Source of the DNA: an uncultured Rickettsiales bacterium
GTDB taxonomy: Bacteria > Pseudomonadota > Alphaproteobacteria > Rickettsiales > UBA1997
Assembly: GCA_944392135.1 (NCBI GenBank)
Contig: CALXVQ010000001.1
Coordinates: 100,931-164,930 of the forward strand
Reading direction: 5' to 3'
DNA length: 64,000 nt
Numbering within the stretch: position 1 is the first letter of the stretch; each line of letters starts with the position of its first letter. The notes under the pieces were generated by a model, which was given only the letters and a program-made list of their open reading frames with translations, was not told where the DNA came from and ran no database searches. Positions 1-64,000 of the stretch are shown in pieces. Position numbers and translations under genes: made by a program.

Positions 1-150
1 AAAAAGTTAGATAAAGCATATAAGTTAATTACAGAAAATAAATTAAAATCTTCTGATATATATTTAGATTTAGGTTTTAAATCTTTATCACATTTTTCTA
101 ATTCATTTAAGAAAAAGTTCGGTGTAAATCCAACTTGTTTAATTGCTTAG
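1..150 (+). CDS. AraC/XylS-family transcriptional regulator, C-terminal fragment (5' end outside window)
   Basis: Frame +1 is open from the window edge to TAG at 148-150. The translation ...DIYLDLGFKSLSHFSNSFKKKFGVNPTCLIA matches the second HTH of AraC-type regulators. Confidence 0.6.
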   Translation, partial: KKLDKAYKLITENKLKSSDIYLDLGFKSLSHFSNSFKKKFGVNPTCLIA

Positions 151-260
151 TTTTTTAGTTTTTTTTAAAAATTCAGAATAAATATTTTTAAAAAAATACT
201 TGACAATTTTAATATATGACAATAATAATATATATTATAAATGTAATATATTAAAATTTT

Positions 261-764
261 ATGATTAAAAAAATTATATTTTTATTTGCTTTATTAAGTC
301 CATTAAAAGTTTTTGCTAATCCTGCTTGTGCTGTTTGCACTGTTGCAATAGGTGCAAGTTTAAGTATTGCCAGAAAACTTGGTGTTCCCGATTCTGTTGT
401 CGGTTTATGGGCTGGTGCTTTACTCACAATTTTGGGTTATTGGACCATATTATTTTTTGATAAAAAAAATTGGCATTTTAAGGGTAGGGACTTTTTAATT
501 ATAGTATTATCTTTATCTATGATTGGCTTTATATATATTAATGAAGTTCAATATTTGCCAGAAGTGATTTTATATGTTTTATATTTGGATCCAATATTAT
601 TTTCTAGTATTGTTGGTTCTTTAATATTTATATATTCACAAAAAATATATCAAATAATGAAAGCTAAAAATGGTGGACATGCTCATTTTCCATTTGAAAA
701 AGTTGTATTGCCAGTAGCTACATTATTAATATTTAGTTTTATTTTTAATTTTATTAATTTTTAA
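261..764 (+). CDS. Hypothetical multi-pass membrane protein with CAVC motif
   Basis: 167-aa ORF with a signal-like N-terminus followed by NPACAVCTVAIG and several hydrophobic segments. The next ORF starts 9 nt downstream. No family recognised. Confidence 0.5.
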   Translation: MIKKIIFLFALLSPLKVFANPACAVCTVAIGASLSIARKLGVPDSVVGLWAGALLTILGYWTILFFDKKNWHFKGRDFLIIVLSLSMIGFIYINEVQYLPEVILYVLYLDPILFSSIVGSLIFIYSQKIYQIMKAKNGGHAHFPFEKVVLPVATLLIFSFIFNFINF

Positions 765-773
765 AGGAAAATC

Positions 774-1361
774 ATGCAAAAAGCAAAAGATTTAAAAGAA
801 TTTATTGAAAAAGTTGATCAAGCTAAGAAAATGAACCCAAAAGATTTATCTTCTGATCAAGATTTAACTATTGGTATAATGAATTTAATTTCAATAGAAG
901 AACATTTAATGTTTTCGGGAGCTAAAACAGAAAAAACTGGCTATTATGATTTAATAGAACAAATTAGAGAATTAAGAAAAAAACTTATGCTAAAAGTTAT
1001 TCCTAGTTATGAAGGTGAAGTATGGTGTATTTCTAAACATTTACTTTCATCATCTATGAGATTAATGGAAGTTGGAACAAAACAACAAAGTTTAGGGAAT
1101 AAAAAAGAAGCATATGAATTATTTAATCAATCATATGAATTATATTGTTTGTTTTGGGGTTTAAATATGAATATGCTAAATCTTGAAAATGTGAAATGGG
1201 TAAAAGATGATATTAATGAAATAAAAGAAATTTCTAAAAAAATTAAAGATAACCCAGTAATTGAAGCAGAAATCAAAAAAGAAAATCCTAGTGATGATAA
1301 AAAGGTTTTTAGTGGCTTAAAAGAAACAATAAAAAAAATGGTTAATTGTTGTATTGAATAA
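774..1361 (+). CDS. Hypothetical soluble protein (C-terminal CC pair)
   Basis: 195-aa ORF tightly spaced between two Cys-motif ORFs; ends in NCCIE. No family recognised. Confidence 0.45.
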   Translation: MQKAKDLKEFIEKVDQAKKMNPKDLSSDQDLTIGIMNLISIEEHLMFSGAKTEKTGYYDLIEQIRELRKKLMLKVIPSYEGEVWCISKHLLSSSMRLMEVGTKQQSLGNKKEAYELFNQSYELYCLFWGLNMNMLNLENVKWVKDDINEIKEISKKIKDNPVIEAEIKKENPSDDKKVFSGLKETIKKMVNCCIE

Positions 1362-1373
1362 TAAAGGAAAATT

Positions 1374-1793
1374 ATGAAAAAAGTATATTATATTTTGCCA
1401 ATTGTTGTTATTATTTTGTGTGTTGCAATTTTTTCGTATTATAAATTAAATAGTACAACTAATATTGCAGTGGAAAATAATATAGAAGTTGAAAATGATG
1501 TTTTGCGAGATGATACAATATATTTCTTTTCTCATTATGGTTGTCCTTATTGTAATGATGCATTAGAATTTATTGCAATTAATTTTGATAAATTAAATAT
1601 GAAAATTCTTGATACTAATAATCGAGAGGATTTAAAACTTTTTATAAAATGTGCCGAAAAATTTAATTTAGACAAAAGTAAATTAGGAACACCTTTAATA
1701 TGTATGGGTGATAAATATTTTATGGGGTGGGGCAAACAATATGAAGAAGAGTTTAAAAAATATGCACAAAACTTTTTAAAAGTTGAAAAATAA
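1374..1793 (+). CDS. Membrane-anchored thioredoxin/glutaredoxin-fold protein
   Basis: N-terminal TM helix followed by a CxxC redox motif (SHYGCPYCNDA) and a GTP-type cis-Pro region (LGTPLI) typical of the Trx fold. Confidence 0.6.
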   Translation: MKKVYYILPIVVIILCVAIFSYYKLNSTTNIAVENNIEVENDVLRDDTIYFFSHYGCPYCNDALEFIAINFDKLNMKILDTNNREDLKLFIKCAEKFNLDKSKLGTPLICMGDKYFMGWGKQYEEEFKKYAQNFLKVEK

Positions 1794-1822
1794 AAAAATA
1801 ATTAACACAATACTTTTTTGAT

Positions 1823-2485
1823 ATGATGGAAGATAAAGAAAAATTATCACAATTGCCGATTGAAATAATGAAAAAAGCTGTAAAGGGTATAAGCTATATA
1901 GGGCATCCTTTACGGCTTAAAATTCTAGAATATATTGATGTAAATGGAAAATCATCTGTATCAACAATATCAAAAGCTTTAAATACCGAACAAGTTATAG
2001 TTTCACAAAATTTAAAAAAAATGAAAGAATTTAATCTATTAACAGCAGAAAAAGATGGAACTTTTGTTTATTATAGTATTTGTAGTGAATATCCAGCTAG
2101 TATTTTTGTTTGTATTAGGAAATTGTTTGGTTTAATGAGTGGAAAATATAGATTTATTGATGAAAATTATAAAGTTATTTTGCCAGAAGATTATACAACA
2201 ATGGTTGCTAATAGAATAAAATTATTTGCAAATTATGATAAAATGAGAATATTAGAATTTTTACTCATAAATGGTTCTAGCAATGTTTCACAAATAATAA
2301 AGGGCATAAATAGTAATCAATTAAAAGTTTCACAATATTTAAAAAGATTGAAAGATGATGAATTTATAAAATGTAAAAAAGATGGTAGATTTTGTTTTTA
2401 TGAAATAATAAATGGGGTACATAAAACTTCTATTCAATGTATACATAAAAGGTATAATTCTTTAAAAAATAAAAATGATTTTTAA
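1823..2485 (+). CDS. Tandem (duplicated) ArsR/SmtB-type winged-HTH regulator
   Basis: Two consecutive wHTH units in one chain: HPLRLKILEYIDVNGKSSVSTISKALNTEQVIVSQNLKKM... and YDKMRILEFLLINGSSNVSQIIKGINSNQLKVSQYLKRL... Confidence 0.6.
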   Translation: MMEDKEKLSQLPIEIMKKAVKGISYIGHPLRLKILEYIDVNGKSSVSTISKALNTEQVIVSQNLKKMKEFNLLTAEKDGTFVYYSICSEYPASIFVCIRKLFGLMSGKYRFIDENYKVILPEDYTTMVANRIKLFANYDKMRILEFLLINGSSNVSQIIKGINSNQLKVSQYLKRLKDDEFIKCKKDGRFCFYEIINGVHKTSIQCIHKRYNSLKNKNDF

Positions 2486-2552
2486 TATTTTACATATTAT
2501 TAGTTGAGTTTTTAAAAAAATATTATATTTTGTAATTAGATTAATAAAAAAT

Positions 2553-3185
2553 ATGATTATGAAAAAATATTTATTAATTACTTTATTATTTTTATTTAAT
2601 ATTTCTTTTGTATATTCTGCTAACTTTCAAAATCCTAATATAAATGTTGTAAAAAAGTTGCCAGAGCCTAATATGAGTGATCCATTTTTAAATATGCTAT
2701 CAAATAGAAAATCAACAAGAGAATATAACGGTGAAAAGCAAATAGATGATAATACTTTAAGTGATATTTTATGGGCTGGATATGGTATAAATAGAAAAGA
2801 TGAAGGTAAAAGGACTATACCTACTGCTATGAATAAACAAGATTTAGAAATTTATGTTATTAAAAAAGATGGTGCATATTTATATAATGCAAAAAATAAT
2901 ACTTTAACACAAATTACAAAAAAGAATTTATTTGAATTTTTTACAAGAAGTCAAGCATTTGTTGAAAATGCTAGTGTAATTTTACTTTATACAACAAAGG
3001 ATTATCAAGAAGATGTTTCTGCTATGCATGCAGGTTCTGCATATCAAAATGTTGCTATTTATTGTGCAGAACATAATATAGGGGATGTTGTAAAAGGTTC
3101 AATGGAAACAAAACAAATAGCAAGATATCTCAATATAAGGGAAAAAAATATATTAGTAGCACAAGTCATTGGAGTGAAAAAATAA
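2553..3185 (+). CDS. Nitroreductase-family (SagB-type) oxidoreductase with signal-like N-terminus
   Basis: RKSTREY, LSDILWAGYGINR and GSAYQNVAIYC motifs are typical of nitroreductase-fold FMN enzymes. The N-terminal hydrophobic leader ends in VYSA. Confidence 0.6.
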   Translation: MIMKKYLLITLLFLFNISFVYSANFQNPNINVVKKLPEPNMSDPFLNMLSNRKSTREYNGEKQIDDNTLSDILWAGYGINRKDEGKRTIPTAMNKQDLEIYVIKKDGAYLYNAKNNTLTQITKKNLFEFFTRSQAFVENASVILLYTTKDYQEDVSAMHAGSAYQNVAIYCAEHNIGDVVKGSMETKQIARYLNIREKNILVAQVIGVKK

Positions 3186-3214
3186 ATTAATATTTATTTT
3201 ATTTATTATATTAA

Positions 3215-3252
3215 TATTAGTAGAAATAATAATTAACTACTAATATTTTTTT
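3215..3252 (+). terminator. Putative rho-independent terminator (AT-rich stem)
   Basis: A 9-bp stem, tattagtag (3215-3223) pairing with ctactaata (3237-3245), is followed by a T7 run. It lies between convergent genes. Confidence 0.4.
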
Positions 3253-3263
3253 ATAATATAATA

Positions 3264-3638
3264 TTATTCAAACTTTTTGCTTTCTTCTTGAATTAATTTT
3301 TCCATTTTTAGTAATTTAGCATTTGATTCGTCTAGAATAAAAATGGTTTCTGGAACATATCTTAAATTAATTTTATCTGCTAATAATTTTTTAATTGTAT
3401 AGATATCTTGTTCATTAAGATGTTTGATAACTAATTTTTTATTTTTTTCTTCCATATTAGAAATATCAACATATACTTTTAGATTTCTTAAATTAGGGCT
3501 AATATCAACATTGGTGATTGATAATGTAAAATTTTTACCACCAAGCGACATCTCGCCTTTACTAAAAAAATCTAACAGTATATGTTGAATTTTTTTTTGA
3601 GTTTTTAATTGTAAAACACTTTTTGGTTTATCACTCAT
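3264..3638 (-). CDS. rbfA: Ribosome-binding factor A
   Basis: 124 aa. The segment ITNVDISPNLRNLKVYVDI...LRYVPETIFILD follows the RbfA pattern. Confidence 0.8.
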   Translation of the reverse strand: MSDKPKSVLQLKTQKKIQHILLDFFSKGEMSLGGKNFTLSITNVDISPNLRNLKVYVDISNMEEKNKKLVIKHLNEQDIYTIKKLLADKINLRYVPETIFILDESNAKLLKMEKLIQEESKKFE

Positions 3639-3644
3639 ATACTT

Positions 3645-4736
3645 TTATTTCTTTTTCTTTTTAGTGCTAACATCGGCGGTTTCTGCTGTACCTTCGCTTT
3701 CTTCATTAATTTCTTTAATAACTTCTTCATCATTGGCATTTAAAGGATCGGAAAAATTAGCTCTAATTTTTATTTCAATTTCGCTTAATAATTCTGGGTT
3801 AGCTTTTAAATAGTCCTTAACATTTTCTTTGCCTTGTCCAATTCTTTGACTATTATAAGAATACCAAGAACCAGATTTTTCAATAATATTTAAGTCAACG
3901 CCAAGATCTATAATCTCACCAATTTTTGAAATACCTTCACCATAAATGATTTCAAACTTAGCACTTCTAAATGGAGGAGCAACCTTATTTTTAACAACTT
4001 TTACTGTTGTTTCGTTTCCAACAGCTTCATCCTTATCTTTAATTTGAGCTGTCCTTCTAACATCAAGTCTAACAGATGCATAGAATTTTAAAGCATTTCC
4101 ACCAGTTGTTGTTTCAGGAGAACCAAACATTATACCAATTTTCATTCTTATTTGATTAATAAAGAATACAGTACAATTTGTTTTTGAAACAGAGCCTGTA
4201 AGTTTTCTTAAAGCTTTACTCATTAATCTAGCCTGTAAACCCATTTGATTATCTTCCATTGCACCTTCTAATTCAGCTTTTGGAACTAATGCAGCAACAG
4301 AGTCTACAACAATAACATCGACAGCACCGGATCTAACTAATGTGTCCGCGATTTCTAATGCTTCTTCACCACTGCTTGGTTGAGATATAATTAATTCATC
4401 TAAATTAATACCTAACTTTTTAGCATAGCTAGGATCAAAAGCATGTTCTGCATCGATAAAAGCACAAGTCAATTCTTGTTTTTGAGCTTCTGCAATAGCA
4501 TGAAGTGTAAGTGTTGTTTTACCAGAACTTTCTGGACCGTAGATTTCAATAATTCTTCCCCTTGGATAACCACCAACACCCAATGCTTCATCTAATGTCA
4601 AAGAACCAGAAGGAATTACTTTAATGTTTTCAGCTGGTTTTTGACCGAATTTCATAGCAGAACCCTTACCAAATTGTTTATCAATTTGTTGTAAAGCTAT
4701 TTCTAATGCTTTTTGTTTTTCTGATGATATTGCCAT
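3645..4736 (-). CDS. recA: Recombinase RecA
   Basis: Walker [10 protein letters not shown], plus the [15 protein letters not shown] and [14 protein letters not shown] motifs. Full-length collinearity with RecA. Confidence 0.97.
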
Positions 4737-4756
4737 ATATTTTTCCTATTTGTTTA

Positions 4757-5176
4757 TTAATTTTTTCTTTGATTATAACTATTATTTCTTCTATAATTAT
4801 TTCTTTTTACATTTTGTGTTTTTTTAGCAGAATTTCTAATAACTGCACTTAATTTATCTTTTTTATATTGCATTAATATTAAAATTATTATAAAAGCAAA
4901 TACACCTAACATTGTGTAAGCAATTTCTAAACAACCACATTTTGCTAAGTCAAAAATTAAATATATAACTACTACTAAAAATAAAGCACCAAAAAATTGA
5001 CCACATCTAAAATGCATTAAATATTTATCTTGCAATTTATGTCTATGCTCTTGTTCTTTTTTTACTAATTCTACTAAATCTTTTGATAATCCTTTTGAAA
5101 TACTTTCATATCTTTCTAATAATTCAGGAGGAGGTAAAAGTGTTTCTTTTTTTTCTTGATTCATATTATTATTCAT
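4757..5176 (-). CDS. DUF2335-like membrane protein
   Basis: LPPPELLERYESI...EQEHRHKL followed by two TM helices resembles the DUF2335 architecture. The tail is basic and Asn-rich. Confidence 0.45.
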   Translation of the reverse strand: MNNNMNQEKKETLLPPPELLERYESISKGLSKDLVELVKKEQEHRHKLQDKYLMHFRCGQFFGALFLVVVIYLIFDLAKCGCLEIAYTMLGVFAFIIILILMQYKKDKLSAVIRNSAKKTQNVKRNNYRRNNSYNQRKN

Positions 5177-5180
5177 ATTA

Positions 5181-5345
5181 CTATTCTTCGTTATTACTAT
5201 TATTTTTAATTATATTTCTAATATCTGTACCAATTGTTTTCCAATCATTTCTATAAATTTCTTCTGGAAAATATCTAATGTCTTTATCGGACATAGATAC
5301 AAAAGGAAAACAACTCATAAAACCGGATAAAAATCTTCTAAACAT
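5181..5345 (-). CDS. Small hypothetical ORF (54 aa), absent from the ORF track
   Basis: ATG at 5345, TAG at 5181-5183; translation MFRRFLSGFMSCFPFVSMSDKDIRYFPEEIYRNDWKTIGTDIRNIIKNNSNNEE. It ends 4 nt before the next minus-strand ORF. No homology recognised. Confidence 0.25.
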   Translation of the reverse strand: MFRRFLSGFMSCFPFVSMSDKDIRYFPEEIYRNDWKTIGTDIRNIIKNNSNNEE

Positions 5346-5432
5346 ATTTATAAAATTTTTAAACTACACATACAATTAAATATAAAAACTTTTAAATTGC
5401 AAGATATTTTAAAAAAATTAAATAGAAAATAA

Positions 5433-5876
5433 TTATAATTTTATTTGTCTTAAAGCTTCACCAACTACCATAGCTAAACTAATAGCAACATTGAGACATC
5501 TAGTATTTTCCTGCATTTTAATAACAACTCTTCCATCGACTGAATTATGTACTGTATCAGGCACTCCTGCACTTTCTCTACCAACCATTAATATATCATT
5601 ATCTTGAAATTGAAATGTTGTGTATTCAACAGAAGCTTTTGTTGTTAATAATATTATTCTATAATCTTTATTTATTTCTTTAAATTCATCAAAAGTTGCA
5701 TATCTTGTAATTTTTACTTTATCAATATAATCCAAACCTGATTTTTTAATTTTTTCTCTATTAAAAGGAAAACCACAGGGCTCAATAATATCTAAATCAA
5801 GTCCTAAACAAGCACACATTCTAATAATAGTTCCTACATTGCCTGCTATATCAGGCTCATACATTGCCACTTTCAT
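5433..5876 (-). CDS. trmL: tRNA (cytidine/uridine-2'-O)-methyltransferase TrmL (SpoU/TrmH family)
   Basis: 147 aa. The N-terminus YEPDIAGNVGTIIRMCACLG and C-terminal knot motif LNVAISLAMVVGE are typical of YibK/TrmL. Confidence 0.8.
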   Translation of the reverse strand: MKVAMYEPDIAGNVGTIIRMCACLGLDLDIIEPCGFPFNREKIKKSGLDYIDKVKITRYATFDEFKEINKDYRIILLTTKASVEYTTFQFQDNDILMVGRESAGVPDTVHNSVDGRVVIKMQENTRCLNVAISLAMVVGEALRQIKL

Positions 5877-7021
5877 ATTTTACTAACTAAACCTCTTAAA
5901 TTATAATTATATCTTCCATAATCATTTTTTGTTAAAGCCAAAAGAAAACCTAGTGTAATAGATATGCCAATCATAGAAGAACCACCATAACTAATTAATG
6001 GTAATGTCATTCCTTTTGTTGGTAATAAATTTATTGATACACCAATGTTAATTATTGATTGAAATAAAAATACTAAACTTAAACAATTTATGGCAAGATA
6101 TCTAAATAAATCAAATTCTGGAACTGATTTTAGCATAAATCTAAATGAAATAAAAAAGAAAATCATTAATACTAAAATACAAACAATAGCACCAAACTCT
6201 TCACCTATTACAGAAAAGATGAAATCTGTGTGAGCATCTGGTATATGATTTTTAATTGCACCTTCAAAAGGCCCTTTACCCAATAAGCCACCTGATGCAA
6301 ATGCTGATAATGATTTAGCAACTTGATAACTCTTTTCTCCACCTAAAAATACACTACTAATGTATGTATAAATTCTGTCGTGAAAATGTGGAAATATAAA
6401 ATATAAAGCAGTCAATGTAAATAAAGAAGCTAAGGCTAACCAAACAAAATATTTTAATTTAACACCTATTAAAAATAATGCTGAAAAAAATACAGATGAA
6501 ATTAATATTAGCATACCAATATCTGGTTGAAAAGCTAATAGTATTATTAATATAAAATACACAATAAGAGATAAATAAATGTGGCTATTATCAATTCTTT
6601 TAAATCTAGATAAAATATGAGAAATTATAATTATAAAAAAAGGTTTAATAATTTCAGAAGGTTGCAAAGAAAAGCCAAATAATCTAATCCATCTTTTTGC
6701 ACCTTTATTTTCCGAAGCAACAAATAATACTACTATTAATAATAAAAATAAAATTATAAAACAAATATATGAAATATCTATTATTTTTTTTTCATCTAAT
6801 GCAGAACAAAATAATATAATACACAAACCAATTAATGAGAAAGCTAGATTTTTAATAATAAATATATATGGGTTGGCACCTATTCTACTAGCAACAATAG
6901 GGCTAGCTAATGCTGTAAAAATATTTCCTAAAAATAATGTTATAACAATTAAAAAAAGTATAACTTTATCAATGGAAATCCACCATTTGTTAAAAAAATT
7001 TATATTTAATCTATTAAACAC
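5873..7021 (-). CDS. SEDS-family peptidoglycan glycosyltransferase (FtsW/RodA)
   Basis: About 10 TM segments; motifs QPSEIIKP, PDAHTDFIFSVIGEEFG and LPTKGMTLPLISYGGSS. Confidence 0.85.
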   Translation of the reverse strand: MFNRLNINFFNKWWISIDKVILFLIVITLFLGNIFTALASPIVASRIGANPYIFIIKNLAFSLIGLCIILFCSALDEKKIIDISYICFIILFLLLIVVLFVASENKGAKRWIRLFGFSLQPSEIIKPFFIIIISHILSRFKRIDNSHIYLSLIVYFILIILLAFQPDIGMLILISSVFFSALFLIGVKLKYFVWLALASLFTLTALYFIFPHFHDRIYTYISSVFLGGEKSYQVAKSLSAFASGGLLGKGPFEGAIKNHIPDAHTDFIFSVIGEEFGAIVCILVLMIFFFISFRFMLKSVPEFDLFRYLAINCLSLVFLFQSIINIGVSINLLPTKGMTLPLISYGGSSMIGISITLGFLLALTKNDYGRYNYNLRGLVSKI

Positions 7022-7104
7022 AAAGTGTAAAAAAATATGATATATAAGGATAATATAAAACTTAAAATTATTTGCAAGTGTTTATCGTAATAATTTTTAA
7101 AATT

Positions 7105-7663
7105 TTATTGATAATTATTTTTATAAAAATAATATTTTATATAATTTTATAATATTTATCCAAATGAAAAAAATACTATTTTACATTACATTATCTTTTT
7201 GTGTTTTATTTAATTATACTTTTGCAGAAAATATAGAAGAAACAAAAATAATAACAGAAAATAATAATAACAATAATAATAACAATAATAATAAACCATT
7301 AGTATCTGTTATTATGCCAGTATATAATGCAGAAGAATTTTTAGATAGAAGTATATCTTCTGTTATTAATCAAACATATGATAATTTAGAGATATTATTA
7401 ATTGATGATTGTAGTACAGATAATTCATATAATATATTAAAAGAATATGCTAAAAAAGATAAAAGAATAAAAATATTTCATAATCAAGAAAATCAACATG
7501 TATCAGAAACTAGAAATGTTGGTATTAGAAATTCAACAGGAAAATATTTATATTTTATAGATTCTGATGATTTTATTGATAATGATTATATAGAACATCT
7601 TGTAAATACTGCTGAAAAAGAAAATGCTGATGTTGTGGTGAATCCTAATATTTATCAATATAA
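7105..7663 (+). repeat. Copy 1 of a 559-bp direct repeat (promoter region plus first 166 codons of the GT2 gene)
   Basis: By eye this is base-for-base identical to 9633-10191. The first mismatch is at 7664 (g) versus 10192 (a). Confidence 0.85.
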
Positions 7664-8438
7664 GAATGGTAGGAAAAAATTAAATATATTGACTGAAACT
7701 TTTAACAAAGAAAAAGATAATAAAAATTATAATATAATAGCTATTAAAGTTTTTCCATCGGTTTATAATAGATTATATAAAAAAGATATTCAAGAAAAAT
7801 ATGATATATTTTTTCCAAAAGGTGTTAAATTTATAGAAGATACTTATTTTAATGTATTATTTTTTGCATCTTCTAATAACATTATTTTCATTCAACCAAA
7901 ATCTTATTATTATAGGAATATAACTGCAAATTCAATTACAAGAACATTAAATAGAACATCAAGTTTAAATGATCTTTTTTATGTTGCTAATAAACAATAT
8001 AAATTCTTAAAAAATAATAATTTATTAAATAATAATTATTTCATGAATTTAAAAGTATTTGAAGATGTACTATTTAATACCAAAATATATATAGAAAATG
8101 AAGAAAATATAAAAGAAATAAAAAGAGAATATTATACAAAAATAAGACAATTCTTATTATCAATTAAAGGCGATTTATTAAATAATAATCTTTTATATTA
8201 TAATGATGAAAAAAATATTTTATTAAATTTTGAAAAATATAAAACATACGATGAATATGAAAAATATTATAATGCAAGAGAATTAAAAAAAGATGTATTA
8301 GCACTATTTATGATGATTATTTTATCTATATTGATTTTATATACATTATATATTTTTTACAAAATATATAAAGATTTTAGAAAGGGTATTAATCCATTTA
8401 AGAATAATATATTTAATAAAATAAACAAAAATGAATAA
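7164..8438 (+). CDS. Family-2 glycosyltransferase, paralogue A (N-terminal hydrophobic leader, poly-Asn tract, C-terminal TM)
   Basis: VSVIMPVYNAEEFLDRSISSVINQTY, LIDDCSTDNS and the DXD motif FIDSDDF are typical of the GT2 fold. A C-terminal TM helix is present. Confidence 0.8.
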   Translation: MKKILFYITLSFCVLFNYTFAENIEETKIITENNNNNNNNNNNKPLVSVIMPVYNAEEFLDRSISSVINQTYDNLEILLIDDCSTDNSYNILKEYAKKDKRIKIFHNQENQHVSETRNVGIRNSTGKYLYFIDSDDFIDNDYIEHLVNTAEKENADVVVNPNIYQYKNGRKKLNILTETFNKEKDNKNYNIIAIKVFPSVYNRLYKKDIQEKYDIFFPKGVKFIEDTYFNVLFFASSNNIIFIQPKSYYYRNITANSITRTLNRTSSLNDLFYVANKQYKFLKNNNLLNNNYFMNLKVFEDVLFNTKIYIENEENIKEIKREYYTKIRQFLLSIKGDLLNNNLLYYNDEKNILLNFEKYKTYDEYEKYYNARELKKDVLALFMMIILSILILYTLYIFYKIYKDFRKGINPFKNNIFNKINKNE

Positions 8439-9639
8439 TAAAATTATTAACAACCCATTATTATCTTTAAATATATCAGTCTTATGCAGATCTCAACTTT
8501 TATTGCCTATATTATTTTTATTTTATCAACAAAATGGGTTAACAGCTGGTGATTTTTTTCTATTTGAAGGAATATCATCTTTTATAAGTTTAATTTTATT
8601 AGTACCATCTGGTTATATTGCAGATTTTTTTTCAAAAAAATATGTTTTACTATTATCTTTTGTTTTACTTTTAATAAAAAGCTTTTTATGGATATTTTTT
8701 AGTGGTTATTTTATTATTCTAGTTGGTAGTATATTAGGCAATATTTCTAAATCTTTATATTTTGCAACATCTGATAGTTATATATATGAATATTTGTCTT
8801 TGAATAAAAGAGAAAAAGAAATGCTTAATAGATATGGAAAAATGAATTTCTTTTTTTCATTAGGTATTGCTATAACTTCTATTTTTAGTGCTATATTTTA
8901 TAGTCATTTTGGAGCAATATTCTTATTAATTATAGATTTTATATTATCATCATTTGCGACATTTTTAATATTTAATTTACCAAACCTACCAATAGCTCAT
9001 AAAACAAATAAAAAAACCTTAAAATATAGATTTAGAGAAATGTTTATAACTATTAAAAGTGTTTTAAAAAATAAAAAAATAAATAAATTATTTTTTCTCT
9101 GTGGAATTTTTGGAGCAACAACATTAGTATCCGCAAACTCTTTTCAACCAATAATGAAATTATCACTAGTACCAGTATCAATATTTGGCATAATATTTTT
9201 TATAAATTATTTATTTAGATCTCTTAGTGGTATATTTGTAAATAAAATTCAAAATATATTTAGTTTTGATAAAATGCCATATGTTGTTTTTAGTATTTTT
9301 ATAATAGCATTATTATTGTTATCTACTAGTGCTGTTTTATTAAATAAATATTTTGTTTTATTTGCTATTTTTATAGCATGTATTGCAATTAGTTTTGAAG
9401 TGATGTTTAATATAGAATCAATTAGTTATATACATAAAAAAATATTTTTTAAAAGAAGATCAATAACATCAAGTATTATATTTGCCACAACTAAATTATT
9501 TTCATCAATATTTTTATCTTCATTTAAATTTATTTTATCATATTTATCAATATACAATGCAATATTTTTATATACTATAATATTTATTTTTTTATTTTTT
9601 ACAATAGACAGAGTTTTGGAATTAAAAGATAATTATTGA
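8431..9639 (+). CDS. MFS-type transporter
   Basis: About 12 hydrophobic segments. An MFS motif-A-like loop, GYIADFFSKKY, sits after TM2. The start overlaps the upstream GT2 stop. Confidence 0.55.
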   Translation: MNNKIINNPLLSLNISVLCRSQLLLPILFLFYQQNGLTAGDFFLFEGISSFISLILLVPSGYIADFFSKKYVLLLSFVLLLIKSFLWIFFSGYFIILVGSILGNISKSLYFATSDSYIYEYLSLNKREKEMLNRYGKMNFFFSLGIAITSIFSAIFYSHFGAIFLLIIDFILSSFATFLIFNLPNLPIAHKTNKKTLKYRFREMFITIKSVLKNKKINKLFFLCGIFGATTLVSANSFQPIMKLSLVPVSIFGIIFFINYLFRSLSGIFVNKIQNIFSFDKMPYVVFSIFIIALLLLSTSAVLLNKYFVLFAIFIACIAISFEVMFNIESISYIHKKIFFKRRSITSSIIFATTKLFSSIFLSSFKFILSYLSIYNAIFLYTIIFIFLFFTIDRVLELKDNY

Positions 9640-10191
9640 TAATTATTTTTATAAAAATAATATTTTATATAATTTTATAATATTTATCCAAATGAAAAAA
9701 ATACTATTTTACATTACATTATCTTTTTGTGTTTTATTTAATTATACTTTTGCAGAAAATATAGAAGAAACAAAAATAATAACAGAAAATAATAATAACA
9801 ATAATAATAACAATAATAATAAACCATTAGTATCTGTTATTATGCCAGTATATAATGCAGAAGAATTTTTAGATAGAAGTATATCTTCTGTTATTAATCA
9901 AACATATGATAATTTAGAGATATTATTAATTGATGATTGTAGTACAGATAATTCATATAATATATTAAAAGAATATGCTAAAAAAGATAAAAGAATAAAA
10001 ATATTTCATAATCAAGAAAATCAACATGTATCAGAAACTAGAAATGTTGGTATTAGAAATTCAACAGGAAAATATTTATATTTTATAGATTCTGATGATT
10101 TTATTGATAATGATTATATAGAACATCTTGTAAATACTGCTGAAAAAGAAAATGCTGATGTTGTGGTGAATCCTAATATTTATCAATATAA
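9633..10191 (+). repeat. Copy 2 of the 559-bp direct repeat
   Basis: Identical to 7105-7663. It begins inside the last codons of the MFS gene. Confidence 0.85.
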
Positions 10192-10951
10192 AAATGGTGG
10201 AAAAAGGTATGATATTTTTAAAAATATTAATAATAAAGATGAATCATTTATTAACAAATATATAATTAAAAAATTTTCAACTGTGTGGTATAAACTTTAT
10301 AAAAGAGAAATACAAGAAAAATATAATATATTTTTTGATAATACTATTAAAGTTGGTGAAGATGGTATATTTAATATATTCTTTTTTTCTAAATCTAATA
10401 ATATAATATTTATTAGCCCGAATAGTTTTTATTATTATAATAAAACAAATAATAATTCCATTTTGACATTAGCAGAATATAAAACATTTTTTGATAATAC
10501 ATTTAATGCGATAACAAAAACATATCATTATATAAAAGAAAATAATTTATTTGATAAAGTAATAGGATTTAATTTATGTGATTTGGAAGTTGCATTATTT
10601 TCAAAACATTTTAATCAAGAAAAATATAATAAAGATAAACAAATAGACTACCAAAAAGTAAGAGATTTTATTTTGACTATTAAAGACGATGTTTTAGCAA
10701 ATAAAGAATTATATTTGCAAGAAGAAATTAATTTTATAAATAATATTGAAAAATATAAGACATACAATGAATATAGAAAATATTATGATTCAAATAAATT
10801 TATAAAATATATAATATCTATAATTATAATTATTATTTGGTCTATATTATTCATATATGTATTGTATATCTTTTATCAAATATATAAAGATTTTAGAAAA
10901 GGCATTAATCCATTTAAAAATAATAGAGTTTATAAAAAAGATAGTCAATAA
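9692..10951 (+). CDS. Family-2 glycosyltransferase, paralogue B
   Basis: The first 169 aa are identical to paralogue A. The middle and C-terminal regions diverge, and the last ~20 aa are similar again (YKDFRKGINPFKNN). Confidence 0.8.
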   Translation: MKKILFYITLSFCVLFNYTFAENIEETKIITENNNNNNNNNNNKPLVSVIMPVYNAEEFLDRSISSVINQTYDNLEILLIDDCSTDNSYNILKEYAKKDKRIKIFHNQENQHVSETRNVGIRNSTGKYLYFIDSDDFIDNDYIEHLVNTAEKENADVVVNPNIYQYKNGGKRYDIFKNINNKDESFINKYIIKKFSTVWYKLYKREIQEKYNIFFDNTIKVGEDGIFNIFFFSKSNNIIFISPNSFYYYNKTNNNSILTLAEYKTFFDNTFNAITKTYHYIKENNLFDKVIGFNLCDLEVALFSKHFNQEKYNKDKQIDYQKVRDFILTIKDDVLANKELYLQEEINFINNIEKYKTYNEYRKYYDSNKFIKYIISIIIIIIWSILFIYVLYIFYQIYKDFRKGINPFKNNRVYKKDSQ

Positions 10952-10986
10952 GACTATCTTAATTTTTTTCTATTATTAAAGAATAA

Positions 10987-11592
10987 TTACATAAACATAT
11001 TACTATCTAGTGATGTAGCAACTAAGCCACTTTTTAAAACTTCAATCTCATCAGTTAGATTTTCAAGCCTTTCCATTAATTCATTATTTTTTTCTTCTTC
11101 ATTTATGAATTGGAAAATAATTATATCATTTCTGTATAAAATAGTGCTACCATTGTAATCACTAACTAAATCCATAATTCTTGAAATTTGTGGGTTATCT
11201 TCTTTAACCTTTACTAAGATTAATTCTCTTTCTATATAATTATTAGCCTGAAAGTTAGAAGCACTAACAACGACATCAAGTTTTCTTAAACCATCAAGTA
11301 AAGAATTAATTCTTTGTCTATCACCGGTAATATATAAAATAACTCTATGTTGTAAATTGTTTAATTTAAAGTTAGAAAGAACAAGTCTTTCAATATTCAT
11401 GTTGTTTGCAGCACAATAACTTGTAACTTTTGTTAAACTACCTTTAACATTATTGATAACAACAGACAATAAACTCTTTTCATTTTCATTTATAGGTCTT
11501 GAAGTTGGTTGTTGTTCGTTATTATTATTATCATCAACAAGTAAATCATCATGATTTGTATTATTTCCACTAAAAATATTTTCCATTTGCAT
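10987..11592 (-). CDS. Acetolactate synthase small (regulatory) subunit-like ACT-domain protein, orphan
   Basis: LSVVINNVKGSLTKVTSYCAANNMNIERLVLS...ITGD...LDVVV...ERELILVKVK is collinear with IlvH/IlvN. There is an ~40-aa Asn-rich N-terminal extension and no large-subunit gene nearby. Confidence 0.6.
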   Translation of the reverse strand: MQMENIFSGNNTNHDDLLVDDNNNNEQQPTSRPINENEKSLLSVVINNVKGSLTKVTSYCAANNMNIERLVLSNFKLNNLQHRVILYITGDRQRINSLLDGLRKLDVVVSASNFQANNYIERELILVKVKEDNPQISRIMDLVSDYNGSTILYRNDIIIFQFINEEEKNNELMERLENLTDEIEVLKSGLVATSLDSNMFM

Positions 11593-11709
11593 AACCTTTT
11601 ATGAAACCATAACTACATAATATTTATTATTTTTAAAAAATCAATATAAATTATATTGACAATTTTATAAATAAATATATAACTAATTTAGTTAATTTTT
11701 TTTAATAAA

Positions 11710-11838
11710 ATGTTTAAAAATATAATACTAATATTATTTTTATTATTAACAGCTTGTATGTCATTTGAAGAAAATAATGAATTAGCTATACCACCTATTG
11801 CAAAAGGTGAAATTACAATAACAAATAGTCAAAAATGA
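11710..11838 (+). CDS. Small putative lipoprotein (42 aa), absent from the ORF track
   Basis: MFKNIILILFLLLTAC carries an LTAC lipobox. Its stop overlaps the next start (ATGA at 11835-11838), suggesting translational coupling. Confidence 0.4.
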   Translation: MFKNIILILFLLLTACMSFEENNELAIPPIAKGEITITNSQK

Positions 11839-12566
11839 AACAAATTACAGAAATTACACCAAGTATTTTTTATTACATTCAATATATATTAATTGAATCT
11901 GGCAATGATTCGGATAATTCAAGTTTTGCTGAAATTCACGATAGATTATATTCGCCTAAAATTTTTACTCCGGAAGAGTTTGCTGAAGAAGTTTTTTATG
12001 TGATTTGTGTAGCTGGTTTTAAACAAGAAACAGCTAAAAAAATGTGTAATAAAGTTAAAGATTATATTAAAAAAAACCCCAACCCGGATTTTAATGATAT
12101 GATTAAAATTTATGGCAATGTCAATAAGGTAAAAGCTATTATTAAAGTATGGAATGAAAGGAAGGAACTACACAAACAATTTTATTCTTTATCAACACCA
12201 GAAGAAAAATTAGGCTTTTTAGCAAAATTGCCACATATAGGAAATATTACAAAATATCATATAGCTAGAAATTTAGGAATTAATTTTGTAAAATATGACA
12301 TATGGATTCAAAGATTAGGTGTTGCCTTATATGGAACTGATGAATATGTTGACAAAATTAGTAATAGCAAACTTAACCCAAAAATTAAAGAAATGTGCGA
12401 TCAAATGTTTTCTAAATTAGAATCACAAATAAATGAAAAAACTGGTTATATAGATGTTGTATTATGGAAAGCTTGCCAACAAGGTGTTCTTGTTATTGAT
12501 GGCAGAAAAGTATTTTTTAACCCTGACAAATTTAATCTTCAAAAAACATCACCAGATTTTACATAA
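11835..12566 (+). CDS. Hypothetical protein with helix-hairpin-helix (HhH-GPD-like) motif
   Basis: LAKLPHIGNITKYHIARNLGINFVKYDIWIQRLG resembles the HhH plus Asp region of EndoIII/AlkA-type glycosylases. The match is weak and by eye only. Confidence 0.35.
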   Translation: MKQITEITPSIFYYIQYILIESGNDSDNSSFAEIHDRLYSPKIFTPEEFAEEVFYVICVAGFKQETAKKMCNKVKDYIKKNPNPDFNDMIKIYGNVNKVKAIIKVWNERKELHKQFYSLSTPEEKLGFLAKLPHIGNITKYHIARNLGINFVKYDIWIQRLGVALYGTDEYVDKISNSKLNPKIKEMCDQMFSKLESQINEKTGYIDVVLWKACQQGVLVIDGRKVFFNPDKFNLQKTSPDFT

Positions 12567-13246
12567 TTATAAGTACCATCTTGTAATTTCATAACCAATG
12601 TTCCATCTTTATCTAAATTCTCAAATATTCCTTTTGTACCATCAACCTCAATCTCTTGTTGAAATTTATAGCAACCTTTTAACCATTTTACTCTAATAGA
12701 TGAAAAACCAACCCTTTCCCATTCATTTAATAAAAAGCTAAAATTACTTAAAAATTCTTTTAATAAATCATATCTACTTACAATTATACCTTCATCTTTT
12801 AAAGATGTAGCTTTAAAATTCGTATTTTCTGGAAAATTATTAATATTTGTCCCTGTCCCTATGATTACTTTATTATCATCAAATTCAAGCAAAATACCAA
12901 CAACTTTTTTATCATTTACTAAAACATCATTAGGCCATTTGCAAACTACGGAATTATTTTTAGTATCAAAATTTTTAATAGCATATCTCATTGCTACACT
13001 AGTTATAAAAGAAACTTGGCTATAATCTAAACCCTTTTTATTGGCATCAATCATTAATGAAAAATATAAATTGTCATTATTCTCACTATGCCATATTCTG
13101 TTTCCTTTGCCTTTGCCTGCTGTTTGTTTTTTAGAAATAACAACTGTATTTACTTTAAATTGTTTTACAACATTCATTGTAGAATCAACTTCATCATATT
13201 CAATTATATCATAATTCAAGTATTTTTCTTGATTAATTATATTCAT
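12539..13246 (-). CDS. birA: Biotin-[acetyl-CoA-carboxylase] ligase (class I, no HTH)
   Basis: The QTAGKGKGNRIWHS loop corresponds to GRGRxGRxW. KWPNDVLVNDKKVVGILLE is also typical, and the length (235 aa) fits. Confidence 0.8.
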   Translation of the reverse strand: MNIINQEKYLNYDIIEYDEVDSTMNVVKQFKVNTVVISKKQTAGKGKGNRIWHSENNDNLYFSLMIDANKKGLDYSQVSFITSVAMRYAIKNFDTKNNSVVCKWPNDVLVNDKKVVGILLEFDDNKVIIGTGTNINNFPENTNFKATSLKDEGIIVSRYDLLKEFLSNFSFLLNEWERVGFSSIRVKWLKGCYKFQQEIEVDGTKGIFENLDKDGTLVMKLQDGTYNYVKSGDVF

Positions 13247-14216
13247 TTTTAATGCCTAATTTATTAAGTGTTTTTTTAAAATCTTGTGGTAATGGAGCTT
13301 TTATTTCTAAATCTTTATCAAAAAAATTTTTTATTTTAATATAATAAGCATGTAAATGCATATCATTACTTAAACCATCAATAAAAGCTTTTTTTGAGCC
13401 ATATTTACCATCACCTAAAATAGGATGACCTATTTCTTTCATATGCACTCTAATTTGATGAGTTCTACCAGTAAGTAATTTTACTTCAACTAAACTAACA
13501 TTATATTTTGTTGAATAACCAATAACTTTATATAATGTAATAGCATTTTTACCTTCCTTTTCGTCTTTGTAAACTTTTTCAACTCCATTTTCAACCTTTT
13601 TTAATAATGGAATATTAATTTCCCCTTGATCTTTTGAAAATTTACCAATAACTAATGCTAAATAAATTTTGTCAATATTTTGATCTTTGTTTTTAAAATA
13701 GTTTGATAATAAATCAGCTGATTCTCTATTTTTTGCTAAAATCAATATGCCACTAGTATCTTTATCTAATCTATGAACTAATTTAGGAATTTCGCCATTA
13801 TTATCTTTTAAATATTTTAAATAATCATTGACACTTTTTTCTATTTTTGTGCCACTTTGTACAGCTAACCCCTTAGGTTTATTAATTACAAAAACATTAT
13901 TATCTTCATAAATTATATATTTTTTAAATTTTTCTAACTCATAATTAGAAATATTAATTTCTTTTTTTTCTTTTTTATTTTTAGGTTTTGAATTAAAAAT
14001 TTTAATTATAAAATCAGTTAGATAAATATTATCACCAGTTTTTAAATGATAATTATTTTGTGTAGATTTCATATTTATTAAAATATCTTTATTTCTTAAT
14101 GCTTTTTGAATTAAAACATTATTAGTATTTCTAAAAATACTTTGCAAAAATTTATCTAGCCTTAAACCAGAATATTTATTTTCAATAATGATATTTTGAT
14201 ATTTATTTTCTTTCAT
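13233..14216 (-). CDS. RluA-family 23S rRNA pseudouridine synthase (RluC/RluD-like)
   Basis: S4-like N-terminus, catalytic HRLDKDTSGILILAKN, and GRTHQIRVHM. Confidence 0.85.
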   Translation of the reverse strand: MKENKYQNIIIENKYSGLRLDKFLQSIFRNTNNVLIQKALRNKDILINMKSTQNNYHLKTGDNIYLTDFIIKIFNSKPKNKKEKKEINISNYELEKFKKYIIYEDNNVFVINKPKGLAVQSGTKIEKSVNDYLKYLKDNNGEIPKLVHRLDKDTSGILILAKNRESADLLSNYFKNKDQNIDKIYLALVIGKFSKDQGEINIPLLKKVENGVEKVYKDEKEGKNAITLYKVIGYSTKYNVSLVEVKLLTGRTHQIRVHMKEIGHPILGDGKYGSKKAFIDGLSNDMHLHAYYIKIKNFFDKDLEIKAPLPQDFKKTLNKLGIKNEYN

Positions 14217-14775
14217 TTTTGTAAGCTGTTTCTAACATTTCAAGTCTTTTATCTAAAAATCTTAATTCTTTTTTAATTCTTTCTATTGAATACAAAACCT
14301 CGACATCGTTTCTATTTACATTTACAACACCTTTCCACATAACTGTGATTATTGTAGCTAGACAAACTATACCAACAGATAATGAAATAACCATCCATTT
14401 TGCAAGGCTAAAATTAGCTTCTAATTCTTCTGTAAAACTTTTTAAATCATTTATTTCTCTTTCAATCTTTATAAATTGATTATCAGCATTTTTTGTGTGA
14501 TTATCTATATAACTATTATATTTATCAAATTCATATTGAGCTTTATTTAATGTATCAGTGACTCTTTTTCTTAATTCTGGTGATACCTTTTCATCACCTA
14601 TAACATCTAAGGCATTAATAGACTTTATATTTTTATTCATACCAACTCGTTCAATAACATTATTATTTTGCTGATTAGTTGTATTATTATTTATTAATTT
14701 TTGTTCTGTAGCAAAAGATAAATTAATAAAAATTAAAAAATAAAATATTATAGCTGATAAAATATTTTTTTTCAT
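14203..14775 (-). CDS. Hypothetical bitopic coiled-coil protein
   Basis: Signal peptide, Asn/Gln-rich linker, coiled-coil, one TM (WMVISLSVGIVCLATIITVMW), then a cytoplasmic coiled-coil. Confidence 0.45.
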   Translation of the reverse strand: MKKNILSAIIFYFLIFINLSFATEQKLINNNTTNQQNNNVIERVGMNKNIKSINALDVIGDEKVSPELRKRVTDTLNKAQYEFDKYNSYIDNHTKNADNQFIKIEREINDLKSFTEELEANFSLAKWMVISLSVGIVCLATIITVMWKGVVNVNRNDVEVLYSIERIKKELRFLDKRLEMLETAYKNERK

Positions 14776-14940
14776 AATAATTAAATATGTTAATTCTATT
14801 ATTTATTAAATAAAAAATATTTTTAATATTCAAGCTTTATTTTATATATATTTATTATTGGTATTTTTTTATAAAAAAAGGTTGCAAAATAAAATATAAT
14901 AAGTTAGAATCGTTGTGTAATAATTAATTTAAGGAAAAAT

Positions 14941-15264
14941 ATGGTAAAAAAAATATTTTTATTAACTTTATTCACACTCACATTTATTAGCATTTCTCAT
15001 GCTGCTACTGTTGATGCTATGACACAAACTTTATGTAATGTTTATCAATTTATTACTGGCGGTGTAGGAAAGGCTATTTGTTCTTTCGTTATTGTTGGTG
15101 TTGGTATTGGTTTCTTCACAGGAAAAGTATCTTGGGGTACATTAATTGGTGTTACATTGGGTATTGCATCATTATTTGGTGGACCTTCTATTATGGCCGC
15201 TATTACAGGTGGAGATGCTCCTTGTACAGGTGTTTCTTATGACGAAATTGGTAGTTCAATATAG
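14941..15264 (+). CDS. VirB2/TrbC-like T4SS pilin subunit
   Basis: 107 aa. A signal peptide ending in SHA-A is followed by two Gly-rich hydrophobic helices (GGVGKAICSFVIVGVGIGFF...LIGVTLGIASLFGGPSIMAAITGG), the usual VirB2 layout. A terminator follows. Confidence 0.65.
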   Translation: MVKKIFLLTLFTLTFISISHAATVDAMTQTLCNVYQFITGGVGKAICSFVIVGVGIGFFTGKVSWGTLIGVTLGIASLFGGPSIMAAITGGDAPCTGVSYDEIGSSI

Positions 15265-15292
15265 TTTTTTAATAATAATGATTATTTATAAA

Positions 15293-15318
15293 CCACTAGA
15301 AAATCTAGTGGTTTTTTC
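15293..15318 (+). terminator. Rho-independent terminator of the virB2-like gene
   Basis: Stem ccactag (15293-15299) pairs with ctagtgg (15305-15311) and is followed by a T6 run. Confidence 0.65.
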
Positions 15319-15343
15319 AATTTTTAATTTTCAATTTCTTATG

Positions 15344-15846
15344 GATTGCCACAAAATTTTGTTTGACTGTCATAATGCTCCATACCAAGATTGCCACGAA
15401 CCTTCGGTTCTCGCAATGACGAGTTTTGTTTGCCACAATAGTACCTTATCCCGAGATTGCCACAGGCCTTCGGCTTTCTCAATGACAGCACTTTTTCGTC
15501 ATTGCGAGGAGTGAAACGACGAAGCAATCCACAACCACTAACAACAAACACAAAAGCAGAAAAGAAAAAGAATTCCATGAATGAATAATTGTACCCCATA
15601 CTGAGATTGCCACGAACCTTCGGTTCTCGCAATGACAAACCAAGAATAATAAGATTATCACTACTTCTACAAAGTCTTGTAATGACAGTGTGGGTTGGGT
15701 GTGGTGGTTGGCATACCGAGATTGCCACAGCTTTTTCAAAGCCTTGCAATGACAAGTCCCATAATCGCAATAATAGCTTTATAATTTGCAATGACAGTGT
15801 GTGGGTACTGTCATTACAAGTGAAGCGAAGCAATCCACAACCACTA
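15344..15846. repeat. Cluster of hairpin (MITE/RPE-like) repeat units, composite element 1
   Basis: There are 5 type-A units, gagattgccac-[variable hairpin]-cgcaatgac (for example 15389-15420 and 15605-15636, which are identical). Type-B ends are gtcattgcgag...gaagcaatccacaaccac (15498-15538) and atgacagt...actgtcattacaagtgaagcgaagcaatccacaaccact (15786-15846). Confidence 0.85.
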
Positions 15847-16005
15847 CTTCTTTATTTATTTATAGAAAAATAAAAGAATTCACCAATAGAATAATTAATT
15901 ATACAAATACAATAATAATACAAAACAGAAAATAAAAAGAAATAAACAATAATAAAATAAGTAATAATATTAATAATGGTATAATAAATATATAATAATA
16001 AATCA

Positions 16006-16881
16006 TTGATTTTAAAATTGATAGAATTATCATATGATTATATAATATTAATATTAAATCAATATATGAACAGTAGTAATCAAGAAATAAAAACAATAAA
16101 TAAAAGCTTGTGGCGGATATTATTTTATAAATATTTTAATATAATAAATAAAATAATATCTAATTTGATTAGTTATATATTTTATCAATATAAATCTAAA
16201 ATCAAATTTAATAATACAAATAATATCTTTGCATTTTCACTTATTGAATTATCAATAGTATTAATTATTATTGGTCTATTAGTAGCTGGCATAACTGGTG
16301 GGGCGAGTTTGATTGAGAGTGCAAAGATTAGAAATTTTATTAATGAAGTTAATTCGTGGAGACAAGCTTTATATATTTTTAAAATTGAACACGATAGATT
16401 GCCGGGTGATTTAAATAACGATGGTTTTTTAGGTGGTTGGTGTGGTGGCAGTACATGTCCTAATGGTCATAACAAATCAGGTGAGGTATATACAAAAAAT
16501 AGCTTTCCAAGTCCATATAATAATAAAGTACAACCGAGTGATGCTGGAGCATTTATTGAATTATATTTAGCTGGTATTACAAATATTCAACCAGATCCAG
16601 AAAATTTTGTACAACCACCATTAAAAATTATTCCAGATTTAACTTGGAGTTTTATTCAATTTAGTAATTATACTAGACAAAATTATTGGTTAACTGGAGC
16701 TAAAAGTAATACAACTTGGATGGTTTCAAATTCAAATTTAGCTAAAGATAGTTATAATAATATAGTTGATGCAGTTGATAAAAAAATGGATGATGGTATA
16801 TGCAATAGTGGTAATGTTAGGTGTACTCATGCTGATTTTAAAGAAGGAAATAGACTTGCTGTTTTTTTAATAGGGGAATAA
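16006..16881 (+). CDS. Prepilin-type (type IV pilin/pseudopilin-like) protein; start codon uncertain
   Basis: NNIFA|FSLIELSIVLIIIGLLVAGITGG is a class-III signal-like motif with Glu at +5 (mature F at about nt 16234). SLIESAKIRNFINEVNSWRQALYIF follows, as in pilin N-terminal helices. The leader would be 55-76 aa depending on which ATG is used. Confidence 0.6.
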   Translation: MILKLIELSYDYIILILNQYMNSSNQEIKTINKSLWRILFYKYFNIINKIISNLISYIFYQYKSKIKFNNTNNIFAFSLIELSIVLIIIGLLVAGITGGASLIESAKIRNFINEVNSWRQALYIFKIEHDRLPGDLNNDGFLGGWCGGSTCPNGHNKSGEVYTKNSFPSPYNNKVQPSDAGAFIELYLAGITNIQPDPENFVQPPLKIIPDLTWSFIQFSNYTRQNYWLTGAKSNTTWMVSNSNLAKDSYNNIVDAVDKKMDDGICNSGNVRCTHADFKEGNRLAVFLIGE

Positions 16882-16882
16882 T

Positions 16883-17923
16883 TTATTTAATAATTCCAAT
16901 AAAACCAATAATTAAACATGTTAAAGCAAACAGCCAAAATATAAAAATTACTTTTCTTTCTGACCAGCCACATTTTTCAAAATGATGATGTAATGGAGCC
17001 ATTTTGAAAATCTTTCTACCAAAAAGTATATATGATGAAACTTGTATTGTACTAGATAATATTTCTATAACAAATATTAAGCCAATAATACCATAAAATA
17101 CTTCATAACCTAATATTATTGATATAATTGCTAATAAAGCACCATACATTAATGAACCAACATCTCCCATAAATATTTTTGCGGGGTATACATTATAAAT
17201 AAAAAAACCAATACCAGTTCCAACAATTGCAGAACATAAAATTGATAATGAAGATAAATCATTATTGTTTAAAATGGTAAATAATGTATTTTCAGCATTT
17301 GGTACATTAAAATAAGAAATAAAACCTAATGCTGATGCACAAAAAATAATAGGTATAATTGCTAAACCATCTAAACCATCTGTAATATTTACAGCATTAG
17401 CTGAACCAGTAATAACAAAAACCAAAAATGGAATTAAAAAAATACCTAAATAAAGCATAGTGTGAAAAAATGGTATAAATACTTTCTCATCTCTAATAGT
17501 ATTTTCACCTATATAGTATAAAAATAAAACAGTAGTAGTTGAAATCAATAATTGTAAAATTAATTTTATAGAACCTCTAAAACCAAAATCATTTTTGTAA
17601 AATACTTTTAAAAAATCGTCTATAAAACCTAATATAGCAAATGAAACTCCAACTAATAAACAAATTTTAATATATATATTGTTTAAATCGCAAAATAATA
17701 TTGTTGAAATAGTAATTGCTAAACAAGAAACTAAACCACCCATTGTAGGTGTTTTTCTTTTTATCATTAAATGAGTACTTGGACCATCAGATCTAATTGG
17801 TTGAAATGCTCTGTGATTTTTAAGATATGCAATTAAATATTTAATACCAATAATGGTAAATATTAAAGAAAATAAGAATGATAATATACAATTAGTCAAT
17901 ATAGACTCTATGCCAAACAACAT
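16883..17923 (-). CDS. mraY: Phospho-N-acetylmuramoyl-pentapeptide transferase
   Basis: KRKTPTMGG, NAVNITDGLDGLA, FMGDVGS and MAPLHHHFE motifs. Confidence 0.95.
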   Translation of the reverse strand: MLFGIESILTNCILSFLFSLIFTIIGIKYLIAYLKNHRAFQPIRSDGPSTHLMIKRKTPTMGGLVSCLAITISTILFCDLNNIYIKICLLVGVSFAILGFIDDFLKVFYKNDFGFRGSIKLILQLLISTTTVLFLYYIGENTIRDEKVFIPFFHTMLYLGIFLIPFLVFVITGSANAVNITDGLDGLAIIPIIFCASALGFISYFNVPNAENTLFTILNNNDLSSLSILCSAIVGTGIGFFIYNVYPAKIFMGDVGSLMYGALLAIISIILGYEVFYGIIGLIFVIEILSSTIQVSSYILFGRKIFKMAPLHHHFEKCGWSERKVIFIFWLFALTCLIIGFIGIIK

Positions 17924-18122
17924 TTTTATAATGGTTATTAATAAAATATGCTTAATAATGAATTAAAACTTTTTTAATTTCAAGTTTTTATTATAAATAA
18001 ATTATACCAATATAATAACAGTAATGAAAATATAATTATAAATAGTACTTTTTTGTATTTTAAGGCTTGATAATAAAAATTCTTTTGTTTACTCTTATGA
18101 CGAATAATTTTTATTTTAAGTG

Positions 18123-18398
18123 ATGAATTTAGAAGAATTAAGAATTGAAGTTGATAATGCTAATAAAGACATTGTAAAAGCAATATCTAAAAGATTTTTA
18201 GCAACTAGAAAAATTGGAGAATTGAAAGCAAAATCTAATTTATCTTCTGTTGATAAAAATAGAGAAAATATTGTTATAGAAAATGTTAGATTATTGGCGA
18301 AAGAAAATAATTTAGATGAAGATATGATGGAGAGAATTTTTAAAATTATAATGGAGGAAGTTGTTAAGGAACACAATAAAATAAAAGAAAATAATTAA
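18123..18398 (+). CDS. Chorismate mutase (AroQ class, monofunctional)
   Basis: About 91 aa, all-helical. LRIEVDNANKDIVKAISKRFLATRKIGELK fits the AroQ pattern R..ID.iD..i..Ll..R. First gene of the aro operon; the ATG at 18123 is preferred over the GTG at 18120. Confidence 0.7.
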   Translation: MNLEELRIEVDNANKDIVKAISKRFLATRKIGELKAKSNLSSVDKNRENIVIENVRLLAKENNLDEDMMERIFKIIMEEVVKEHNKIKENN

Positions 18399-18408
18399 TG
18401 AAGTAAAA

Positions 18409-19674
18409 ATGTTAATTAATAAAATAGAAAAAATAAATAATGTAAAACTTAAAATTCCTGGCTCAAAAAGTTATACAAATAGAGCTTTAATTATTGCAAG
18501 TTTGACAGATGGAAAAACTGTTTTACATAACCAACTTTATAGTGATGATACAAAATATATGATAGAATCATTAAAAAAATTAGGTATCAAAATTGAAGAA
18601 AATGAAAAAAGTTTAGTGGTTTATGGTAAAGGTGGCGAGTTTGATGTACGGGATGGCACAGAATTATTCTGTGGACTTGCTGGAACTACAAGTAGATTCT
18701 TAACTGGACTTTTGGCATTAATGGATAAAGATGTTATAATTAATGGTGAAGGTAAAATTTTAGAAAGGCCAATTGGTGAATTGGTTGATGGTTTAAGACA
18801 AATCGGTGTTGAAATTGAATATCTTGGTAAGGAAGGTTCTTTGCCATTAAAAGGAAATGGTAAAAATGTCAATGGTAATGAAATTAGTATTAGTGGCAAA
18901 ATTTCAAGTCAATATTTTACTGCATTAATGATGGTTGCACCACTTTTAAAAGATGGTTTAACAATAAATGTTTTGGATAAACAAGTATCAAAATCATATA
19001 TAGATATGACTGCTGATATTATGAAAACTTTTGGTGTTGAAGTTATAAATAATGACTATAAACAATATATAATTAAACATGCAAAATATAAAGCTATTGA
19101 ATATAATATAGAAAGCGATTGGTCGTCAGCTTCTTATTTTATTTGTATGGGTTGTTTGCATGATGGAAGTTTAGAAATTTTGAATGTAAATAATAATTCC
19201 GTACAAGGTGATAAAGATTTTGTTAAGTTAATAGAAAAAGCTGGTGGTATTATAGAATATAAAGATAATAGTATTATTGTTAAAAAAGGTGAATTAAAAC
19301 CTATTGAAGTTAATATGGAAAGGATGCCAGATACAGCAATGTCATTAGCTGTTTTATTGTCATTTGCTAATGGTTATAGTAAAATTACAGGTTTATCTAC
19401 ATTAAAAAATAAAGAAACTGATAGGCTTACAGCATTACATAACGAATTAAAAAAACTTTCAGTAGATACAGAAATTGGTGAAGATTATATTATTATTCAT
19501 GGTAATAATAATCATAAAATTTTAGGTCCTATTGAAACATATAACGATCATAGAATGGCTATGTCGTTTGCAATTGCTGGTACAAAATTAGGTAATTTAG
19601 AAATTTTAAAGCCAGAAGTTGTAAATAAATCATTTCCAGAATTTTGGCAATATTTAAGTAAATTGGAGAAATAA
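18409..19674 (+). CDS. aroA: 3-phosphoshikimate 1-carboxyvinyltransferase (EPSP synthase)
   Basis: IPGSKSYTNRALI, LGLAGTTSRF, KETDRL and NDHRMAMSFA motifs. Confidence 0.95.
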   Translation: MLINKIEKINNVKLKIPGSKSYTNRALIIASLTDGKTVLHNQLYSDDTKYMIESLKKLGIKIEENEKSLVVYGKGGEFDVRDGTELFCGLAGTTSRFLTGLLALMDKDVIINGEGKILERPIGELVDGLRQIGVEIEYLGKEGSLPLKGNGKNVNGNEISISGKISSQYFTALMMVAPLLKDGLTINVLDKQVSKSYIDMTADIMKTFGVEVINNDYKQYIIKHAKYKAIEYNIESDWSSASYFICMGCLHDGSLEILNVNNNSVQGDKDFVKLIEKAGGIIEYKDNSIIVKKGELKPIEVNMERMPDTAMSLAVLLSFANGYSKITGLSTLKNKETDRLTALHNELKKLSVDTEIGEDYIIIHGNNNHKILGPIETYNDHRMAMSFAIAGTKLGNLEILKPEVVNKSFPEFWQYLSKLEK

Positions 19675-20258
19675 TGAATTATAATAGAATTATAGTTATC
19701 GGTTTTAGATGTGTTGGTAAGTCAATAATTTCAGCAAAACTTGCAAAGTTGTTAGATTTTGAGTGTCTAAATATGGATACTATAATAGAAAAACAGGAAG
19801 GAAAAAGTATTGCTAAAATCACAAATGATGGCAAAAATTGGAGGGAGTTTAGAGAAATTGAAACTCTAAAATTAAAAGAATTGTTAAGTTTTAATAATGT
19901 TGTCATATCTGCAGGTGGTGGAGTTGGGGTTAATAATATTAAATATAATGATATGTTAACTTATGGGGAAATTCAAAAGAAAATGATACAAGATTCTACT
20001 GACACTCTTAAAATATTACTATATTCTGATGAAGATGTTATTAGAAAAAGAATTAAAAATTGTAAAAATATTAAGCCTGATTTAGAAGAGAAAACTTTTA
20101 ATAAAAAAGAATATATTGAAGAAAATATTAGAATAATGAAAGAAAGGGAAAATGACTATAAAGATATGGCTGATATAATGTTTAATACAAGTAGTAAAGA
20201 TGTGGATAAAAATGTTGGTGAAATAATGAAATTAATTAATCAAAAAATTAATAAATAA
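19674..20258 (+). CDS. aroK: Shikimate kinase (divergent)
   Basis: Walker A GFRCVGKS fits GxxxxGKS. Length and operon position between aroA and aroC fit, and the start overlaps the aroA stop. Confidence 0.65.
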   Translation: MNYNRIIVIGFRCVGKSIISAKLAKLLDFECLNMDTIIEKQEGKSIAKITNDGKNWREFREIETLKLKELLSFNNVVISAGGGVGVNNIKYNDMLTYGEIQKKMIQDSTDTLKILLYSDEDVIRKRIKNCKNIKPDLEEKTFNKKEYIEENIRIMKERENDYKDMADIMFNTSSKDVDKNVGEIMKLINQKINK

Positions 20259-20270
20259 ATATAGGAGTAT

Positions 20271-21356
20271 ATGACAGGAAATACTTTTGGAAAAATGTTT
20301 AAAGTTACAACTTTTGGTGAATCACATGGTACTGCAATAGGTTGTATCGTTGATGGTTGTCCTGCTAATGTTGAATTAACAGAAGAAGATATTCAAAAAG
20401 AATTAGATAAAAGAAAACCAGGACAAAGTAGTATTACAACTCAAAGAAAAGAAGAAGATTTGGTACAAATATTATCAGGTGTTTTTGAAGGCAAAACAAC
20501 AGGAACTCCTATTGCTATGCTTATTATGAATAAAGATCATAAATCAAGTGATTATTCAAATATCAAAGATATTTTTAGACCTTCACATGGTGATTGGACT
20601 TATTTTCAAAAATATGGTATTAGAGATTATAGAGGTGGTGGTAGATCTTCTGCCAGAGAAACAGCTTGTCGTGTAGCTGGTGGAGCTGTTGCTAAAAAAT
20701 TCTTAACACAAAAAGGTATTAGCATGTTAGCATTTGTAGAACAAATAGCTGATATTAAAGCTGATTTAAATTCATTAGATGAAATTACAGAAAGTATGGT
20801 TGAATCTAATATTGTTAGATGTCCAGATCAAGCACAGGCTGAAAAAATGATTCAATTAATACAAAATGCAAAAGAAGATGGTGATTCTGTTGCTGGTATT
20901 ATTAAATGTATAATTAAAGGTTGTCCTATTGGTTTAGGTGAGCCTGTATTTGATAAACTTTCTGCTGATTTAGCAAAAGCTATGTTAAGTATTAATGCTT
21001 GTAAAGGTTTTGAATATGGTGAAGGTTTTAACTGTGTAAATTTCAAAGGTTCAACTCATAATGATGCTTTTGTTAGTGAAAATAATAAAGTAAGAACAAA
21101 AACTAATCATTCTGGTGGTATTCAAGCTGGTATTTCAAATGGTGAAGATATTGTATTTAGAACAGTATTTAAACCAACAGCAACAATATTTAAAGAACAA
21201 GATACTGTAAATATTCAAGGAGAAAATGTTAAATTTCAACCAAAAGGCAGACATGATCCTTGTATTGCACCAAGAGCTGTGCCAGTAGTTGAAGCTATGG
21301 CTTGGTTAACACTTATGGATGCTTATTTAATCCATAAAGGAAAAGATAATAAATAA
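20271..21356 (+). CDS. aroC: Chorismate synthase
   Basis: [30 protein letters not shown] and GRHDPC motifs. Confidence 0.95.
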
Positions 21357-21380
21357 TAATATTAATAAGGTGGGTATAAT

Positions 21381-22439
21381 ATGCCAGAAGAAAAAATTCT
21401 AAATTTAATTCGTCCAGAATATTTGAAATTAGAAAAATATTCTGAACCAAGAAGTGGAAAAAATGTTATATCTTTATCATCAAATGAAAACCCTTATAGT
21501 TTTAGAGATGATAAAGAATTTAATAGATACCCAACAGTAGAAAATATTGAGTTAAAAGAAAAATTAGCTAATCTTTATAATGTATCACTTAATAATATTG
21601 CATATGGTAAAGGTTCTACTGAACTTATACAAATGCTAATAAAATTATTTTGTATTCCTTATAAAGATAGTGTTATATTATGCCCACCAACTTATATGTT
21701 ATATTCACATGCTATTAATATAGAATGTGCTAATTGTATAAATATTCCATTAGTAAATGATTATCAATTGGATGTTGACAAAATTATAGAAAATGGTAAA
21801 AAATCAAATGTAAAATTAATTTTTATTCCTAACCCCAATGCTCCATTGGGTACAATTATGAATAAAAATGATATTTTAAAAATTGCCAATGCTTTAAAAG
21901 ATGATTGTTATATTGTAATTGATGAAGCTTATATTGAATGGACTAATGAAGAAAGTTTTGTAAATTATGTGAAAGATTATTCCAATATTGGTGTTTTAAG
22001 AACTTTATCTAAATATTATGGATTAGCCAATTTAAGAATTGGTGTTTTTATTGGAAATGAAAAAATAAAAGATAATTTAGAAAAAATATTGTTGCCTTTT
22101 GCTATACCAACAATGATTATGGATATAGCAGTAGATGCTTTAAAAGAAAAATATTTTAATTTTTATAAAAAAAACAAAGAAACTATTTTGTCATGGAGAA
22201 ATAAAATAATTGAAGAATTAAAGAAATTGGATTATATAGATAAAGTTTTCCAATCGCATACTAATTTTATTTTAGCAACTTCTCCATATAGTGAAGAAAT
22301 TATTGATTATTTAGATAAAAATAATATTGTAATTCTTTCACAATCTACACAAGTTCCCAATTCTTTAAGAATTTCTATTGGTACTCCACAAGAAAATGAA
22401 AAAATACTTAAATTATTAAAAGAGTGGAAAAAGAAGTAA
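21381..22439 (+). CDS. hisC: Class-II aminotransferase (histidinol-phosphate/aromatic aminotransferase family)
   Basis: NENPY, IPNPNAPLG, IDEAY and the PLP lysine context LSKYYGLANLRIG. Confidence 0.8.
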   Translation: MPEEKILNLIRPEYLKLEKYSEPRSGKNVISLSSNENPYSFRDDKEFNRYPTVENIELKEKLANLYNVSLNNIAYGKGSTELIQMLIKLFCIPYKDSVILCPPTYMLYSHAINIECANCINIPLVNDYQLDVDKIIENGKKSNVKLIFIPNPNAPLGTIMNKNDILKIANALKDDCYIVIDEAYIEWTNEESFVNYVKDYSNIGVLRTLSKYYGLANLRIGVFIGNEKIKDNLEKILLPFAIPTMIMDIAVDALKEKYFNFYKKNKETILSWRNKIIEELKKLDYIDKVFQSHTNFILATSPYSEEIIDYLDKNNIVILSQSTQVPNSLRISIGTPQENEKILKLLKEWKKK

Positions 22440-22442
22440 ATA

Positions 22443-22655
22443 ACGAACCTTCGGTTCTCGCGATGACAATTGGGGTTGAGTACTCTGGTGTCCCATATCG
22501 AGATTGCCACGAGTTGCAAAAGCAACTCTCGCAATGACAAGCCTAGAATAACTGATATTGTTACGAACCTTTGGTTATCGCAATGATTGTTCCATAATTG
22601 CAATGACAGTTCTTTTTTGTCATTGTGAGTAAAGCGAAGCAATCCACAAACCGCT
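22443..22655. repeat. Cluster of hairpin repeat units, composite element 2
   Basis: Same family as 15344-15846: acgaaccttcggttctcgcgatgac (22443-22467), gagattgccacgagttgcaaaagcaactctcgcaatgac (22499-22537), and the terminal gcaatgacagt...gtcattgtgagtaaagcgaagcaatccacaaaccgct (22598-22655). It starts 4 nt after the hisC stop. Confidence 0.85.
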
Positions 22656-22794
22656 AATAGTAAATAAAAACAGAAAAATATAAAAATTTACTATTTGCAA
22701 ATAAATAAAGGTAAACAAAAAAATTTACTACCAATAGTAGACATAAAATAAAAAATATAAGAATTAATTAAATAGAAGAAAATAAAAATAAATT

Positions 22795-22830
22795 AAAAAA
22801 GCATATCATAAGATATGCTTTAAATTTTTA
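22795..22830. terminator. Putative bidirectional terminator downstream of efp
   Basis: Stem gcatatc (22801-22807) pairs with gatatgc (22812-22818). An A6 run lies upstream and a T-rich run downstream. Confidence 0.5.
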
Positions 22831-22847
22831 TTTTAAATTATTTAAAA

Positions 22848-23405
22848 TTATTTAGCTCTTTCAACATATGTTGCATCTTCTGTTCTAACAACAATTTTGT
22901 CGTCGCTTGTTATGAATGGTGGAACCATAACTCTAACACCATTTTCTAAAATTGCTGGTTTGTAAGAAGCAGTAGCTGTTTGACCTTTTACTGTTGCTTC
23001 TGTTGATTGAATTTTCATAACAACTTTTTCTGGAAGTCTAATTCTAATAGCTTCACCATCGCAATATTCAACAACAACATCCATACCATCTTGTAAAAAT
23101 GGTAAAGCTTCACCAACTAAATCTTTGCTTAATGAAATTTGTTCGTATGTATCCATATCCATTAAAGCTAAATTGTCGCCATCCATATATTGATATTGGT
23201 ATGGTTTATCTTCCATATTTGCTTTTTCAACATCATCTGTTGTATTAAATCTATTCATTAATTTATTGCCAGATTTAATATCTTTCATTTCAACTTGTAA
23301 GAAAGCACCACCTTTTCCTGGTTTTACATGCTCTCTTTTTGTTACAATACAATATTTTCCGTTATATATAATAACATTTCCTACACTAATTGAGTTTACA
23401 TTCAT
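22848..23405 (-). CDS. efp: Elongation factor P
   Basis: 185 aa with the KPGKGGAF loop and overall EF-P collinearity. Confidence 0.95.
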   Translation of the reverse strand: MNVNSISVGNVIIYNGKYCIVTKREHVKPGKGGAFLQVEMKDIKSGNKLMNRFNTTDDVEKANMEDKPYQYQYMDGDNLALMDMDTYEQISLSKDLVGEALPFLQDGMDVVVEYCDGEAIRIRLPEKVVMKIQSTEATVKGQTATASYKPAILENGVRVMVPPFITSDDKIVVRTEDATYVERAK

Positions 23406-23547
23406 ATAATTTAATAATATTTTAAACTTGTTTATAGAATAAGTTTAGAAAATAAAAAAATCAATATAAATATAAAAATTTTTATAAGTCTTGATATTTT
23501 ATTTTTTATTTTTTATAATTTATATATGAATTTATAAAGGGTTTAAA

Positions 23548-23709
23548 GTGTTAAAATATATATTAATTTTGCTAACTTTTTTGACTTTGCAATCTTGTAC
23601 TACTGGACGAGTAATTGAAGTTAAAAGTCCTTGTGTTTCTGGTGAAGATGGACCTTGTGGCCCTAGAAGATACATAAATACTTGGCTGAATCAAAGTCAA
23701 TTAAGTTAA
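23548..23709 (+). CDS. Small Cys-containing lipoprotein (53 aa, GTG start), absent from the ORF track
   Basis: VLKYILILLTFLTLQSC carries a lipobox. The mature part is TTGRVIEVKSPCVSGEDGPCGPRRYINTWLNQSQLS. A Shine-Dalgarno-like aaggg lies 6 nt upstream of the GTG. Confidence 0.45.
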   Translation: MLKYILILLTFLTLQSCTTGRVIEVKSPCVSGEDGPCGPRRYINTWLNQSQLS

Positions 23710-23732
23710 TTAAACAATAAAATAATAAAAAA

Positions 23733-25154
23733 ATGAAAAAATTACTTATAATTAATGCATTACTTATAGTTGTGCTTGTATGTGTGTGTTTATTTAATAA
23801 TACAATTAATGCATATATATTTAGACGAGATGAAATAGATTTATTTGCTGATAATTCAATTGAATTGATAGCAAAAGCTGAAGATAAAATACAACAAAAA
23901 ACTTCATCAACTACAAATGTTAGTGATTATGGAGCTTTATATAATGATGTTGTAAAAATGATTCAAACAGCATATGTAGAAGATATTGAAGAAGATAAGT
24001 TTTTTGAAGCTTCTTTGAATGGTATGCTTACATCATTGGATCCACATTCGGCTTATTTTTCAGCAGAAGAATACGAACAATTAGTAAATGATACACAAGG
24101 TGAATTTAGCGGTTTGGGAATTGAAGTAACTATTGAAAATTCATTTGTTAAAGTGGTTACACCAATAGACGATGGTCCTGCTTATAAGGCTGGTATTAAG
24201 GCAGGTGATTATATTAGTGAGATAGATGGTAAACCCGTAATGAATATGACTTTAAATGAAGCTGTCAAGATGATGAGAGGAAAAAACAAAAAGGATAAGG
24301 GAACTGTTAAACTCACTATTTTGAGAACAGGTGAAAAAGAACCATTAGAATTTAAAATTAAAAGAGATGTTATTAAAACAGATTCTGTAAAATCAAGAGC
24401 AGAAGGTGATATTATTTATTTAAGAATAGCTAATTTTACCGAACAAACATATGCAAATATGATTAAAGAATTTAACAAAGTTGAAAATGAAATCGGTAAA
24501 GAAAATGTTAAAGGCTTAGTGCTTGATTTAAGAAATAATCCTGGTGGGCTTTTAGATTCTTCTGTATTTGTTTCTGATGCATTTTTAGATAAAGGACAAA
24601 AAATTGTTAGTATAAAAGGAAAAAATGGTATCTTAATGAAAGAATATAAGGCTATGAATGATCAAGATTTAATACCTGGTTTGCCTATGGTTGTTTTAAT
24701 TAATGAAGGTTCTGCTTCTGCATCTGAAATTGTTGCTGGTGCATTGCAAGATAATGGTAGAGCTATAATTCTTGGTACACAATCTTTTGGTAAAGGTTCT
24801 GTTCAATCTGTTATACCACTTACAAATGGTGGTGGTATTAAACTAACAATTGCAAAATATTATACTCCTAATGATATTTCTATACAAGCAGAAGGTATTA
24901 AACCTGATATAGAAGTTGGTTTAGCAAAATTAGAAACAATTGATACAAGTAAATGGACTACAAAAGAAAATGATTTAAAAGGACATTTAGAGAATGAAAA
25001 TAAAAATACAGAAGATATTGTACATAAAGAAATTAAAAAACAATTAAAAACAAATAATGAATCTATGTATAATAAAGATTATCAACTAGCAAGAGCTATT
25101 GATCTATTACTTGGTATTAATTTTTATAGTCAGAATAATAAAATAGCAAAATAA
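23733..25154 (+). CDS. ctp: Carboxy-terminal processing protease (S41 family)
   Basis: PDZ segment GLGIEV...PIDDGPAYKAGIKAGD, plus LDLRNNPGGLL, GSASASEI and FGKGSVQ. Confidence 0.9.
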   Translation: MKKLLIINALLIVVLVCVCLFNNTINAYIFRRDEIDLFADNSIELIAKAEDKIQQKTSSTTNVSDYGALYNDVVKMIQTAYVEDIEEDKFFEASLNGMLTSLDPHSAYFSAEEYEQLVNDTQGEFSGLGIEVTIENSFVKVVTPIDDGPAYKAGIKAGDYISEIDGKPVMNMTLNEAVKMMRGKNKKDKGTVKLTILRTGEKEPLEFKIKRDVIKTDSVKSRAEGDIIYLRIANFTEQTYANMIKEFNKVENEIGKENVKGLVLDLRNNPGGLLDSSVFVSDAFLDKGQKIVSIKGKNGILMKEYKAMNDQDLIPGLPMVVLINEGSASASEIVAGALQDNGRAIILGTQSFGKGSVQSVIPLTNGGGIKLTIAKYYTPNDISIQAEGIKPDIEVGLAKLETIDTSKWTTKENDLKGHLENENKNTEDIVHKEIKKQLKTNNESMYNKDYQLARAIDLLLGINFYSQNNKIAK

Positions 25155-25157
25155 TTT

Positions 25158-26054
25158 ATGAAAAGTGTAATTATTTTTATCATTTCTTTATTTATAACAC
25201 AATTTTCATTTGCTAGTGATTTTAAAGTTGTTGCAAAAGTTAATGATAAAATAATTACACAATATGATTTAGATAATTATACCAATATTCTCAACACATA
25301 TTTTAAGACTTCTCAAAATATGAATTACAGTAATTTACAAAATGAAGTTTTAAATCAAATGATTGATGATACATTAAAACAAGAAGCTGTTGAAAAAGAG
25401 AAAATTATATTAGACACAGATGAATTTAATTATTTTTTAAAAAATTTTGAAGAAAAAAATAACATAAAAGATCATAGTTATAATAAAGAATTATATTTAA
25501 ACGTAGTAAAAACTAATTTTTTATGGTTTAAATTATTAGATCAAAAAATCAAACCATCAATAAATGTTAGTGATTCGGAAGTTAATGATTCATTAGAATA
25601 TTTAGCTGAAAATCCTATAAGAACTAGATATAATATTTCACAAATAGTTATTTATGGTAGACAAAATAGTGATGCTAGTAATATTGTTAATAAATTGTAT
25701 AATGAAATAAAATCAAATAATAATTTTGAAAAATTAGCTGAAAAATTTTCGCAAGATGAAAATAGTAAAAAGAATGCTGGTTATGTTGGTTGGGTTGATG
25801 AAATGGAAATTAATGAAAAAATATATACTGCTATAAAAAATTTAAAGGTTGGTGGTACAACAAAACCTATATATTTTGATAATGGAAATTTTTATCTTCT
25901 TATAAAATTAAATGATAAAAAGGAAGAAAAAGTTGTAAAACAAGATGATATTGTTAGAGCAAAATATTATATATATGGACAAAAACTAAATTTAGCTATT
26001 AAAAATTATTTAGATAGTCTTTACAATAATGCCTTTATAGAAACTTATATATAA
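25158..26054 (+). CDS. SurA-like periplasmic chaperone / parvulin-type PPIase
   Basis: Signal peptide, SurA-like N-domain, and a PpiC domain (FEKLAEKFSQDENSKKNAGYVGWV). Confidence 0.7.
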   Translation: MKSVIIFIISLFITQFSFASDFKVVAKVNDKIITQYDLDNYTNILNTYFKTSQNMNYSNLQNEVLNQMIDDTLKQEAVEKEKIILDTDEFNYFLKNFEEKNNIKDHSYNKELYLNVVKTNFLWFKLLDQKIKPSINVSDSEVNDSLEYLAENPIRTRYNISQIVIYGRQNSDASNIVNKLYNEIKSNNNFEKLAEKFSQDENSKKNAGYVGWVDEMEINEKIYTAIKNLKVGGTTKPIYFDNGNFYLLIKLNDKKEEKVVKQDDIVRAKYYIYGQKLNLAIKNYLDSLYNNAFIETYI

Positions 26055-26061
26055 ATTTCAC

Positions 26062-26090
26062 TTGACAAAAAAGTACTTTTTTGTAATCTA
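26062..26090 (+). promoter_or_regulatory. Possible sigma70-type promoter for cysS
   Basis: TTGACA (26062-26067), a 16-nt spacer, then TAATCT (26084-26089), about 30 nt upstream of the cysS ATG. AT-rich background makes this weak. Confidence 0.25.
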
Positions 26091-26119
26091 CTCAATAGCT
26101 TATTTATAATAAATGCAAT

Positions 26120-27541
26120 ATGAAAGATATTTTTTTAAATAATACACTAACAAGAAAAATTGACAAATTAATACCTGTAAAAAGTGATGAGATTACAATG
26201 TATTGCTGTGGGCCTACTGTTTATAATTATGCACATATTGGAAATCTTAGAACTTATATTTTTGAAGACATTTTAAATAAAACCTTGAAACTTGCTGGTT
26301 ATAATGTAAAACATGAAATGAATATTACTGATGTAGGACATCTTACTAGTGATGCTGATGAGGGTGAAGATAAAATGCTGCTTGCTGCTGAAAAAGAAAA
26401 ACAAAGTGTTTTTGATATTGCAAAAAAATATGAAAATAAGTTTTTTGAAGATACAAAAGAATTAAATTTAAGTCAACCAAATATTATTGCAAGAGCATCG
26501 GAGCATATTGATGACATGATTAAATTTGTATCAAAATTAGAAGAATTAGGTTATGCTTATAAAGCTAAAAATGGGAATATATATTTTGATACAGAAAAAT
26601 TTAAGGATTATGGTAAATTATCGGGGCAAGATAGAAAAGATTTAAAACATGGGGCTAGGGTAGATAAAGATGAAAATAAAAAAAATCCTTCTGATTTTGT
26701 TTTGTGGTTTGTATCTTCTAAGTTTAAAAATCAAATATTACAATGGGACTCTCCTTGGGGTGTTGGTTATCCTGGTTGGCATATTGAATGTTCTGCTATG
26801 GCTATGAAATATTTAGGTGAAAATATTGATATTCATTGTGGTGGTATTGATCATATTACAGTACATCATGAAAATGAGAAAGCACAGAGTGAAGCATATT
26901 TAGGGCATAAATGGGTAAATAATTGGGTACACTCTGAATTTTTGCAAATAAAAGATGGTAAAATGTCAAAATCTTCTGGCAATTTTATTACACTTGATAC
27001 ATTAAAAGAAAAGGGTTATAAACCATTACATTATAAATATTTTACTTTAACAGCACACTATAAAACACCGTTAATTTTTTCTTATGAAAATTTAGATTCT
27101 GCAAAAAATGCTTATGAAAATTTATTAGTAAAAATTAAGAATTGGAAAGAAAATATTGAAGATAATATAGAAAATGAAGAAGAGCATAAAAAACAATTAG
27201 AAGAATATAAAAATAAATTTGATAATTTTTTATTTGATGATTTGAAGACCCCGCAAGCTTTATCTATAATATGGGAAGTATCAAAATCTAATTTGCCTAA
27301 TAAATATAAATTAGATTTTATAAATCACACAGAAAAGGTTTTTAATTTATCATTAAATAATGAAGAAAATTTTATAAAAGCAGAAATTCCACAAGAAATT
27401 ATAGAAATTGCAGAAAATAGAAAAATTGCTAAACAAAATAAAGATTGGGCTTCTGCTGATAATTTTAGAGATAAAATTTTAGAACTTGGTTATATTATAA
27501 AAGATAAACCAAATAATGAATATGAATTAATAAAAAAGTAA
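26120..27541 (+). CDS. cysS: Cysteinyl-tRNA synthetase
   Basis: The HIGN signature (AHIGNLRTY) and the KMSKS motif, with class-I collinearity. Confidence 0.95.
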   Translation: MKDIFLNNTLTRKIDKLIPVKSDEITMYCCGPTVYNYAHIGNLRTYIFEDILNKTLKLAGYNVKHEMNITDVGHLTSDADEGEDKMLLAAEKEKQSVFDIAKKYENKFFEDTKELNLSQPNIIARASEHIDDMIKFVSKLEELGYAYKAKNGNIYFDTEKFKDYGKLSGQDRKDLKHGARVDKDENKKNPSDFVLWFVSSKFKNQILQWDSPWGVGYPGWHIECSAMAMKYLGENIDIHCGGIDHITVHHENEKAQSEAYLGHKWVNNWVHSEFLQIKDGKMSKSSGNFITLDTLKEKGYKPLHYKYFTLTAHYKTPLIFSYENLDSAKNAYENLLVKIKNWKENIEDNIENEEEHKKQLEEYKNKFDNFLFDDLKTPQALSIIWEVSKSNLPNKYKLDFINHTEKVFNLSLNNEENFIKAEIPQEIIEIAENRKIAKQNKDWASADNFRDKILELGYIIKDKPNNEYELIKK

Positions 27542-27963
27542 TGATTATGGAAAATTTTACATATAATGTTAGAGTTTATTATGATAGTACAGATGCTGGT
27601 GGTGTCGTATATCATTCAAAATATTTAGATTTTTGCGAAAGAGCAAGAACAGAATTTTTAAGAAGTAAAAATATTATTCAATCAAAATTATTTGAAGAAG
27701 CTGGTATTGGTTTTGTTGTAAAAAATGCTAGTTTAGAATTTAAAAAATCTGCCAAATTAGATGATTTATTAAAAATAGAAACAAAAGTTTTAGAAAATTC
27801 TGGTGTTATTATAAAAATGCTCCAAGAAATTTATTTAATTTCTAGGGAAGGGCAAGAAGTAGAAGACGAATTATTATTTCAAATGAATGTAAATTTAGTT
27901 TGTATAAATAAAAATTTTAGACCAACTAGAATTCCAAAAGATATTTGTGAGAAGATTAAATAA
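27541..27963 (+). CDS. ybgC: YbgC/4HBT-family acyl-CoA thioesterase
   Basis: VRVYYDSTDAGGVVYHSKYLDFCERARTEFL is the typical hot-dog N-terminus with the catalytic Asp. Confidence 0.75.
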   Translation: MIMENFTYNVRVYYDSTDAGGVVYHSKYLDFCERARTEFLRSKNIIQSKLFEEAGIGFVVKNASLEFKKSAKLDDLLKIETKVLENSGVIIKMLQEIYLISREGQEVEDELLFQMNVNLVCINKNFRPTRIPKDICEKIK

Positions 27964-27969
27964 TATTAC

Positions 27970-28386
27970 TTAATCTTCTATAATATCATCTTTAAAATCT
28001 TCTATATTTTTATTATTAATATATAGATTGCAAGAGTAGTAGCCAGTAAATGTGCAATCTTTTAGATCTATTGTTTTTGTGTCTTTTAAAATATTTATAA
28101 GCCTATCTCTTTCTTGCAAAGCATTAGTCTTTGTAGTAATATTTTTTGATCTTATATTTTTTAGTTTTAAGTTTGATATTTTTGTGTTTATTATGCCATG
28201 ATTGTTTTTAAAAATAAATAAATCTTTTCGACGATTATATTTTACAAACTCCACATTATCATATGAACTTGTTTTTGTTTTGTAGCATTGATTATTGTTA
28301 TCACAAACTTCAACACTTTTTGCATAAGAAAATTGCATATATAATGAAAATAAAAAAATAAATGATATAATATATCTCATTATCAA
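27970..28386 (-). CDS. Hypothetical secreted protein
   Basis: 138 aa with a signal peptide (…QFSYA-KS) and several Cys. No family recognised. Confidence 0.4.
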   Translation of the reverse strand: MIMRYIISFIFLFSLYMQFSYAKSVEVCDNNNQCYKTKTSSYDNVEFVKYNRRKDLFIFKNNHGIINTKISNLKLKNIRSKNITTKTNALQERDRLINILKDTKTIDLKDCTFTGYYSCNLYINNKNIEDFKDDIIED

Positions 28387-28450
28387 TTACTTATTTTTGT
28401 TTAAATATATATTATCATATGATAATAATTTTTATTTTCAATAAATATTA

Positions 28451-29482
28451 TTAAAAACTATTCAAATATCTTATAAATTTAGTAATTGGAAAATCGTCAA
28501 ACTGTAATAATGATGATAAATTAATAATTTTTTCTTTTACAAACATCACTAATATTTCTATATTTGATTTATGTAATAAATAATATTTTTTAACTTCGCT
28601 AGATTTATATTGTAAATAATCAAAATTTATATTTTCTATGTCTAAGTAAGTTTCTACATCTCTATTTAAAAATGTTTTAATAAATACCTTTTCTATCAAA
28701 ATTTTTAAAACAACTTCTTCTGTAATTTTATCGTTTGCTATTTTTCTTTCTTTTAATTGTGTTTGTACATTATAATTATCCATTAAATTAAAAAAATCAT
28801 CTTCATCTTTAATTAAAAATAAATTATTTAAAAAAATGTCAAGTTTATTTGTTATTTCTTTTTTATTTAATAATAAATCTTGATAAAAGAAATTATAATT
28901 TGTATATTTAGATTCATCTTCCAATAAATATAAGTCTGTATTTTTAAAAAGTGTTTTTTGCATTAAATATGGTATTTGATACAAAGAACAAAAAATATTA
29001 TCATTATCATTAGGTGATAATACAGATGTATTCATTTTTATGCTTTTGAAGAAATTAGATGTTAGTAATATAGTACTCATCCTATATGTTTCATCTTGAT
29101 TCATTATAACTACTTCTGGAAATAACAAAAAATTACAAGGCAAAAAATTGTCAGCTCTATTTTGAAGTAATGATTTTATTTGTAATGAGTTTTTTTTACA
29201 AATATTTGTATTAAAAATTAAACAATTATTTTTTGTGAATGGTATTGATTTTGATATACTTTCATACTTAGAAAAATCAATATTTAATATAATTATATCT
29301 GCAAGTTTTAATAAGTCTGCCAATGATGAATTTGGTAGATTGGCAATAATGTCTTTTGCTTTATATTGGAAAGTTTTATCTACATCAAAATCAAAGCCAA
29401 GAGCTTGATGTCCGCTTTGTTCAACTCTTTCAAAAATTTTATCTGCTAATTCATCTAAACCAATAACTAAAACATTACTCAT
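28451..29482 (-). CDS. Hypothetical protein, degenerate prephenate/arogenate dehydrogenase (TyrA)-like
   Basis: Collinear by eye with TyrA: VLVIGLDELADK vs vGlGliGgS, ADIIILNI vs ADlViLavP, and LSPNDNDNIFCSLYQIPYL vs mSPeeHDxxxaxxSHLPH. The Gly-rich NAD loop and the His residues are replaced. Confidence 0.35.
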   Translation of the reverse strand: MSNVLVIGLDELADKIFERVEQSGHQALGFDFDVDKTFQYKAKDIIANLPNSSLADLLKLADIIILNIDFSKYESISKSIPFTKNNCLIFNTNICKKNSLQIKSLLQNRADNFLPCNFLLFPEVVIMNQDETYRMSTILLTSNFFKSIKMNTSVLSPNDNDNIFCSLYQIPYLMQKTLFKNTDLYLLEDESKYTNYNFFYQDLLLNKKEITNKLDIFLNNLFLIKDEDDFFNLMDNYNVQTQLKERKIANDKITEEVVLKILIEKVFIKTFLNRDVETYLDIENINFDYLQYKSSEVKKYYLLHKSNIEILVMFVKEKIINLSSLLQFDDFPITKFIRYLNSF

Positions 29483-29550
29483 TAAAAAATGTCTTGATAA
29501 ATATTTTCTTGAATATATATTAAAATTATATTTATAAAAGTAAATAAAAA

Positions 29551-30009
29551 ATGCAAGATAGCGATAAAAGTTTTGTTAAACAGGGTAAAGAATTTGTAAT
29601 TGATACATTTGAAAAAGGTTATGATTTTGTTGATAATACACATTACAAATTACAAAATCTTTACAATATAAATTATAATATTGCACTAGATAGATTAAAA
29701 AATAACAAAATTTTTAAAGCAAATTTTAGATTGTTTTTGATGGAACTTTTGTGGCCTAAAAATTTATATATTAAATATTTGCATGCTATATGTTATATAT
29801 ATATTGGCAAGAATAATAAAGCTATTAAAAAATTAAATAAAATTTTAGATATAGATAAAAATTATCAATTAGCACAGGATTTATTAAAAAAATTTGACAA
29901 TATTGAAGAATTATATGAATTTATTTTAGATTATGTAAATAGTTTACAGACAATTTACATTGAACCTTATACTAATAATAGAGATGAAATAGAGGATAAA
30001 GATGCATAA
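29551..30009 (+). CDS. Hypothetical helical (TPR-like) protein
   Basis: 152-aa ORF that overlaps the mlaA start by 8 nt. YIKYLHAICYIYIGKNNKAIKKLNKILDIDKNYQLAQ is TPR-like. Confidence 0.35.
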   Translation: MQDSDKSFVKQGKEFVIDTFEKGYDFVDNTHYKLQNLYNINYNIALDRLKNNKIFKANFRLFLMELLWPKNLYIKYLHAICYIYIGKNNKAIKKLNKILDIDKNYQLAQDLLKKFDNIEELYEFILDYVNSLQTIYIEPYTNNRDEIEDKDA

Positions 30010-30802
30010 CAAAAATAGTTTATTTAAAATTTTATTTTTATTTATAATTTTATTTTCTAATACCCTTCCAGTTAAAGCTGTTGAAATAGATTATAAGGGT
30101 GATAATGAAGATTATTTTGATGATTATTATTTTGATGATTATGGCATAGATGATACTTCTACTAAAAATAGTCAAATATGGGATCCACTAGAAGGTTTAA
30201 ATAGAAAAACTTATCAATTTAATGAATTTGTATTAAGAAGTATTGCAAAACCTTTATATTATAATGTATATACAAAAATTACTACTGCCGATATGAGAAG
30301 TGGTGTCAGTAATTTTGTTAATAATTTAAAAATGCCAATGAATTTCGCTAATTATGTTTTACAATTAGATTTTAGAAATGCTATGGCATCTTTATATAGC
30401 TTTGTTATTAATACAATATTTGGGGTTGGTGGTATATATGATGTTGCAGGTTATCAAAAAGTTTATGTATCTGATACAAATTTAGGTATTACTCTTGGTA
30501 AATATGGAGTACCTGCTGGCCCATATATAGTATTACCATTTTTAGGGCCTAATGATTTAAGAGGTACTTTGTCATGGGGTGTTGAATTTTTTGTAGACCC
30601 ATTTGATTATAATATTTTTGATATTGGTGGTGACGAAATACTTAGTGATTGGATTTTATATATTCATTCATTCTTATATGTGGTAGACAAAGGAAGTTAT
30701 GCTGTTGTAAATTATTATGATTTAATTGAATCTTCTTTTGATCCATATGTTATGATGAGAGATGCTTATTGGCAATCGCAAAATTTTAAAATTAATAATT
30801 AG
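30002..30802 (+). CDS. mlaA: MlaA/VacJ outer-membrane lipoprotein
   Basis: WDPLEGLNRKTYQFNEF, FGVGGIYDVA and GPYIVLPFLGPNDLR motifs. Confidence 0.85.
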   Translation: MHNKNSLFKILFLFIILFSNTLPVKAVEIDYKGDNEDYFDDYYFDDYGIDDTSTKNSQIWDPLEGLNRKTYQFNEFVLRSIAKPLYYNVYTKITTADMRSGVSNFVNNLKMPMNFANYVLQLDFRNAMASLYSFVINTIFGVGGIYDVAGYQKVYVSDTNLGITLGKYGVPAGPYIVLPFLGPNDLRGTLSWGVEFFVDPFDYNIFDIGGDEILSDWILYIHSFLYVVDKGSYAVVNYYDLIESSFDPYVMMRDAYWQSQNFKINN

Positions 30803-30813
30803 AGAGGTAAAAA

Positions 30814-31422
30814 ATGAAAAAAAATATTTTTAAAATTTTATGTTTTATTGTTTTATTTGCATTAAATGCTAATGCTGAAAATAAAGTAATTACAGAAAGT
30901 GATGTAAAAACTTTTATTACAAATATGTCTGCAAAGTCTAATAATATTTTAAATAATAAACAAACAACAGAACAACAAAAAGAACAAGAATATCAAAAAT
31001 TTGCAGGTGAAATTGTTGATTCTAATTATGTTGCTAGATTTATTTTGGCTACAAATTGGAGAACATTGACACCAGAACAACAAAATGAATTTCAAGTACT
31101 TTATAAGGAGTATTTATTAGAAAATTATATGCCTAAATTAAAAGATTATAACCAAGATTTAAGTGTTAGTAAAGTGGAAAAAATAAGAGATAAAGTTTAT
31201 ATCGCACAAACAACTACAAAAGATAAAGATGGTAGATTGGTAAATGTAGGTTTTAGAGTTATAGAAAAGAATGGACAATTATATATTATTGATATAATAC
31301 CTGAAGGAATTAGTTTTATCAGTAGTCAAAGAACAGATGTAAACAATTCTATATCTATGAATGGTTATGATAAATTTCTTGAAGATTTAAAGAATAAGAT
31401 AAAGAATAAAGATTATAAATAA
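30814..31422 (+). CDS. mlaC: MlaC (Ttg2D/toluene-tolerance) periplasmic lipid-binding protein
   Basis: Signal peptide, then VDSNYVARFILATNWRTLTPEQQNEF...EYLLENY, typical of MlaC. Adjacent to mlaA. Confidence 0.75.
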   Translation: MKKNIFKILCFIVLFALNANAENKVITESDVKTFITNMSAKSNNILNNKQTTEQQKEQEYQKFAGEIVDSNYVARFILATNWRTLTPEQQNEFQVLYKEYLLENYMPKLKDYNQDLSVSKVEKIRDKVYIAQTTTKDKDGRLVNVGFRVIEKNGQLYIIDIIPEGISFISSQRTDVNNSISMNGYDKFLEDLKNKIKNKDYK

Positions 31423-31446
31423 TATAAATAAAATAAAAATATTTTG

Positions 31447-31477
31447 CACCAGTGTATGCTGGTGTTTTTTGTTTTTT
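31447..31477 (+). terminator. Rho-independent terminator after mlaC
   Basis: Stem caccag (31447-31452) pairs with ctggtg (31459-31464) and is followed by ttttttgtttttt. Confidence 0.6.
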
Positions 31478-31658
31478 AACTATTTATAATATGTGGTTAG
31501 TTATTGTGTATAAAAGTTTTTTCTTATAAGATACATGTAAAACATTATTATAGCTATAAATGTCTTTATAAAATCATCTATTTTATTAGTAAGTTAAAAT
31601 AAAAAATAAATAGATATAAACAAAAAGCATTCTTATTAGGATACAATTTATCTATTCT

Positions 31659-32858
31659 TTAAAAGAATAAATCTTCTGTTTGTTCATTTAATCCAGTATC
31701 ATTTTGTATATTGTCTTGATTTTCTTGATTACTTGTATCTATAATTGGCATACCTTCTATTATTTGATTTTTATTAGGCAAATATGTTTGGTTTGGGCTT
31801 AATCTTACAAATAATTCTACATAATCATTATATATTTTATATTGATTTTCTTTGATTGTATTGTTTACACTTATTGATTGCCATTGTAAGTTTGTAATCT
31901 TCCAACCTAAAAGAACATACAAAGGGGAAATTTCAATGACATTAATATCATTATTATTGTTTGTTAAATTTGTGATTTTATTATTATTAACCCAAATAGA
32001 CCAAGCATCTTTTGATATATACATAATTGAATTTAAATATATAAAAAATGTTGTTGAATTATTATTTGCATTATCGTTAGCTATGCTACTTGTAGTATTA
32101 GTATTAAGATTAGCACCTATATACTGATCTGGAATACCAAGAGTTGAGGCTGGTAGTGCTTTGAATATATCTCTAATATTTTCTTCTGAGAACATTAAGG
32201 ATGTAAAAATTCTATTATTTTTCTTCTTTTTAGGTGTTTCATATGCATCTGTGGTATTTTGTGTTAGTGAATTATTAACTTTTTTGGAAGTAATATTCGA
32301 TTTAGGCTGGCTTGAAACTGTGTTTTGAATATTTTTATTGCCAGAATTATTTTGTGATGAAGTTTTATCTAAATCTGCTAATTTTTTAACATTGTTATCT
32401 GTTTTATTATTAGATGATGTTGTATTATTTTGTTCTAATGATTTTTCGTTGTTAGATAATGTAGAAGTATCTGTTTTTTGTTTTTTTGTATCATCAGTTT
32501 TTGAAGGATTTGTATTTTTATTTTCCGGTGTGTTTGTATTCTCAACTTCTGGAATGTTTGCATTCTCAACTTCTACTATATCTACATTTTCAACTTCTGG
32601 AAGGCTTGTATTTTCAACTTCTGATATATCTACACTTTCAACCTCTGGAAGATTTACACTTTCAAGTTCTGGAAGATTTTCAATATCGTTTGTAGGAAGT
32701 TCGTTGATATCATTAATTTCTTCTTCGTTTTTATTTAATTCTGGATCACTCATATCTATAACAGCACCCAAATCTGGAATATTTTGTGCATCACAAACAT
32801 TTGTTTGTATTACAAAATAAAATAAACAACTAAAAAATAAAGACAATTTTATTTTCAT
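31659..32858 (-). CDS. Secreted acidic-repeat protein with PilP/GspC-like C-terminal domain (tentative)
   Basis: A signal peptide is followed by degenerate (L/I)PEVE(N/S)(V/T) repeats and a long Asn/Ser/Thr-rich linker. The C-terminus FFIYLNSIMYISKDAWSIWVNNNKIT...INVIEISPLYVLLGW resembles the PilP/GspC-HR beta-domain pattern. Confidence 0.4.
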   Translation of the reverse strand: MKIKLSLFFSCLFYFVIQTNVCDAQNIPDLGAVIDMSDPELNKNEEEINDINELPTNDIENLPELESVNLPEVESVDISEVENTSLPEVENVDIVEVENANIPEVENTNTPENKNTNPSKTDDTKKQKTDTSTLSNNEKSLEQNNTTSSNNKTDNNVKKLADLDKTSSQNNSGNKNIQNTVSSQPKSNITSKKVNNSLTQNTTDAYETPKKKKNNRIFTSLMFSEENIRDIFKALPASTLGIPDQYIGANLNTNTTSSIANDNANNNSTTFFIYLNSIMYISKDAWSIWVNNNKITNLTNNNNDINVIEISPLYVLLGWKITNLQWQSISVNNTIKENQYKIYNDYVELFVRLSPNQTYLPNKNQIIEGMPIIDTSNQENQDNIQNDTGLNEQTEDLFF

Positions 32859-32860
32859 AA

Positions 32861-33517
32861 TTATACTCTCCCTTTACCTAAACCATATATTCTAACTTTT
32901 ATGTCGCCTTCAACATTTGTTACAGTATCACCTATACTTAATGCTTCTAACATTTCTGGATTAACTTTTCCAACTCTTTTTAAATTAATATCTTGAATTG
33001 TAATAAAATAACCAAGCTCATCTTTTAAATTATCTAAAAACATAAAAACATTAATATCGGTAATTGATGTAAATCTAATACTAACTAATGTTGTATAAAC
33101 TTGAACATTTTGTTTTGATAAATCCTTGCCAGCCAATACCACTGGAGAAAAATTGATTACTAAATTTTCTAACTTTGTTTCTCTTGCTAATTTTTCTATA
33201 ATTGTTTGTATTTCCTCTATATTTACACCCTTGAATTCTTTTTGTTTAGGTAAAAAATCTGTATTCCATATTTTCATGTAATCTTCTGCTATTTTAGATT
33301 TTTTTTCAACATTTTCTATTTCCGAAACCACAGAAGCATTTTCTATTCTTAAATCATCAATTCTAGTTAAAGTGTTTGATTTACTTTTAAAAATTACTTG
33401 TAAATTAACAACAAATACAACAAAAAGAACAAAACATATTATAGATACAACAACAACCTTAGTAAATAATTTACTAATCTTTTTTTCTTGTAAAACACTA
33501 TTTGATCCTTTACTCAT
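32861..33517 (-). CDS. Bitopic PilN/PilO/GspM-like assembly protein (tentative)
   Basis: Short cytoplasmic N-terminus, one TM (VVVVSIICFVLFVVFVVNL), a coiled-coil, then an ~110-aa alpha/beta domain. The start overlaps the upstream gene by 8 nt. Confidence 0.4.
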   Translation of the reverse strand: MSKGSNSVLQEKKISKLFTKVVVVSIICFVLFVVFVVNLQVIFKSKSNTLTRIDDLRIENASVVSEIENVEKKSKIAEDYMKIWNTDFLPKQKEFKGVNIEEIQTIIEKLARETKLENLVINFSPVVLAGKDLSKQNVQVYTTLVSIRFTSITDINVFMFLDNLKDELGYFITIQDINLKRVGKVNPEMLEALSIGDTVTNVEGDIKVRIYGLGKGRV

Positions 33518-35126
33518 ATATTACTCCATCTTCTAAATTATAATTACTATTATTATAATTATTTCTATTTTTATTATTAAGCATGTTGTCTATATATTTA
33601 TTTTGATTGTTATTTTTTAATGTTTGACCTCGTTCCACTATTTCAACTTTTATAGGATATGTTAAATATTTTTGACTAAAATTAATATTATTTGGTAAGG
33701 ATGTAATACCAGTCATTTGATCTTTAAAAGTATCTTTTAATTTTAAATTTACCATATCATATTTGTTAAATAATTTGCTAGCTGTACCTTCTGGATTAAT
33801 AATGCTAATATCATATAATGATTTTGCAGATTTGATGCCATTAGTATCTTGGTAATCAAAATCTTCTATATACCATCTTAAATTAAAAGTTAAAGCATTA
33901 CCATTTTGTGCTTTTGCAAATTTTTGAAAAGTATCTACTGGATTTATATATTTTGCATCTAATATATCTTTTAATAAACCAGCTTCAATAATTTGATTAA
34001 TTTCTTCAGAATTTACATCTATATTATTTTTTGTTTTTGTTTTGAGTATTTTGTTGTTTTTTTCTAATTCGCTCATTAATTCTTGTAGTGTGTTATTTGT
34101 GCTACTTGAGGTTATAATATTAAAAGCAAAAGAACCTACTATTGCTAAAATTAATACAAATATTAAACTCTTTACAGCCAATAAAGTTTTTGTGAGTGTA
34201 TTTGTTATATTAATTTTTTGATTACCAAATTTAATATTATGTTTATTTTGTAATGCAAACATTGATATTAATAAATCGGAATATTTTTCGTCTTTATTTA
34301 TATATCCAGCACCAACTTTTATTATTCTTGAAAGTTCTGATGGTGTATAATTCAAGAATAATGTTTTTTCCATTTTTAACTCTCTTAATGTTGTTTTGCT
34401 TTGTTGATCTAATACTGTGATAATTACTAATTTATCAAGATTAAAATCGGTATCAAATCTCTTAATATATTCACTTGTTCTTATAATATCTGTTTTTGTA
34501 AATTCAATTAAGTCTTCTTTTGTGGAATCAAAAGATATTAATCTAGTAAAAGCAATATGTCCATTGAATACAGCGACTTGTCTTAAATCACTTGCTCTAT
34601 TATTAAATAAAATTAATATCCAGCTATTTTTTTTGTTTAGTGTGTCTTTCATTCCATTAGTAATCATAACTTTTTTTGCAATTTCTTCTGCCTCTAATGG
34701 AACCATATAAATACCAATTAAATTATTTGGTACTATATTAAAAAAATTTAACCATTCTTTTAATGGAGAATCTGTGCTTGCAGACACAAATAAATAAACA
34801 CTTCTCTTATCTAATTTATTTTTATATAATAATTTTTTTTGTTTTAAATCATTTTTTGGTATTTCTGTAATAAATTTTCTATTAACCATATCTTGTAAGT
34901 CAAAATAACTTAAAGCAGGAAAAATTTTATAATTATAGTTTTGAGCTACTGTGTCGAGTAATATTATAGCATCAAGACCTTTATGTCTTTTAAAAAATTC
35001 AAGAACTTGTGGTAGTGTTTCTTGACTAAAAGTTTCTAAAAAAAATGTATCGAAAATTTTATTGCTACCTAATACAGATAAAATAGCTCCTTTATTTCCA
35101 ATATTTATAGTAATAACTTTTTTCAT
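33510..35126 (-). CDS. PilM-PilN fusion / GspL-like assembly-platform protein (tentative)
   Basis: The N-terminal ~300 aa has actin-like repeats (ITINIGNKGAILSVL; WILILFNNRASDLRQVAVFNGHIAFTRLI). One TM follows (LLAVKSLIFVLILAIVGSFAFNII), then a coiled-coil and a periplasmic domain. Confidence 0.45.
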   Translation of the reverse strand: MKKVITINIGNKGAILSVLGSNKIFDTFFLETFSQETLPQVLEFFKRHKGLDAIILLDTVAQNYNYKIFPALSYFDLQDMVNRKFITEIPKNDLKQKKLLYKNKLDKRSVYLFVSASTDSPLKEWLNFFNIVPNNLIGIYMVPLEAEEIAKKVMITNGMKDTLNKKNSWILILFNNRASDLRQVAVFNGHIAFTRLISFDSTKEDLIEFTKTDIIRTSEYIKRFDTDFNLDKLVIITVLDQQSKTTLRELKMEKTLFLNYTPSELSRIIKVGAGYINKDEKYSDLLISMFALQNKHNIKFGNQKINITNTLTKTLLAVKSLIFVLILAIVGSFAFNIITSSSTNNTLQELMSELEKNNKILKTKTKNNIDVNSEEINQIIEAGLLKDILDAKYINPVDTFQKFAKAQNGNALTFNLRWYIEDFDYQDTNGIKSAKSLYDISIINPEGTASKLFNKYDMVNLKLKDTFKDQMTGITSLPNNINFSQKYLTYPIKVEIVERGQTLKNNNQNKYIDNMLNNKNRNNYNNSNYNLEDGVIYE

Positions 35127-35356
35127 AATAGAAAACTTAACAAATTAAATTAATAATTGAAAATTTTTAAAAAATTATTAAAAATATTCTCACATATAAA
35201 TATATACTAAAACATATATTATAAAAAATCTACTATTATTTAAACTAAAAATAAAATTCATAATATATTTATTTTTCTTACTCTAATTAATATTTTTATT
35301 GAAAATTATTTTTTATATTCTTACTATTTTTTTATTAGTAATTTTATTTGTTTATA

Positions 35357-37084
35357 ATGAAGAGTTTTTATGTTACAACACCAATATATTATGTAAATTC
35401 TGATCCACATGTTGGAAGTGCTTATACAACATTACATGCTGATTTATTATCTAGATTTTATAAATTAAATAATTATAATTCTAAATTTTTAACTGGTACT
35501 GACGAACATGGACAAAAAATTCAACAATCTGCTGAAAAAAATAATAAAAAACCACAAGATTTTGTTGATGAAATTTCTATAAAATTTAGAAAATTAGTAA
35601 AAACCATGAATTGTAAACCAGATTATTTTGAAACATTAAATGATGATTTTATTAGAACAACAATGCCTTGTCATGAGCTATTTGTACAAGAAGTATGGAA
35701 AAAAATGGTTGAAAATGGTTGGATATACAGAGGAAAATATAGTGGTTGGTATTGTGTTAGTGATGAAGCTTATTATGGTGAAGATGAATTAATAAAAGGT
35801 GAAGATGGTAAAATGAGAACTGAACTCGGCAAAGAAGCTGAATGGAAAGAAGAAGACAGTTATTTTTTTAGATTAAGTGATTTTCAAAATATATTATTAA
35901 AATTATATAAAAAATATCCTAATTTTGTAGAACCGGTTGGAAAAAAGACAGAAGTTATTTCATTTGTTAGTGGTTTAAGTATGAAAGAATATGAAAATGG
36001 TATTGAACCTAAAAGGGATTATCTAAAAGATCTTTCCGTTTCTAGAAATACTTTTGAGTGGGGCATTAAAATTCCTTGTGATGAGAATGGAAAAGAATTA
36101 TTAGACAAAGATGGAAATTGGAAAACTGATTTGCCACAAGGTGAAAAACATGTAATTTATGTATGGTTTGATGCTTTATTTAATTATATTTCTGCATTAG
36201 GTTGTTCTGCAAATAAAGATTATGATATATATTGGTTAAATTGTAATAATAAAGTTCATTTGGTTGGAAAGGATATTTTAAGACCGCATGCTGTTTATTG
36301 GCCTGCATTTTTAATTGCATTCAATTATAAAAGAGATGAGCTTTTAAAAATGAACGATTTACCTGAAAATATTGACAAATTTTTACCAACTACAATATTT
36401 GCACATGGTTGGTTAACTAATGAAGGTTTAAAAATTTCAAAATCATTAGGAAATGCAATTATTCCTGCTAATGAAATTGAATGGTTAAAAAATACATACA
36501 ATATTAGTGAAGAAATTGCAACTGACTATTTAAGATATTATTTAATTACTTTTACATCATTTGGCAGTGATGGTGATTATTCAAAAAATAGATTAGTTGA
36601 AAAAATTAATGCAGAATTAGCAAATAAAGTTGGAAATTTAGCAAAAAGATCTCTTGATATGATATACAAAAATTGCAATGCAGAAATTCCACAAATTAAA
36701 GATTTTGATACTATTTATTCTAATTCTATTTTTGAAGAGTGTGAAAAATATATTCAAGAATTTAAGTTCGATACTTATGTTTCTTTAATTATGAAGTTTG
36801 CTGATGATGTTAATAAATATATGGATGAAAAGGCACCATGGGTATTAAAGAAAGAAGAAAAAATTGAAGAAATGGAAAAAGCTTTATATTCAATAGTAAA
36901 TTCTGTAAAAAATATTGCTATTTTATTGCAACCTGTTTGTCCTTATATTGCTAATAAAATATTAAAAGAATTAGGTTTAGAATTTGAAGAAAATTTATCT
37001 TTTGATGAATTAAATAAAAATATTGAAAGTGGTTTAAAAATAGAAAAACCAAGTATTATTATTCCAAGGTTGCAAGTAAAATGA
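35357..37084 (+). CDS. metG: Methionyl-tRNA synthetase
   Basis: YVTTPIYYVNSDPHVGSAY (HIGH-type) and KISKSLGN (KMSKS). The ATG at 35357 is preferred to the TTG at 35348 in the track. Confidence 0.95.
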   Translation: MKSFYVTTPIYYVNSDPHVGSAYTTLHADLLSRFYKLNNYNSKFLTGTDEHGQKIQQSAEKNNKKPQDFVDEISIKFRKLVKTMNCKPDYFETLNDDFIRTTMPCHELFVQEVWKKMVENGWIYRGKYSGWYCVSDEAYYGEDELIKGEDGKMRTELGKEAEWKEEDSYFFRLSDFQNILLKLYKKYPNFVEPVGKKTEVISFVSGLSMKEYENGIEPKRDYLKDLSVSRNTFEWGIKIPCDENGKELLDKDGNWKTDLPQGEKHVIYVWFDALFNYISALGCSANKDYDIYWLNCNNKVHLVGKDILRPHAVYWPAFLIAFNYKRDELLKMNDLPENIDKFLPTTIFAHGWLTNEGLKISKSLGNAIIPANEIEWLKNTYNISEEIATDYLRYYLITFTSFGSDGDYSKNRLVEKINAELANKVGNLAKRSLDMIYKNCNAEIPQIKDFDTIYSNSIFEECEKYIQEFKFDTYVSLIMKFADDVNKYMDEKAPWVLKKEEKIEEMEKALYSIVNSVKNIAILLQPVCPYIANKILKELGLEFEENLSFDELNKNIESGLKIEKPSIIIPRLQVK

Positions 37085-38151
37085 AAGTATTAGGTATAGA
37101 GAGTAGTTGTGATGAAACAGCAATAGCAATAGTTGATGATAATAAAAATATATTATCAAATGTTGTTGTTTCTCAAATAGATATACATAAAGAGTTTGGG
37201 GGTGTGGTTCCAGAAGTAGCTTCTAGAAATCATTTAGATATTATTGATAAAGCTGTTATAAAAGCATTAGCAGATGCTGAATTGAGTTTTCAAGACTTAG
37301 ATGCTATTTCTGCAACTTGTGGCCCAGGTTTAATGGGTGGCTTAATAGTTGGAGCAATTACAGCACAAACAATAGCAAATATTTATCAAAAACCTTTTGT
37401 TCCTGTAAATCATTTAGAAGGGCATATTTTGACGAATAGACTTACTCATAACCTTGAATTTCCATTTTTAATATTTTTAATTTCTGGGGGGCACTCACAA
37501 ATATTACTTGCAAAAAATGTTGGAGAGTATGAAAAAATTGGTGATACAATAGATGATAGTTTAGGAGAATGCTTTGATAAGGTAGCTCAAATGTTAGGTT
37601 TAGAATATCCAGGCGGGCCTAAAATAGAACAATTAGCAAAAGAAGGTGATGAAAATAAATTTAAGTTTGTAAAGCCTTTAATTGATGCGGTAGGGAAGGG
37701 CAGAAGTAAAGAAAATAATTTTAATTTTTCGTTTTCTGGTTTAAAAACAGCAGTTAGAAGAAAAATTGAAGAATTGACTGGCGAAACTTATGATTATGAT
37801 AATACATATAAAAAATTAAGTGAACAAGATAAAAAAGACATTTCAGCAAGTTTTCAAAAGACAATAGTGGATATTTTAAAAGACAGATTTAAAAATACTG
37901 CTAATTATTTAAAAGAAAATAATATTATATTAGATAAATTAATTTTTGCTGGCGGTGTTTCTGCCAATCAATACATAAAAAATAATATGGTAGAATTTTG
38001 TAAGAAATACAATTATGAAATTATAACTCCACCATTAAAATTATGTACTGATAATGGGGCAATGATAGCATGGGCAGGACTTGAAAAATTTAGATTAAAT
38101 AAATATGATAAAAGTGATATTTTAAATATTAAATCTAGATGGGAATTATAA
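37081..38151 (+). CDS. tsaD: tRNA N6-adenosine threonylcarbamoyltransferase
   Basis: LGIESSCDETA, VNHLEGH and SGGHSQ motifs. Confidence 0.95.
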   Translation: MKVLGIESSCDETAIAIVDDNKNILSNVVVSQIDIHKEFGGVVPEVASRNHLDIIDKAVIKALADAELSFQDLDAISATCGPGLMGGLIVGAITAQTIANIYQKPFVPVNHLEGHILTNRLTHNLEFPFLIFLISGGHSQILLAKNVGEYEKIGDTIDDSLGECFDKVAQMLGLEYPGGPKIEQLAKEGDENKFKFVKPLIDAVGKGRSKENNFNFSFSGLKTAVRRKIEELTGETYDYDNTYKKLSEQDKKDISASFQKTIVDILKDRFKNTANYLKENNIILDKLIFAGGVSANQYIKNNMVEFCKKYNYEIITPPLKLCTDNGAMIAWAGLEKFRLNKYDKSDILNIKSRWEL

Positions 38152-38877
38152 TTTTTTAATTCTTTCAATTTTTGTTAAATTTAGTGCATTATTTTTCTTA
38201 AATTCATTAAAATCTTTTAAAGACATACCTTCGGCAAGATAATAACCTAGATCTTGTAAAAAATATTCTTTATCTTGATAAAAATAAGGTTCTTTCGCAT
38301 TTATTTTATATGTAATCCTAATTTTGTAAAATGTGTCTTGCAGTGTGCCAAAATATAAAAAAGTTTTTATTTTTGTATTATTTTGTATATTCCAATATTC
38401 ATAAATTGTTTCATACATTTTTATATTTTTGCTATCTTGTGTTGTAAAAACAAGTATATTATTTTCTAATATTTTTGAATTACTATAATTTAATAATATA
38501 TATTGTTTTTCACTATTATAAGCTTGTCTAACTATATTACTATTAATATCATTAGGTATTTGAATTAAACCATTATGATATGCAAAAATATCTACCCAAT
38601 AACCACTTTTTATTTTATTATTTTTATATCTTTTTGAATAACCTAAACCATTTTTAATAATTTCAAAATCACTAATTTCATCATTTGATTCTAAATTTCC
38701 AAGATAATCAGGAAGTACAGAAATAAACATTGCCGAACTAGGATTAAAAATTCTATTTGGTTCTATTTCTTTTGAATACTCTTCTCTTGATAATAAATTA
38801 AAGAATATATCAGTATTTTTGTCATATTGTTTGCATGATATTAAGCAAAAAAATAAAATAATTATAATTTTCAACAT
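38146..38877 (-). CDS. Hypothetical lipoprotein (last gene of the virB8-virB9-parA string)
   Basis: The internal start MLKIIIILFFCLISC (lipobox) at 38877 leaves a 5-nt gap after the parA stop. The longer track ORF (to 38940) would overlap parA. Confidence 0.5.
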   Translation of the reverse strand: MLKIIIILFFCLISCKQYDKNTDIFFNLLSREEYSKEIEPNRIFNPSSAMFISVLPDYLGNLESNDEISDFEIIKNGLGYSKRYKNNKIKSGYWVDIFAYHNGLIQIPNDINSNIVRQAYNSEKQYILLNYSNSKILENNILVFTTQDSKNIKMYETIYEYWNIQNNTKIKTFLYFGTLQDTFYKIRITYKINAKEPYFYQDKEYFLQDLGYYLAEGMSLKDFNEFKKNNALNLTKIERIKKL

Positions 38878-38882
38878 ATGTA

Positions 38883-39662
38883 TTATATTCTTTTTACCAT
38901 TTCTTCTGCTAATTTCATATATGCAACAGAACCAGGACATGTTGAATCATATATGATTGCAGGAATACCATGAGAAGGTGATTCTGATAATTTTACATTT
39001 CTAGGAATAACTGTTTCATAAACCATTTCACCTAAACATTGTCTAACATCTTGTTCTACTTGCTCTGTGAGTTTATTTCTTTTATCATACATTGTTAAAA
39101 TAATACCATTTATTGTTAGTTCACTATTAAAATTATCTCTAACTCTTTCTGCTGTGTCTAATAAATGAGATAAACCTTCTAATGCAAAAAATTCGCATTG
39201 TAAAGGTATAATTATAGATGTAGATGCCACTAATGCATTAATCGTCAATAAACTCAAAGATGGGGGGCAATCTATAAAAATATAATCAAAATGTTCTTGA
39301 AGTTTAGATAATTGATTTTTTAATCTAAATTCTCTGTTATCTATTGTTGTTAGTTCAACTTCTGCACCAGCTAAATTTACAGTACAAGGAATTATATATA
39401 AATTTGGTATTTTTGTTTGATAGACTAAATCATTCACATCTCTATCTTCAATTAATAGATTATATATATCATGTTTCTCTCTGTCTTTTAAGCTAAGACC
39501 AATACCACTACTAGCATTACTTTGTGGATCAAAATCAATAATTAATACTTTTTTATTTAATGCAGAAAAAACAGTTGCAATATTAATTACAGTTGTTGTT
39601 TTTCCAACACCACCTTTTTGATTTACAACAGAAATAATTTTTGTTTTTATATTATTTTCCAT
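38883..39662 (-). CDS. parA: ParA/Soj chromosome-partitioning ATPase (no adjacent parB)
   Basis: Deviant Walker A NQKGGVGKTTT, DFDPQSNAS, and C-terminal IPRNVKLSESPSHGIPAIIYD, typical of chromosomal Soj. Confidence 0.9.
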   Translation of the reverse strand: MENNIKTKIISVVNQKGGVGKTTTVINIATVFSALNKKVLIIDFDPQSNASSGIGLSLKDREKHDIYNLLIEDRDVNDLVYQTKIPNLYIIPCTVNLAGAEVELTTIDNREFRLKNQLSKLQEHFDYIFIDCPPSLSLLTINALVASTSIIIPLQCEFFALEGLSHLLDTAERVRDNFNSELTINGIILTMYDKRNKLTEQVEQDVRQCLGEMVYETVIPRNVKLSESPSHGIPAIIYDSTCPGSVAYMKLAEEMVKRI

Positions 39663-39678
39663 TTACTAACCTTTAATT

Positions 39679-40446
39679 TTACATTATAGAATTATTAAAA
39701 ATACACAATAGTTCATTACCATTTCTTAAAGCAAATTGAATGCCAACAGTGCTAATAGCAACATAATCTCCATCTATATAATAGTTTACTGGTGTTTCAT
39801 TTCCATAAATATCAACCAAAGAAAAATCTGGTATAACTAAATTATTTCTAGGAAACTGAAAATATGTTGTCTTGCCATCATCAAATACTTTGATTGGTAT
39901 TATATTTTTTGCATCACCAGCCATTGTATAATTAAAATTAATGACATCACCTCTTTCTATATTAGTTAGAGCAAAACCATCTTGCACACTAATTGTATCT
40001 ATATTTACAGATGATGAATCTTTTTGTGGCATTTCTGGATTTTTAATTTCTTCATCTGGGTAGAAAAATCTAATAGAATAAACTAGATCTTCGCTAGTTC
40101 TTTCATCAAAAGCTAGACCTGTTATCTCAAATTGATATGTTCTTTTTGTGGTAATTACTGTCATATTTGTTGTAACATCTATTTGTATAGGTCTTATAAA
40201 TAATCTTTTTCCAATAGGTGTAATCTTCCATGGATATGCTTCACCTAATGATATTATTTCAATATCTTCATCTGGGGCAAATTCTATAAAAGATTGAAAA
40301 CCATAGTGAAATTTCAATTGAAAAACTTCATTAGGATTATATACAATTGTTCTAATTCTTGAATCTGTGGTTAAAGCAACTTCTTCTTCGGCAAGAGCTG
40401 TGAATGAAAATGTAATTAATAATAGAAATAATATTTTTTTAAACAT
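39679..40446 (-). CDS. virB9: T4SS protein VirB9 (TrbG/CagX family)
   Basis: Signal peptide; DSRIRTIVYNPNEVFQL, TNMTVITTKRTYQFEI, and a C-terminal domain VFDDGKTTYFQF...VNYYIDGDYVAI. Confidence 0.85.
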   Translation of the reverse strand: MFKKILFLLLITFSFTALAEEEVALTTDSRIRTIVYNPNEVFQLKFHYGFQSFIEFAPDEDIEIISLGEAYPWKITPIGKRLFIRPIQIDVTTNMTVITTKRTYQFEITGLAFDERTSEDLVYSIRFFYPDEEIKNPEMPQKDSSSVNIDTISVQDGFALTNIERGDVINFNYTMAGDAKNIIPIKVFDDGKTTYFQFPRNNLVIPDFSLVDIYGNETPVNYYIDGDYVAISTVGIQFALRNGNELLCIFNNSIM

Positions 40447-40448
40447 TT

Positions 40449-41123
40449 TTATTCCTCATATTTTATTGAAAGTTCTTGATCAGAAACAAATTTTGTAACT
40501 TGAAAGCCTAATGGGTTAATATATCTATCTGCTTGACTTAAAGTCAAATTAGCAAATCTAAATTCCATTTCAGCAATCATATCTCTATTATTGGCAAAAC
40601 CACTAACACTTCCAATATTTTTTAGTCTATATCTTATTGTTACACTGGTTGGCGTTTGAAAAATTAATGATTTTATAGCAACTTCTATTATACCTCGATT
40701 TCCAATTTTAGCAACTGGACTATTAGGGTTTCTAGGGTTTATTTTTGATTGTATTTGCCTAAAAACAGCTGGTGTTGAAAATAAAGATAATTTTTTATAA
40801 TCATCTCTAAAAGTTCCTGGATTATAACCTTCTGCAGCTGATAAAAAGGAATAAATAAAATATCTTTTTAAGCTAACATCGGCAGTAAAATGACTTTCAT
40901 TTAATTGTTCAACAACAGTTGGAATTCCACTTTTTTCTTCAATTTCAATAACATATGGAACTAATGATTTTGAAGCCATTATTTGTTTTACAAAAATAAC
41001 AGATATTAATACAGATGTAATAGCAAGAAATGATATAAAAAATAAAATATTTCTTTGAAAACTAACAATTTGATATTTACTAGAATACCAACTTTTTAAT
41101 TGTAATTTCTGTTCTTTTGCCAT
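40449..41123 (-). CDS. virB8: T4SS protein VirB8
   Basis: N-terminal cytoplasmic tail, one TM, then VPYVIEIEEKSGIPTVV and an NTF2-like periplasmic domain. A 2-nt gap separates it from virB9. Confidence 0.8.
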   Translation of the reverse strand: MAKEQKLQLKSWYSSKYQIVSFQRNILFFISFLAITSVLISVIFVKQIMASKSLVPYVIEIEEKSGIPTVVEQLNESHFTADVSLKRYFIYSFLSAAEGYNPGTFRDDYKKLSLFSTPAVFRQIQSKINPRNPNSPVAKIGNRGIIEVAIKSLIFQTPTSVTIRYRLKNIGSVSGFANNRDMIAEMEFRFANLTLSQADRYINPLGFQVTKFVSDQELSIKYEE

Positions 41124-41214
41124 TATTTTTTCATATAAACTAGTTTAATAATACTATATTAATATGCTTTTTTTTATTATCAAGAAAAGTTTATATTAAT
41201 ATAGTATATAATAA

Positions 41215-43755
41215 TTATTCAATATAATATTCAGCTTCGTAATTATCAGGATTATTATAACAAGAAATATCATTTTTACATTTTTCTTTATCTTTTATAT
41301 CTACCATACATTTTAATGATATTTGTTCCTTTAAGCCAGTTTGAGAATTCACTCTTGTTCCCTTAATTACACCTTCATTAGGTATTGTGTATTGTCCCAT
41401 ATTATAACCTTTCTCACTAAGCTGCCATGTAACATCTTTGAAATTTTTTAATTCCGATGCCTTTTTACATCTTGGCAATATAATACATTTACTTGTTACT
41501 GTATTAATATCTGTTGGTACATAATCTTCCCACTTATACAACCATTGTTTTCCTCTGCCACATTCGTTAATTGCTACATCAGAATTACCTACTGCAAGAT
41601 TTGTTGAAAATAAAGCATAGTCTAATGGTTCAGCTGTTGGATTGTTTACTACACTTAAACCATTACAAGTTTCTATTGAAGATACTTTTTCTCCATATTT
41701 TGTTTTAGGAAAAGTTAAAGTATATGTATAAGTTTTTTTAATTGTTGTTTCTCCATCAACATTAATATATATAATTCTAGCCTTTCCTTCTCCATCTCTT
41801 ATAGATATACTTGGAAAACCACTTGCTGGTCCAACTTGATATGTTTTAGGACTAGTACAACCAACTCCTGAGAAAGTTTTGGTTAATTGTTTTTTACTGT
41901 CTCGATTATTATATTTAAGTGTTATACTGCAATTAATTCCATTTATACCACCAGATTTACCTGGGCCAATGTTAGAAGTTAATGCTTTTCTACTTTTTAT
42001 GATGCTAGTATTAATATAACCAGAGCCGCCACCACCAGATCCGCAACCTCTGTATTTATTACCATAAGTATTACAGGAGTAACCATCGTGTACTTTTCCA
42101 ATAGTTCCAAAGCCGCTACAATAGCTTCCGCCTCCACCATACCAACCACCACCACCTTGCATTACTGATTTTCCAAAGCTAGCAGTAGTTTTACAAACCC
42201 CTTTTTTACTAGTATCTCCATTTTTTGCGCCGGCAGATGCGAAAACATTTGTAGAACAATATTTTTTTCCACTCTTTTTATATTCGGAATAGCCTCCTAA
42301 ACCTTTTCCACCTCTATTATTTCCACCACCACCATAGCCACCATTTTCTGGGACTTTTGTTCCAAAACAAGTAACGGCTCTATGAGATGCTCCACCACCT
42401 CCACCAGCAACAATAAATCTATTTTTTAAACCCGTGCTATTATTCCAATTACCACCAACAGTTCTAACATCGGTAGCGCCACCACCGGCACCATCATTAT
42501 TTTTACTACCTCCAGCAGCACCGCCACCGCCATTCCAACCACCACCTTTACCACCTGCAACCTTAGTACCACCTCTATTGCCAACATAAATATATATTGT
42601 TCTATTTTTTACACCAATTCTTTTTAAATTCTCATCTGTTGTATCTAAATAACCAAAACTATAACCGCCTCCACCACCTTTTGAATTATCTGCATGTCCA
42701 CCTCTTGCTCCCCATACTTCAATAGATATTTCTTTTACATCGCTAGGAATTTTGAAAGGTTGTACTTTTCCTGTATAATTAAAAATTACTTGTTGTCCTG
42801 TTTTTGATGGGGCTATATTATCATCAGTTGTCGATGATGAACCTGTATCACCATCACTTTCGATACCACCATTTATTTTTTCAGTTAAAGTAAAGGTATA
42901 TGTATATTGCATTTCTTCACAATCATCTTCACCTGGATCGGGTTGTGTATTTGATGATAAATCTGTACCATAAAAATTTATTGAATTATCTAATTTTTTA
43001 TGATGATAAAGATATTTTGTATTGTCTTTATTTAATTTAAAATTATTTATTGGTAAGTTTTCTGCTTCCATTTGATTGGTTTTAAATTTATTACTTTTTT
43101 GACTATCATAAGGAAAAGCACCTGGTGTATTTAGATTAAATGACATTAATAAAAATATTTCACCATCACCTAAATATTTTTCTAATTTTACATTTTCCGC
43201 ATTATTTTCTAAAAAAGCTTGTTTCTGAGATGTAATCTTTTTTAATGCATCATTTTCTGTTAATTCTTGCGGAATCATATACACTATTTTATTTCCCCAG
43301 GCATCAACTAGATAATTATTTGATAAACCCAATGAAGCTGTTGGAACTGTGCCATATAAAATAGTTTCTTTATTCTCATTCACTGTTTCAAAAACACCTT
43401 TTCCATCTACAATACAAGTAGAGTTTAAATCTGGATTGTCATCAAATGATAATGAATAAGTTCCTCTTTTTTCAACTCCCATTTTATCTTTTGGACTTGT
43501 ACAGCCTTTTGTATCACAATTTAATGGGGCAGGGCAAGGAAATTTACCATATTTAGCAAGATATTTTGTTAAAGCTGTATCTATTTCTTGAAATTTTCTT
43601 GTGGTAGCAAAAGTTCTTTTATTAATATTTTCCATATCATATAAACCAATAACAGCTGTCATTATGGCACCCATTATAAGTATAATCATAGATATTATAA
43701 CTAGATTAAAACCATATGTATTGTTTATTCTTTTTACTGTCATCTCATTTACCAT
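41215..43755 (-). CDS. Giant prepilin-like protein with glycine-rich (ALK/LTK GRD-like, PF12810-type) domain
   Basis: The N-terminus MTVKRINNTYG|FNLVIISMIILIMGAIMTAVIGL followed by TRKFQEIDTALTKYLAKYGKFPCP is pseudopilin-like, but without Glu at +5. The central region has GARGGHADNSKGGGGGYS, VAGGKGGGWNGGGGAAGG, DGAGGGATDVR, IVAGGGGGAS and GCGSGGGGSGYIN. The protein is Cys-rich, and the start may be the Met at 43743. Confidence 0.6.
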   Translation of the reverse strand: MVNEMTVKRINNTYGFNLVIISMIILIMGAIMTAVIGLYDMENINKRTFATTRKFQEIDTALTKYLAKYGKFPCPAPLNCDTKGCTSPKDKMGVEKRGTYSLSFDDNPDLNSTCIVDGKGVFETVNENKETILYGTVPTASLGLSNNYLVDAWGNKIVYMIPQELTENDALKKITSQKQAFLENNAENVKLEKYLGDGEIFLLMSFNLNTPGAFPYDSQKSNKFKTNQMEAENLPINNFKLNKDNTKYLYHHKKLDNSINFYGTDLSSNTQPDPGEDDCEEMQYTYTFTLTEKINGGIESDGDTGSSSTTDDNIAPSKTGQQVIFNYTGKVQPFKIPSDVKEISIEVWGARGGHADNSKGGGGGYSFGYLDTTDENLKRIGVKNRTIYIYVGNRGGTKVAGGKGGGWNGGGGAAGGSKNNDGAGGGATDVRTVGGNWNNSTGLKNRFIVAGGGGGASHRAVTCFGTKVPENGGYGGGGNNRGGKGLGGYSEYKKSGKKYCSTNVFASAGAKNGDTSKKGVCKTTASFGKSVMQGGGGWYGGGGSYCSGFGTIGKVHDGYSCNTYGNKYRGCGSGGGGSGYINTSIIKSRKALTSNIGPGKSGGINGINCSITLKYNNRDSKKQLTKTFSGVGCTSPKTYQVGPASGFPSISIRDGEGKARIIYINVDGETTIKKTYTYTLTFPKTKYGEKVSSIETCNGLSVVNNPTAEPLDYALFSTNLAVGNSDVAINECGRGKQWLYKWEDYVPTDINTVTSKCIILPRCKKASELKNFKDVTWQLSEKGYNMGQYTIPNEGVIKGTRVNSQTGLKEQISLKCMVDIKDKEKCKNDISCYNNPDNYEAEYYIE

Positions 43756-43877
43756 AAAAATTACAGTTTACTACATTATATATTTTTATTGTAAAAAAGT
43801 CAAGGATAATCGTTTTTTATAGATTTTTAAAAAAGATAATATAATATAAAAATATATTAATTAAATTATATTTTACA

Positions 43878-44903
43878 ATGATTAAAAAGTTAGCAGTTGT
43901 TGGTGCAACAGGCATAAATAGTTTAGAATTTTTTTCAATTTTAGCAGAAAGAAAAATAAAAATAGAGGAAATTGTAGCTTTAAGTGCAAATGAAGAAGAA
44001 TATGGAAAAGAAATTAGCTATGGTTATGACGAAAGATTAAAAGTAAAAGCATTACAAGATTATGATTTTCATGGTACAGATGTGGCTGTTTTTATAACCG
44101 GAGTAGGTATAGCAGAAGTTTATACAAAAAAAGCATTGGAAAGTAATTGTATAGTTATTGATTCTAGTTCTTATTGGAGAAATGATAAAGATGTTCCTTT
44201 GATTGTTCCAGAGTTAAATAGTAGTGAAATTTTAAACTATAAAAACAAAAATATTATTTCATTACCTAGTGCTTCTGCTTTGCAATTAGCAATGGTACTT
44301 AAACCATTAACAATTTTAGCTGATATAAAAAGAGTGGTAGTTTCTACATATCAAGCTGTTTCAAGTAAAGGGCAAGATGCTATGGATGAATTATTTGAAC
44401 AAACAAAAAAGATTTATGAAAACGATTTTATGAAACCTATTTTATTTAAAAAAGAAATGCCATTTAATTTAATACCACAAGTTGGTGAATATTCACTTAA
44501 TGAAAACTATGAAGAAGAAAATTTTATAATTGATGAAACAAATAAAATTCTTAATACAAATATAAAAATTACATCAACATGTGTGCAAGTTCCAGTTTTT
44601 GCTTGTTATTCTCAATCTATCAATATAGAATTTAATGAAAAAATTGATATTGAAGATGCAAAAGAAGTTTTATCTGATGCTGATGGTATTTTAATTTTAG
44701 ATAAACCAGAAGAGTATGTTTTTGCAACACCTAGGGATTGTGCTGGTACAGAAGAAGTTTATGTTTCTAGAATTAGAAAAGATTTATCTCTTGAAAATGG
44801 TATAAATTTATGGTCGGTAGCTGATAATGTTAGAGTTGGTAAAGCATTAAATTTAGTTAATACATTGCAAGAATTAGATAAAAAATTATCTATTAAGAAA
44901 TAG
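43878..44903 (+). CDS. Aspartate-semialdehyde dehydrogenase homologue lacking the catalytic Cys/His
   Basis: Collinear with alphaproteobacterial/Gram-positive-type Asd (AVVGATG, VPLIVPELN, RVVVSTYQAVS, DAMDELF). The active-site motif NPNCST reads LPSASA, and the His of VPV..GHSES reads VPVFACYSQS. Confidence 0.75.
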   Translation: MIKKLAVVGATGINSLEFFSILAERKIKIEEIVALSANEEEYGKEISYGYDERLKVKALQDYDFHGTDVAVFITGVGIAEVYTKKALESNCIVIDSSSYWRNDKDVPLIVPELNSSEILNYKNKNIISLPSASALQLAMVLKPLTILADIKRVVVSTYQAVSSKGQDAMDELFEQTKKIYENDFMKPILFKKEMPFNLIPQVGEYSLNENYEEENFIIDETNKILNTNIKITSTCVQVPVFACYSQSINIEFNEKIDIEDAKEVLSDADGILILDKPEEYVFATPRDCAGTEEVYVSRIRKDLSLENGINLWSVADNVRVGKALNLVNTLQELDKKLSIKK

Positions 44904-45707
44904 GGTAAATAACTTTTTCTTATCACCCTTATTCTGTAAGAATAATTTTATTTCGGTATAATATGGCTCACCTAATGACTTTAATAAAAAGTCATTGTGT
45001 GCCATAATTTCAAAAGCATTAATATTATTATTTACAAATGCTAATGCAAATAATTCAACAGCATCTTTTTGTATTAATTTATTTATTAAATTATTTTGAT
45101 TAATTAAATATTCTAAAACATCATCATTATTGTAAGATATAAAATAAATCAAATAAGCCTTTATATCTCTATTATTAAAATTATCAAGAAAATCATTAAC
45201 CAATAATTGTATTAATTCATCTTTTTTGTGTTGAAATAATAAAAGCATAGTAGGAGCAATAACCTGTTTAGATAATGAATGTCTTAAAGATTTTGTTTTT
45301 ATAAAAAATTCCATTAAATCAATATTTTTTCTATTTAAAATAATAGAATATATAGTAGGAGTATCTCTAAAATAATATTCAACAAAGTCAAAATATTGAG
45401 TATAAAGTTTTATAATTGCATCATTTTTAGAATTATATAAAGAATATAAAATAATATTATACCCTTCTTCATTTACTAACTTATGCAATAAAATTTTATC
45501 TAAATTTAGTATATTTTTTATTGTGTTATAATCTTCATTATTAAGTGCTTTAAATAGTAATTTTGATAATTTAATATATTCTTCTTCAATATCACTTCTA
45601 ATTCTTGCTAAATCTCTTTTTTTACTAGGTTCTTCTAGATTTAGCTTTTTTATTTTTTTATATATTTTATTTATTTCACTATCTTTAAAAACACTTAATA
45701 ATGACAT
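44886..45707 (-). CDS. Hypothetical helical-repeat protein (possibly degenerate ankyrin-like)
   Basis: 273-aa ORF with repeated ~30-aa helical units (…NEEGYNIILYSLYNSKNDAIIKLY…). No firm family call. Confidence 0.35.
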   Translation of the reverse strand: MSLLSVFKDSEINKIYKKIKKLNLEEPSKKRDLARIRSDIEEEYIKLSKLLFKALNNEDYNTIKNILNLDKILLHKLVNEEGYNIILYSLYNSKNDAIIKLYTQYFDFVEYYFRDTPTIYSIILNRKNIDLMEFFIKTKSLRHSLSKQVIAPTMLLLFQHKKDELIQLLVNDFLDNFNNRDIKAYLIYFISYNNDDVLEYLINQNNLINKLIQKDAVELFALAFVNNNINAFEIMAHNDFLLKSLGEPYYTEIKLFLQNKGDKKKLFTLFLNR

Positions 45708-45714
45708 AACTATT

Positions 45715-46503
45715 TTATTTGTATGGTGGGCAAGTATAACCTTTTGGTGATAAAGTAAAAATTTCTACTCCGTCTTTTACAACAGCCATTGTATGTTCAA
45801 ATTGTGCCGATAAACTTTTATCTCTTGTTGTAGCAGTCCAACCATCAAGTTTACTGATAATAACATCATATTTACCAGCATTTATCATAGGTTCTATTGT
45901 AAAAATCATACCTTCTTCTAAAACTAAACCTTTGCCTTTATGACCATAATGTAATACTTGTGGTTCATCGTGAAATACTTTTCCAACACCATGTCCGCAA
46001 AAGTCTCTAACAACAGAAAAACCTTGTTTTTCAGCATATCTTTGAATAGCAAAACCTATATCGCCTAGTGTATTTCCAGGTTTTACTTGTTCTATGCCTA
46101 ACATTAAGCAATCATAAGTACATTGAGTTAATCTTTTTGCTTTTATGGATGGTTCACCAGCATAGTACATTCTACTAGTATCACCATAATAACCATCAAC
46201 TATAACTGTGACATCTATATTTAAAATATCACCATTTTTCAATTTTTTATCATAGCTCGGTATTCCATGACAAACAACATGATTTACAGAAATACATGTT
46301 GGTTTTGGATAACCATGATAACCTAATGGAGCAGCAATAGCACCATATTCTTTAATTTTTTCATAGCACAAATCATCAAGATAACCGGTAGATACACCAG
46401 GCTCAACAAAGTCTGTAATGTAGTCTAAAATCTCAGCAGCAATTTTGCCAGCTTTTCTCATGCCTTTAAAATCTTCTTCATTATATATTGGTACATTAGA
46501 CAT
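45715..46503 (-). CDS. map: Methionine aminopeptidase, type I
   Basis: Metal ligands are in context: DVTVIVDGYYGDTSRMY, CGHGVG, FTIEPM and FEHT. Confidence 0.95.
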   Translation of the reverse strand: MSNVPIYNEEDFKGMRKAGKIAAEILDYITDFVEPGVSTGYLDDLCYEKIKEYGAIAAPLGYHGYPKPTCISVNHVVCHGIPSYDKKLKNGDILNIDVTVIVDGYYGDTSRMYYAGEPSIKAKRLTQCTYDCLMLGIEQVKPGNTLGDIGFAIQRYAEKQGFSVVRDFCGHGVGKVFHDEPQVLHYGHKGKGLVLEEGMIFTIEPMINAGKYDVIISKLDGWTATTRDKSLSAQFEHTMAVVKDGVEIFTLSPKGYTCPPYK

Positions 46504-46514
46504 ATTTTATTACA

Positions 46515-47126
46515 CTAAAAATTTTTAAAACCAACTTTGAAATATATATAACCTGTTATTACAGTTAGAACAGCAGATATACATAAAAAAATCTCTCCAA
46601 GTTTTTGAATATAACCTTCAAAATTTATTCTAACAAATTCTTCAGCCTCCACAATATCCATTATTTCGTTATAAACATATTCAGAACCTCTACCAGCTAG
46701 TAATAATGCAGTAATAGCCATCATTTGAATAGCTGTTTTCCATTTTGCCAATCTAGTAACAGGAACCCCAACATTTAATGTTGCTAAAAATTCCCTGAGA
46801 CCAGATACCATAATTTCTCTACAAATAATAATTATAGAAGGAATTAAGATAATTGTATTTTGTTCAGAAAAATTTACTAACATAATTAATGAAACAGAAA
46901 CTAATAATTTATCAGCAATAGGATCTAAACATTTACCAAAGTTTGACTGTACTTTAAGAGATCTAGCTAAATAACCATCAAAATAATCAGTAATACTTGC
47001 TAACATAAATAATGATGCAACTATTATGTTTGTAATTCTAGATGGCATATAAAAAGACCATATAATAATAGGAATTAAAATAATTCTTAAAGCTGTCAAA
47101 AGATTAGGTATATTTTTTTTCCACAT
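46515..47126 (-). CDS. pgsA: CDP-diacylglycerol-glycerol-3-phosphate 3-phosphatidyltransferase
   Basis: CDP-alcohol phosphatidyltransferase motif DYFDGYLAR...G...DPIADK, in a multi-TM protein. Confidence 0.85.
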   Translation of the reverse strand: MWKKNIPNLLTALRIILIPIIIWSFYMPSRITNIIVASLFMLASITDYFDGYLARSLKVQSNFGKCLDPIADKLLVSVSLIMLVNFSEQNTIILIPSIIIICREIMVSGLREFLATLNVGVPVTRLAKWKTAIQMMAITALLLAGRGSEYVYNEIMDIVEAEEFVRINFEGYIQKLGEIFLCISAVLTVITGYIYFKVGFKNF

Positions 47127-47195
47127 GTACTAATTTTATTTTATTAATTTACTTAAAATAATAAAATAGCTTTATTATTATTCAAGAAAAATTAA

Positions 47196-48908
47196 TTACA
47201 TTTTTTCAACAGTGTTTATACCCAATAAATACAAGCATATTTCAATATATTTCTTTACTAAAAATATTAAAGATAATTTTGATTTTTTATATTCTATATC
47301 ATTTTCATTATTAATAGGGCAAGCAGAATAAAAGCTACTAAATTTCTTTGCTAACACATAAACATATTCTGCTAAGAAATTAGGAGCTCTTTTTTCATAT
47401 GCACCTGTAAATGTTTGCGAAAATCTACTCATTTCAATTAATAATTCTTTTTCTTCTTTTGTTTTAATAGTTGTAATTTTATAATCAAACTTTTCATTAC
47501 TTGCTAAAATTGAGTTAATCCTAACTAAACTATATAAAATATAAGCACCAGTCTTTCCTTCAAAATTAGTAAATTGGTCCATATCAAAAATATAGCTTGA
47601 TTCTCTATAATTAATTAAATCAGCAAACTTTAAACAAGCAACAGCAATTTTGTTAATTGTATTTTCATCTTTGATGGTTGATTTTTGAGAAATAATTTCA
47701 ATCATTTCATTAATTAGTTCTCTTAATTTTACTGTATCACCACTTCTTGTTTTAAATGGTTTGCCATCTTTGCCATTCATAGTTCCAAAAGCAATATGCT
47801 CTGCTGTGTGTTTATCATCTAAATAACCGCTTCTTTTTGCAGATTCAAAAACTTGTTTAAAATGTAAACCTTGTCTATAATCAACAACATAAAGCATTAA
47901 ATCAGGATTAATTTTTGTCTTTCTGTCTAAAATTGTAGCTAAATCACTGCTTGCATACATAACAGCACCATCACTTTTTTCAATAATTGCTGGTGGCATA
48001 TCTTTATCACTTAAATCAACAATTTTTGCCCCTTGTGAAGTAGTAATAATACCTTTTTTCTCTAAATCTGGAATCATTTGTCTAATTAAATCATGTACAC
48101 TACTTTCACCATTCCATAAATCAAAGTGTGTATCTAAAATTTTATAAATACTTTTCATATCTTCAATAGATATATTCCAAAAATATTTCCATAATGTTCT
48201 ATATGGTTTATAACCATCTTGTAATAATTTTGTAGTTTCTCTAACTTTTTCAGCAAAATGTTCGTCTTCTTTATTTTTTGCACTTCCAGCTTTATAAATT
48301 TCAAGTAAATCAGCAGGGGTTAAATTTAAATCAGTAATTTCATCTTTATCAAAACCTTCTTTAAATACTTCTGCATTGGGATATTTAATTCTAATACCTT
48401 CAATAACCATACCCATAGGAGTTCCCCAATCACCTAAATGATTATCACCAATAACTTTATCACCGGCAAATAAAAATATTCTTCTTAAACTTTCACCAAT
48501 AACAGTTGATCTTAAATGACCTACATGCATTTCTTTTGCAACATTAGGGCTACTAAAATCAATTACAACAGTTTTTTTATCTTCTTTATTATAACCAAGT
48601 TTGTCATCCTTAAAGTACGAATTTACATTTTTTAATAATTCTTCGTCTTTTAAAGTTATATTAATAAAACCAGGGCCATCAACAGAAATCTTACTAAATA
48701 AGTTTGTTTTTTCTAATTCTGGAATTATTAAATTAGCAATATCTCTTGGTGATTTTTTAAGAATTTTACATAATGGCATAGCACAGTTTGTTTGAAAATC
48801 ACTTAAATCAGGTCTATCAGAATATTGAAAAAATGCATATTTTTTATCTAATTCTAATTTATCAAAAATTTTTATTAATTCATTATTTAAAATTTCTATA
48901 ATATTCAT
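47196..48908 (-). CDS. argS: Arginyl-tRNA synthetase
   Basis: SSPNVAKEMHVGHLRS (HIGH), an MSTR-like segment FKTRSGDTV, and a DALR anticodon-binding C-terminus. The start at MNIIEIL (48908) fits homologues and avoids overlap with alr. Confidence 0.92.
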   Translation of the reverse strand: MNIIEILNNELIKIFDKLELDKKYAFFQYSDRPDLSDFQTNCAMPLCKILKKSPRDIANLIIPELEKTNLFSKISVDGPGFINITLKDEELLKNVNSYFKDDKLGYNKEDKKTVVIDFSSPNVAKEMHVGHLRSTVIGESLRRIFLFAGDKVIGDNHLGDWGTPMGMVIEGIRIKYPNAEVFKEGFDKDEITDLNLTPADLLEIYKAGSAKNKEDEHFAEKVRETTKLLQDGYKPYRTLWKYFWNISIEDMKSIYKILDTHFDLWNGESSVHDLIRQMIPDLEKKGIITTSQGAKIVDLSDKDMPPAIIEKSDGAVMYASSDLATILDRKTKINPDLMLYVVDYRQGLHFKQVFESAKRSGYLDDKHTAEHIAFGTMNGKDGKPFKTRSGDTVKLRELINEMIEIISQKSTIKDENTINKIAVACLKFADLINYRESSYIFDMDQFTNFEGKTGAYILYSLVRINSILASNEKFDYKITTIKTKEEKELLIEMSRFSQTFTGAYEKRAPNFLAEYVYVLAKKFSSFYSACPINNENDIEYKKSKLSLIFLVKKYIEICLYLLGINTVEKM

Positions 48909-48933
48909 ACTTCTACTCTGTTTTTTAATAAAA

Positions 48934-50421
48934 TTATTTAACATTTTTTGTTTCAATTCTAAGGCTTTTGCCTAAACAATAAAATATTTCTTCCTTAGAA
49001 TAATTTGTATTTTCTTCAAAAAGTTCAACTGGATAATCTTTATTAAAAATAATAACTTTATTTTCAATGTCAATATTATTATAATCATCATCAGTTAATT
49101 TTACAACAATTTGATCCATTGAAATTTTACCATATATTTGACATTTTGTATATTCGCCATCATTTTTTTGAATAAATACATAACATTTCTTTTTGCTAAC
49201 TATTGAAGATAAACCATCTAAATAACCACCAAAGAATGTAGCAAGCTTATCTCCTTTTTTTACAGAAACTAAACCATCATAGCCAACAATACCATCTTCA
49301 TCAACAATTCTTTTTTCTGTAATTTGTGAATAAAATGCTTTATATTTATTTTCAGCATTTTTTTCATAAACAGCTTTATATTTTGATTCACTAATCATTT
49401 CTTTATTTCTAGGTAAATTGCAAACAAAATTTTCTGGATCTAAATAACAATTTTCTAAAAATCTTCCAATAGATTCCATAGAAGCTATTTCTAAATTATC
49501 CAAAAAAGTTTTTAAACTTAAAGATTCACCTAAAACAACAACTTCTTTGTCTATTAAGGTTTTATCTTGTGTATCTAATATAATTTTATCATTTTGTACT
49601 AATTTAATAAATATTTTTACACCATTATATAATACATAACAATCACCATTTCCATATTGACTAAACACGCCATTATTAATACCAAATGGTAAATATAAAT
49701 TAGTACCATCAGTTCTAATATAAGATTTTATGGATATCACATCTTTAAAACCATCAAAATAACCATATAATATTTTTCCTGGACGACAAGTATTACAAAA
49801 ATCAGACAAATCAAAATTTACTATACTATCACTAGCTTCTATACCTTTTAAAATTTCTTTTTCAGGAAAATACTTTGCAACTTTTCTAAAATTATTTATT
49901 TGTCTTTCATTAGCTTCGTGTTGCACATTATCAGCACATGCAAGATGACTCATAATCATTAAAACATTAAAATCATTTTCATCTATATATTTTCTAACTT
50001 TTGCTGTGTCAGAAACTTCAAAACCATTTCTATTTAAACCCGTATTAAATTGTAAAACAATATCTTTAATATTAGCATTTTTTGATAATTCTAACTGCCT
50101 AAAATCATTAATAACTGGTGTTAGTGAATATTTTTTAAATATTTCTTCATCGCCTTTAAATAAGCTATTTAAAACAAAAATTCTCTCCAATTCTGGAAAC
50201 ATTTTTCTAAGTTCAATACCTTCTTTTAATGCAAATACAAAAAATTTTTTTTGTGGTTCTTTGATTGATAATAGTGTTTTAACAACATTATAAACACCTA
50301 CATTATATGCATTAGCTTTAACAACAGGAATAACATTATCACCTTGTCCTGTGATTTCTCTAACTTTTTCAAAATTATATATTAAGTTATCTAAATTTAT
50401 TTCTATTTTTGCTTTTTTCAT
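48934..50421 (-). CDS. alr: Alanine racemase with ~130-aa internal extra segment
   Basis: The PLP-Lys motif VVKANAYNVG and N-terminal barrel are present. The C-terminal beta-domain (IVGYDG...GGYLDGL...GKISMDQIVV) sits at aa ~365-495, preceded by a degenerate second copy of the same domain. Confidence 0.8.
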   Translation of the reverse strand: MKKAKIEINLDNLIYNFEKVREITGQGDNVIPVVKANAYNVGVYNVVKTLLSIKEPQKKFFVFALKEGIELRKMFPELERIFVLNSLFKGDEEIFKKYSLTPVINDFRQLELSKNANIKDIVLQFNTGLNRNGFEVSDTAKVRKYIDENDFNVLMIMSHLACADNVQHEANERQINNFRKVAKYFPEKEILKGIEASDSIVNFDLSDFCNTCRPGKILYGYFDGFKDVISIKSYIRTDGTNLYLPFGINNGVFSQYGNGDCYVLYNGVKIFIKLVQNDKIILDTQDKTLIDKEVVVLGESLSLKTFLDNLEIASMESIGRFLENCYLDPENFVCNLPRNKEMISESKYKAVYEKNAENKYKAFYSQITEKRIVDEDGIVGYDGLVSVKKGDKLATFFGGYLDGLSSIVSKKKCYVFIQKNDGEYTKCQIYGKISMDQIVVKLTDDDYNNIDIENKVIIFNKDYPVELFEENTNYSKEEIFYCLGKSLRIETKNVK

Positions 50422-50607
50422 TTGACAATATATTTAACCTCAACAATTTAGTATTATTATACCAATTTTATTATTTTCAAGAAAATTATGATAAGTATTT
50501 TTTTTTACAAAATATCATTTATTCATTAATATAAAATATAACAAGAAATATTTTTATATATATTACAAAAATAAGTATCCTAAATGCTAAAAAATTTGAA
50601 AAATAAA

Positions 50608-50684
50608 TGGCGCGAGTGAAGGGACTTGAACCCTCGGCCTTCTGCGTGACAGGCAGACGCTCTAACCAGCTGAGCTACACCCGC
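50608..50684 (-). tRNA. tRNA-Asp (GUC), CCA encoded
   Basis: The reverse complement GCGGGTGTAGCTCAGCTGGTTAGAGCGTCTGCCTGTCACGCAGAAGGCCGAGGGTTCAAGTCCCTTCACTCGCGCCA folds as a cloverleaf. The anticodon loop is CTGTCAC. Confidence 0.92.
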
Positions 50685-50689
50685 ATACA

Positions 50690-50766
50690 TGGTGGGTGCT
50701 ATAGGATTCGAACCTATGACCCCCTGCTTGTAAGGCAGATGCTCTAACCATCTGAGCTAAGCACCC
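50690..50766 (-). tRNA. tRNA-Val (UAC), CCA encoded
   Basis: The reverse complement is GGGTGCTTAGCTCAGATGGTTAGAGCATCTGCCTTACAAGCAGGGGGTCATAGGTTCGAATCCTATAGCACCCACCA. The anticodon loop is CTTACAA. Confidence 0.92.
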
Positions 50767-50977
50767 ATGTACAAGTAAATATATTATTGTACACTTTTTT
50801 AAAAATCAAGAAAAAAATAAATTTTATATAAAATGTCATTTATATATTAATAATTATGGTTTTGTTGAATAAATTAGAATAAAAAATATAAAAATATAAA
50901 ATAAAATTTTAAAAATAATTGCAATTAAATATATTAATTTTATATTTACATAATGTATAGAATAATTTTAAAATAAT

Positions 50978-53900
50978 ATGGCACAGGTTGAAAATTATAA
51001 CCATAAATTAGTTGAAAAGAAATGGCAAAAATTTTGGGATAAAAATAATACATTTTATTTCGATCCTAATGATAAAAAAGAAAAATTTTATATGCTTCCT
51101 ATGTTTTTATATCCTTCTGGTGAAATGCATTTAGGACATTTAAGAAATTTTTCTATTAGTGATGTAATAGCTAGATTTAAAAGACTTCAAGGTTATAATG
51201 TTCTTCATCCAACTGGTGCTGATGCTTTTGGACTTCCTGCTGAAAATGCTGCAATCAAAAGACATATACACCCTAGTGAATGGACTTATAAAAATTTAGA
51301 AAAAATTATGAATTCCATGTATGCTTGTGGCTTGTCTTTTGACAAAAGTAGAGTTTTTGCCACTTGCGACCCTGAATATTATGGTTTTCAACAAAAAATA
51401 TTTATAGATTTATACAAACATGGTTTGGCTTTTCAAAAAGAAAGTTATGTAAATTGGGATCCTGTGGATCAAACTGTTTTGGCAAATGAACAAGTTATTG
51501 ATGGTAGAGGTTGGAGAAGTGATGCCTTAGTTGAAAAGAAAAAATTGAAACAATGGTTCTTAAAAATCACAGATTATGCTGATAAATTATTAGAAAGTAT
51601 TAAAAATGGCGATTTGGCTGGCTGGCCTGAAAAAGTTAGATTAATGCAAGAAAATTGGATTGGCAAAAGTCAAGGAGCTATACTTCGTTTTTATATAGAT
51701 AAAAATGATACTCTTCCTGCCTCCCTTTGTAATGATGAAAGTTGCAAAAATAATTATCTCCATGCCTCCCTTTGTAAGGGGGGAAGTTGCGAAAATAATT
51801 CTCTCCATGCCTCCCTTTGTAAGGGGGGAAGTTGCGAAGCAACAGGGGGGTTGAGCTTAAAAAAATATATTCCATATAATAAAGATTTAGTTAAAAAAGC
51901 CAAAGAACTCAGAAAAAATCAAACACCATTAGAAAAAAAATTCTGGTATGATGTTCTATATAATAAAAGTTTTAAAAATTTAAAATGGACGAGACAAAAA
52001 CCAATAGATAATTATATTGTAGATTTTTTCTGTGATGAACTTATGTTAGCTATTGAACTTGATGGAGATACTCATTCAAATCAAGTAAAATATGATATAG
52101 AAAGAACAAATAATTTAAATAAATTGGGTATTGAAGTAATTAGATATAATAACAAAGATATATATAACAATATTGAAGGAGTTTATTTGGATTTGGAAGA
52201 AAAAGTAAATAAAAGAAAAATAGACTTAAATTCTCAACCCCCCGCTGACTTCGTCAGCACCCCCCTTACAAAGGGAGGCAAGAGTGTGGCTGATTTTGCC
52301 AACACAACTCCTACAAATGGAGACAATAGTGGACTTGATTTTATAGAAGTTTATACAACTAGACCTGATACATTATATGGAGCAAGTTTTATTGGTATTT
52401 CTGCTAATCATCCATTGGCCGAAGAACTTGCAAAAACTAATAAAGATATAGCAAAATTTATTGAAGAATGCAAAACAACTCCAATAGATGAAGAAAGTTT
52501 AGAAACTATGGAGAAAAAAGGTATTGATACAGGTATTTTTGTAGAGCATCCATTTGATAAAAATTGGAAACTTCCTGTATGGATTGCAAACTTTATTTTG
52601 ATGGACTATGGAACAGGGGCTATTTTTGCTTGTCCGGCACACGATCAAAGAGATTATGAATTTGCTAAAAAATATAACTTGCCGATTAAAGTTGTTGTTA
52701 GCCCCGATGGAAAAGATTTTGAATTAAATAATGAAGCATATGAAGAAGAAGGTATTGCTATTAATTCTAATTTCTTAAATGGACTTACTACAAAAGAAGC
52801 TAAACAAAAAGCTATTGAAAAAATTGAAGAAATGGGAATTGGTAAAGCAAAAACTAATTATAGATTGAGAGATTGGGGAGTTTCTAGACAAAGATATTGG
52901 GGCTGTCCTATTCCTATGGTATATTGTGAAGATTGTGGTGTAGTGCCAGAAAAAGAAGAAAACTTGCCAATTAAATTGCCAGAAGATGTTGTATTTGATG
53001 GTAAAGGAAACCCATTGGCTAACCACCCAACATGGAAATATACAACTTGTCCTAAATGTGGTAAACCAGCTATTAGAGAAACTGATACTATGGATACATT
53101 TGTTGATTCTTCATGGTATTTTATGAGATTTGTTGATTTAGATAAAAACAACCCAATTAATAAAGATTTATGTAATAAAATTCTCCCAATAGATCAATAT
53201 GTTGGTGGTATAGAACATGCTACAATGCATTTAATGTATTCAAGATTTTTTACAAAAGCATTAGCTGACATAGGGTATTTTGATAAATCAATTAAAGAAC
53301 CGGCAAAAAGATTATTTAATCAAGGTATGGTATGTCATAAAGCTTACAGAAATAAGAAAAAAGAATGGTGTTACCCTTGGAATGTTAAAGAAGAAAATGG
53401 AAAATATTTTGATATAAATACAGGTGAAGAATTGACTTGTGAAGGTGTTATCAAAATGAGTAAATCAAAATGCAATGTCGTTGACATTAATACAATTATT
53501 GAAGATTATGGAGCAGATGCTGCGAGATTATTTGTATTATCTGACACACCTGCTGATAAAGATTTTGAATGGACGACAGAAGGCATTGAAGGTGCTTGGA
53601 AATATATAAATAGAGTATGGAAATTAGGGGCAACTTTTGCAGAAGAAAATGATTTAGATAAATTAAAAAATATTAAAGTTAATAAAACTAATGCTTTATT
53701 AATTGAAAATCATAAAGCCGTAAAAGCTGTTAGTTCTTTCCTTGAAAATTTAGAATTTAATAAAGCTATTGCTAGATTGAGAGAATTTTCTAATGCTATT
53801 GAAAAATTTGCTCCACAAGATGATGAAGATAAAGTTATTAAATATCAATGTATTGTGAATTTAATAAAAATGCTTGCTCCATTTACTCCACATCTTTGTG

Positions 53901-54175
53901 AAGAATTAAATTCTTTATTAAAACAAACTCCTACACTTGATATTGCTTCGTGGCCTACATATGATGAAAAATTGACTATTGATACAGAAATTACAATAGC
54001 TATTCAAGTTAATGGAAAATTAAGAGGTGATATAAAAGTTGAAAAAGATTTAGATAGAACAAAAGTTGAAGAATTAGCTAAAAATCAAGAAAATGTTAAA
54101 AAACATCTTGAAGGAAAAGAAATCAAAAAAGTTATAGTTGTTCCTAATAAATTAGTTAACTTTGTTGTAGCTTAA
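50978..54175 (+). CDS. leuS: Leucyl-tRNA synthetase carrying an in-frame ~207-codon insertion
   Basis: HLGH (HIGH) and KMSKS motifs and the CP1 editing motif [12 protein letters not shown] are present, with full collinearity to bacterial LeuRS apart from aa ~246-452. Confidence 0.95.
   Translation: [1065 protein letters not shown]
51712..52333 (+). mobile_element. DUF559 (Vsr-like endonuclease) cassette flanked by structured inverted repeats, in-frame within leuS
   Basis: The 47-nt inverted repeats at 51809-51855 and 52233-52279 share identical arms. The left arm is tandemly triplicated (45-bp period from 51712). The core encodes [26 protein letters not shown]...[21 protein letters not shown]...[11 protein letters not shown]. 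Confidence 0.75.
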
Positions 54176-54188
54176 TTTAAAATTAAGA

Positions 54189-54872
54189 TTAAAAGAGTTT
54201 AAGGGCTATTGTTAGCCCTTCTTCTGTATTTAGCATTATTGTTTGATATTTATTTGAGTTTGCCAATTCTTTATTAAATTCTTTCATATTTTTTTGAGTG
54301 GTAGGTCTAACTCTTTCTGGTAAATAATCAAGATAAACAGCACCTGACAAAAAAGTATTATCGGCAACAATTAGCCCACCTTTTTTTACTAATTTTTCTG
54401 CGTATTTTAAATAATTGATATAATTAATTTTATCAGCATCAATAAAAATCATATCACATTGAATGTTTTTCTCAATTAATTCTTCAAGTTTTTTGTTGGC
54501 ATCACCGGATAATATTTCTATTTTGTTTTTAGATTTATTGTCTAATTTATTAAAAAAATCATTGGCAATATTTATACTTTTTTCATCTTTTTCTATTGTA
54601 TATATTTTGCCATCATCTTCTAATGCTCTTGCTAACCATATAGTTGAATAACCATAAAGCATACCAACTTCAATTATTGTTTTTACATCATTTGATTTAA
54701 TTAAGAATTGTAATAATTTTCCTTCTTCTGGATTAATTGTGATTGGTCTATTGTCTAGTAAGCATTTATTTCTAATTTTTTTTAATAATTCATCTTCATT
54801 AGCATACAGCTCTCTAATGTAAGAGAGCTGTGCATAATATTGTTGTCCCATTTTTTCTTGATTATTTCTCAT
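54189..54872 (-). CDS. Class I SAM-dependent O-methyltransferase (caffeoyl-CoA OMT / YrrM-like)
   Basis: EVGMLYGYST (motif I), FIDADK and ADNTF motifs, typical of the cation-dependent OMT family. Confidence 0.75.
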   Translation of the reverse strand: MRNNQEKMGQQYYAQLSYIRELYANEDELLKKIRNKCLLDNRPITINPEEGKLLQFLIKSNDVKTIIEVGMLYGYSTIWLARALEDDGKIYTIEKDEKSINIANDFFNKLDNKSKNKIEILSGDANKKLEELIEKNIQCDMIFIDADKINYINYLKYAEKLVKKGGLIVADNTFLSGAVYLDYLPERVRPTTQKNMKEFNKELANSNKYQTIMLNTEEGLTIALKLF

Positions 54873-55806
54873 CTTTTTTTGTTTCTTTAATTCCCTTTTT
54901 TGCTATTTCTTTGATTTTTTCATATCTTTGATGTTCTAATGCTATATTGGTATCTAATGGATAAACAGCATCAGTACAAATAGTATATTTAATACCATAT
55001 TCTTCAAAAATTTTGAATATTTTAGCAAATTCTTCTTCGCTTTTTACAGCTTGTGTTGTTAAATTACTTGAAATACAAATTTCAAACATAATATCAGCTT
55101 TTGCTGCAATTTTCATTAATTCTGGAAATTTATGTATTTGTACTCCATGCCCTATTCTTTTTACTTGATATTTTTCAATAATTGTTGCTAATGTTTCATC
55201 AACACCATCATAATATCTTTCACCTGCATGAATTGTAGTCATCATACCTAATGCATTAGCTGTTTTGTAGTAATTCTCAAATTCTGGTTTTAAAGGTACT
55301 CTTTCTTCTGGACCTGCTGCGTCAATTCCTTTTACACCTTTATTAAAATATTGCATAGCTTTTTTAAAAATAGCATCATTAGCAGGTTCTTCTAAATCTC
55401 TTCCTAAACAAAATATTTGTCCACCAGTAATGCCGAAGGTTGTTTTTGCTCTTTCATAACCAGCTCTGGCTGAAACTATTAATTTATCAAAGTCAATTTT
55501 AAAATTTTGACTTCTTTTATATGGATTCCATCTTAATTCAAGATAATCACAACCTACACAATAAGCATCAACAAATGATTTATAAAAAGATCTTTCAATA
55601 GCTTTTGGTGAGCTTTGTGCTTCATCAATATTGTGTATAAGACTTAAATATTCTTCAAGATTACTAACTTTCTCTTTTTTCATAGAAAGACTATCCCTGA
55701 ATTTATAAAAATCTTTGTTTTTTAATTTTAAGCCTGTTTCATTAATAATTTCAAATAACAAAACAGGATCAGTAGCACCTGATAAATGTAAATGTAAGTC
55801 TTTCAT
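54862..55806 (-). CDS. Adenosine/adenine deaminase-family metallo-hydrolase
   Basis: DLHLHLSG, HAGE, RIGHG and CTDA motifs of the amidohydrolase-type deaminases. Overlaps the downstream OMT by 11 nt. Confidence 0.75.
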   Translation of the reverse strand: MKDLHLHLSGATDPVLLFEIINETGLKLKNKDFYKFRDSLSMKKEKVSNLEEYLSLIHNIDEAQSSPKAIERSFYKSFVDAYCVGCDYLELRWNPYKRSQNFKIDFDKLIVSARAGYERAKTTFGITGGQIFCLGRDLEEPANDAIFKKAMQYFNKGVKGIDAAGPEERVPLKPEFENYYKTANALGMMTTIHAGERYYDGVDETLATIIEKYQVKRIGHGVQIHKFPELMKIAAKADIMFEICISSNLTTQAVKSEEEFAKIFKIFEEYGIKYTICTDAVYPLDTNIALEHQRYEKIKEIAKKGIKETKKDEK

Positions 55807-55964
55807 AGCCTGCCTTTTAAAAATTATTTTTAATAGTTTATGTATACAAAATCAAAAAGTCAAGAATAAATGTAATACAAAAATATTATTTATTTAAAAA
55901 TAAAACTTGCAAAATAAAAAAGAATTTTTACAACTAAATACGTTTAATAATGTAAAAAAATAAT

Positions 55965-56342
55965 ATGGAAGATATTAGATTTACAAAAGATCATTATTAT
56001 ATTATTATGGAAAACGATTTAGCTACTATTGGTTTAACGGATTTTCTTTTAGATAAAATACATGAAGAAGTTAGTTTAATTGAACTTCCAGAAGTTAATA
56101 ATTTATATAATAAAAGCGATCAAGTTGGAAGTTTATTTTTTGGAGATGATGAAATAGAATTATATACACCTGTTAGTGGCGAAATGGCAGAAATTAATGA
56201 AAATTTGGTTAGTGAACCAGATACTATTAAAAATTCAACATATGATGATAATTGGTTGTTTAGAATTTATATTACAGATACAACCGAATTATATGATACA
56301 ATGTCAGAAGAAGAATATAATGAATATTTAGAAACATTATGA
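55965..56342 (+). CDS. Glycine-cleavage H-protein-like protein lacking the lipoyl-lysine
   Basis: FTKDHYYI...ATIGLTDF...IELPEVN...LYTPVSGEMAEINENLVSEPDTIKNSTYDDNWLFRI is collinear with GcvH. The ESVKA position reads FFGDD, so Lys is replaced by Asp. Confidence 0.7.
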   Translation: MEDIRFTKDHYYIIMENDLATIGLTDFLLDKIHEEVSLIELPEVNNLYNKSDQVGSLFFGDDEIELYTPVSGEMAEINENLVSEPDTIKNSTYDDNWLFRIYITDTTELYDTMSEEEYNEYLETL

Positions 56343-57334
56343 TGGATCAAAATTTAATTGTATTAGAAACCGAAAGACTATTTATTAAAAAAATAGTTCC
56401 TAGTGATTTTAGAAATTTTTTAAGATTACATCAAGATGCTAATGTCATGAAACATTTTGATGGCGGTGCTAAAACACTAGAACAAGCTAGAAGAAGATTT
56501 AATGAAGCAATGGAACATCAAGAAAAATTTGGTTTTAGTTATTATAATGTTTTTTTAAAAGATAATAATACTTATATAGGTCAAACAGGTTTCTTTTACA
56601 ATTTTGATATGACTATTAATTTGTGTTATGCTTTTTTAACTCAATATCAACATAAGGGTTATGCAACAGAAGCTCTTTCATCTTTGTTAAAATATGGTTT
56701 TGAAACTTTGAAAATACCAGCTGTAACTCTTATGTCAACCCCCGACAATTTGGCATCTATAAATTTAGCTACAAAAATGGGGGCAGTTTTTATTAAAAAA
56801 GGAATATTAGCTTCTGGTTTAAATGTATATAAATATCGTATTAGTAAAGATGATTTTTTTAAAGCTTTACCATCAATCAAGAATTATAAATATAGGAAAG
56901 CTGTTGGAGCTATTTTAATTGATAAAAATAATTCTATATATTTATTTCAAAGAAATGATTTTCCTGACACTTGGCAAAGTGTGGAAGGTGGTATTGATGG
57001 AGAAGAGACAGAAGAAAATGCTATTTATAGAGAAATTTATGAGGAAATTGGTATCCATAAAGATAAATTAAAATTTATAAAAAAATGTAAAGATTATTAT
57101 AAATACAACTACATAAATAATGAAATTAAATATGGTTATATAGGTCAAAAAAAATTATTCTTCTTATTTGAATTTTTAGGAAATATTGAAGATTTTTGTT
57201 TTAAAAATGAAAATAACCCACAAGAATTTATTGATGTAAAATTATGCAATACAAAAGATGTTATAAAATTGACACCAGATTTTAAAAAAGACTTATATAC
57301 AAATGTACTCAAAGAATTTAGTTTAATTAAATAA
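56339..57334 (+). CDS. Fusion protein: GNAT (RimJ/RimL-like) N-acetyltransferase + RppH-like Nudix hydrolase
   Basis: The N-terminal half has LETERLFIKKIVPSDF...YQHKGYATEAL (GNAT). The C-terminal half has YRKAVGAILI...WQSVEGGIDGEETEENAIYREIYEEIGI (Nudix box) and is collinear with RppH. The start overlaps the upstream stop (ATGA). Confidence 0.75.
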   Translation: MMDQNLIVLETERLFIKKIVPSDFRNFLRLHQDANVMKHFDGGAKTLEQARRRFNEAMEHQEKFGFSYYNVFLKDNNTYIGQTGFFYNFDMTINLCYAFLTQYQHKGYATEALSSLLKYGFETLKIPAVTLMSTPDNLASINLATKMGAVFIKKGILASGLNVYKYRISKDDFFKALPSIKNYKYRKAVGAILIDKNNSIYLFQRNDFPDTWQSVEGGIDGEETEENAIYREIYEEIGIHKDKLKFIKKCKDYYKYNYINNEIKYGYIGQKKLFFLFEFLGNIEDFCFKNENNPQEFIDVKLCNTKDVIKLTPDFKKDLYTNVLKEFSLIK

Positions 57335-57353
57335 TATTAATATGCTTTGAAAA

Positions 57354-57429
<76 letters not shown>

Positions 57430-57520
57430 AACATATGCAATAATATATATTTTTTTTAATAATGCAAGATTTTTTTGCAAAATTTTAAAGGCTAAATTTT
57501 ACAATCTAGCCTTATTAATT

Positions 57521-59449
57521 TTATTTTTTTAATGCTAATAAAATATTTAATCTTTTTGCAAATTCACCTGGGTTAGCTACTGGCTCACCTTCTAAAATGC
57601 AAGCTTCATCAAAAAGCATTTCAACTAATTCTTGCATTGCTTCAACTTTTTCTGGTTTATTAATATTTTCTTCTATTTCTTTAATTATTGGGTGTTTTGT
57701 ATTTATTTCAATATTTTTTAGCATACCTTTTTGTATTTGTTGTTGATCTAATAAATATCTTTCAAGTCTAATATCCATAGCTTTTTTATCAGCAACTAAA
57801 CAAACTGGGCTTGATGTTAATTTTTTTGATATTTTTACATCGTTAATTTTGCCTTTTAATGTATCTTTTATAAAGGTTAATAAATTATCATATTTACTAT
57901 TTGTAATATCTTTTAAATCTTCTTTCTTTTCTTCCTTTTCATCATCAAACTTAATTTCTTTATCTTCATCATTTTTATTGTCTGTTTCTTCGTCATTAAG
58001 ATTTTCTATATCAATATCACCTTTTGTAATTGACTTAAATTCTTTTCCTTTATAATCATTTTGTACTGTAACCCAGAAATTATCAACCGTATCTATTAAA
58101 TAAATAACCTCAATATCTTTATCTTTAAAACCTTCCATTTGTGGTGAATTTTCTAATGCTTGTACAGAATCGCCTGTAATGTAGAATATATTTTCTTGTT
58201 TTTCTGGCATTCTTTCTAAATATTCATTTAATGTTGTTAATTTATTAGGTGATTTACTTGAATAAAATTTACAAATATTCAAAATTTCTGTATTATAAAT
58301 ACTTCCTTCACATAAGCCTTCTTTGATAACAGGGCCAAAATTTTCCCAGAATTTTTTATAATTTTCTGGATCATCATTCATCTTTTTTTCTAATTCACTT
58401 AAAATTCTTTTTGTTAAAGATTTTTTAATTTTTTCAACTAAGTTATTATATTGTAAACTTTCCCTGTTTATATTTAAAGGTAAATCTTCACTATCAACAA
58501 TACCTCTTGCAAACCTTAAAAATGGTGGTAATAATTGTACTGCATCGTCGGTAATAAATACTTTCTTTACATATAATTTTATTCTTGATTCTCTTTCTGG
58601 CAAATATAAATCCATAGGTTTTCTGTCAGGAATAAAAATTAAGTTTGTAAATTCAACTATACCCTCTGCCTTATTATGTAAAGTTAAAAATGGCTCCCCT
58701 GGCATATGTGATACATGTGTATAAAATTCTTGGTATTGTTCTTTTGTAATTTCATTTTTAGGTCTAGTCCATAATGCTAAACCTTGATTCATAACTTTAA
58801 AATGTCCATCATCCATTTGCAATTCAACAGGAACATTTATATGATCGGAATATAATTTTATAATATTTCCTAAATATATTTTGTCTAAAAAATCATCTTG
58901 ATCTTTCTTTAAATATAAAATAACTCTTGTACCTCTTGGGTATTCTTCATTTACTTCTTCAACAGTATAACTTCCTTCACCTTCTGATATCCATTTATTT
59001 ACTTTTTTCTTTCCAGCTTTTCTTGAAATAACTTCAACTTTATCTGCAATCATAAAAGCAGAATAAAAACCTACACCAAATTGGCCGATGAGTTGAATAT
59101 TTTTTGCATCATCATTTCCTAATTTTTTGAAAAAAGCTTCTGTTCCAGATTTTGCAATAGTTCCTAGCTGAGAAATTAATTCAGCTCTATCCATACCTAT
59201 ACCATTATCAACAATAGCTATGGTTCTTTTTTCTTTATCTATTTCAATTTTAATTTTTAAATCTTTATCATCTCCCAATAATGAATCATCTTGTGTAGCT
59301 TTATATCGTAATTTATCACAAGCATCAGAAGCATTGGAAATTAATTCTCTAACTGCAACATCTTTATTTGTATATAAAGAATGTATCATTAATTTTAAAA
59401 TCTTTTTTATCTCAACACCAAACTCAAACTTTTCTTTATTATCTGACAT
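57521..59449 (-). CDS. htpG: Chaperone HtpG (Hsp90)
   Basis: LRELISNASDACDKLR, DNGIGM, GQFGVGFYSAF and NLSRE-like NINRESLQ motifs; 642 aa. Confidence 0.97.
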   Translation of the reverse strand: MSDNKEKFEFGVEIKKILKLMIHSLYTNKDVAVRELISNASDACDKLRYKATQDDSLLGDDKDLKIKIEIDKEKRTIAIVDNGIGMDRAELISQLGTIAKSGTEAFFKKLGNDDAKNIQLIGQFGVGFYSAFMIADKVEVISRKAGKKKVNKWISEGEGSYTVEEVNEEYPRGTRVILYLKKDQDDFLDKIYLGNIIKLYSDHINVPVELQMDDGHFKVMNQGLALWTRPKNEITKEQYQEFYTHVSHMPGEPFLTLHNKAEGIVEFTNLIFIPDRKPMDLYLPERESRIKLYVKKVFITDDAVQLLPPFLRFARGIVDSEDLPLNINRESLQYNNLVEKIKKSLTKRILSELEKKMNDDPENYKKFWENFGPVIKEGLCEGSIYNTEILNICKFYSSKSPNKLTTLNEYLERMPEKQENIFYITGDSVQALENSPQMEGFKDKDIEVIYLIDTVDNFWVTVQNDYKGKEFKSITKGDIDIENLNDEETDNKNDEDKEIKFDDEKEEKKEDLKDITNSKYDNLLTFIKDTLKGKINDVKISKKLTSSPVCLVADKKAMDIRLERYLLDQQQIQKGMLKNIEINTKHPIIKEIEENINKPEKVEAMQELVEMLFDEACILEGEPVANPGEFAKRLNILLALKK

Positions 59450-59536
59450 TTTATTATATTAGTTTTTATACATAATTAATATATAATAATTTAATGTGTA
59501 AAAACAAGGGGCTAAAAATAATATTTATAAATATTT

Positions 59537-60751
59537 TTATATTGATAAATAAGTTTGTGTTGTATTTTGTCTTTTTGATAATAATTCTTGTACAAAGCTT
59601 TTCTTTTGTGGCTTTGAAATTGTAGATGAAGCTAAATTCATATTTAAAATTAATGTACTTGCTAGATGTGTTGCTGGTTGTTTTAAAATGTTAATATCTT
59701 TGTATTCTATCACTTTATCTTTTTCTGCCAATACTTTATTATAAACTTTATCAAAACTTCCTATTTTATTATCATATATATAAGATATATCTAATGTTTT
59801 ATTTTGAAATATTGAACTTAATACTGATGCTAGTTCTTGCCTAGCTTCTGCATTATAATTTTCTCTCTCTTCCATAAAATTTTCAATTTTATATTCAAGA
59901 ATTTTCATTTTTTCATTAAAAGAATTTTTATCTTTGAATAATTGTTTTTCTTCATTAGTTAGTGTAAAATTATTATTGCCTGTGTATTTTGAAATTAAAT
60001 AATATTTTAATAATACAAAATCTTGTGTTTTATATTTTATTCTTTCATATTCATTAACTGCATAATCATAACCAGTTTTTGAAAAACAATTTTTAATAAA
60101 ATCAGTTCTATTTTTTGATAACACAGTAAAGCTAGTTTCGGCTTTTTCTAAAAATTTTACTATTGGGTCTTCCATTAAGCTTTTTGCCTTTTCAAATAAT
60201 TCTCTTTTTTCTAGTTTTAAATATTTATCTAAAATATCAAAAATAAAACATTCCCCTTCTTGATCTTGTTTAGCTTTAATATATTTAATTGAAATTATTT
60301 TATTATCTTTCAATAAATTAACTTTTGTTAAATATTCTTTGATTTTTGTTTGTTTATCAAAATCATTTACTTCTAAAATACTAAAAATATTTTCTATCGG
60401 TGAGTTATTTTTAGTTTTGATTAAATTAAATAATTTCTTTTGTATTTCTTTTTCAATTTTTTTATCTGATATATTTACTATTTTATCTACAATATTTTGT
60501 GTACAACTATTAACTTTTCCCACAGAAATATCACCATATCTCATTTCACAAAAATCATGTATAAGTAAAGCAATACAATATTCTTCTTTTAGGTTAAATA
60601 ATTTACCAATTTTATATGAATAAAAAGAATGCTTGGACAAATGATTTTTATGTCCTATATTATTTTTTGAAAAGACAGCTTTTGAGTCCCACCTAATAGA
60701 TTTATCAAGTTTTTTTAGTAAAAAATTAATTATCTTTTCATCTTCTTCCAT
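59537..60751 (-). CDS. HD-domain protein with long helical C-terminal region
   Basis: HLSKHSFYSYKIGKLF...ALLIHDFCEMRYGDIS fits the H...HD metal-binding pattern of HD phosphohydrolases. The rest was not recognised. Confidence 0.45.
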   Translation of the reverse strand: MEEDEKIINFLLKKLDKSIRWDSKAVFSKNNIGHKNHLSKHSFYSYKIGKLFNLKEEYCIALLIHDFCEMRYGDISVGKVNSCTQNIVDKIVNISDKKIEKEIQKKLFNLIKTKNNSPIENIFSILEVNDFDKQTKIKEYLTKVNLLKDNKIISIKYIKAKQDQEGECFIFDILDKYLKLEKRELFEKAKSLMEDPIVKFLEKAETSFTVLSKNRTDFIKNCFSKTGYDYAVNEYERIKYKTQDFVLLKYYLISKYTGNNNFTLTNEEKQLFKDKNSFNEKMKILEYKIENFMEERENYNAEARQELASVLSSIFQNKTLDISYIYDNKIGSFDKVYNKVLAEKDKVIEYKDINILKQPATHLASTLILNMNLASSTISKPQKKSFVQELLSKRQNTTQTYLSI

Positions 60752-60869
60752 AAAATTTTATAAAATGATACAACCAATATTATACTATTTTTTGCAACAA
60801 TGTCAATAAAATTCTTGATATTTTAATTAATTATTTGTTAAATTATCAAAGAAAAATAATTTTAATTTT

Positions 60870-62153
60870 ATGAAAAAAGTTTTCGCTAGAAGTTTCGGTT
60901 GTCAAATGAATGTTTATGATTCATCTAGAATGGTGGATTTACTTAAAGATATTGGTTATGAAGAAACAGATAAAATAGAAGATGCTGATTTAATTATCGT
61001 TAATACTTGCAGTATTAGAGAAAAAGCGAAAGAAAAACTTTTTTCTGAATTAGGAAGAATGAGATTAGTTGTCAAAAAAGATGCTATGTTTGTTGTAGCA
61101 GGTTGTGTAGCACAAACAGCTAGTGAAGAAATTAAAAAAAGAATGAAGATGGTTGATATCATAATTGGCCCAGCTAGTTATCATAAATTACCAGAATTAG
61201 TATTGCAAAATGGTGGTGTGAAACTTGACTTTTTAGCAGAAGAAAAATTTAATTCATTGCCACAGCATAGGGGAGTAAAAGGAGTTAGTGAATTTATTGC
61301 AGTTCAAGAAGGTTGTGATAAATTTTGTTCTTATTGCATTGTTCCTTTCACAAGGGGTAGGGAATATTCAAGAGATTTTAAACAAATAATAGATGAAGCA
61401 AAAGTTTTAAGAGATGAAGGTATTAAAGAAATCACACTTTTAGGGCAAAATGTTGACAATTACAATTATAAAGGAAAAGATTTAGCCGACATAATTTACG
61501 AAGTATCAAAAATAGACGGTATAGAAAGAATTAGATATATGACTAGTTATCCTAGTCAAGTCAATCAAAAATTAATTGATGCCCACAGAGATATTGATAA
61601 ATTAATGCCATTTATTCACTTACCAATACAAAGTGGTTCAAACAAAGTATTAAAAGCAATGAATAGAAAATATACAGCAGAAGAATATTTAGATGTTGTT
61701 GATAAATTAAGAAAATCAAGGCCAGACATTGCTATTTCTAGTGATTTTATAGTTGGCTTTGCAGGTGAAACCGATGAAGATTTTAATGAAACATTAGAAA
61801 TATGTAAAAAAGTAAAATATGCCACAGCTTTTTCTTTTAAATATAGTATTAGACCCGGCACAGCAGGTGAAAAAATGAAAAATCAAATTCCAGAAGAAAT
61901 TAAATCTTCTAGATTAGAAATCTTACAAAAATTATTAGAAGAGCAACAAGAAGAATTTAACAAAAGTCAAGCAGGCAAAGAATTAGATGTTTTAATTGAA
62001 AGTTTATCTGACAGAAACGATGGAAGTTATTTTGGTAAAACTCCATATTTACAAACTGCAATTATCAAAACAAATAAAGATAATTTAATTGGAAAAATTG
62101 TAAAAATAAAAATAAATAAAGCAAATATGAAATTATTGGAGGGAAAATATTAA
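60870..62153 (+). CDS. miaB: tRNA-i6A37 methylthiotransferase
   Basis: FGCQMN, NTCSIREKA, the radical-SAM motif EGCDKFCSYC, and a TRAM C-terminus. Confidence 0.95.
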   Translation: MKKVFARSFGCQMNVYDSSRMVDLLKDIGYEETDKIEDADLIIVNTCSIREKAKEKLFSELGRMRLVVKKDAMFVVAGCVAQTASEEIKKRMKMVDIIIGPASYHKLPELVLQNGGVKLDFLAEEKFNSLPQHRGVKGVSEFIAVQEGCDKFCSYCIVPFTRGREYSRDFKQIIDEAKVLRDEGIKEITLLGQNVDNYNYKGKDLADIIYEVSKIDGIERIRYMTSYPSQVNQKLIDAHRDIDKLMPFIHLPIQSGSNKVLKAMNRKYTAEEYLDVVDKLRKSRPDIAISSDFIVGFAGETDEDFNETLEICKKVKYATAFSFKYSIRPGTAGEKMKNQIPEEIKSSRLEILQKLLEEQQEEFNKSQAGKELDVLIESLSDRNDGSYFGKTPYLQTAIIKTNKDNLIGKIVKIKINKANMKLLEGKY

Positions 62154-62154
62154 T

Positions 62155-63324
62155 ATGTTTTGTATAAATAAAATTATAAATTATTATAACAATTCAAAAT
62201 TTAGTAAAGTTGATTTGTTATCTAAAATAAAATTATTTTCTATTATTTTATTTTTTATTTTCATATTTTATCAAGGATTAGATTTTGCTTTTTCTAGCAA
62301 AAATAATTTTGGCGAAATAATTAAGGAATCAAAATTTAATGATTTTTTAAATAATAAAGTTCAAAATAATATAGAACAAAAAATAAAAGATACTGGAAGA
62401 TTTTCTAAAAATTTTAGAATTATTAATAATACAATTTTATTTAAATTATTTTCATCAACTACATCAGGTGTTATTATTGGAAAAGATAATTATCTTTTTG
62501 AAAAAGGCTATATAACTGAAAAATTAGCATTAGATTTTCCAGATGAAAATAAAATAAAAGAACTAGCAGAAAAAATTAAAAAGACACAAGATATATTAAA
62601 TAAAGATAATATTAAGTTTTTATATATAATTGCCCCAACAAAAGTTGATTTTTATACAGAATTTTTGCCAGAAAAATTATCTTGTTTATTAAAAAATAAT
62701 GATGAATCTAAAAGACAATATTATTTATTAAAAAAATATTTAAAAGAATATAATGTTAACTTTGTTGATGCTAATGAATTTTTACTAAATAAAAAAGACA
62801 ATACTAAATATATGTTATTTACAAAATATGGGATTCATTGGTCTTATTATGGTTTTTATGAATTCTTTAATGAAGTATTAAATAAAGAATATTTTAATAA
62901 TAGCATTAAGTGTGAATTGTATTTTAATGATATACCATTAGGATCGGATTTTGATTTAGGAAATTTAGCTGGTTTAAAAAGAAAAGTATTTAAATTAGAT
63001 GATTTAGCTTATTTTAATAATTGTAAAACAAATAAAAAATTGCCAAAACTATTATTGGCTGGTGATAGTTTTAGTAATATTTTTTATTATGATAATAATT
63101 TAAGAAAAATGTTTGAAGATGATACTAAATATTTTAGAATTTGGTACTATAAAGATACTTATGATTTTAATGGAAATATTAGTGCAGAATTAAACACTGA
63201 TGAAAAAATTAATATTATAAAAAATAAAGATATTATATTTTTTATTAATACAACACCAAATATTTTAAACGAAGATTTAATTAAATTTTTTGATGATGTT
63301 GTAAATAATTTTGAGGAGGAATAA
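62155..63324 (+). CDS. AlgJ/AlgX/DltD-like SGNH-type O-acyltransferase partner (tentative)
   Basis: N-terminal TM anchor and a GDS motif (LLAGDSFSN). It lies immediately upstream of, and overlaps, an MBOAT gene. Confidence 0.45.
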   Translation: MFCINKIINYYNNSKFSKVDLLSKIKLFSIILFFIFIFYQGLDFAFSSKNNFGEIIKESKFNDFLNNKVQNNIEQKIKDTGRFSKNFRIINNTILFKLFSSTTSGVIIGKDNYLFEKGYITEKLALDFPDENKIKELAEKIKKTQDILNKDNIKFLYIIAPTKVDFYTEFLPEKLSCLLKNNDESKRQYYLLKKYLKEYNVNFVDANEFLLNKKDNTKYMLFTKYGIHWSYYGFYEFFNEVLNKEYFNNSIKCELYFNDIPLGSDFDLGNLAGLKRKVFKLDDLAYFNNCKTNKKLPKLLLAGDSFSNIFYYDNNLRKMFEDDTKYFRIWYYKDTYDFNGNISAELNTDEKINIIKNKDIIFFINTTPNILNEDLIKFFDDVVNNFEEE

Positions 63325-64000
63325 TGATTTTTACAAGTATTACATTTTTATATTACTTTTTACCGATATTTTTATCAATATATTTTTTAACTCCATATAA
63401 TAAGAAAAATTATATTTTGTTAGCTGGAAGTATTGTGTTTTATTTATGGGGTGCTCCTAAATTTTTATTTATTTTGTTATTAAGTTGCATAATAGATTTT
63501 TTTATCTCAAAAAAATTAGAAAATACAAAGTCAAAAAAATATTTGTCAGTAGGTGTTTTGCTAAATATTGCTTTATTGGGTTATTTTAAATATGCTAACT
63601 TTTTTGTTGATAATATTAATAATTTATCAAATGTATTCGGTTTTGAACCATTTTTTTGGGAAAAAGTTGCATTGCCATTGGCGATTTCATTTTTCACATT
63701 TAGAAAAATTGCTTATTTAGTAGATGTTTATAAGAATGAAGCTAAACCATTTGATGAATTATCTAATTACTTATTATTTATATTATTTTTTCCACAATTA
63801 ATTTCTGGACCTATTACTAGATATAAAGATATGTATAATGACATAATAGATAGAAAAAATAATATCAATATAGATAATGTTTATTTGGGAAGTATTAGAT
63901 TTATTTTAGGACTTAGTAAAAAAGTATTTATTGCTAATGTTTTAGAAAAACAAGCTAATATCATATTTAATAGTGATTATAGTTTATTATCAAGTGAAAT
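63324..64000 (+). CDS. MBOAT-family membrane O-acyltransferase (AlgI/DltB/PatA-like), 3' end outside window
   Basis: MIFTSITFLYYFLPIFLSIYFL... is the typical AlgI/DltB N-terminus, with multiple TMs. The ATG overlaps the upstream TAA (TAATG). Confidence 0.8.
   Translation, partial: MIFTSITFLYYFLPIFLSIYFLTPYNKKNYILLAGSIVFYLWGAPKFLFILLLSCIIDFFISKKLENTKSKKYLSVGVLLNIALLGYFKYANFFVDNINNLSNVFGFEPFFWEKVALPLAISFFTFRKIAYLVDVYKNEAKPFDELSNYLLFILFFPQLISGPITRYKDMYNDIIDRKNNINIDNVYLGSIRFILGLSKKVFIANVLEKQANIIFNSDYSLLSSE

Follow-up and report, generated by a model that had tools for sequence, protein, structure and literature searches.

Modular pilins have been defined as proteins in which a pilin module carries an appended binding module that is predicted to be exposed at the filament tip (Raynaud et al. 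2021, PMC8179133). The 846-aa protein described here resembles two such proteins of Streptococcus sanguinis, PilB (pilin plus vWA) and PilC (pilin plus lectin), in having an N-terminal pilin module, a linker, and a binding module that is not pilus specific. Unlike them, it lacks Glu5, fails the IPR012902-type hidden Markov models (HMMs), and contains an extra Cys-rich module; it comes from a diderm, AT-rich, Rickettsiales-like symbiont, and no pilus machinery was found in the loci searched in this work. The combination of a pilin module with the glycine-rich domain (GRD) was considered undescribed in the initial annotation of this locus. However, the architectures IPR012902-PF12810 and IPR012902-PF12810x3 are listed twice and once, respectively, in Dataset S1 of the same survey (PMC8179133), and 11 of the best 120 relatives of the protein combine PF07963 with PF12810, so this fusion is already catalogued in the databases.

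Another point of comparison is the type II secretion system (T2SS) protein GspK. In 2008, Korotkov and Hol reportedly described it as the tip minor pseudopilin and the largest subunit, with a class III signal that lacks Glu5; GspK is also covered in a review (PMC4471445). Tip placement without Glu5 is understandable because there is no subunit above GspK with which Glu5 could pair. The protein described here shares the class III-type signal without Glu5, and its in-register similarity to the N-terminal halves of GspG and GspH fits this parallel. In contrast to GspK, which has its α-domain inserted in the pilin β-sheet and is encoded in a gsp operon, the extra modules here are appended at the C terminus, and the T2SSK profile (PF03934) has no match here.

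The thin pilus of IncI1 plasmid R64 is a type IVb pilus encoded together with a type IV secretion system (T4SS), and the C termini of its PilV protein are varied by a shufflon. Like PilV, the protein described here is a predicted minor pilin of the type IV class whose variable C terminus is a putative adhesin and whose gene is linked to a T4SS. However, R64 encodes the full machinery (the PilQ ATPase, the PilU peptidase, and the PilN secretin), PilV varies by site-specific inversion, and it contains no GRD; neither R64-like pilus machinery nor a shufflon was seen here.

The GRD itself is best known from the vertebrate ALK and LTK receptors, where ALKAL cytokines are its ligands and an EGF-like module, a transmembrane helix, and the kinase come after it, whereas here it is attached to a pilin module and is found in one to five tandem copies in relatives. 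The same fold is present in phage proteins, including the Bxb1 tail tip (9D93_Qb), cyanophage fibers, and minor tail proteins, where it is located distally on a filamentous or fibrous appendage, in the part facing the receptor. Those are viral structural proteins and are attached by tail-fiber N-domains rather than by a pilin helix. The literature search on bacterial GRDs came back essentially empty, with the PF12810 literature that was found concerning a fungus, and there has been essentially no study of what the relatives of the ALK/LTK GRD do in bacteria and phages.

The gene and its product

The 846-aa protein is encoded by a single open reading frame (ORF) with an ATG start codon at positions 41215 to 43755 on the minus strand of the 64-kb stretch of DNA that was analyzed (hereafter, the window), and no paralogues were found elsewhere in the window. 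Its translation contains every motif quoted in the initial annotation: MTVKRINNTYG|FNLVIISMIILIMGAIMTAVIGL, preceded by four extra residues (MVNE), as well as FQEIDTALTKYLAKYGKFPCP, WGARGGHADNSKGGGGGYSFG, IYVGNRGG, GGKGGGWNGGGGAAGG, DGAGGGATDVR, RFIVAGGGGGAS, and GCGSGGGGSGYINTS. The protein has 20 Cys residues, 7 of them within the C-terminal 184 residues, and 10 of the 20 are invariant in the family, a pattern that may be counted as an extracytoplasmic signature. A promoter-like site, TTGACT-17-TATAAT (11/12), is located at 43775..43803 on the minus strand, ∼20 nt upstream of the ATG codon. This site is only suggestive, since the region contains 25 such sites versus 22.7 expected from shuffling; the scan of the region for promoters and terminators revealed nothing above the shuffled expectation.

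The N-terminal pilin module

The first 15 residues (MVNEMTVKRINNTYG; 43711..43755, minus strand) form a hydrophilic, basic leader peptide that ends in Gly(-1) and is followed by Phe. Class III signal leaders are typically 6 to 26 residues long, and the length of this one is 11 to 15 residues. Across the family, the leaders are hypervariable in both length and sequence, but all 12 members with an intact N terminus, of the 18 that were aligned, have Gly-1 and Phe/Tyr+1 without exception; a shortened fragment outside that alignment (P0252) has Ala in place of Gly-1. The annotated leaders of several relatives extend to 40 to 90 residues, which could be caused by miscalled start codons.

The leader is followed by the hydrophobic segment α1-N (residues 16 to 38, FNLVIISMIILIMGAIMTAVIGL; 43642..43710, minus strand), which consists of ∼21 mainly hydrophobic residues and contains Gly at position +14. 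As pointed out in the initial annotation, Glu at position +5 is missing. The residue here is Ile; this position is occupied by Ile, Phe, Thr, Met, or Leu throughout the family, and no member has Glu5. Residues 39 to 255 (42991..43641, minus strand) form a globular head that is predicted to be pilin- or pseudopilin-like from the structural model, the GspG matches, and phmmer. This head is marked by the motifs Y..KYGKFPCPAPL and YGxVPxxSLGLxNNYxxDAWGNKxVY and by four conserved Cys residues, Cys74, Cys80, Cys85, and Cys114.

The initial annotation had proposed a pseudopilin-type N terminus that standard prepilin profiles would be expected to recognize, and in this respect it failed. The prepilin methylation domain PF07963 was not found in any of the 18 family members at E<=5, and TIGR02532 did not match the 846-aa protein even at lenient thresholds; it was reported for just one relative, which scored 13.6 bits (cutoff, 16.3). 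The lenient HMM search gave sub-threshold, in-register matches to GspG (TIGR01710) in 5 of 5 members and sub-threshold matches to GspH. These results left profile-profile comparison as the way to establish homology. An hhalign comparison of the family N-domain profile with 24 Glu5 prepilins returned a probability of 100% and an E value of 3.8e-38 over 144 columns, in register, with the +5 column of the family aligned to Glu5 of the canonical prepilins (phmmer E values to these prepilins, 1e-11 to 1e-17). A phmmer search with residues 1 to 260 retrieved 2477 relatives; Glu5 is present in 103 of the 135 best ones that have a recognizable motif, and the TIGR02532 cutoff is passed by 9 of the 10 Glu5 prepilin relatives tested. 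A profile search of the PDB matched Geobacter PilA-N in register (E 0.004).

The AF2 model of the N-domain, of moderate overall confidence (pLDDT 65.6; core, 80 to 91), has a 52-residue α1 helix (residues 18 to 69) followed by a β-sheet of five strands. Foldseek comparison of this model with the PDB yielded nothing significant, the best pilins, CofA and the PilA protein of S. sanguinis, having E values of ∼4. In the sequence comparisons, residues 1 to 255 are thus homologous to bona fide prepilins, with Glu5 replaced in this family by a hydrophobic residue or Thr. The homology to prepilins and the helix-plus-sheet organization in the model uphold the pseudopilin proposal, which PF07963 and TIGR02532 did not. 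The points counted against a pilin reading are the absence of machinery from the loci searched, the failed HMM cutoffs, the nonsignificant Foldseek result for the N-domain, and the leaders of 40 to 90 residues in relatives.

The linker, the glycine-rich domain, and the Cys-rich module

The pilin module is connected to the rest of the protein by an Asp/Ser/Thr-rich variable linker (residues 256 to 328; 42772..42990, minus strand). It is modeled with low confidence (pLDDT <50 for residues 257 to 328), its identity to close relatives is just 25 to 37%, and 22% of its columns vary among alleles.

The assignment of the next region to the glycine-rich family, made earlier from its periodic motifs, held up in sequence and structure comparisons. 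Residues 329 to 662 (41770..42771, minus strand) contain 25% Gly and constitute an ALK/LTK-type GRD. Pfam domain PF12810 (ALK_LTK_GRD) is recognized in residues 345 to 662 with a score of 47.3 bits (cutoff, 24.5; E 3.4e-12), the match covering profile positions 12 to 241 of 243, and it is found in 18 of 18 family members (best E, 1.7e-27). The fold expected for this family is a TNF-like β-sandwich plus a polyglycine-II lattice. In Foldseek searches against the PDB, the GRD model retrieved the ALK/LTK GRD (7N00, 7LRZ, 7NWZ, and 7NX1) with a probability of 1.0 and E values from 7e-8 to 2e-6, albeit with an identity of 14 to 19%, TM-scores of only 0.2 to 0.4, and rmsd >10 A. The same search matched the Bxb1 tail tip (E 2e-4), and comparison with BFVD added 103 viral proteins at E<=1e-3, including many from phage tails or virions. 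The Pfam, ALK/LTK, phage tail-tip, and viral matches suggest that the GRD is an extracellular binding module. A whole-protein phmmer search against the PDB produced nothing but low-complexity Gly-linker noise.

The C-terminal Cys-rich module (residues 663 to 846; 41218..41769, minus strand) has five family-invariant Cys residues and is all-β in the AF2 model. Foldseek detected a weak CCP/sushi-like resemblance to beta2-glycoprotein I (probability, 0.5 to 0.75; E 0.2 to 0.6). The sushi/CCP domain (PF00084) is not supported by Pfam or by the PDB profile search: the module had no Pfam match at E<=1 and the family profile had no sequence match in the PDB. Comparison of this module with the Cys-rich tail of a pilin from the distant metagenome-assembled genome (MAG) L005 gave an hhalign probability of only 23%.

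Distribution and evolution of the family

The family has been found only in uncultured Rickettsiales MAGs. Its members contain one to five copies of the GRD, and there are up to four paralogues per genome. Comparison of the window with two related loci, L012 and L013, shows that the GRD-pilin gene is the fastest-evolving gene of its neighborhood: the amino acid identity of the 846-aa protein is 48 to 59%, versus 95 to 99% for the housekeeping neighbors and 87% for VirB8/9. The NG86 dN/dS ratio of this gene is 0.44, as opposed to 0.03 to 0.13 for the housekeeping neighbors and VirB8/9; the only other neighbor with a raised ratio (0.28) is an ankyrin-like ORF. Among 14 alleles with at least 90% identity, the variation is arranged in mosaic blocks, with 123 of 849 columns variable. 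The variable GRD copy number, the paralogues, the mosaic alleles, and the elevated dN/dS ratio fit a host-facing surface protein under diversifying pressure.

The virB neighborhood

As the initial annotation stated, the gene lies 91 nt (41124-41214) upstream of virB8-virB9-parA on the same strand, which agrees with the coordinates and the HMM matches. The virB8 gene of an rvh-type T4SS (40449..41123, minus strand) is recognized by PF04335 (E 1.9e-37), virB9 (39679..40446, minus strand) by TIGR02781 (220.9 bits; cutoff, 217.7), and the parA/soj-type ATPase gene (38883..39662, minus strand) by Pfam. The 91-nt gap contains no terminator-like site.

The functional tie to virB8-virB9 that this position had suggested did not hold up on comparison with other genomes. 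Only L012 and L013 retain the adjacency, and this synteny is uninformative because both are near-identical genomes, with 95 to 99% identity in housekeeping genes. Elsewhere, family members lie in at least 10 contexts that have no virB gene within 10 kb. The 846-aa protein has PF12810 as its sole Pfam match and no NCBIfam match, leaving no match to a VirB family. The link of the GRD-pilin gene to the neighboring secretion genes is therefore weak, and its position is most likely due to inheritance of the local gene order, not to membership in a functional operon. The dS values of the GRD-virB8-virB9-parA block are 0.67 to 0.83, versus 0.17 to 0.31 for asd, map, argS, and alr.

A canonical prepilin and the search for filament machinery

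The window also contains a canonical Glu5 prepilin gene (16195..16881, plus strand) with a class III signature, NNIFA|FSLIELSIVLIIIGLLVAG; the ORF as listed begins at 16006, and Phe1 of the mature protein is encoded at 16234. Its family comprises 1186 homologues, many of them annotated with PF07963. Therefore, this organism makes class III signal-peptide proteins. Upstream of this gene is virB2/trbC, coding for a T4SS pilin (14941..15264, plus strand; Pfam TrbC, E 1.2e-13). In L005, a family member with five GRDs adjoins canonical Glu5 pilins.

Pfam searches with 61 ORFs from the window revealed no prepilin peptidase (PilD), assembly ATPase (PilB), platform protein (PilC), or secretin. Pilus machinery was also absent from the window flanks (10 kb on each side), from the contexts of pilin paralogues, and, in scans for the Walker-A motif GxTGSGK[ST]T and the PilD motif GxGDxK, from two sets of loci, one of 353 kb from related Rickettsiales and one of 587 kb surrounding 78 homologous pilin genes, the machinery searches having covered less than ∼10% of the genome. 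This lineage has numerous pilin-like genes, dispersed at sites that are not close to a machinery operon. The topology of an unannotated three-gene operon (31659-35126, minus strand) raised the idea of a divergent GspL/M/C- or PilMN/O/P-like set, but no Pfam, PDB, or named homologue was found for it, and the operon is no more than a lead.

Possible functions of the GRD pilin

The most economical explanation, retained from the initial annotation on the basis of the pilin homology and the GRD assignment, is that the product of this gene is a modular type IV pilin of the minor or tip kind, devoid of Glu5, on which the GRD and the Cys-rich module are displayed as an adhesin; we put its probability at roughly 0.55. 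The α1-N segment would insert the protein into the inner membrane, and a prepilin peptidase would cleave it after Gly15. Having no Glu5, it would probably be unable to homopolymerize. Gly-1 is critical for processing whereas Glu5 is dispensable, and Glu5 mutants do not homopolymerize yet co-assemble (PMC4471445). The GRD pilin could then join a filament of canonical Glu5 pilins, such as the product of the gene at ∼16.2 kb, as a low-abundance, probably tip, subunit, with the flexible linker setting the two appended modules, the GRD and the Cys-rich one, at a distance from the filament. These modules would serve as ligand-binding adhesins toward the host or prey cell of the Rickettsiales-like symbiont.

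The negative results of the machinery searches, the failure of PF07963 and TIGR02532, the absence of Glu5 from the entire family, and the lack of a significant Foldseek match to pilins would all be expected if the degenerate pilin N terminus were an uncleaved type II signal-anchor. In that case no filament would be involved, and the GRD and the Cys-rich module would be periplasmic, tethered to the inner membrane. We regard this as unlikely. A mere anchor would not need the strict conservation of Gly-1 and Phe/Tyr+1 at the border of the hypervariable leader with the conserved helix; the conservation and the homology to Glu5 prepilins extend over the entire pilin head, not the helix alone; the same genome still has canonical Glu5 prepilins; and the rapid mosaic evolution, together with the phage tail-fiber-like GRDs, points to an exposed protein. 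The same class III-like signature that underlies the tip-pilin reading could also mean that the protein is processed by a prepilin peptidase and exported or anchored at the envelope by a minimal type IV filament (Tff)-like system, in an archaeal bindosome-like manner or on a short pseudopilus, without any long pilus. The scattered pilin-like genes would suit such a display, and there is a precedent in substrate-binding proteins with class III signals that depend on Tff for surface localization but form no visible filaments (Berry and Pelicic, PMC4471445). However, that precedent is archaeal, no machinery of any kind was found in the loci searched, and the data are equally compatible with display at a tip. 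We consider this option quite improbable.

There is a similarly slim chance that the protein serves the rvh T4SS as one of its components or as an accessory adhesin, co-transcribed with virB8-virB9 and acting in the surface/adhesin role of VirB5; to our knowledge, rvh systems lack VirB5. The shared strand, the short gap with no terminator-like site, the gene order kept in two relatives, and the raised dS common to the block speak for this view, as do the location of the canonical prepilin next to virB2 and the arrangement in L005, where virB2 is flanked by the five-GRD member and two Glu5 pilins. Against it are the lack of similarity to any VirB protein, the near identity of both syntenic genomes, and the 10 or more family contexts with no virB gene within 10 kb; in addition, we know of no T4SS substrates or pilins that use class III signals. 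A broader version, still more doubtful, is that type IV pilin-like proteins of this Rickettsiales lineage have been recruited to the rvh T4SS, rather than to a classical pilus, so that the hypervariable, Glu5-less GRD pilin and the virB2-adjoining prepilin would supply the adhesin or extracellular-appendage function missing from rvh systems without VirB5. The leads in that direction are two separate pilin-T4SS adjacencies in one 64-kb window, a third one in a distant MAG (L005), the shared rise in dS, and the absence of dedicated pilus machinery from the loci searched.

With a tip or minor pilin as the preferred reading, the GRD-pilin gene is a candidate host-contact adhesin, and this gut-associated Rickettsiales lineage appears to keep class III signal-peptide proteins. 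A pilin-borne GRD in fast-evolving paralogues of a host-associated bacterium supports the view of GRDs as general extracellular recognition modules, and the family should be tractable for structural studies and studies of GRD binding. The practical value is modest, given the previously listed architecture, the uncultured organism, and the weak T4SS link. In another bacterium, GRD genes form a tandem array of seven, two of them with an N_methyl domain.

Domain architecture of the GRD protein

The protein with the ALK/LTK-type glycine-rich domain (GRD) is encoded by a single open reading frame of 846 codons on the minus strand (window positions 41215 to 43755). The window is very AT-rich (17-32% GC per 2-kb bin), and its remainder consists of ordinary chromosomal housekeeping genes. 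The initial annotation, made from the sequence alone, is confirmed in what it observed and supported in part in its interpretation. All the sequence strings it quoted are found in the translation, and the ORF begins four residues (MVNE) before the start it gave. Pfam places the GRD (PF12810, ALK_LTK_GRD) on residues 345-662, with 47.3 bits, where the gathering score is 24.5; a search of NCBIfam returned no match. The favored reading, with a probability of roughly 0.55, is that a prepilin peptidase would cut this protein after Gly15 and that the cleaved form would be built in as a minor, probably tip, subunit, displaying the GRD and the Cys-rich modules as adhesins.

The prepilin signature HMMs, the check suggested in the initial annotation, were negative for this protein, even at lenient thresholds. 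The GspG model TIGR01710 aligned in register, with query residues 15-74 on profile positions 2-61, in five of five family N-termini, with E values from 0.03 to 5e-5 that are all far under the cutoff, and the family profile matched Geobacter PilA-N, also in register (E 0.004). As direct evidence for a pilin module, these matches are weak but consistent. Indirect evidence comes from its relatives. A phmmer search with residues 1-260 against 1.84 billion representatives retrieved 2477 proteins at E ≤ 1e-3. The glutamate at position +5 from the predicted cleavage site (Glu5) is present, as G-F(S/T)L(I/L/V)E... with the hyphen at that site, in 103 of the 135 top matches with a recognizable N-terminal motif, and nine of ten relatives checked score above the curated TIGR02532 cutoff. 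In hhalign, the family aligns with the Glu5 prepilins in register over 144 columns (probability 100%, E 3.8e-38); its +5 column falls on their Glu5, and the motifs Y..NG.LPCPA and G.VP...LGL...Y..D.WGNK..Y are common to both. As far as sequence comparison goes, this indirect evidence is decisive for regarding the N-terminus as a real pilin module. The AlphaFold2 model of this domain has a 52-residue helix (residues 18-69) followed by five strands (core pLDDT 80-91); a Foldseek search of the model against PDB gave nothing significant, so the fold evidence is one of topology.

The model of residues 321-846 (pLDDT 76.5) is matched in Foldseek by the GRD structures of ALK and LTK with a probability of 1.0 and E values down to 7e-8, at low TM-scores of 0.2-0.4. 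The tail tip of mycobacteriophage Bxb1 matches it as well (E 2e-4), and 103 proteins of a viral structure library match at E ≤ 1e-3, many of them phage virion, tail-fibre, or minor-tail proteins. Given these matches, the GRD is a recurrent module located distally on recognition appendages. The protein contains 20 Cys residues, of which ten do not vary within the family, a feature that speaks for an extracytoplasmic location. The C-terminal module shows a faint fold likeness to CCP/sushi repeats, not backed at the sequence level, and is kept unassigned.

The protein database contains 238 relatives, of which approximately 30 are full-length family members of 600-1400 residues, all metagenomic and none named. 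Their common architecture starts with a leader that varies, after which come a hydrophobic helix and a domain of ∼220 residues, both conserved and the latter having four invariant Cys. A linker that again varies leads to between one and five copies of the GRD (five in the 1621-residue member from L005, a distant Rickettsiales MAG locus) and to a conserved, Cys-rich C-terminal module of ∼150-180 residues. A scan of species-representative genomes yielded 11 family loci, 10 from MAGs deposited as uncultured Rickettsiales and one labelled Rhizobiaceae, with four paralogues in one MAG. The exact window protein was located on six contigs, the longest of 217 kb.

Evolutionary rates

Window proteins were compared with those of two very close relatives (loci L012 and L013), using NG86 for dN/dS. 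Amino acid identity is 95-99% for asd, map, pgsA, argS, alr, and leuS, with dN/dS of 0.03-0.13 and dS of 0.17-0.31 for asd, map, argS, and alr. It is 87% for VirB8 and VirB9 (dN/dS 0.09-0.10, dS 0.70-0.83), 84% for ParA (0.12, 0.82), 70% for an ankyrin-like ORF (0.28, 0.62), and 48-59% for the GRD protein (0.44 over 437 alignable codons, 0.67). Within the latter, identity is 67-69% in the pilin module, 50-59% in the GRD, 45-48% in the C-terminus, and 25-37% in the linker. An alignment of fourteen alleles (at least 90% identity) has differences in 123 of its 849 columns, arranged as mosaic blocks. This is the behavior of a putatively exposed protein under host or immune pressure. Compared with L012, dS steps up to 0.62-0.83 at window positions 38146-45707, in parA, virB9, virB8, the GRD gene, and the ankyrin-like ORF; asd, inside this block, has a low dS, and that of pgsA is 0. 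The raised dS suggests recombination or a separate history of these five genes.

Filament machinery and type IV secretion genes

The main alternative to processing and assembly, that the protein stays in the membrane as an uncleaved anchor, appears unlikely. In its favor, the signature HMMs are negative, and searches for a prepilin peptidase, an assembly ATPase, a platform protein, and a secretin found none in the window or 10 kb past each end, in 353 kb of related loci, or in 587 kb around 78 homologous metagenomic pilin genes; these negatives are not evidence of absence, because little of the genome was covered. Against it, leaders within the family are hypervariable in sequence and length while Gly-1 (Gly15 here) and Phe/Tyr+1 are invariant, the pattern expected at a putative peptidase site. 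GspK is the classical tip subunit without Glu5. Castelli et al. 2024 (PMC10847448) describe genes for type IV pili and the T2SS as widespread among basal Rickettsiales and as scattered among those of the crown group. Gly-1 is critical for processing and Glu5 dispensable; Glu5 mutants do not homopolymerise yet co-assemble with wild-type subunits (Berry & Pelicic, PMC4471445), so that a pilin without Glu5 is expected to be a minor subunit. In support of a filament, a canonical Glu5 prepilin is encoded in the window (ORF 16006-16881, plus strand, mature part about 16234-16881), with its predicted cleavage site between NNIFA and FSLIELSIVLIIIGLLVAG, Ala instead of Gly at -1, and an unusually long annotated leader. 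The prepilin family comprises 1186 database entries, many with PF07963 annotation, and has tandem paralogues in related genomes (L017 and L021). Two Glu5 prepilins with homology to the N-domain of the GRD protein also lie beside the five-GRD family member in L005.

A link of the GRD protein to type IV secretion is a minority reading of still lower probability. VirB8, VirB9, and a ParA-type ATPase are encoded 91 nt downstream on the same strand, as initially reported, and asd lies divergently upstream. No terminator-like site was found in the 91-nt gap; a promoter-like site (11/12) lies 5' of the GRD gene, and such sites are not enriched relative to shuffles. The order of divergent asd, GRD gene, virB8, virB9, and parA recurs in L012 and L013, which is little informative because their housekeeping proteins are 95-99% identical to those of the window. 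The placement beside virB8-virB9 is real but kept only in near-identical relatives: other family members adjoin unrelated housekeeping genes (His_Phos_1, Obg, rpsD, Ham1/sulfatase, and others), with no virB8 or virB9 found within 10 kb. In favor of the link, the canonical prepilin is the next gene after virB2/trbC (14941-15264, plus strand, Pfam E 1.2e-13), across a spacer filled with repeats, and L005 (3299-12071) combines the 1621-aa GRD member, an HTH gene, virB2, and the two Glu5 prepilins, one with its own Cys-rich tail, with virB2 between the GRD member and the pilins. At a rough estimate, a small genome with two pilin-T4SS adjacencies probably has somewhat more of them than expected by chance.

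An unannotated three-gene operon (31659-35126, minus strand) without Pfam or PDB matches encodes a 538-aa protein with a cytoplasmic N-domain, one transmembrane helix near residue 320, and a periplasmic C-domain, a 218-aa bitopic protein, and a secreted protein of 399 aa that contains an acidic repeat region. For the first, only 41 homologues exist, and both informatively named ones are from Rickettsiales MAGs. By topology, kinship with GspL/GspM/GspC or PilMN/PilO/PilP is a tentative lead; homology to anything named was not detected.

Relation to known modular pilins

The closest concept is that of the modular type IV pilins, such as PilB and PilC of S. sanguinis. An InterPro survey listed more than 1200 modular pilins in 264 architectures, and its Dataset S1 includes IPR012902-PF12810, a triple-GRD version, and PilY1 with PF12810 (Raynaud et al., PMC8179133). 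PF07963 and PF12810 are combined in 11 of the 120 best matches to the GRD protein, and in an unrelated gut bacterium (L103, 49-11526) seven PF12810 genes follow one another as a GRD-pilin array, with a weak N_methyl motif in at least two. The fusion, of which the initial annotation knew no description, is thus already catalogued, though uncharacterised. What sets this protein apart is that it has lost Glu5 and the HMM signature, carries an additional Cys-rich module, comes from a Rickettsiales setting in which several paralogues evolve fast, and has a local T4SS neighborhood.

Other features of the window and its relatives

The spacer at 15340-15900 contains at least five copies of a ∼35-50-nt imperfect palindromic element with the core GATTGCCACGAACCTTCGGTTCTCGCAATGAC, for which chance expectation is none; one further core lies at 22502. 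The translated palindrome matches several times in L003, beside the prepilin gene of that locus, and the element looks like a REP/RPE-type mobile palindromic repeat. A 264-aa ORF without family match (38146-38940, minus strand), which shares 58 nt with the 3' end of parA, shows at an internal Met a start like that of a lipoprotein (MLKIIIILFFCLISC). An MFS transporter gene lies between two near-duplicate GT2 glycosyltransferase genes (7164-10951, plus strand), whose products of 424 and 419 aa have nearly the same Pfam coordinates. A Rickettsia sRNA47 Rfam match (24687-24816, minus strand; 65.9 bits, gathering score 60), antisense within the S41 peptidase gene ctpA, may simply be conserved coding sequence.

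The leucyl-tRNA synthetase (50978-54175, plus strand) reaches 1065 aa because its residues 304-408 are an inserted DUF559 (Vsr-like endonuclease) domain; the gene call is split in the relative L106. The alanine racemase (48934-50421, minus strand; 495 aa) has ∼140 extra residues between its N-terminal (8-221) and C-terminal (363-487) Pfam domains. Flanks and sister contigs (L021, L105, and L106) encode desulfoferrodoxin, flavodoxins, and nitroreductases, an indication that the organism lives anaerobically. They also carry a zeta-toxin gene beside that of an ankyrin-repeat protein of 499 aa, and capsid genes that are GTA- or phage-like.

Follow-up and report, generated by a model that had tools for sequence, protein, structure and literature searches.

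How can the gene of an essential aminoacyl-tRNA synthetase carry a complete endonuclease domain, with inverted repeats of its own, inside its reading frame? The leuS gene in the window (the whole 64-kb stretch of Rickettsiales DNA that was analyzed) raises this question, since an earlier reading made without database searches (the sequence-only reading) placed a DUF559 domain there. We conclude, with a probability of about 0.7, that the insert is a selfish cassette of a DUF559 nuclease and hairpin repeats that is translated through, and not spliced from, an essential gene.

The leuS reading frame and the nuclease domain

The features on which the analysis rests are as follows.

50978 to 54175, forward strand: leuS open reading frame including the insert, 1065 aa (ORF list; TIGR00396; HIGH and KMSKS motifs)
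51713 to 52333, forward strand: in-frame insert, codons 246-452, 621 nt (measured against LeuRS without filler at the same site)
51719 to 51855, forward strand: left repeat array, with 45-nt units at 51719 (decayed), 51764 and 51809, the last being the complete 47-nt module 51809-51855 (repeat analysis)
51809 to 51828, forward strand: hairpin H1 of the left module, stem CCTCCCTT / AAGGGGGG (DNA fold)
51831 to 51843, forward strand: hairpin H2 of the left module, a gttgc-GAA-gcaac mini-hairpin (DNA fold; compensated variants in other copies)
51866 to 52231, forward strand: DUF559 (Vsr-superfamily PD-(D/E)xK) nuclease domain, LeuRS aa 297-418 (PF04480, PDB 3hrl, AlphaFold, Foldseek, dN/dS)
52022 to 52075, forward strand: predicted active-site residues D349 (52022-52024), E360 (52055-52057), D362 (52061-52063) and H366 (52073-52075) (104-sequence alignment)
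52233 to 52279, reverse strand: right 47-nt module, an inverted copy of 51809-51855, with H2 as gctgac-TTC-gtcagc at 52244-52258 (repeat analysis, fold)
52244 to 52333, forward strand: right repeat array of two 45-nt units, 52244-52288 and 52289-52333 (decayed) (repeat family D2)

The open reading frame matches the bacterial leuS model TIGR00396 with 1026 bits in two separate stretches, and the catalytic motifs HIGH (aa 51) and KMSKS (aa 826) are unbroken. Without the insert the protein would measure 858 aa, compared to 855 aa for the nearest relative that has no filler at the site (P0126). The junctions read ...KNDT/LPAS... and ...DNSG/LDFI... and fall in the linker or strand that enters the CP1 editing domain; comparison with LeuRS relatives and the AlphaFold model agree in this with the sequence-only reading, which had put the insert between the catalytic core and CP1. 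Of the bounds given there (51712-52333), the end was correct and the start lay one base out of frame. The central claim, that a DUF559 insert sits in frame within leuS, held: the frame is open over all 621 nt and the Pfam match is strong (E 6.9e-30).

The open frame is unlikely to be fortuitous. Stops number 15 and 32 in the two remaining forward frames of the insert. For the 93 flanking codons, the chance of containing no stop is approximately 0.005 if local composition is assumed and 1.6e-4 if genome composition is assumed, in line with the earlier estimate for some 90 open codons outside DUF559. The host parts of leuS have dN/dS values of 0.04-0.10, and this conservation suggests that the 1065-aa LeuRS is expressed. 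A GC-rich patch 5' of leuS (50575-50800), considered as a further repeat, proved to be the genes for tRNA-Asp and tRNA-Val.

The nuclease domain is full-length, as had been proposed: PF04480 (DUF559) matches nearly end to end, over model positions 3-106 of 109, with 103.6 bits (cut-off 20.6). Profile comparison to PDB entries gave 3hrl (E 5e-29) and the homing endonuclease I-Bth0305I (3r3p; E 2e-3), and a Foldseek search with the predicted domain, which has a restriction-endonuclease-like alpha/beta fold, recovered the same two structures (TM 0.82 and 0.69, respectively), with 1vsr as a weak fold match only (E 0.2). The Vsr family proper was absent from the Pfam and NCBIfam matches; the sole NCBIfam match was PRK09767 (DUF559), at 68 bits and under its cut-off of 218. 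By its profile matches, the domain is a member of DUF559, within the Vsr/DUF559/DUF2726 clade of PD-(D/E)xK nucleases, and not a Vsr repair endonuclease proper. The idea of a defence gene was discarded, the PADLOC match (methyl-directed type II restriction enzyme, E 9e-4) being marginal only.

D349, E360, D362 and H366 correspond to alignment columns D104, E115, D117 and H121, which are invariant or nearly so among 104 homologues. No residue that is invariant in the family is missing; the pattern D ... E-x-D-G-x-x-H is present, G363 likewise occupying a conserved column, and by analogy with the family these four residues are probably catalytic. Substitution rates in the DUF559 core (dN/dS 0.11 at dS 0.90, compared to dN/dS 0.05-0.09 for host parts) indicate that the domain is under purifying selection. 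In the AlphaFold model, the core has a pLDDT above 90, the repeat-encoded flanks (aa 245-296 and aa 419-452) fall below 50, and the LeuRS body is unperturbed. The prediction is thus of a folded nuclease domain that is tethered at the CP1 hinge by two linkers, both disordered and encoded by the repeats.

Hairpin modules and the cassette beyond leuS

The nuclease domain lies between 47-nt inverted repeats that were found exactly as first written (51809-51855 and 52233-52279). The left module is GCCTCCCTTTGTAAGGGGGG-AAGTTGCGAAGCAACA-GGGGGGTTGAG; the reverse complement of the right module has identical arms and the centre TGCTGACGAAGTCAGC. In each module, a hairpin is followed by a GAA mini-hairpin and a G-run. 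The central segments of both fold as GAA-triloop hairpins, and compensated variants of H2 (e.g., gcgac-GAA-gtcgc) are present in a related genome, bearing out the view that structure rather than sequence is conserved there. Less accurate was the picture of an insert bounded by single repeats: the inverted modules are real, but they are the innermost units of tandem arrays with a 45-nt (15-codon) period, three units to the left of the domain and two to its right, of which the outermost are decayed. Other alleles carry 2-4 units in the right array. The left array is translated into repeats of the form ASLC(ND/KG)..SC.NN.LH.

The 20-mer arm occurs three times in the window, always within leuS, compared to none expected from shuffled sequences, and the 20-mer of the left module also occurs exactly in related Rickettsiales MAGs. 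Allowing up to four mismatches, we found no further copies of the module elsewhere in the 64-kb window. The related MAG bin29 has exact copies of the module scattered over nine or more intergenic places and, in frame, in leuS. A T:G wobble in the H1 stem was entertained as a Vsr-type target and dropped because the stems of the generic module are perfect.

The module also exists as a dispersed solo repeat. A generic module search recovered at least 120 loci; among the 141 matches listed, a DUF559 ORF is no more than 600 nt away for 21 and is absent from the locus for 116. Conversely, of 66 DUF559 loci drawn from many phyla, 73% are flanked by inverted repeats of similar grammar, compared to 0.8% of 251 shifted controls. 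A homologue search yielded 18,070 cluster representatives at E values up to 1e-3. Among the 150 closest of these, at least 20 are long proteins in which the DUF559 domain is internal and has hairpin-coded flanks; the hosts include RecG, RecJ, AlaRS, a class I aminoacyl-tRNA synthetase, MiaA, MiaB-like, TrmA-like, Mur ligase and iPGM proteins, with MetH (locus L039) as an additional case.

In other phyla, the cassettes are mostly free-standing, and only two of 44 with inverted repeats are nested in long ORFs. The expectation that the frame would usually be open through both repeats in free-standing cassettes failed, this being true for five of 44, and read-through design is therefore not general. 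A candidate for recent duplicative transposition, the pair L045 and L046, was likewise set aside: the entire 6.3-kb loci are 99.95% identical, which points to redundancy or a large duplication.

These results bear on the novelty of the arrangement. The author of the sequence-only reading knew of no described case, and our literature searches, which combined DUF559 with Rickettsia, inverted repeats, mobile elements and palindromic repeats, found no description of the cassette; in the papers searched, we found no function, repeat association or nested arrangement for DUF559. The leuS insert is nonetheless not unique, given the related LeuRS proteins, a second LeuRS site and the homologous cassettes in many unrelated host proteins across bacteria.

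Alleles of the leuS site and competing explanations

All alleles are known from metagenome assemblies. Four independently assembled ones (the window, L003, L005 and L012) have open inserts of 621, 621, 666 and 720 nt, respectively, at the same site, and in three independent Rickettsiales MAGs the insert is at this site and always in frame, with differing repeat numbers. One occupied allele (P0123) represents 45 member sequences. The sequence-only reading would have yielded to an insertion already widespread and annotated in related LeuRS sequences; the insert is indeed widespread there, but none is annotated as an element, the label being 'leucine--tRNA ligase' only. No DUF559 copies were found outside leuS in the three related MAGs, and the cassette is single-copy. 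A single-copy cassette with a dS near that of its host would fit pure vertical inheritance and loss, with no current mobility.

In syntenic alleles that are approximately 97% identical, the site holds either a solo hairpin, as in L016, or a filler of (gaaaatt)n, as in L017 and L018. The window allele differs from the 869-aa solo-hairpin allele by 588 nt (196 codons), with the deletion at AAGGG; in a second lineage, L102 differs from L012 by the loss of 585 nt, with the deletion at TCCATT. Whether the site is occupied or empty does not track host-gene distances. Occupied and empty alleles thus coexist at one site of a conserved gene, a feature of homing endonuclease genes as a functional class. 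Solo-hairpin alleles can be read equally well as deletion products or as targets.

Among LeuRS relatives, a second insertion site is also in use, the site seen here is shared by distinct DUF559 subfamilies whose hairpins differ, and the same sites hold repeat-only fillers or fused ASCH, LPD3, transglutaminase-like and NUDIX domains. Differences among the window, L003 and L005 number 16 in 963 nt of cassette core compared to 202 in 6786 nt of host; the lower divergence of the cassette is a weak, indirect hint of recent exchange.

In our proposal, the cassette consists of an ORF for a PD-(D/E)xK nuclease of the Vsr superfamily, set between inverted copies of a structured palindromic module in which a C-run/G-run hairpin would be followed by a GNA mini-hairpin and another G-run. 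It would have entered a structurally permissive surface linker of LeuRS. The GC-rich repeats would be translated as stop-free, disordered linkers rich in Gly, Ser, Pro and Cys, the nuclease would fold as an autonomous domain, and LeuRS would stay functional with the insert, so that no splicing is needed. Because the leuS frame must hold, repeat number would change only in steps of 45 nt (15 codons). The cassette appears to have resided long at this site (dS about 0.9 between lineages) and would be lost repeatedly by microhomology deletion between the outermost hairpins, leaving one solo hairpin, so that occupied and empty alleles coexist.

The nuclease may be kept intact through its action on the hairpin module. 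We infer a homing-like mode of mobility, in which the nuclease would cut module-bearing or solo-hairpin sites and repair would copy the cassette in by gene conversion; it might also mobilize dispersed solo modules in trans, as is thought of RAYT transposases and REP elements. A wider generalization is tentative and somewhat short of an even chance: DUF559 and the module may form an unrecognized, phylum-spanning class of selfish elements, in which the nuclease recognizes the module, the cassette spreads to module-bearing sites, and a sizeable minority persist as translated, non-spliced insertions in essential genes, with the repeats doubling as flexible linkers (an 'intein lifestyle without splicing').

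The best-surviving alternative, itself unlikely, is that a non-mobile, vertically inherited, single-copy DUF559 protein makes or maintains the dispersed modules in the manner of RAYT, its location in leuS being a fixed accident. One DUF559 gene per Rickettsiales MAG, set beside the many intergenic modules of bin29, is what such a protein would predict; so are the prevalence of solo modules among the listed matches, the inverted modules flanking the gene as in a REPtron (PMC3733652) and the similarity of cassette dS to host dS. The window, however, has no solo modules in its 64 kb, and occupied and empty alleles stand side by side at approximately 97% host identity. Moreover, the host genes that contain close homologues are unrelated and number more than 15, and different subfamilies and hairpins share one LeuRS site, which argues for repeated insertion of whole cassettes.

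It is improbable that the nuclease has been domesticated to give LeuRS a new activity that benefits the host, e.g., nucleic-acid binding or cleavage tied to translation or stress. Strong purifying selection and long residence would suit this explanation, and the ASCH, LPD3, transglutaminase-like and NUDIX domains at the same LeuRS sites indicate that accessory domains are tolerated and perhaps exploited. Yet near-identical strains lack the cassette, the same cassette and repeats recur in functionally unrelated proteins, and long disordered linkers with inverted DNA repeats mark an element rather than an integrated domain.

Removal of the insert before maturity, whether as RNA through an inverted-repeat stem or by some unrecognized protein-splicing chemistry, is very improbable, even though the insert RNA folds as a whole with the repeat arrays paired (-168 kcal/mol, z = -7). 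RNA-level excision would not need frame-keeping, yet all alleles keep the frame and lack stops despite their length differences, and the repeats vary in 15-codon steps. An Rfam scan of 51400-52700 at E values up to 1 returned one chance-level lncRNA match only, and group I introns, group II introns and known structured RNAs were rejected on this basis. An intein was rejected as well: in agreement with the sequence-only reading, Pfam detects no Hint domain and the junctions (T/L and G/L) lack the Cys/Ser/Thr and His-Asn signature. A pseudogene or assembly chimera can be dismissed, given the same structure in independent assemblies from different projects, the intact ORF and catalytic motifs, selection on the host parts and, as a weak check, no second leuS for bin29 among the best matches.

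Relation to known elements

Rickettsia palindromic elements (RPEs), which Ogata and colleagues reportedly described in 2000, are palindromic repeats that lie in frame in Rickettsiales genes. The likeness to RPEs that the sequence-only reading had drawn is sound for the arrangement, the module being dispersed in bin29 and in frame in leuS. Like RPEs and intragenic REPs (PMC3733652), the modules are palindromic repeats that lie in frame in Rickettsiales housekeeping genes; they add surface peptides to the proteins and have dispersed copies elsewhere. RPEs and REPs, however, span 20-150 bp and contain no protein domain, whereas here the repeats bracket a complete nuclease under selection, and unlike RPEs the present cassette also occurs far outside the Rickettsiales.

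In REPtrons (REPIN-RAYT systems; PMC3733652), too, an often single-copy enzyme gene lies between inverted hairpin repeats that are otherwise dispersed as solo copies. The REPtron enzyme is an HUH tyrosine transposase of the IS200/IS605 type, in contrast to the PD-(D/E)xK DUF559 nuclease, and the module described here lacks a GTAG or CGTC tag and belongs to a cassette nested in frame in genes. The cassette is REPtron-like in its working and is not a member of that group.

Vsr-like (EDxHD) homing endonucleases, including I-Bth0305I, invade conserved sites of housekeeping genes and show presence/absence polymorphism (PMC3239194, PMC2677866). The present cassette shares with them and with the 'fractured genes' a nuclease superfamily, this choice of site and this polymorphism. 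Those nucleases, in contrast, reside in group I introns or between split-intein halves, or they split the gene. Here there is no intron, intein or fracture, and translation would continue through the nuclease as part of the host protein; descriptions of those nucleases include no flanking inverted hairpin modules. Inteins with homing endonucleases are likewise selfish, in-frame nuclease insertions at conserved or permissive sites of essential genes, with occupied and empty alleles, but the cassette has no Hint domain, splice-junction residues or predicted protein splicing. The ShiLan-type insertion in a phage methylase (PMC11855218, 2025) resembles it in being neither intein nor intron, in its homing-type endonuclease and in a predicted loop-out from the host fold. 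There, an HNH nuclease is out of frame in phages and no hairpin inverted repeats are present, whereas in the present case bacterial housekeeping genes encode the nuclease in the host frame, together with a conserved repeat module.

In sequence, fold and conserved residues, the domain resembles other DUF559 proteins (PF04480; E. coli YcjD-type NF007294; PDB 3hrl), although known members are annotated as free-standing and have no assigned function. If correct, our interpretation would provide the first functional context for this very large family of unknown function and a partner enzyme for a widespread family of REP-like palindromic repeats with no known enzyme. It would also mean that whole nuclease domains can sit unspliced in permissive linkers, as in LeuRS, MetH, RecG, RecJ, MiaA and AlaRS, which bears on the origin of new domain architectures. 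In annotation, cassette-bearing genes appear over-long or 'fused', and for protein engineering the cassette sites map naturally tolerated insertion points. The hinge and CP1 sites of LeuRS in these Rickettsiales form a natural and directly testable series of empty, repeat-only and domain-bearing states, the last with at least four different inserted domains.

The leuS insert and its hairpin arrays

The leuS ORF of the window, which is AT-rich (24.6% GC) and whose closest genomes are uncultured Rickettsiales MAGs, encodes a 1065-aa LeuRS with intact HIGH and KMSKS motifs and an additional in-frame segment. The sequence-only reading had placed this insert at 51712-52333; the end stands, but the start lies one base out of frame and is corrected to 51713. 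All sequence data behind the study of the cassette are metagenomic. A GC-rich patch upstream of leuS is accounted for by two tRNA genes.

Features of the leuS region (window coordinates)
50608-50766, minus strand: tRNA-Asp(GTC) and tRNA-Val(TAC), back to back, directly upstream of leuS
50978-54175, plus strand: leuS ORF, 1065-aa LeuRS; TIGR00396, 1027 bits in two stretches
51713-52333, plus strand: extra in-frame segment of LeuRS, codons 246-452, 621 nt
starts 51719, 51764 and 51809: left array, three units
starts 52244 and 52289: right array, two units
~52700-52760: LeuRS site B, KVVVSPDGKDFELNNEAYEEEG, between KYNLPIK.VV and EEGIAINS.FLNGL; empty in the window

The neighboring alanine racemase ORF (48934-50421, minus strand) encodes 495 aa, above the usual length for this enzyme.

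Pfam bears out the proposal that the insert carries a full-length DUF559 domain (PF04480 at aa 304-408, 103.6 bits, model positions 3-106 of 109), and the family-invariant residues D349, E360, D362, G363, and H366 are all present. In an AlphaFold model of the insert built with 104 homologues, residues of about 51-175 have pLDDT above 90, and the repeat-encoded residues 1-47 and 178-207 are disordered. The full-length model has a confident LeuRS body and a folded DUF559 domain (aa 297-418) tethered by low-confidence linkers (aa 245-296 and 419-452) between strands 230-240 and 455-460, at the entry to the CP1 editing domain; the linkers around the nuclease are thus predicted to be disordered. 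The best structural match is the DUF559 protein 3hrl (TM 0.82; profile E 5e-29), followed by the homing endonuclease I-Bth0305I (TM 0.69; its PDB entry 3r3p has profile E 2e-3), with a weaker match to Vsr.

The two inverted 47-nt modules bounding the domain match the earlier description exactly. Each consists of hairpin H1 (GCCTCCC-TTTGTAA-GGGGGG), mini-hairpin H2, and the run GGGGGGTTGAG; H2, as proposed, folds with a GAA loop on both sides (gttgc/gcaac left, gctgac/gtcagc right). What that description overlooked is that the modules are the innermost units of tandem arrays of 45 nt (15 codons), the outermost units of which have decayed toward AT. The suspicion that the flanks stay open beyond chance held up for 93 codons (P about 0.005 given the flanks' own composition). 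A different hairpin repeat, of the gagattgccac...cgcaatgac type, forms an intergenic cluster at 15590-15850, and this family adjoins the 47-nt module in three loci of the MAG bin29 (L004, L009, and L014).

Occupied and empty alleles

An exact search with the H1 20-mer recovered three Rickettsiales MAGs in which leuS holds this cassette at an identical position, in frame throughout, with varying repeat numbers: three left and two right units in bin29 (L003), two left and four right in bin249 (L005), and a diverged cassette with longer flanks in bin57 (L012). Ascertainment through proteins favors intact ORFs; all four occupied alleles ascertained through DNA are in frame. With the spliced 858-aa LeuRS as query, a search returned an occupied allele standing for 45 member sequences (P0123) and LeuRS proteins 97% identical without the nuclease (P0121, P0122, P0124, and P0125). 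No second leuS was found for bin29 among the best matches, a weak check.

Occupied and empty alleles therefore coexist. Empty alleles lie in syntenic DNA: alr-argS precedes leuS, and the genes for O-methyltransferase and adenosine deaminase follow it. The L016 allele retains one hairpin, a fusion of the outer ends of the left and right arrays; it differs from the window's allele by 588 nt, with the join at an AAGGG microhomology. In the bin57 lineage, L102 lacks 585 nt of L012 and is otherwise equal to it, with the join at TCCATT. Cassette loss occurs as a microhomology deletion between outer hairpins. Two further alleles, L017 (10720-10770) and L018, hold a short (gaaaatt)n filler; such heptamer tracts also fill the hinge site in P0130, P0139, P0141, and P0148 and follow the 47-nt module at bin29 intergenic sites; these tracts and the module seem to accompany each other.

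A comparison of the window lineage with L012 gives the DUF559 core a dN/dS of 0.11 at a dS of 0.90, compared to 0.05-0.09 at 0.8-1.6 for the host parts. Maintenance of the nuclease as a protein therefore goes back roughly to the divergence of these lineages, and the in-frame insertion in leuS is a conserved, selected nuclease. Reportedly, Goddard and Burt described in 1999 a homing cycle of gain, decay, and loss; long-term retention of an intact nuclease alongside empty alleles fits such a cycle. Vertical inheritance with recurrent loss may also account for the distribution of the cassette. Host-gene distances among six alleles are star-like (1.5-3.7%) and do not sort by site state. A weak hint of exchange comes from the three closest occupied alleles, whose core shows somewhat less divergence (16 differences over 963 nt) than the host (202 over 6786 nt). 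The insert is unlikely to be removed from the RNA or the protein: although the repeats can pair in RNA, every allele keeps the frame free of stops, repeats change by 15-codon steps, and neither an intron signature nor, as the sequence-only reading had maintained, an intein signature was found. Under the favored reading of a retained nuclease, a full-length LeuRS-nuclease protein would be made.

DUF559 and its module across phyla

Translated hairpins flank both sides of free-standing DUF559 homologues from the first protein search (e.g., ...PPDKGGKGG-YIPYNK... and ...PPKSPLSGGL). The test set was 66 DUF559 loci in genomes representing species of many phyla, among them Bacteroidota, Nitrospirota, Planctomycetota, Acidobacteriota, and Cloacimonadota; inverted repeats between the two flanks were counted at a score of at least 14. 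Such repeats surround 73% of these loci vs 0.8% of 251 position-shifted controls; DUF559 and the module are associated across phyla. The common grammar begins with a CCCCTC-TTGG-GAGGGG hairpin, to which a GNA mini-hairpin may be added, and closes with GGGGTGGG; the window's module is an AT-genome version of it.

This generic module occurs at no fewer than 120 loci. Among the 141 module matches listed, 21 have a DUF559 ORF no more than 600 nt away and 116 are in loci (up to 8 kb) without DUF559, and the exact Rickettsiales module occupies nine intergenic places in bin29; the module is therefore a dispersed, REP-like repeat that typically brackets the nuclease gene. RAYT genes are likewise bracketed by REPs (PMC3733652). 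The nuclease would act on the module, either copying the cassette into module-bearing sites in a homing-like manner or, by analogy with RAYTs, mobilizing modules in trans. In a free-standing acidobacterial locus (L045, 2940-3010), the left-module G-run lies ~7-10 nt upstream of the DUF559 ATG in a Shine-Dalgarno-like position; the module may also control nuclease translation.

Nesting in housekeeping genes recurs. An exhaustive HMMER search (18,070 cluster representatives, E up to 1e-3) identified long proteins with internal DUF559 in at least 20 of the 150 closest representatives (the best 150 of 18,070), with Pfam host domains on both sides. Hosts include RecG (three), RecJ, AlaRS, class I aaRS (three), one further LeuRS also containing NUDIX, MiaA, a MiaB-like radical-SAM enzyme, a TrmA-like methyltransferase, a Mur ligase, iPGM, type I S subunits, Eco57I/MmeI-type enzymes, and type ISP enzymes, every one with hairpin-coded flanks. 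MetH of a Bacteroidia MAG (L039, 565-5133) has an in-frame cassette that separates the B12-binding_2 cap from the B12-binding domain. Nested copies are a minority (2/44 repeat-flanked loci in representative genomes). In a cyanobacterium-like contig (L099, 3850-4800), a DUF559 cassette lies within a type III mod methyltransferase gene; its right junction is in frame and its left one base off in the hairpin G-run, which could reflect either an error in sequencing or a phase-variable tract prone to slippage.

We class the cassette with selfish in-frame or REP-associated elements, and its nearest known counterparts each differ from it. RPEs and intragenic REPs carry no protein cargo, whereas the leuS cassette carries a nuclease; REPtrons differ in enzyme class, and inteins splice. 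Vsr-like homing endonucleases reside in introns or fractured genes and are never read through (PMC2677866, PMC3239194). A phage methylase carries the recently described ShiLan insertion, which does not splice and contains no stops but has an out-of-frame HNH and no repeats (PMC11855218). The searched literature that mentions DUF559 describes neither repeat association nor nesting. The pattern is general, and DUF559 gains a testable role.

Insertion sites in LeuRS

Relatives use two LeuRS sites, the window's hinge (A) and site B inside CP1. Across lineages, inserts at both comprise repeat-only fillers, ASCH (ASCH-like at site B), LPD3, or transglutaminase-like domains, and DUF559 cassettes from two subfamilies that differ in hairpin type. 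Since unrelated inserts arrived independently at the same sites, this argues that structural tolerance rather than sequence targeting sets where insertions survive. Proteins with site B occupied are P0128, P0131, P0134, P0144, P0148, P0179, P0181, and P0229. ASCH lies exactly at the hinge, apparently without flanking hairpin repeats, in other Rickettsiales LeuRS (P0127, P0175, P0177, P0185, P0188, P0194, P0210, and P0214). NUDIX, GNAT, methyltransferase, and DUF218 domains are nested besides DUF559 in the iPGM-like and LeuRS proteins P0385, P0388, and P0277; in-frame domain insertions seem to build up in some lineages.
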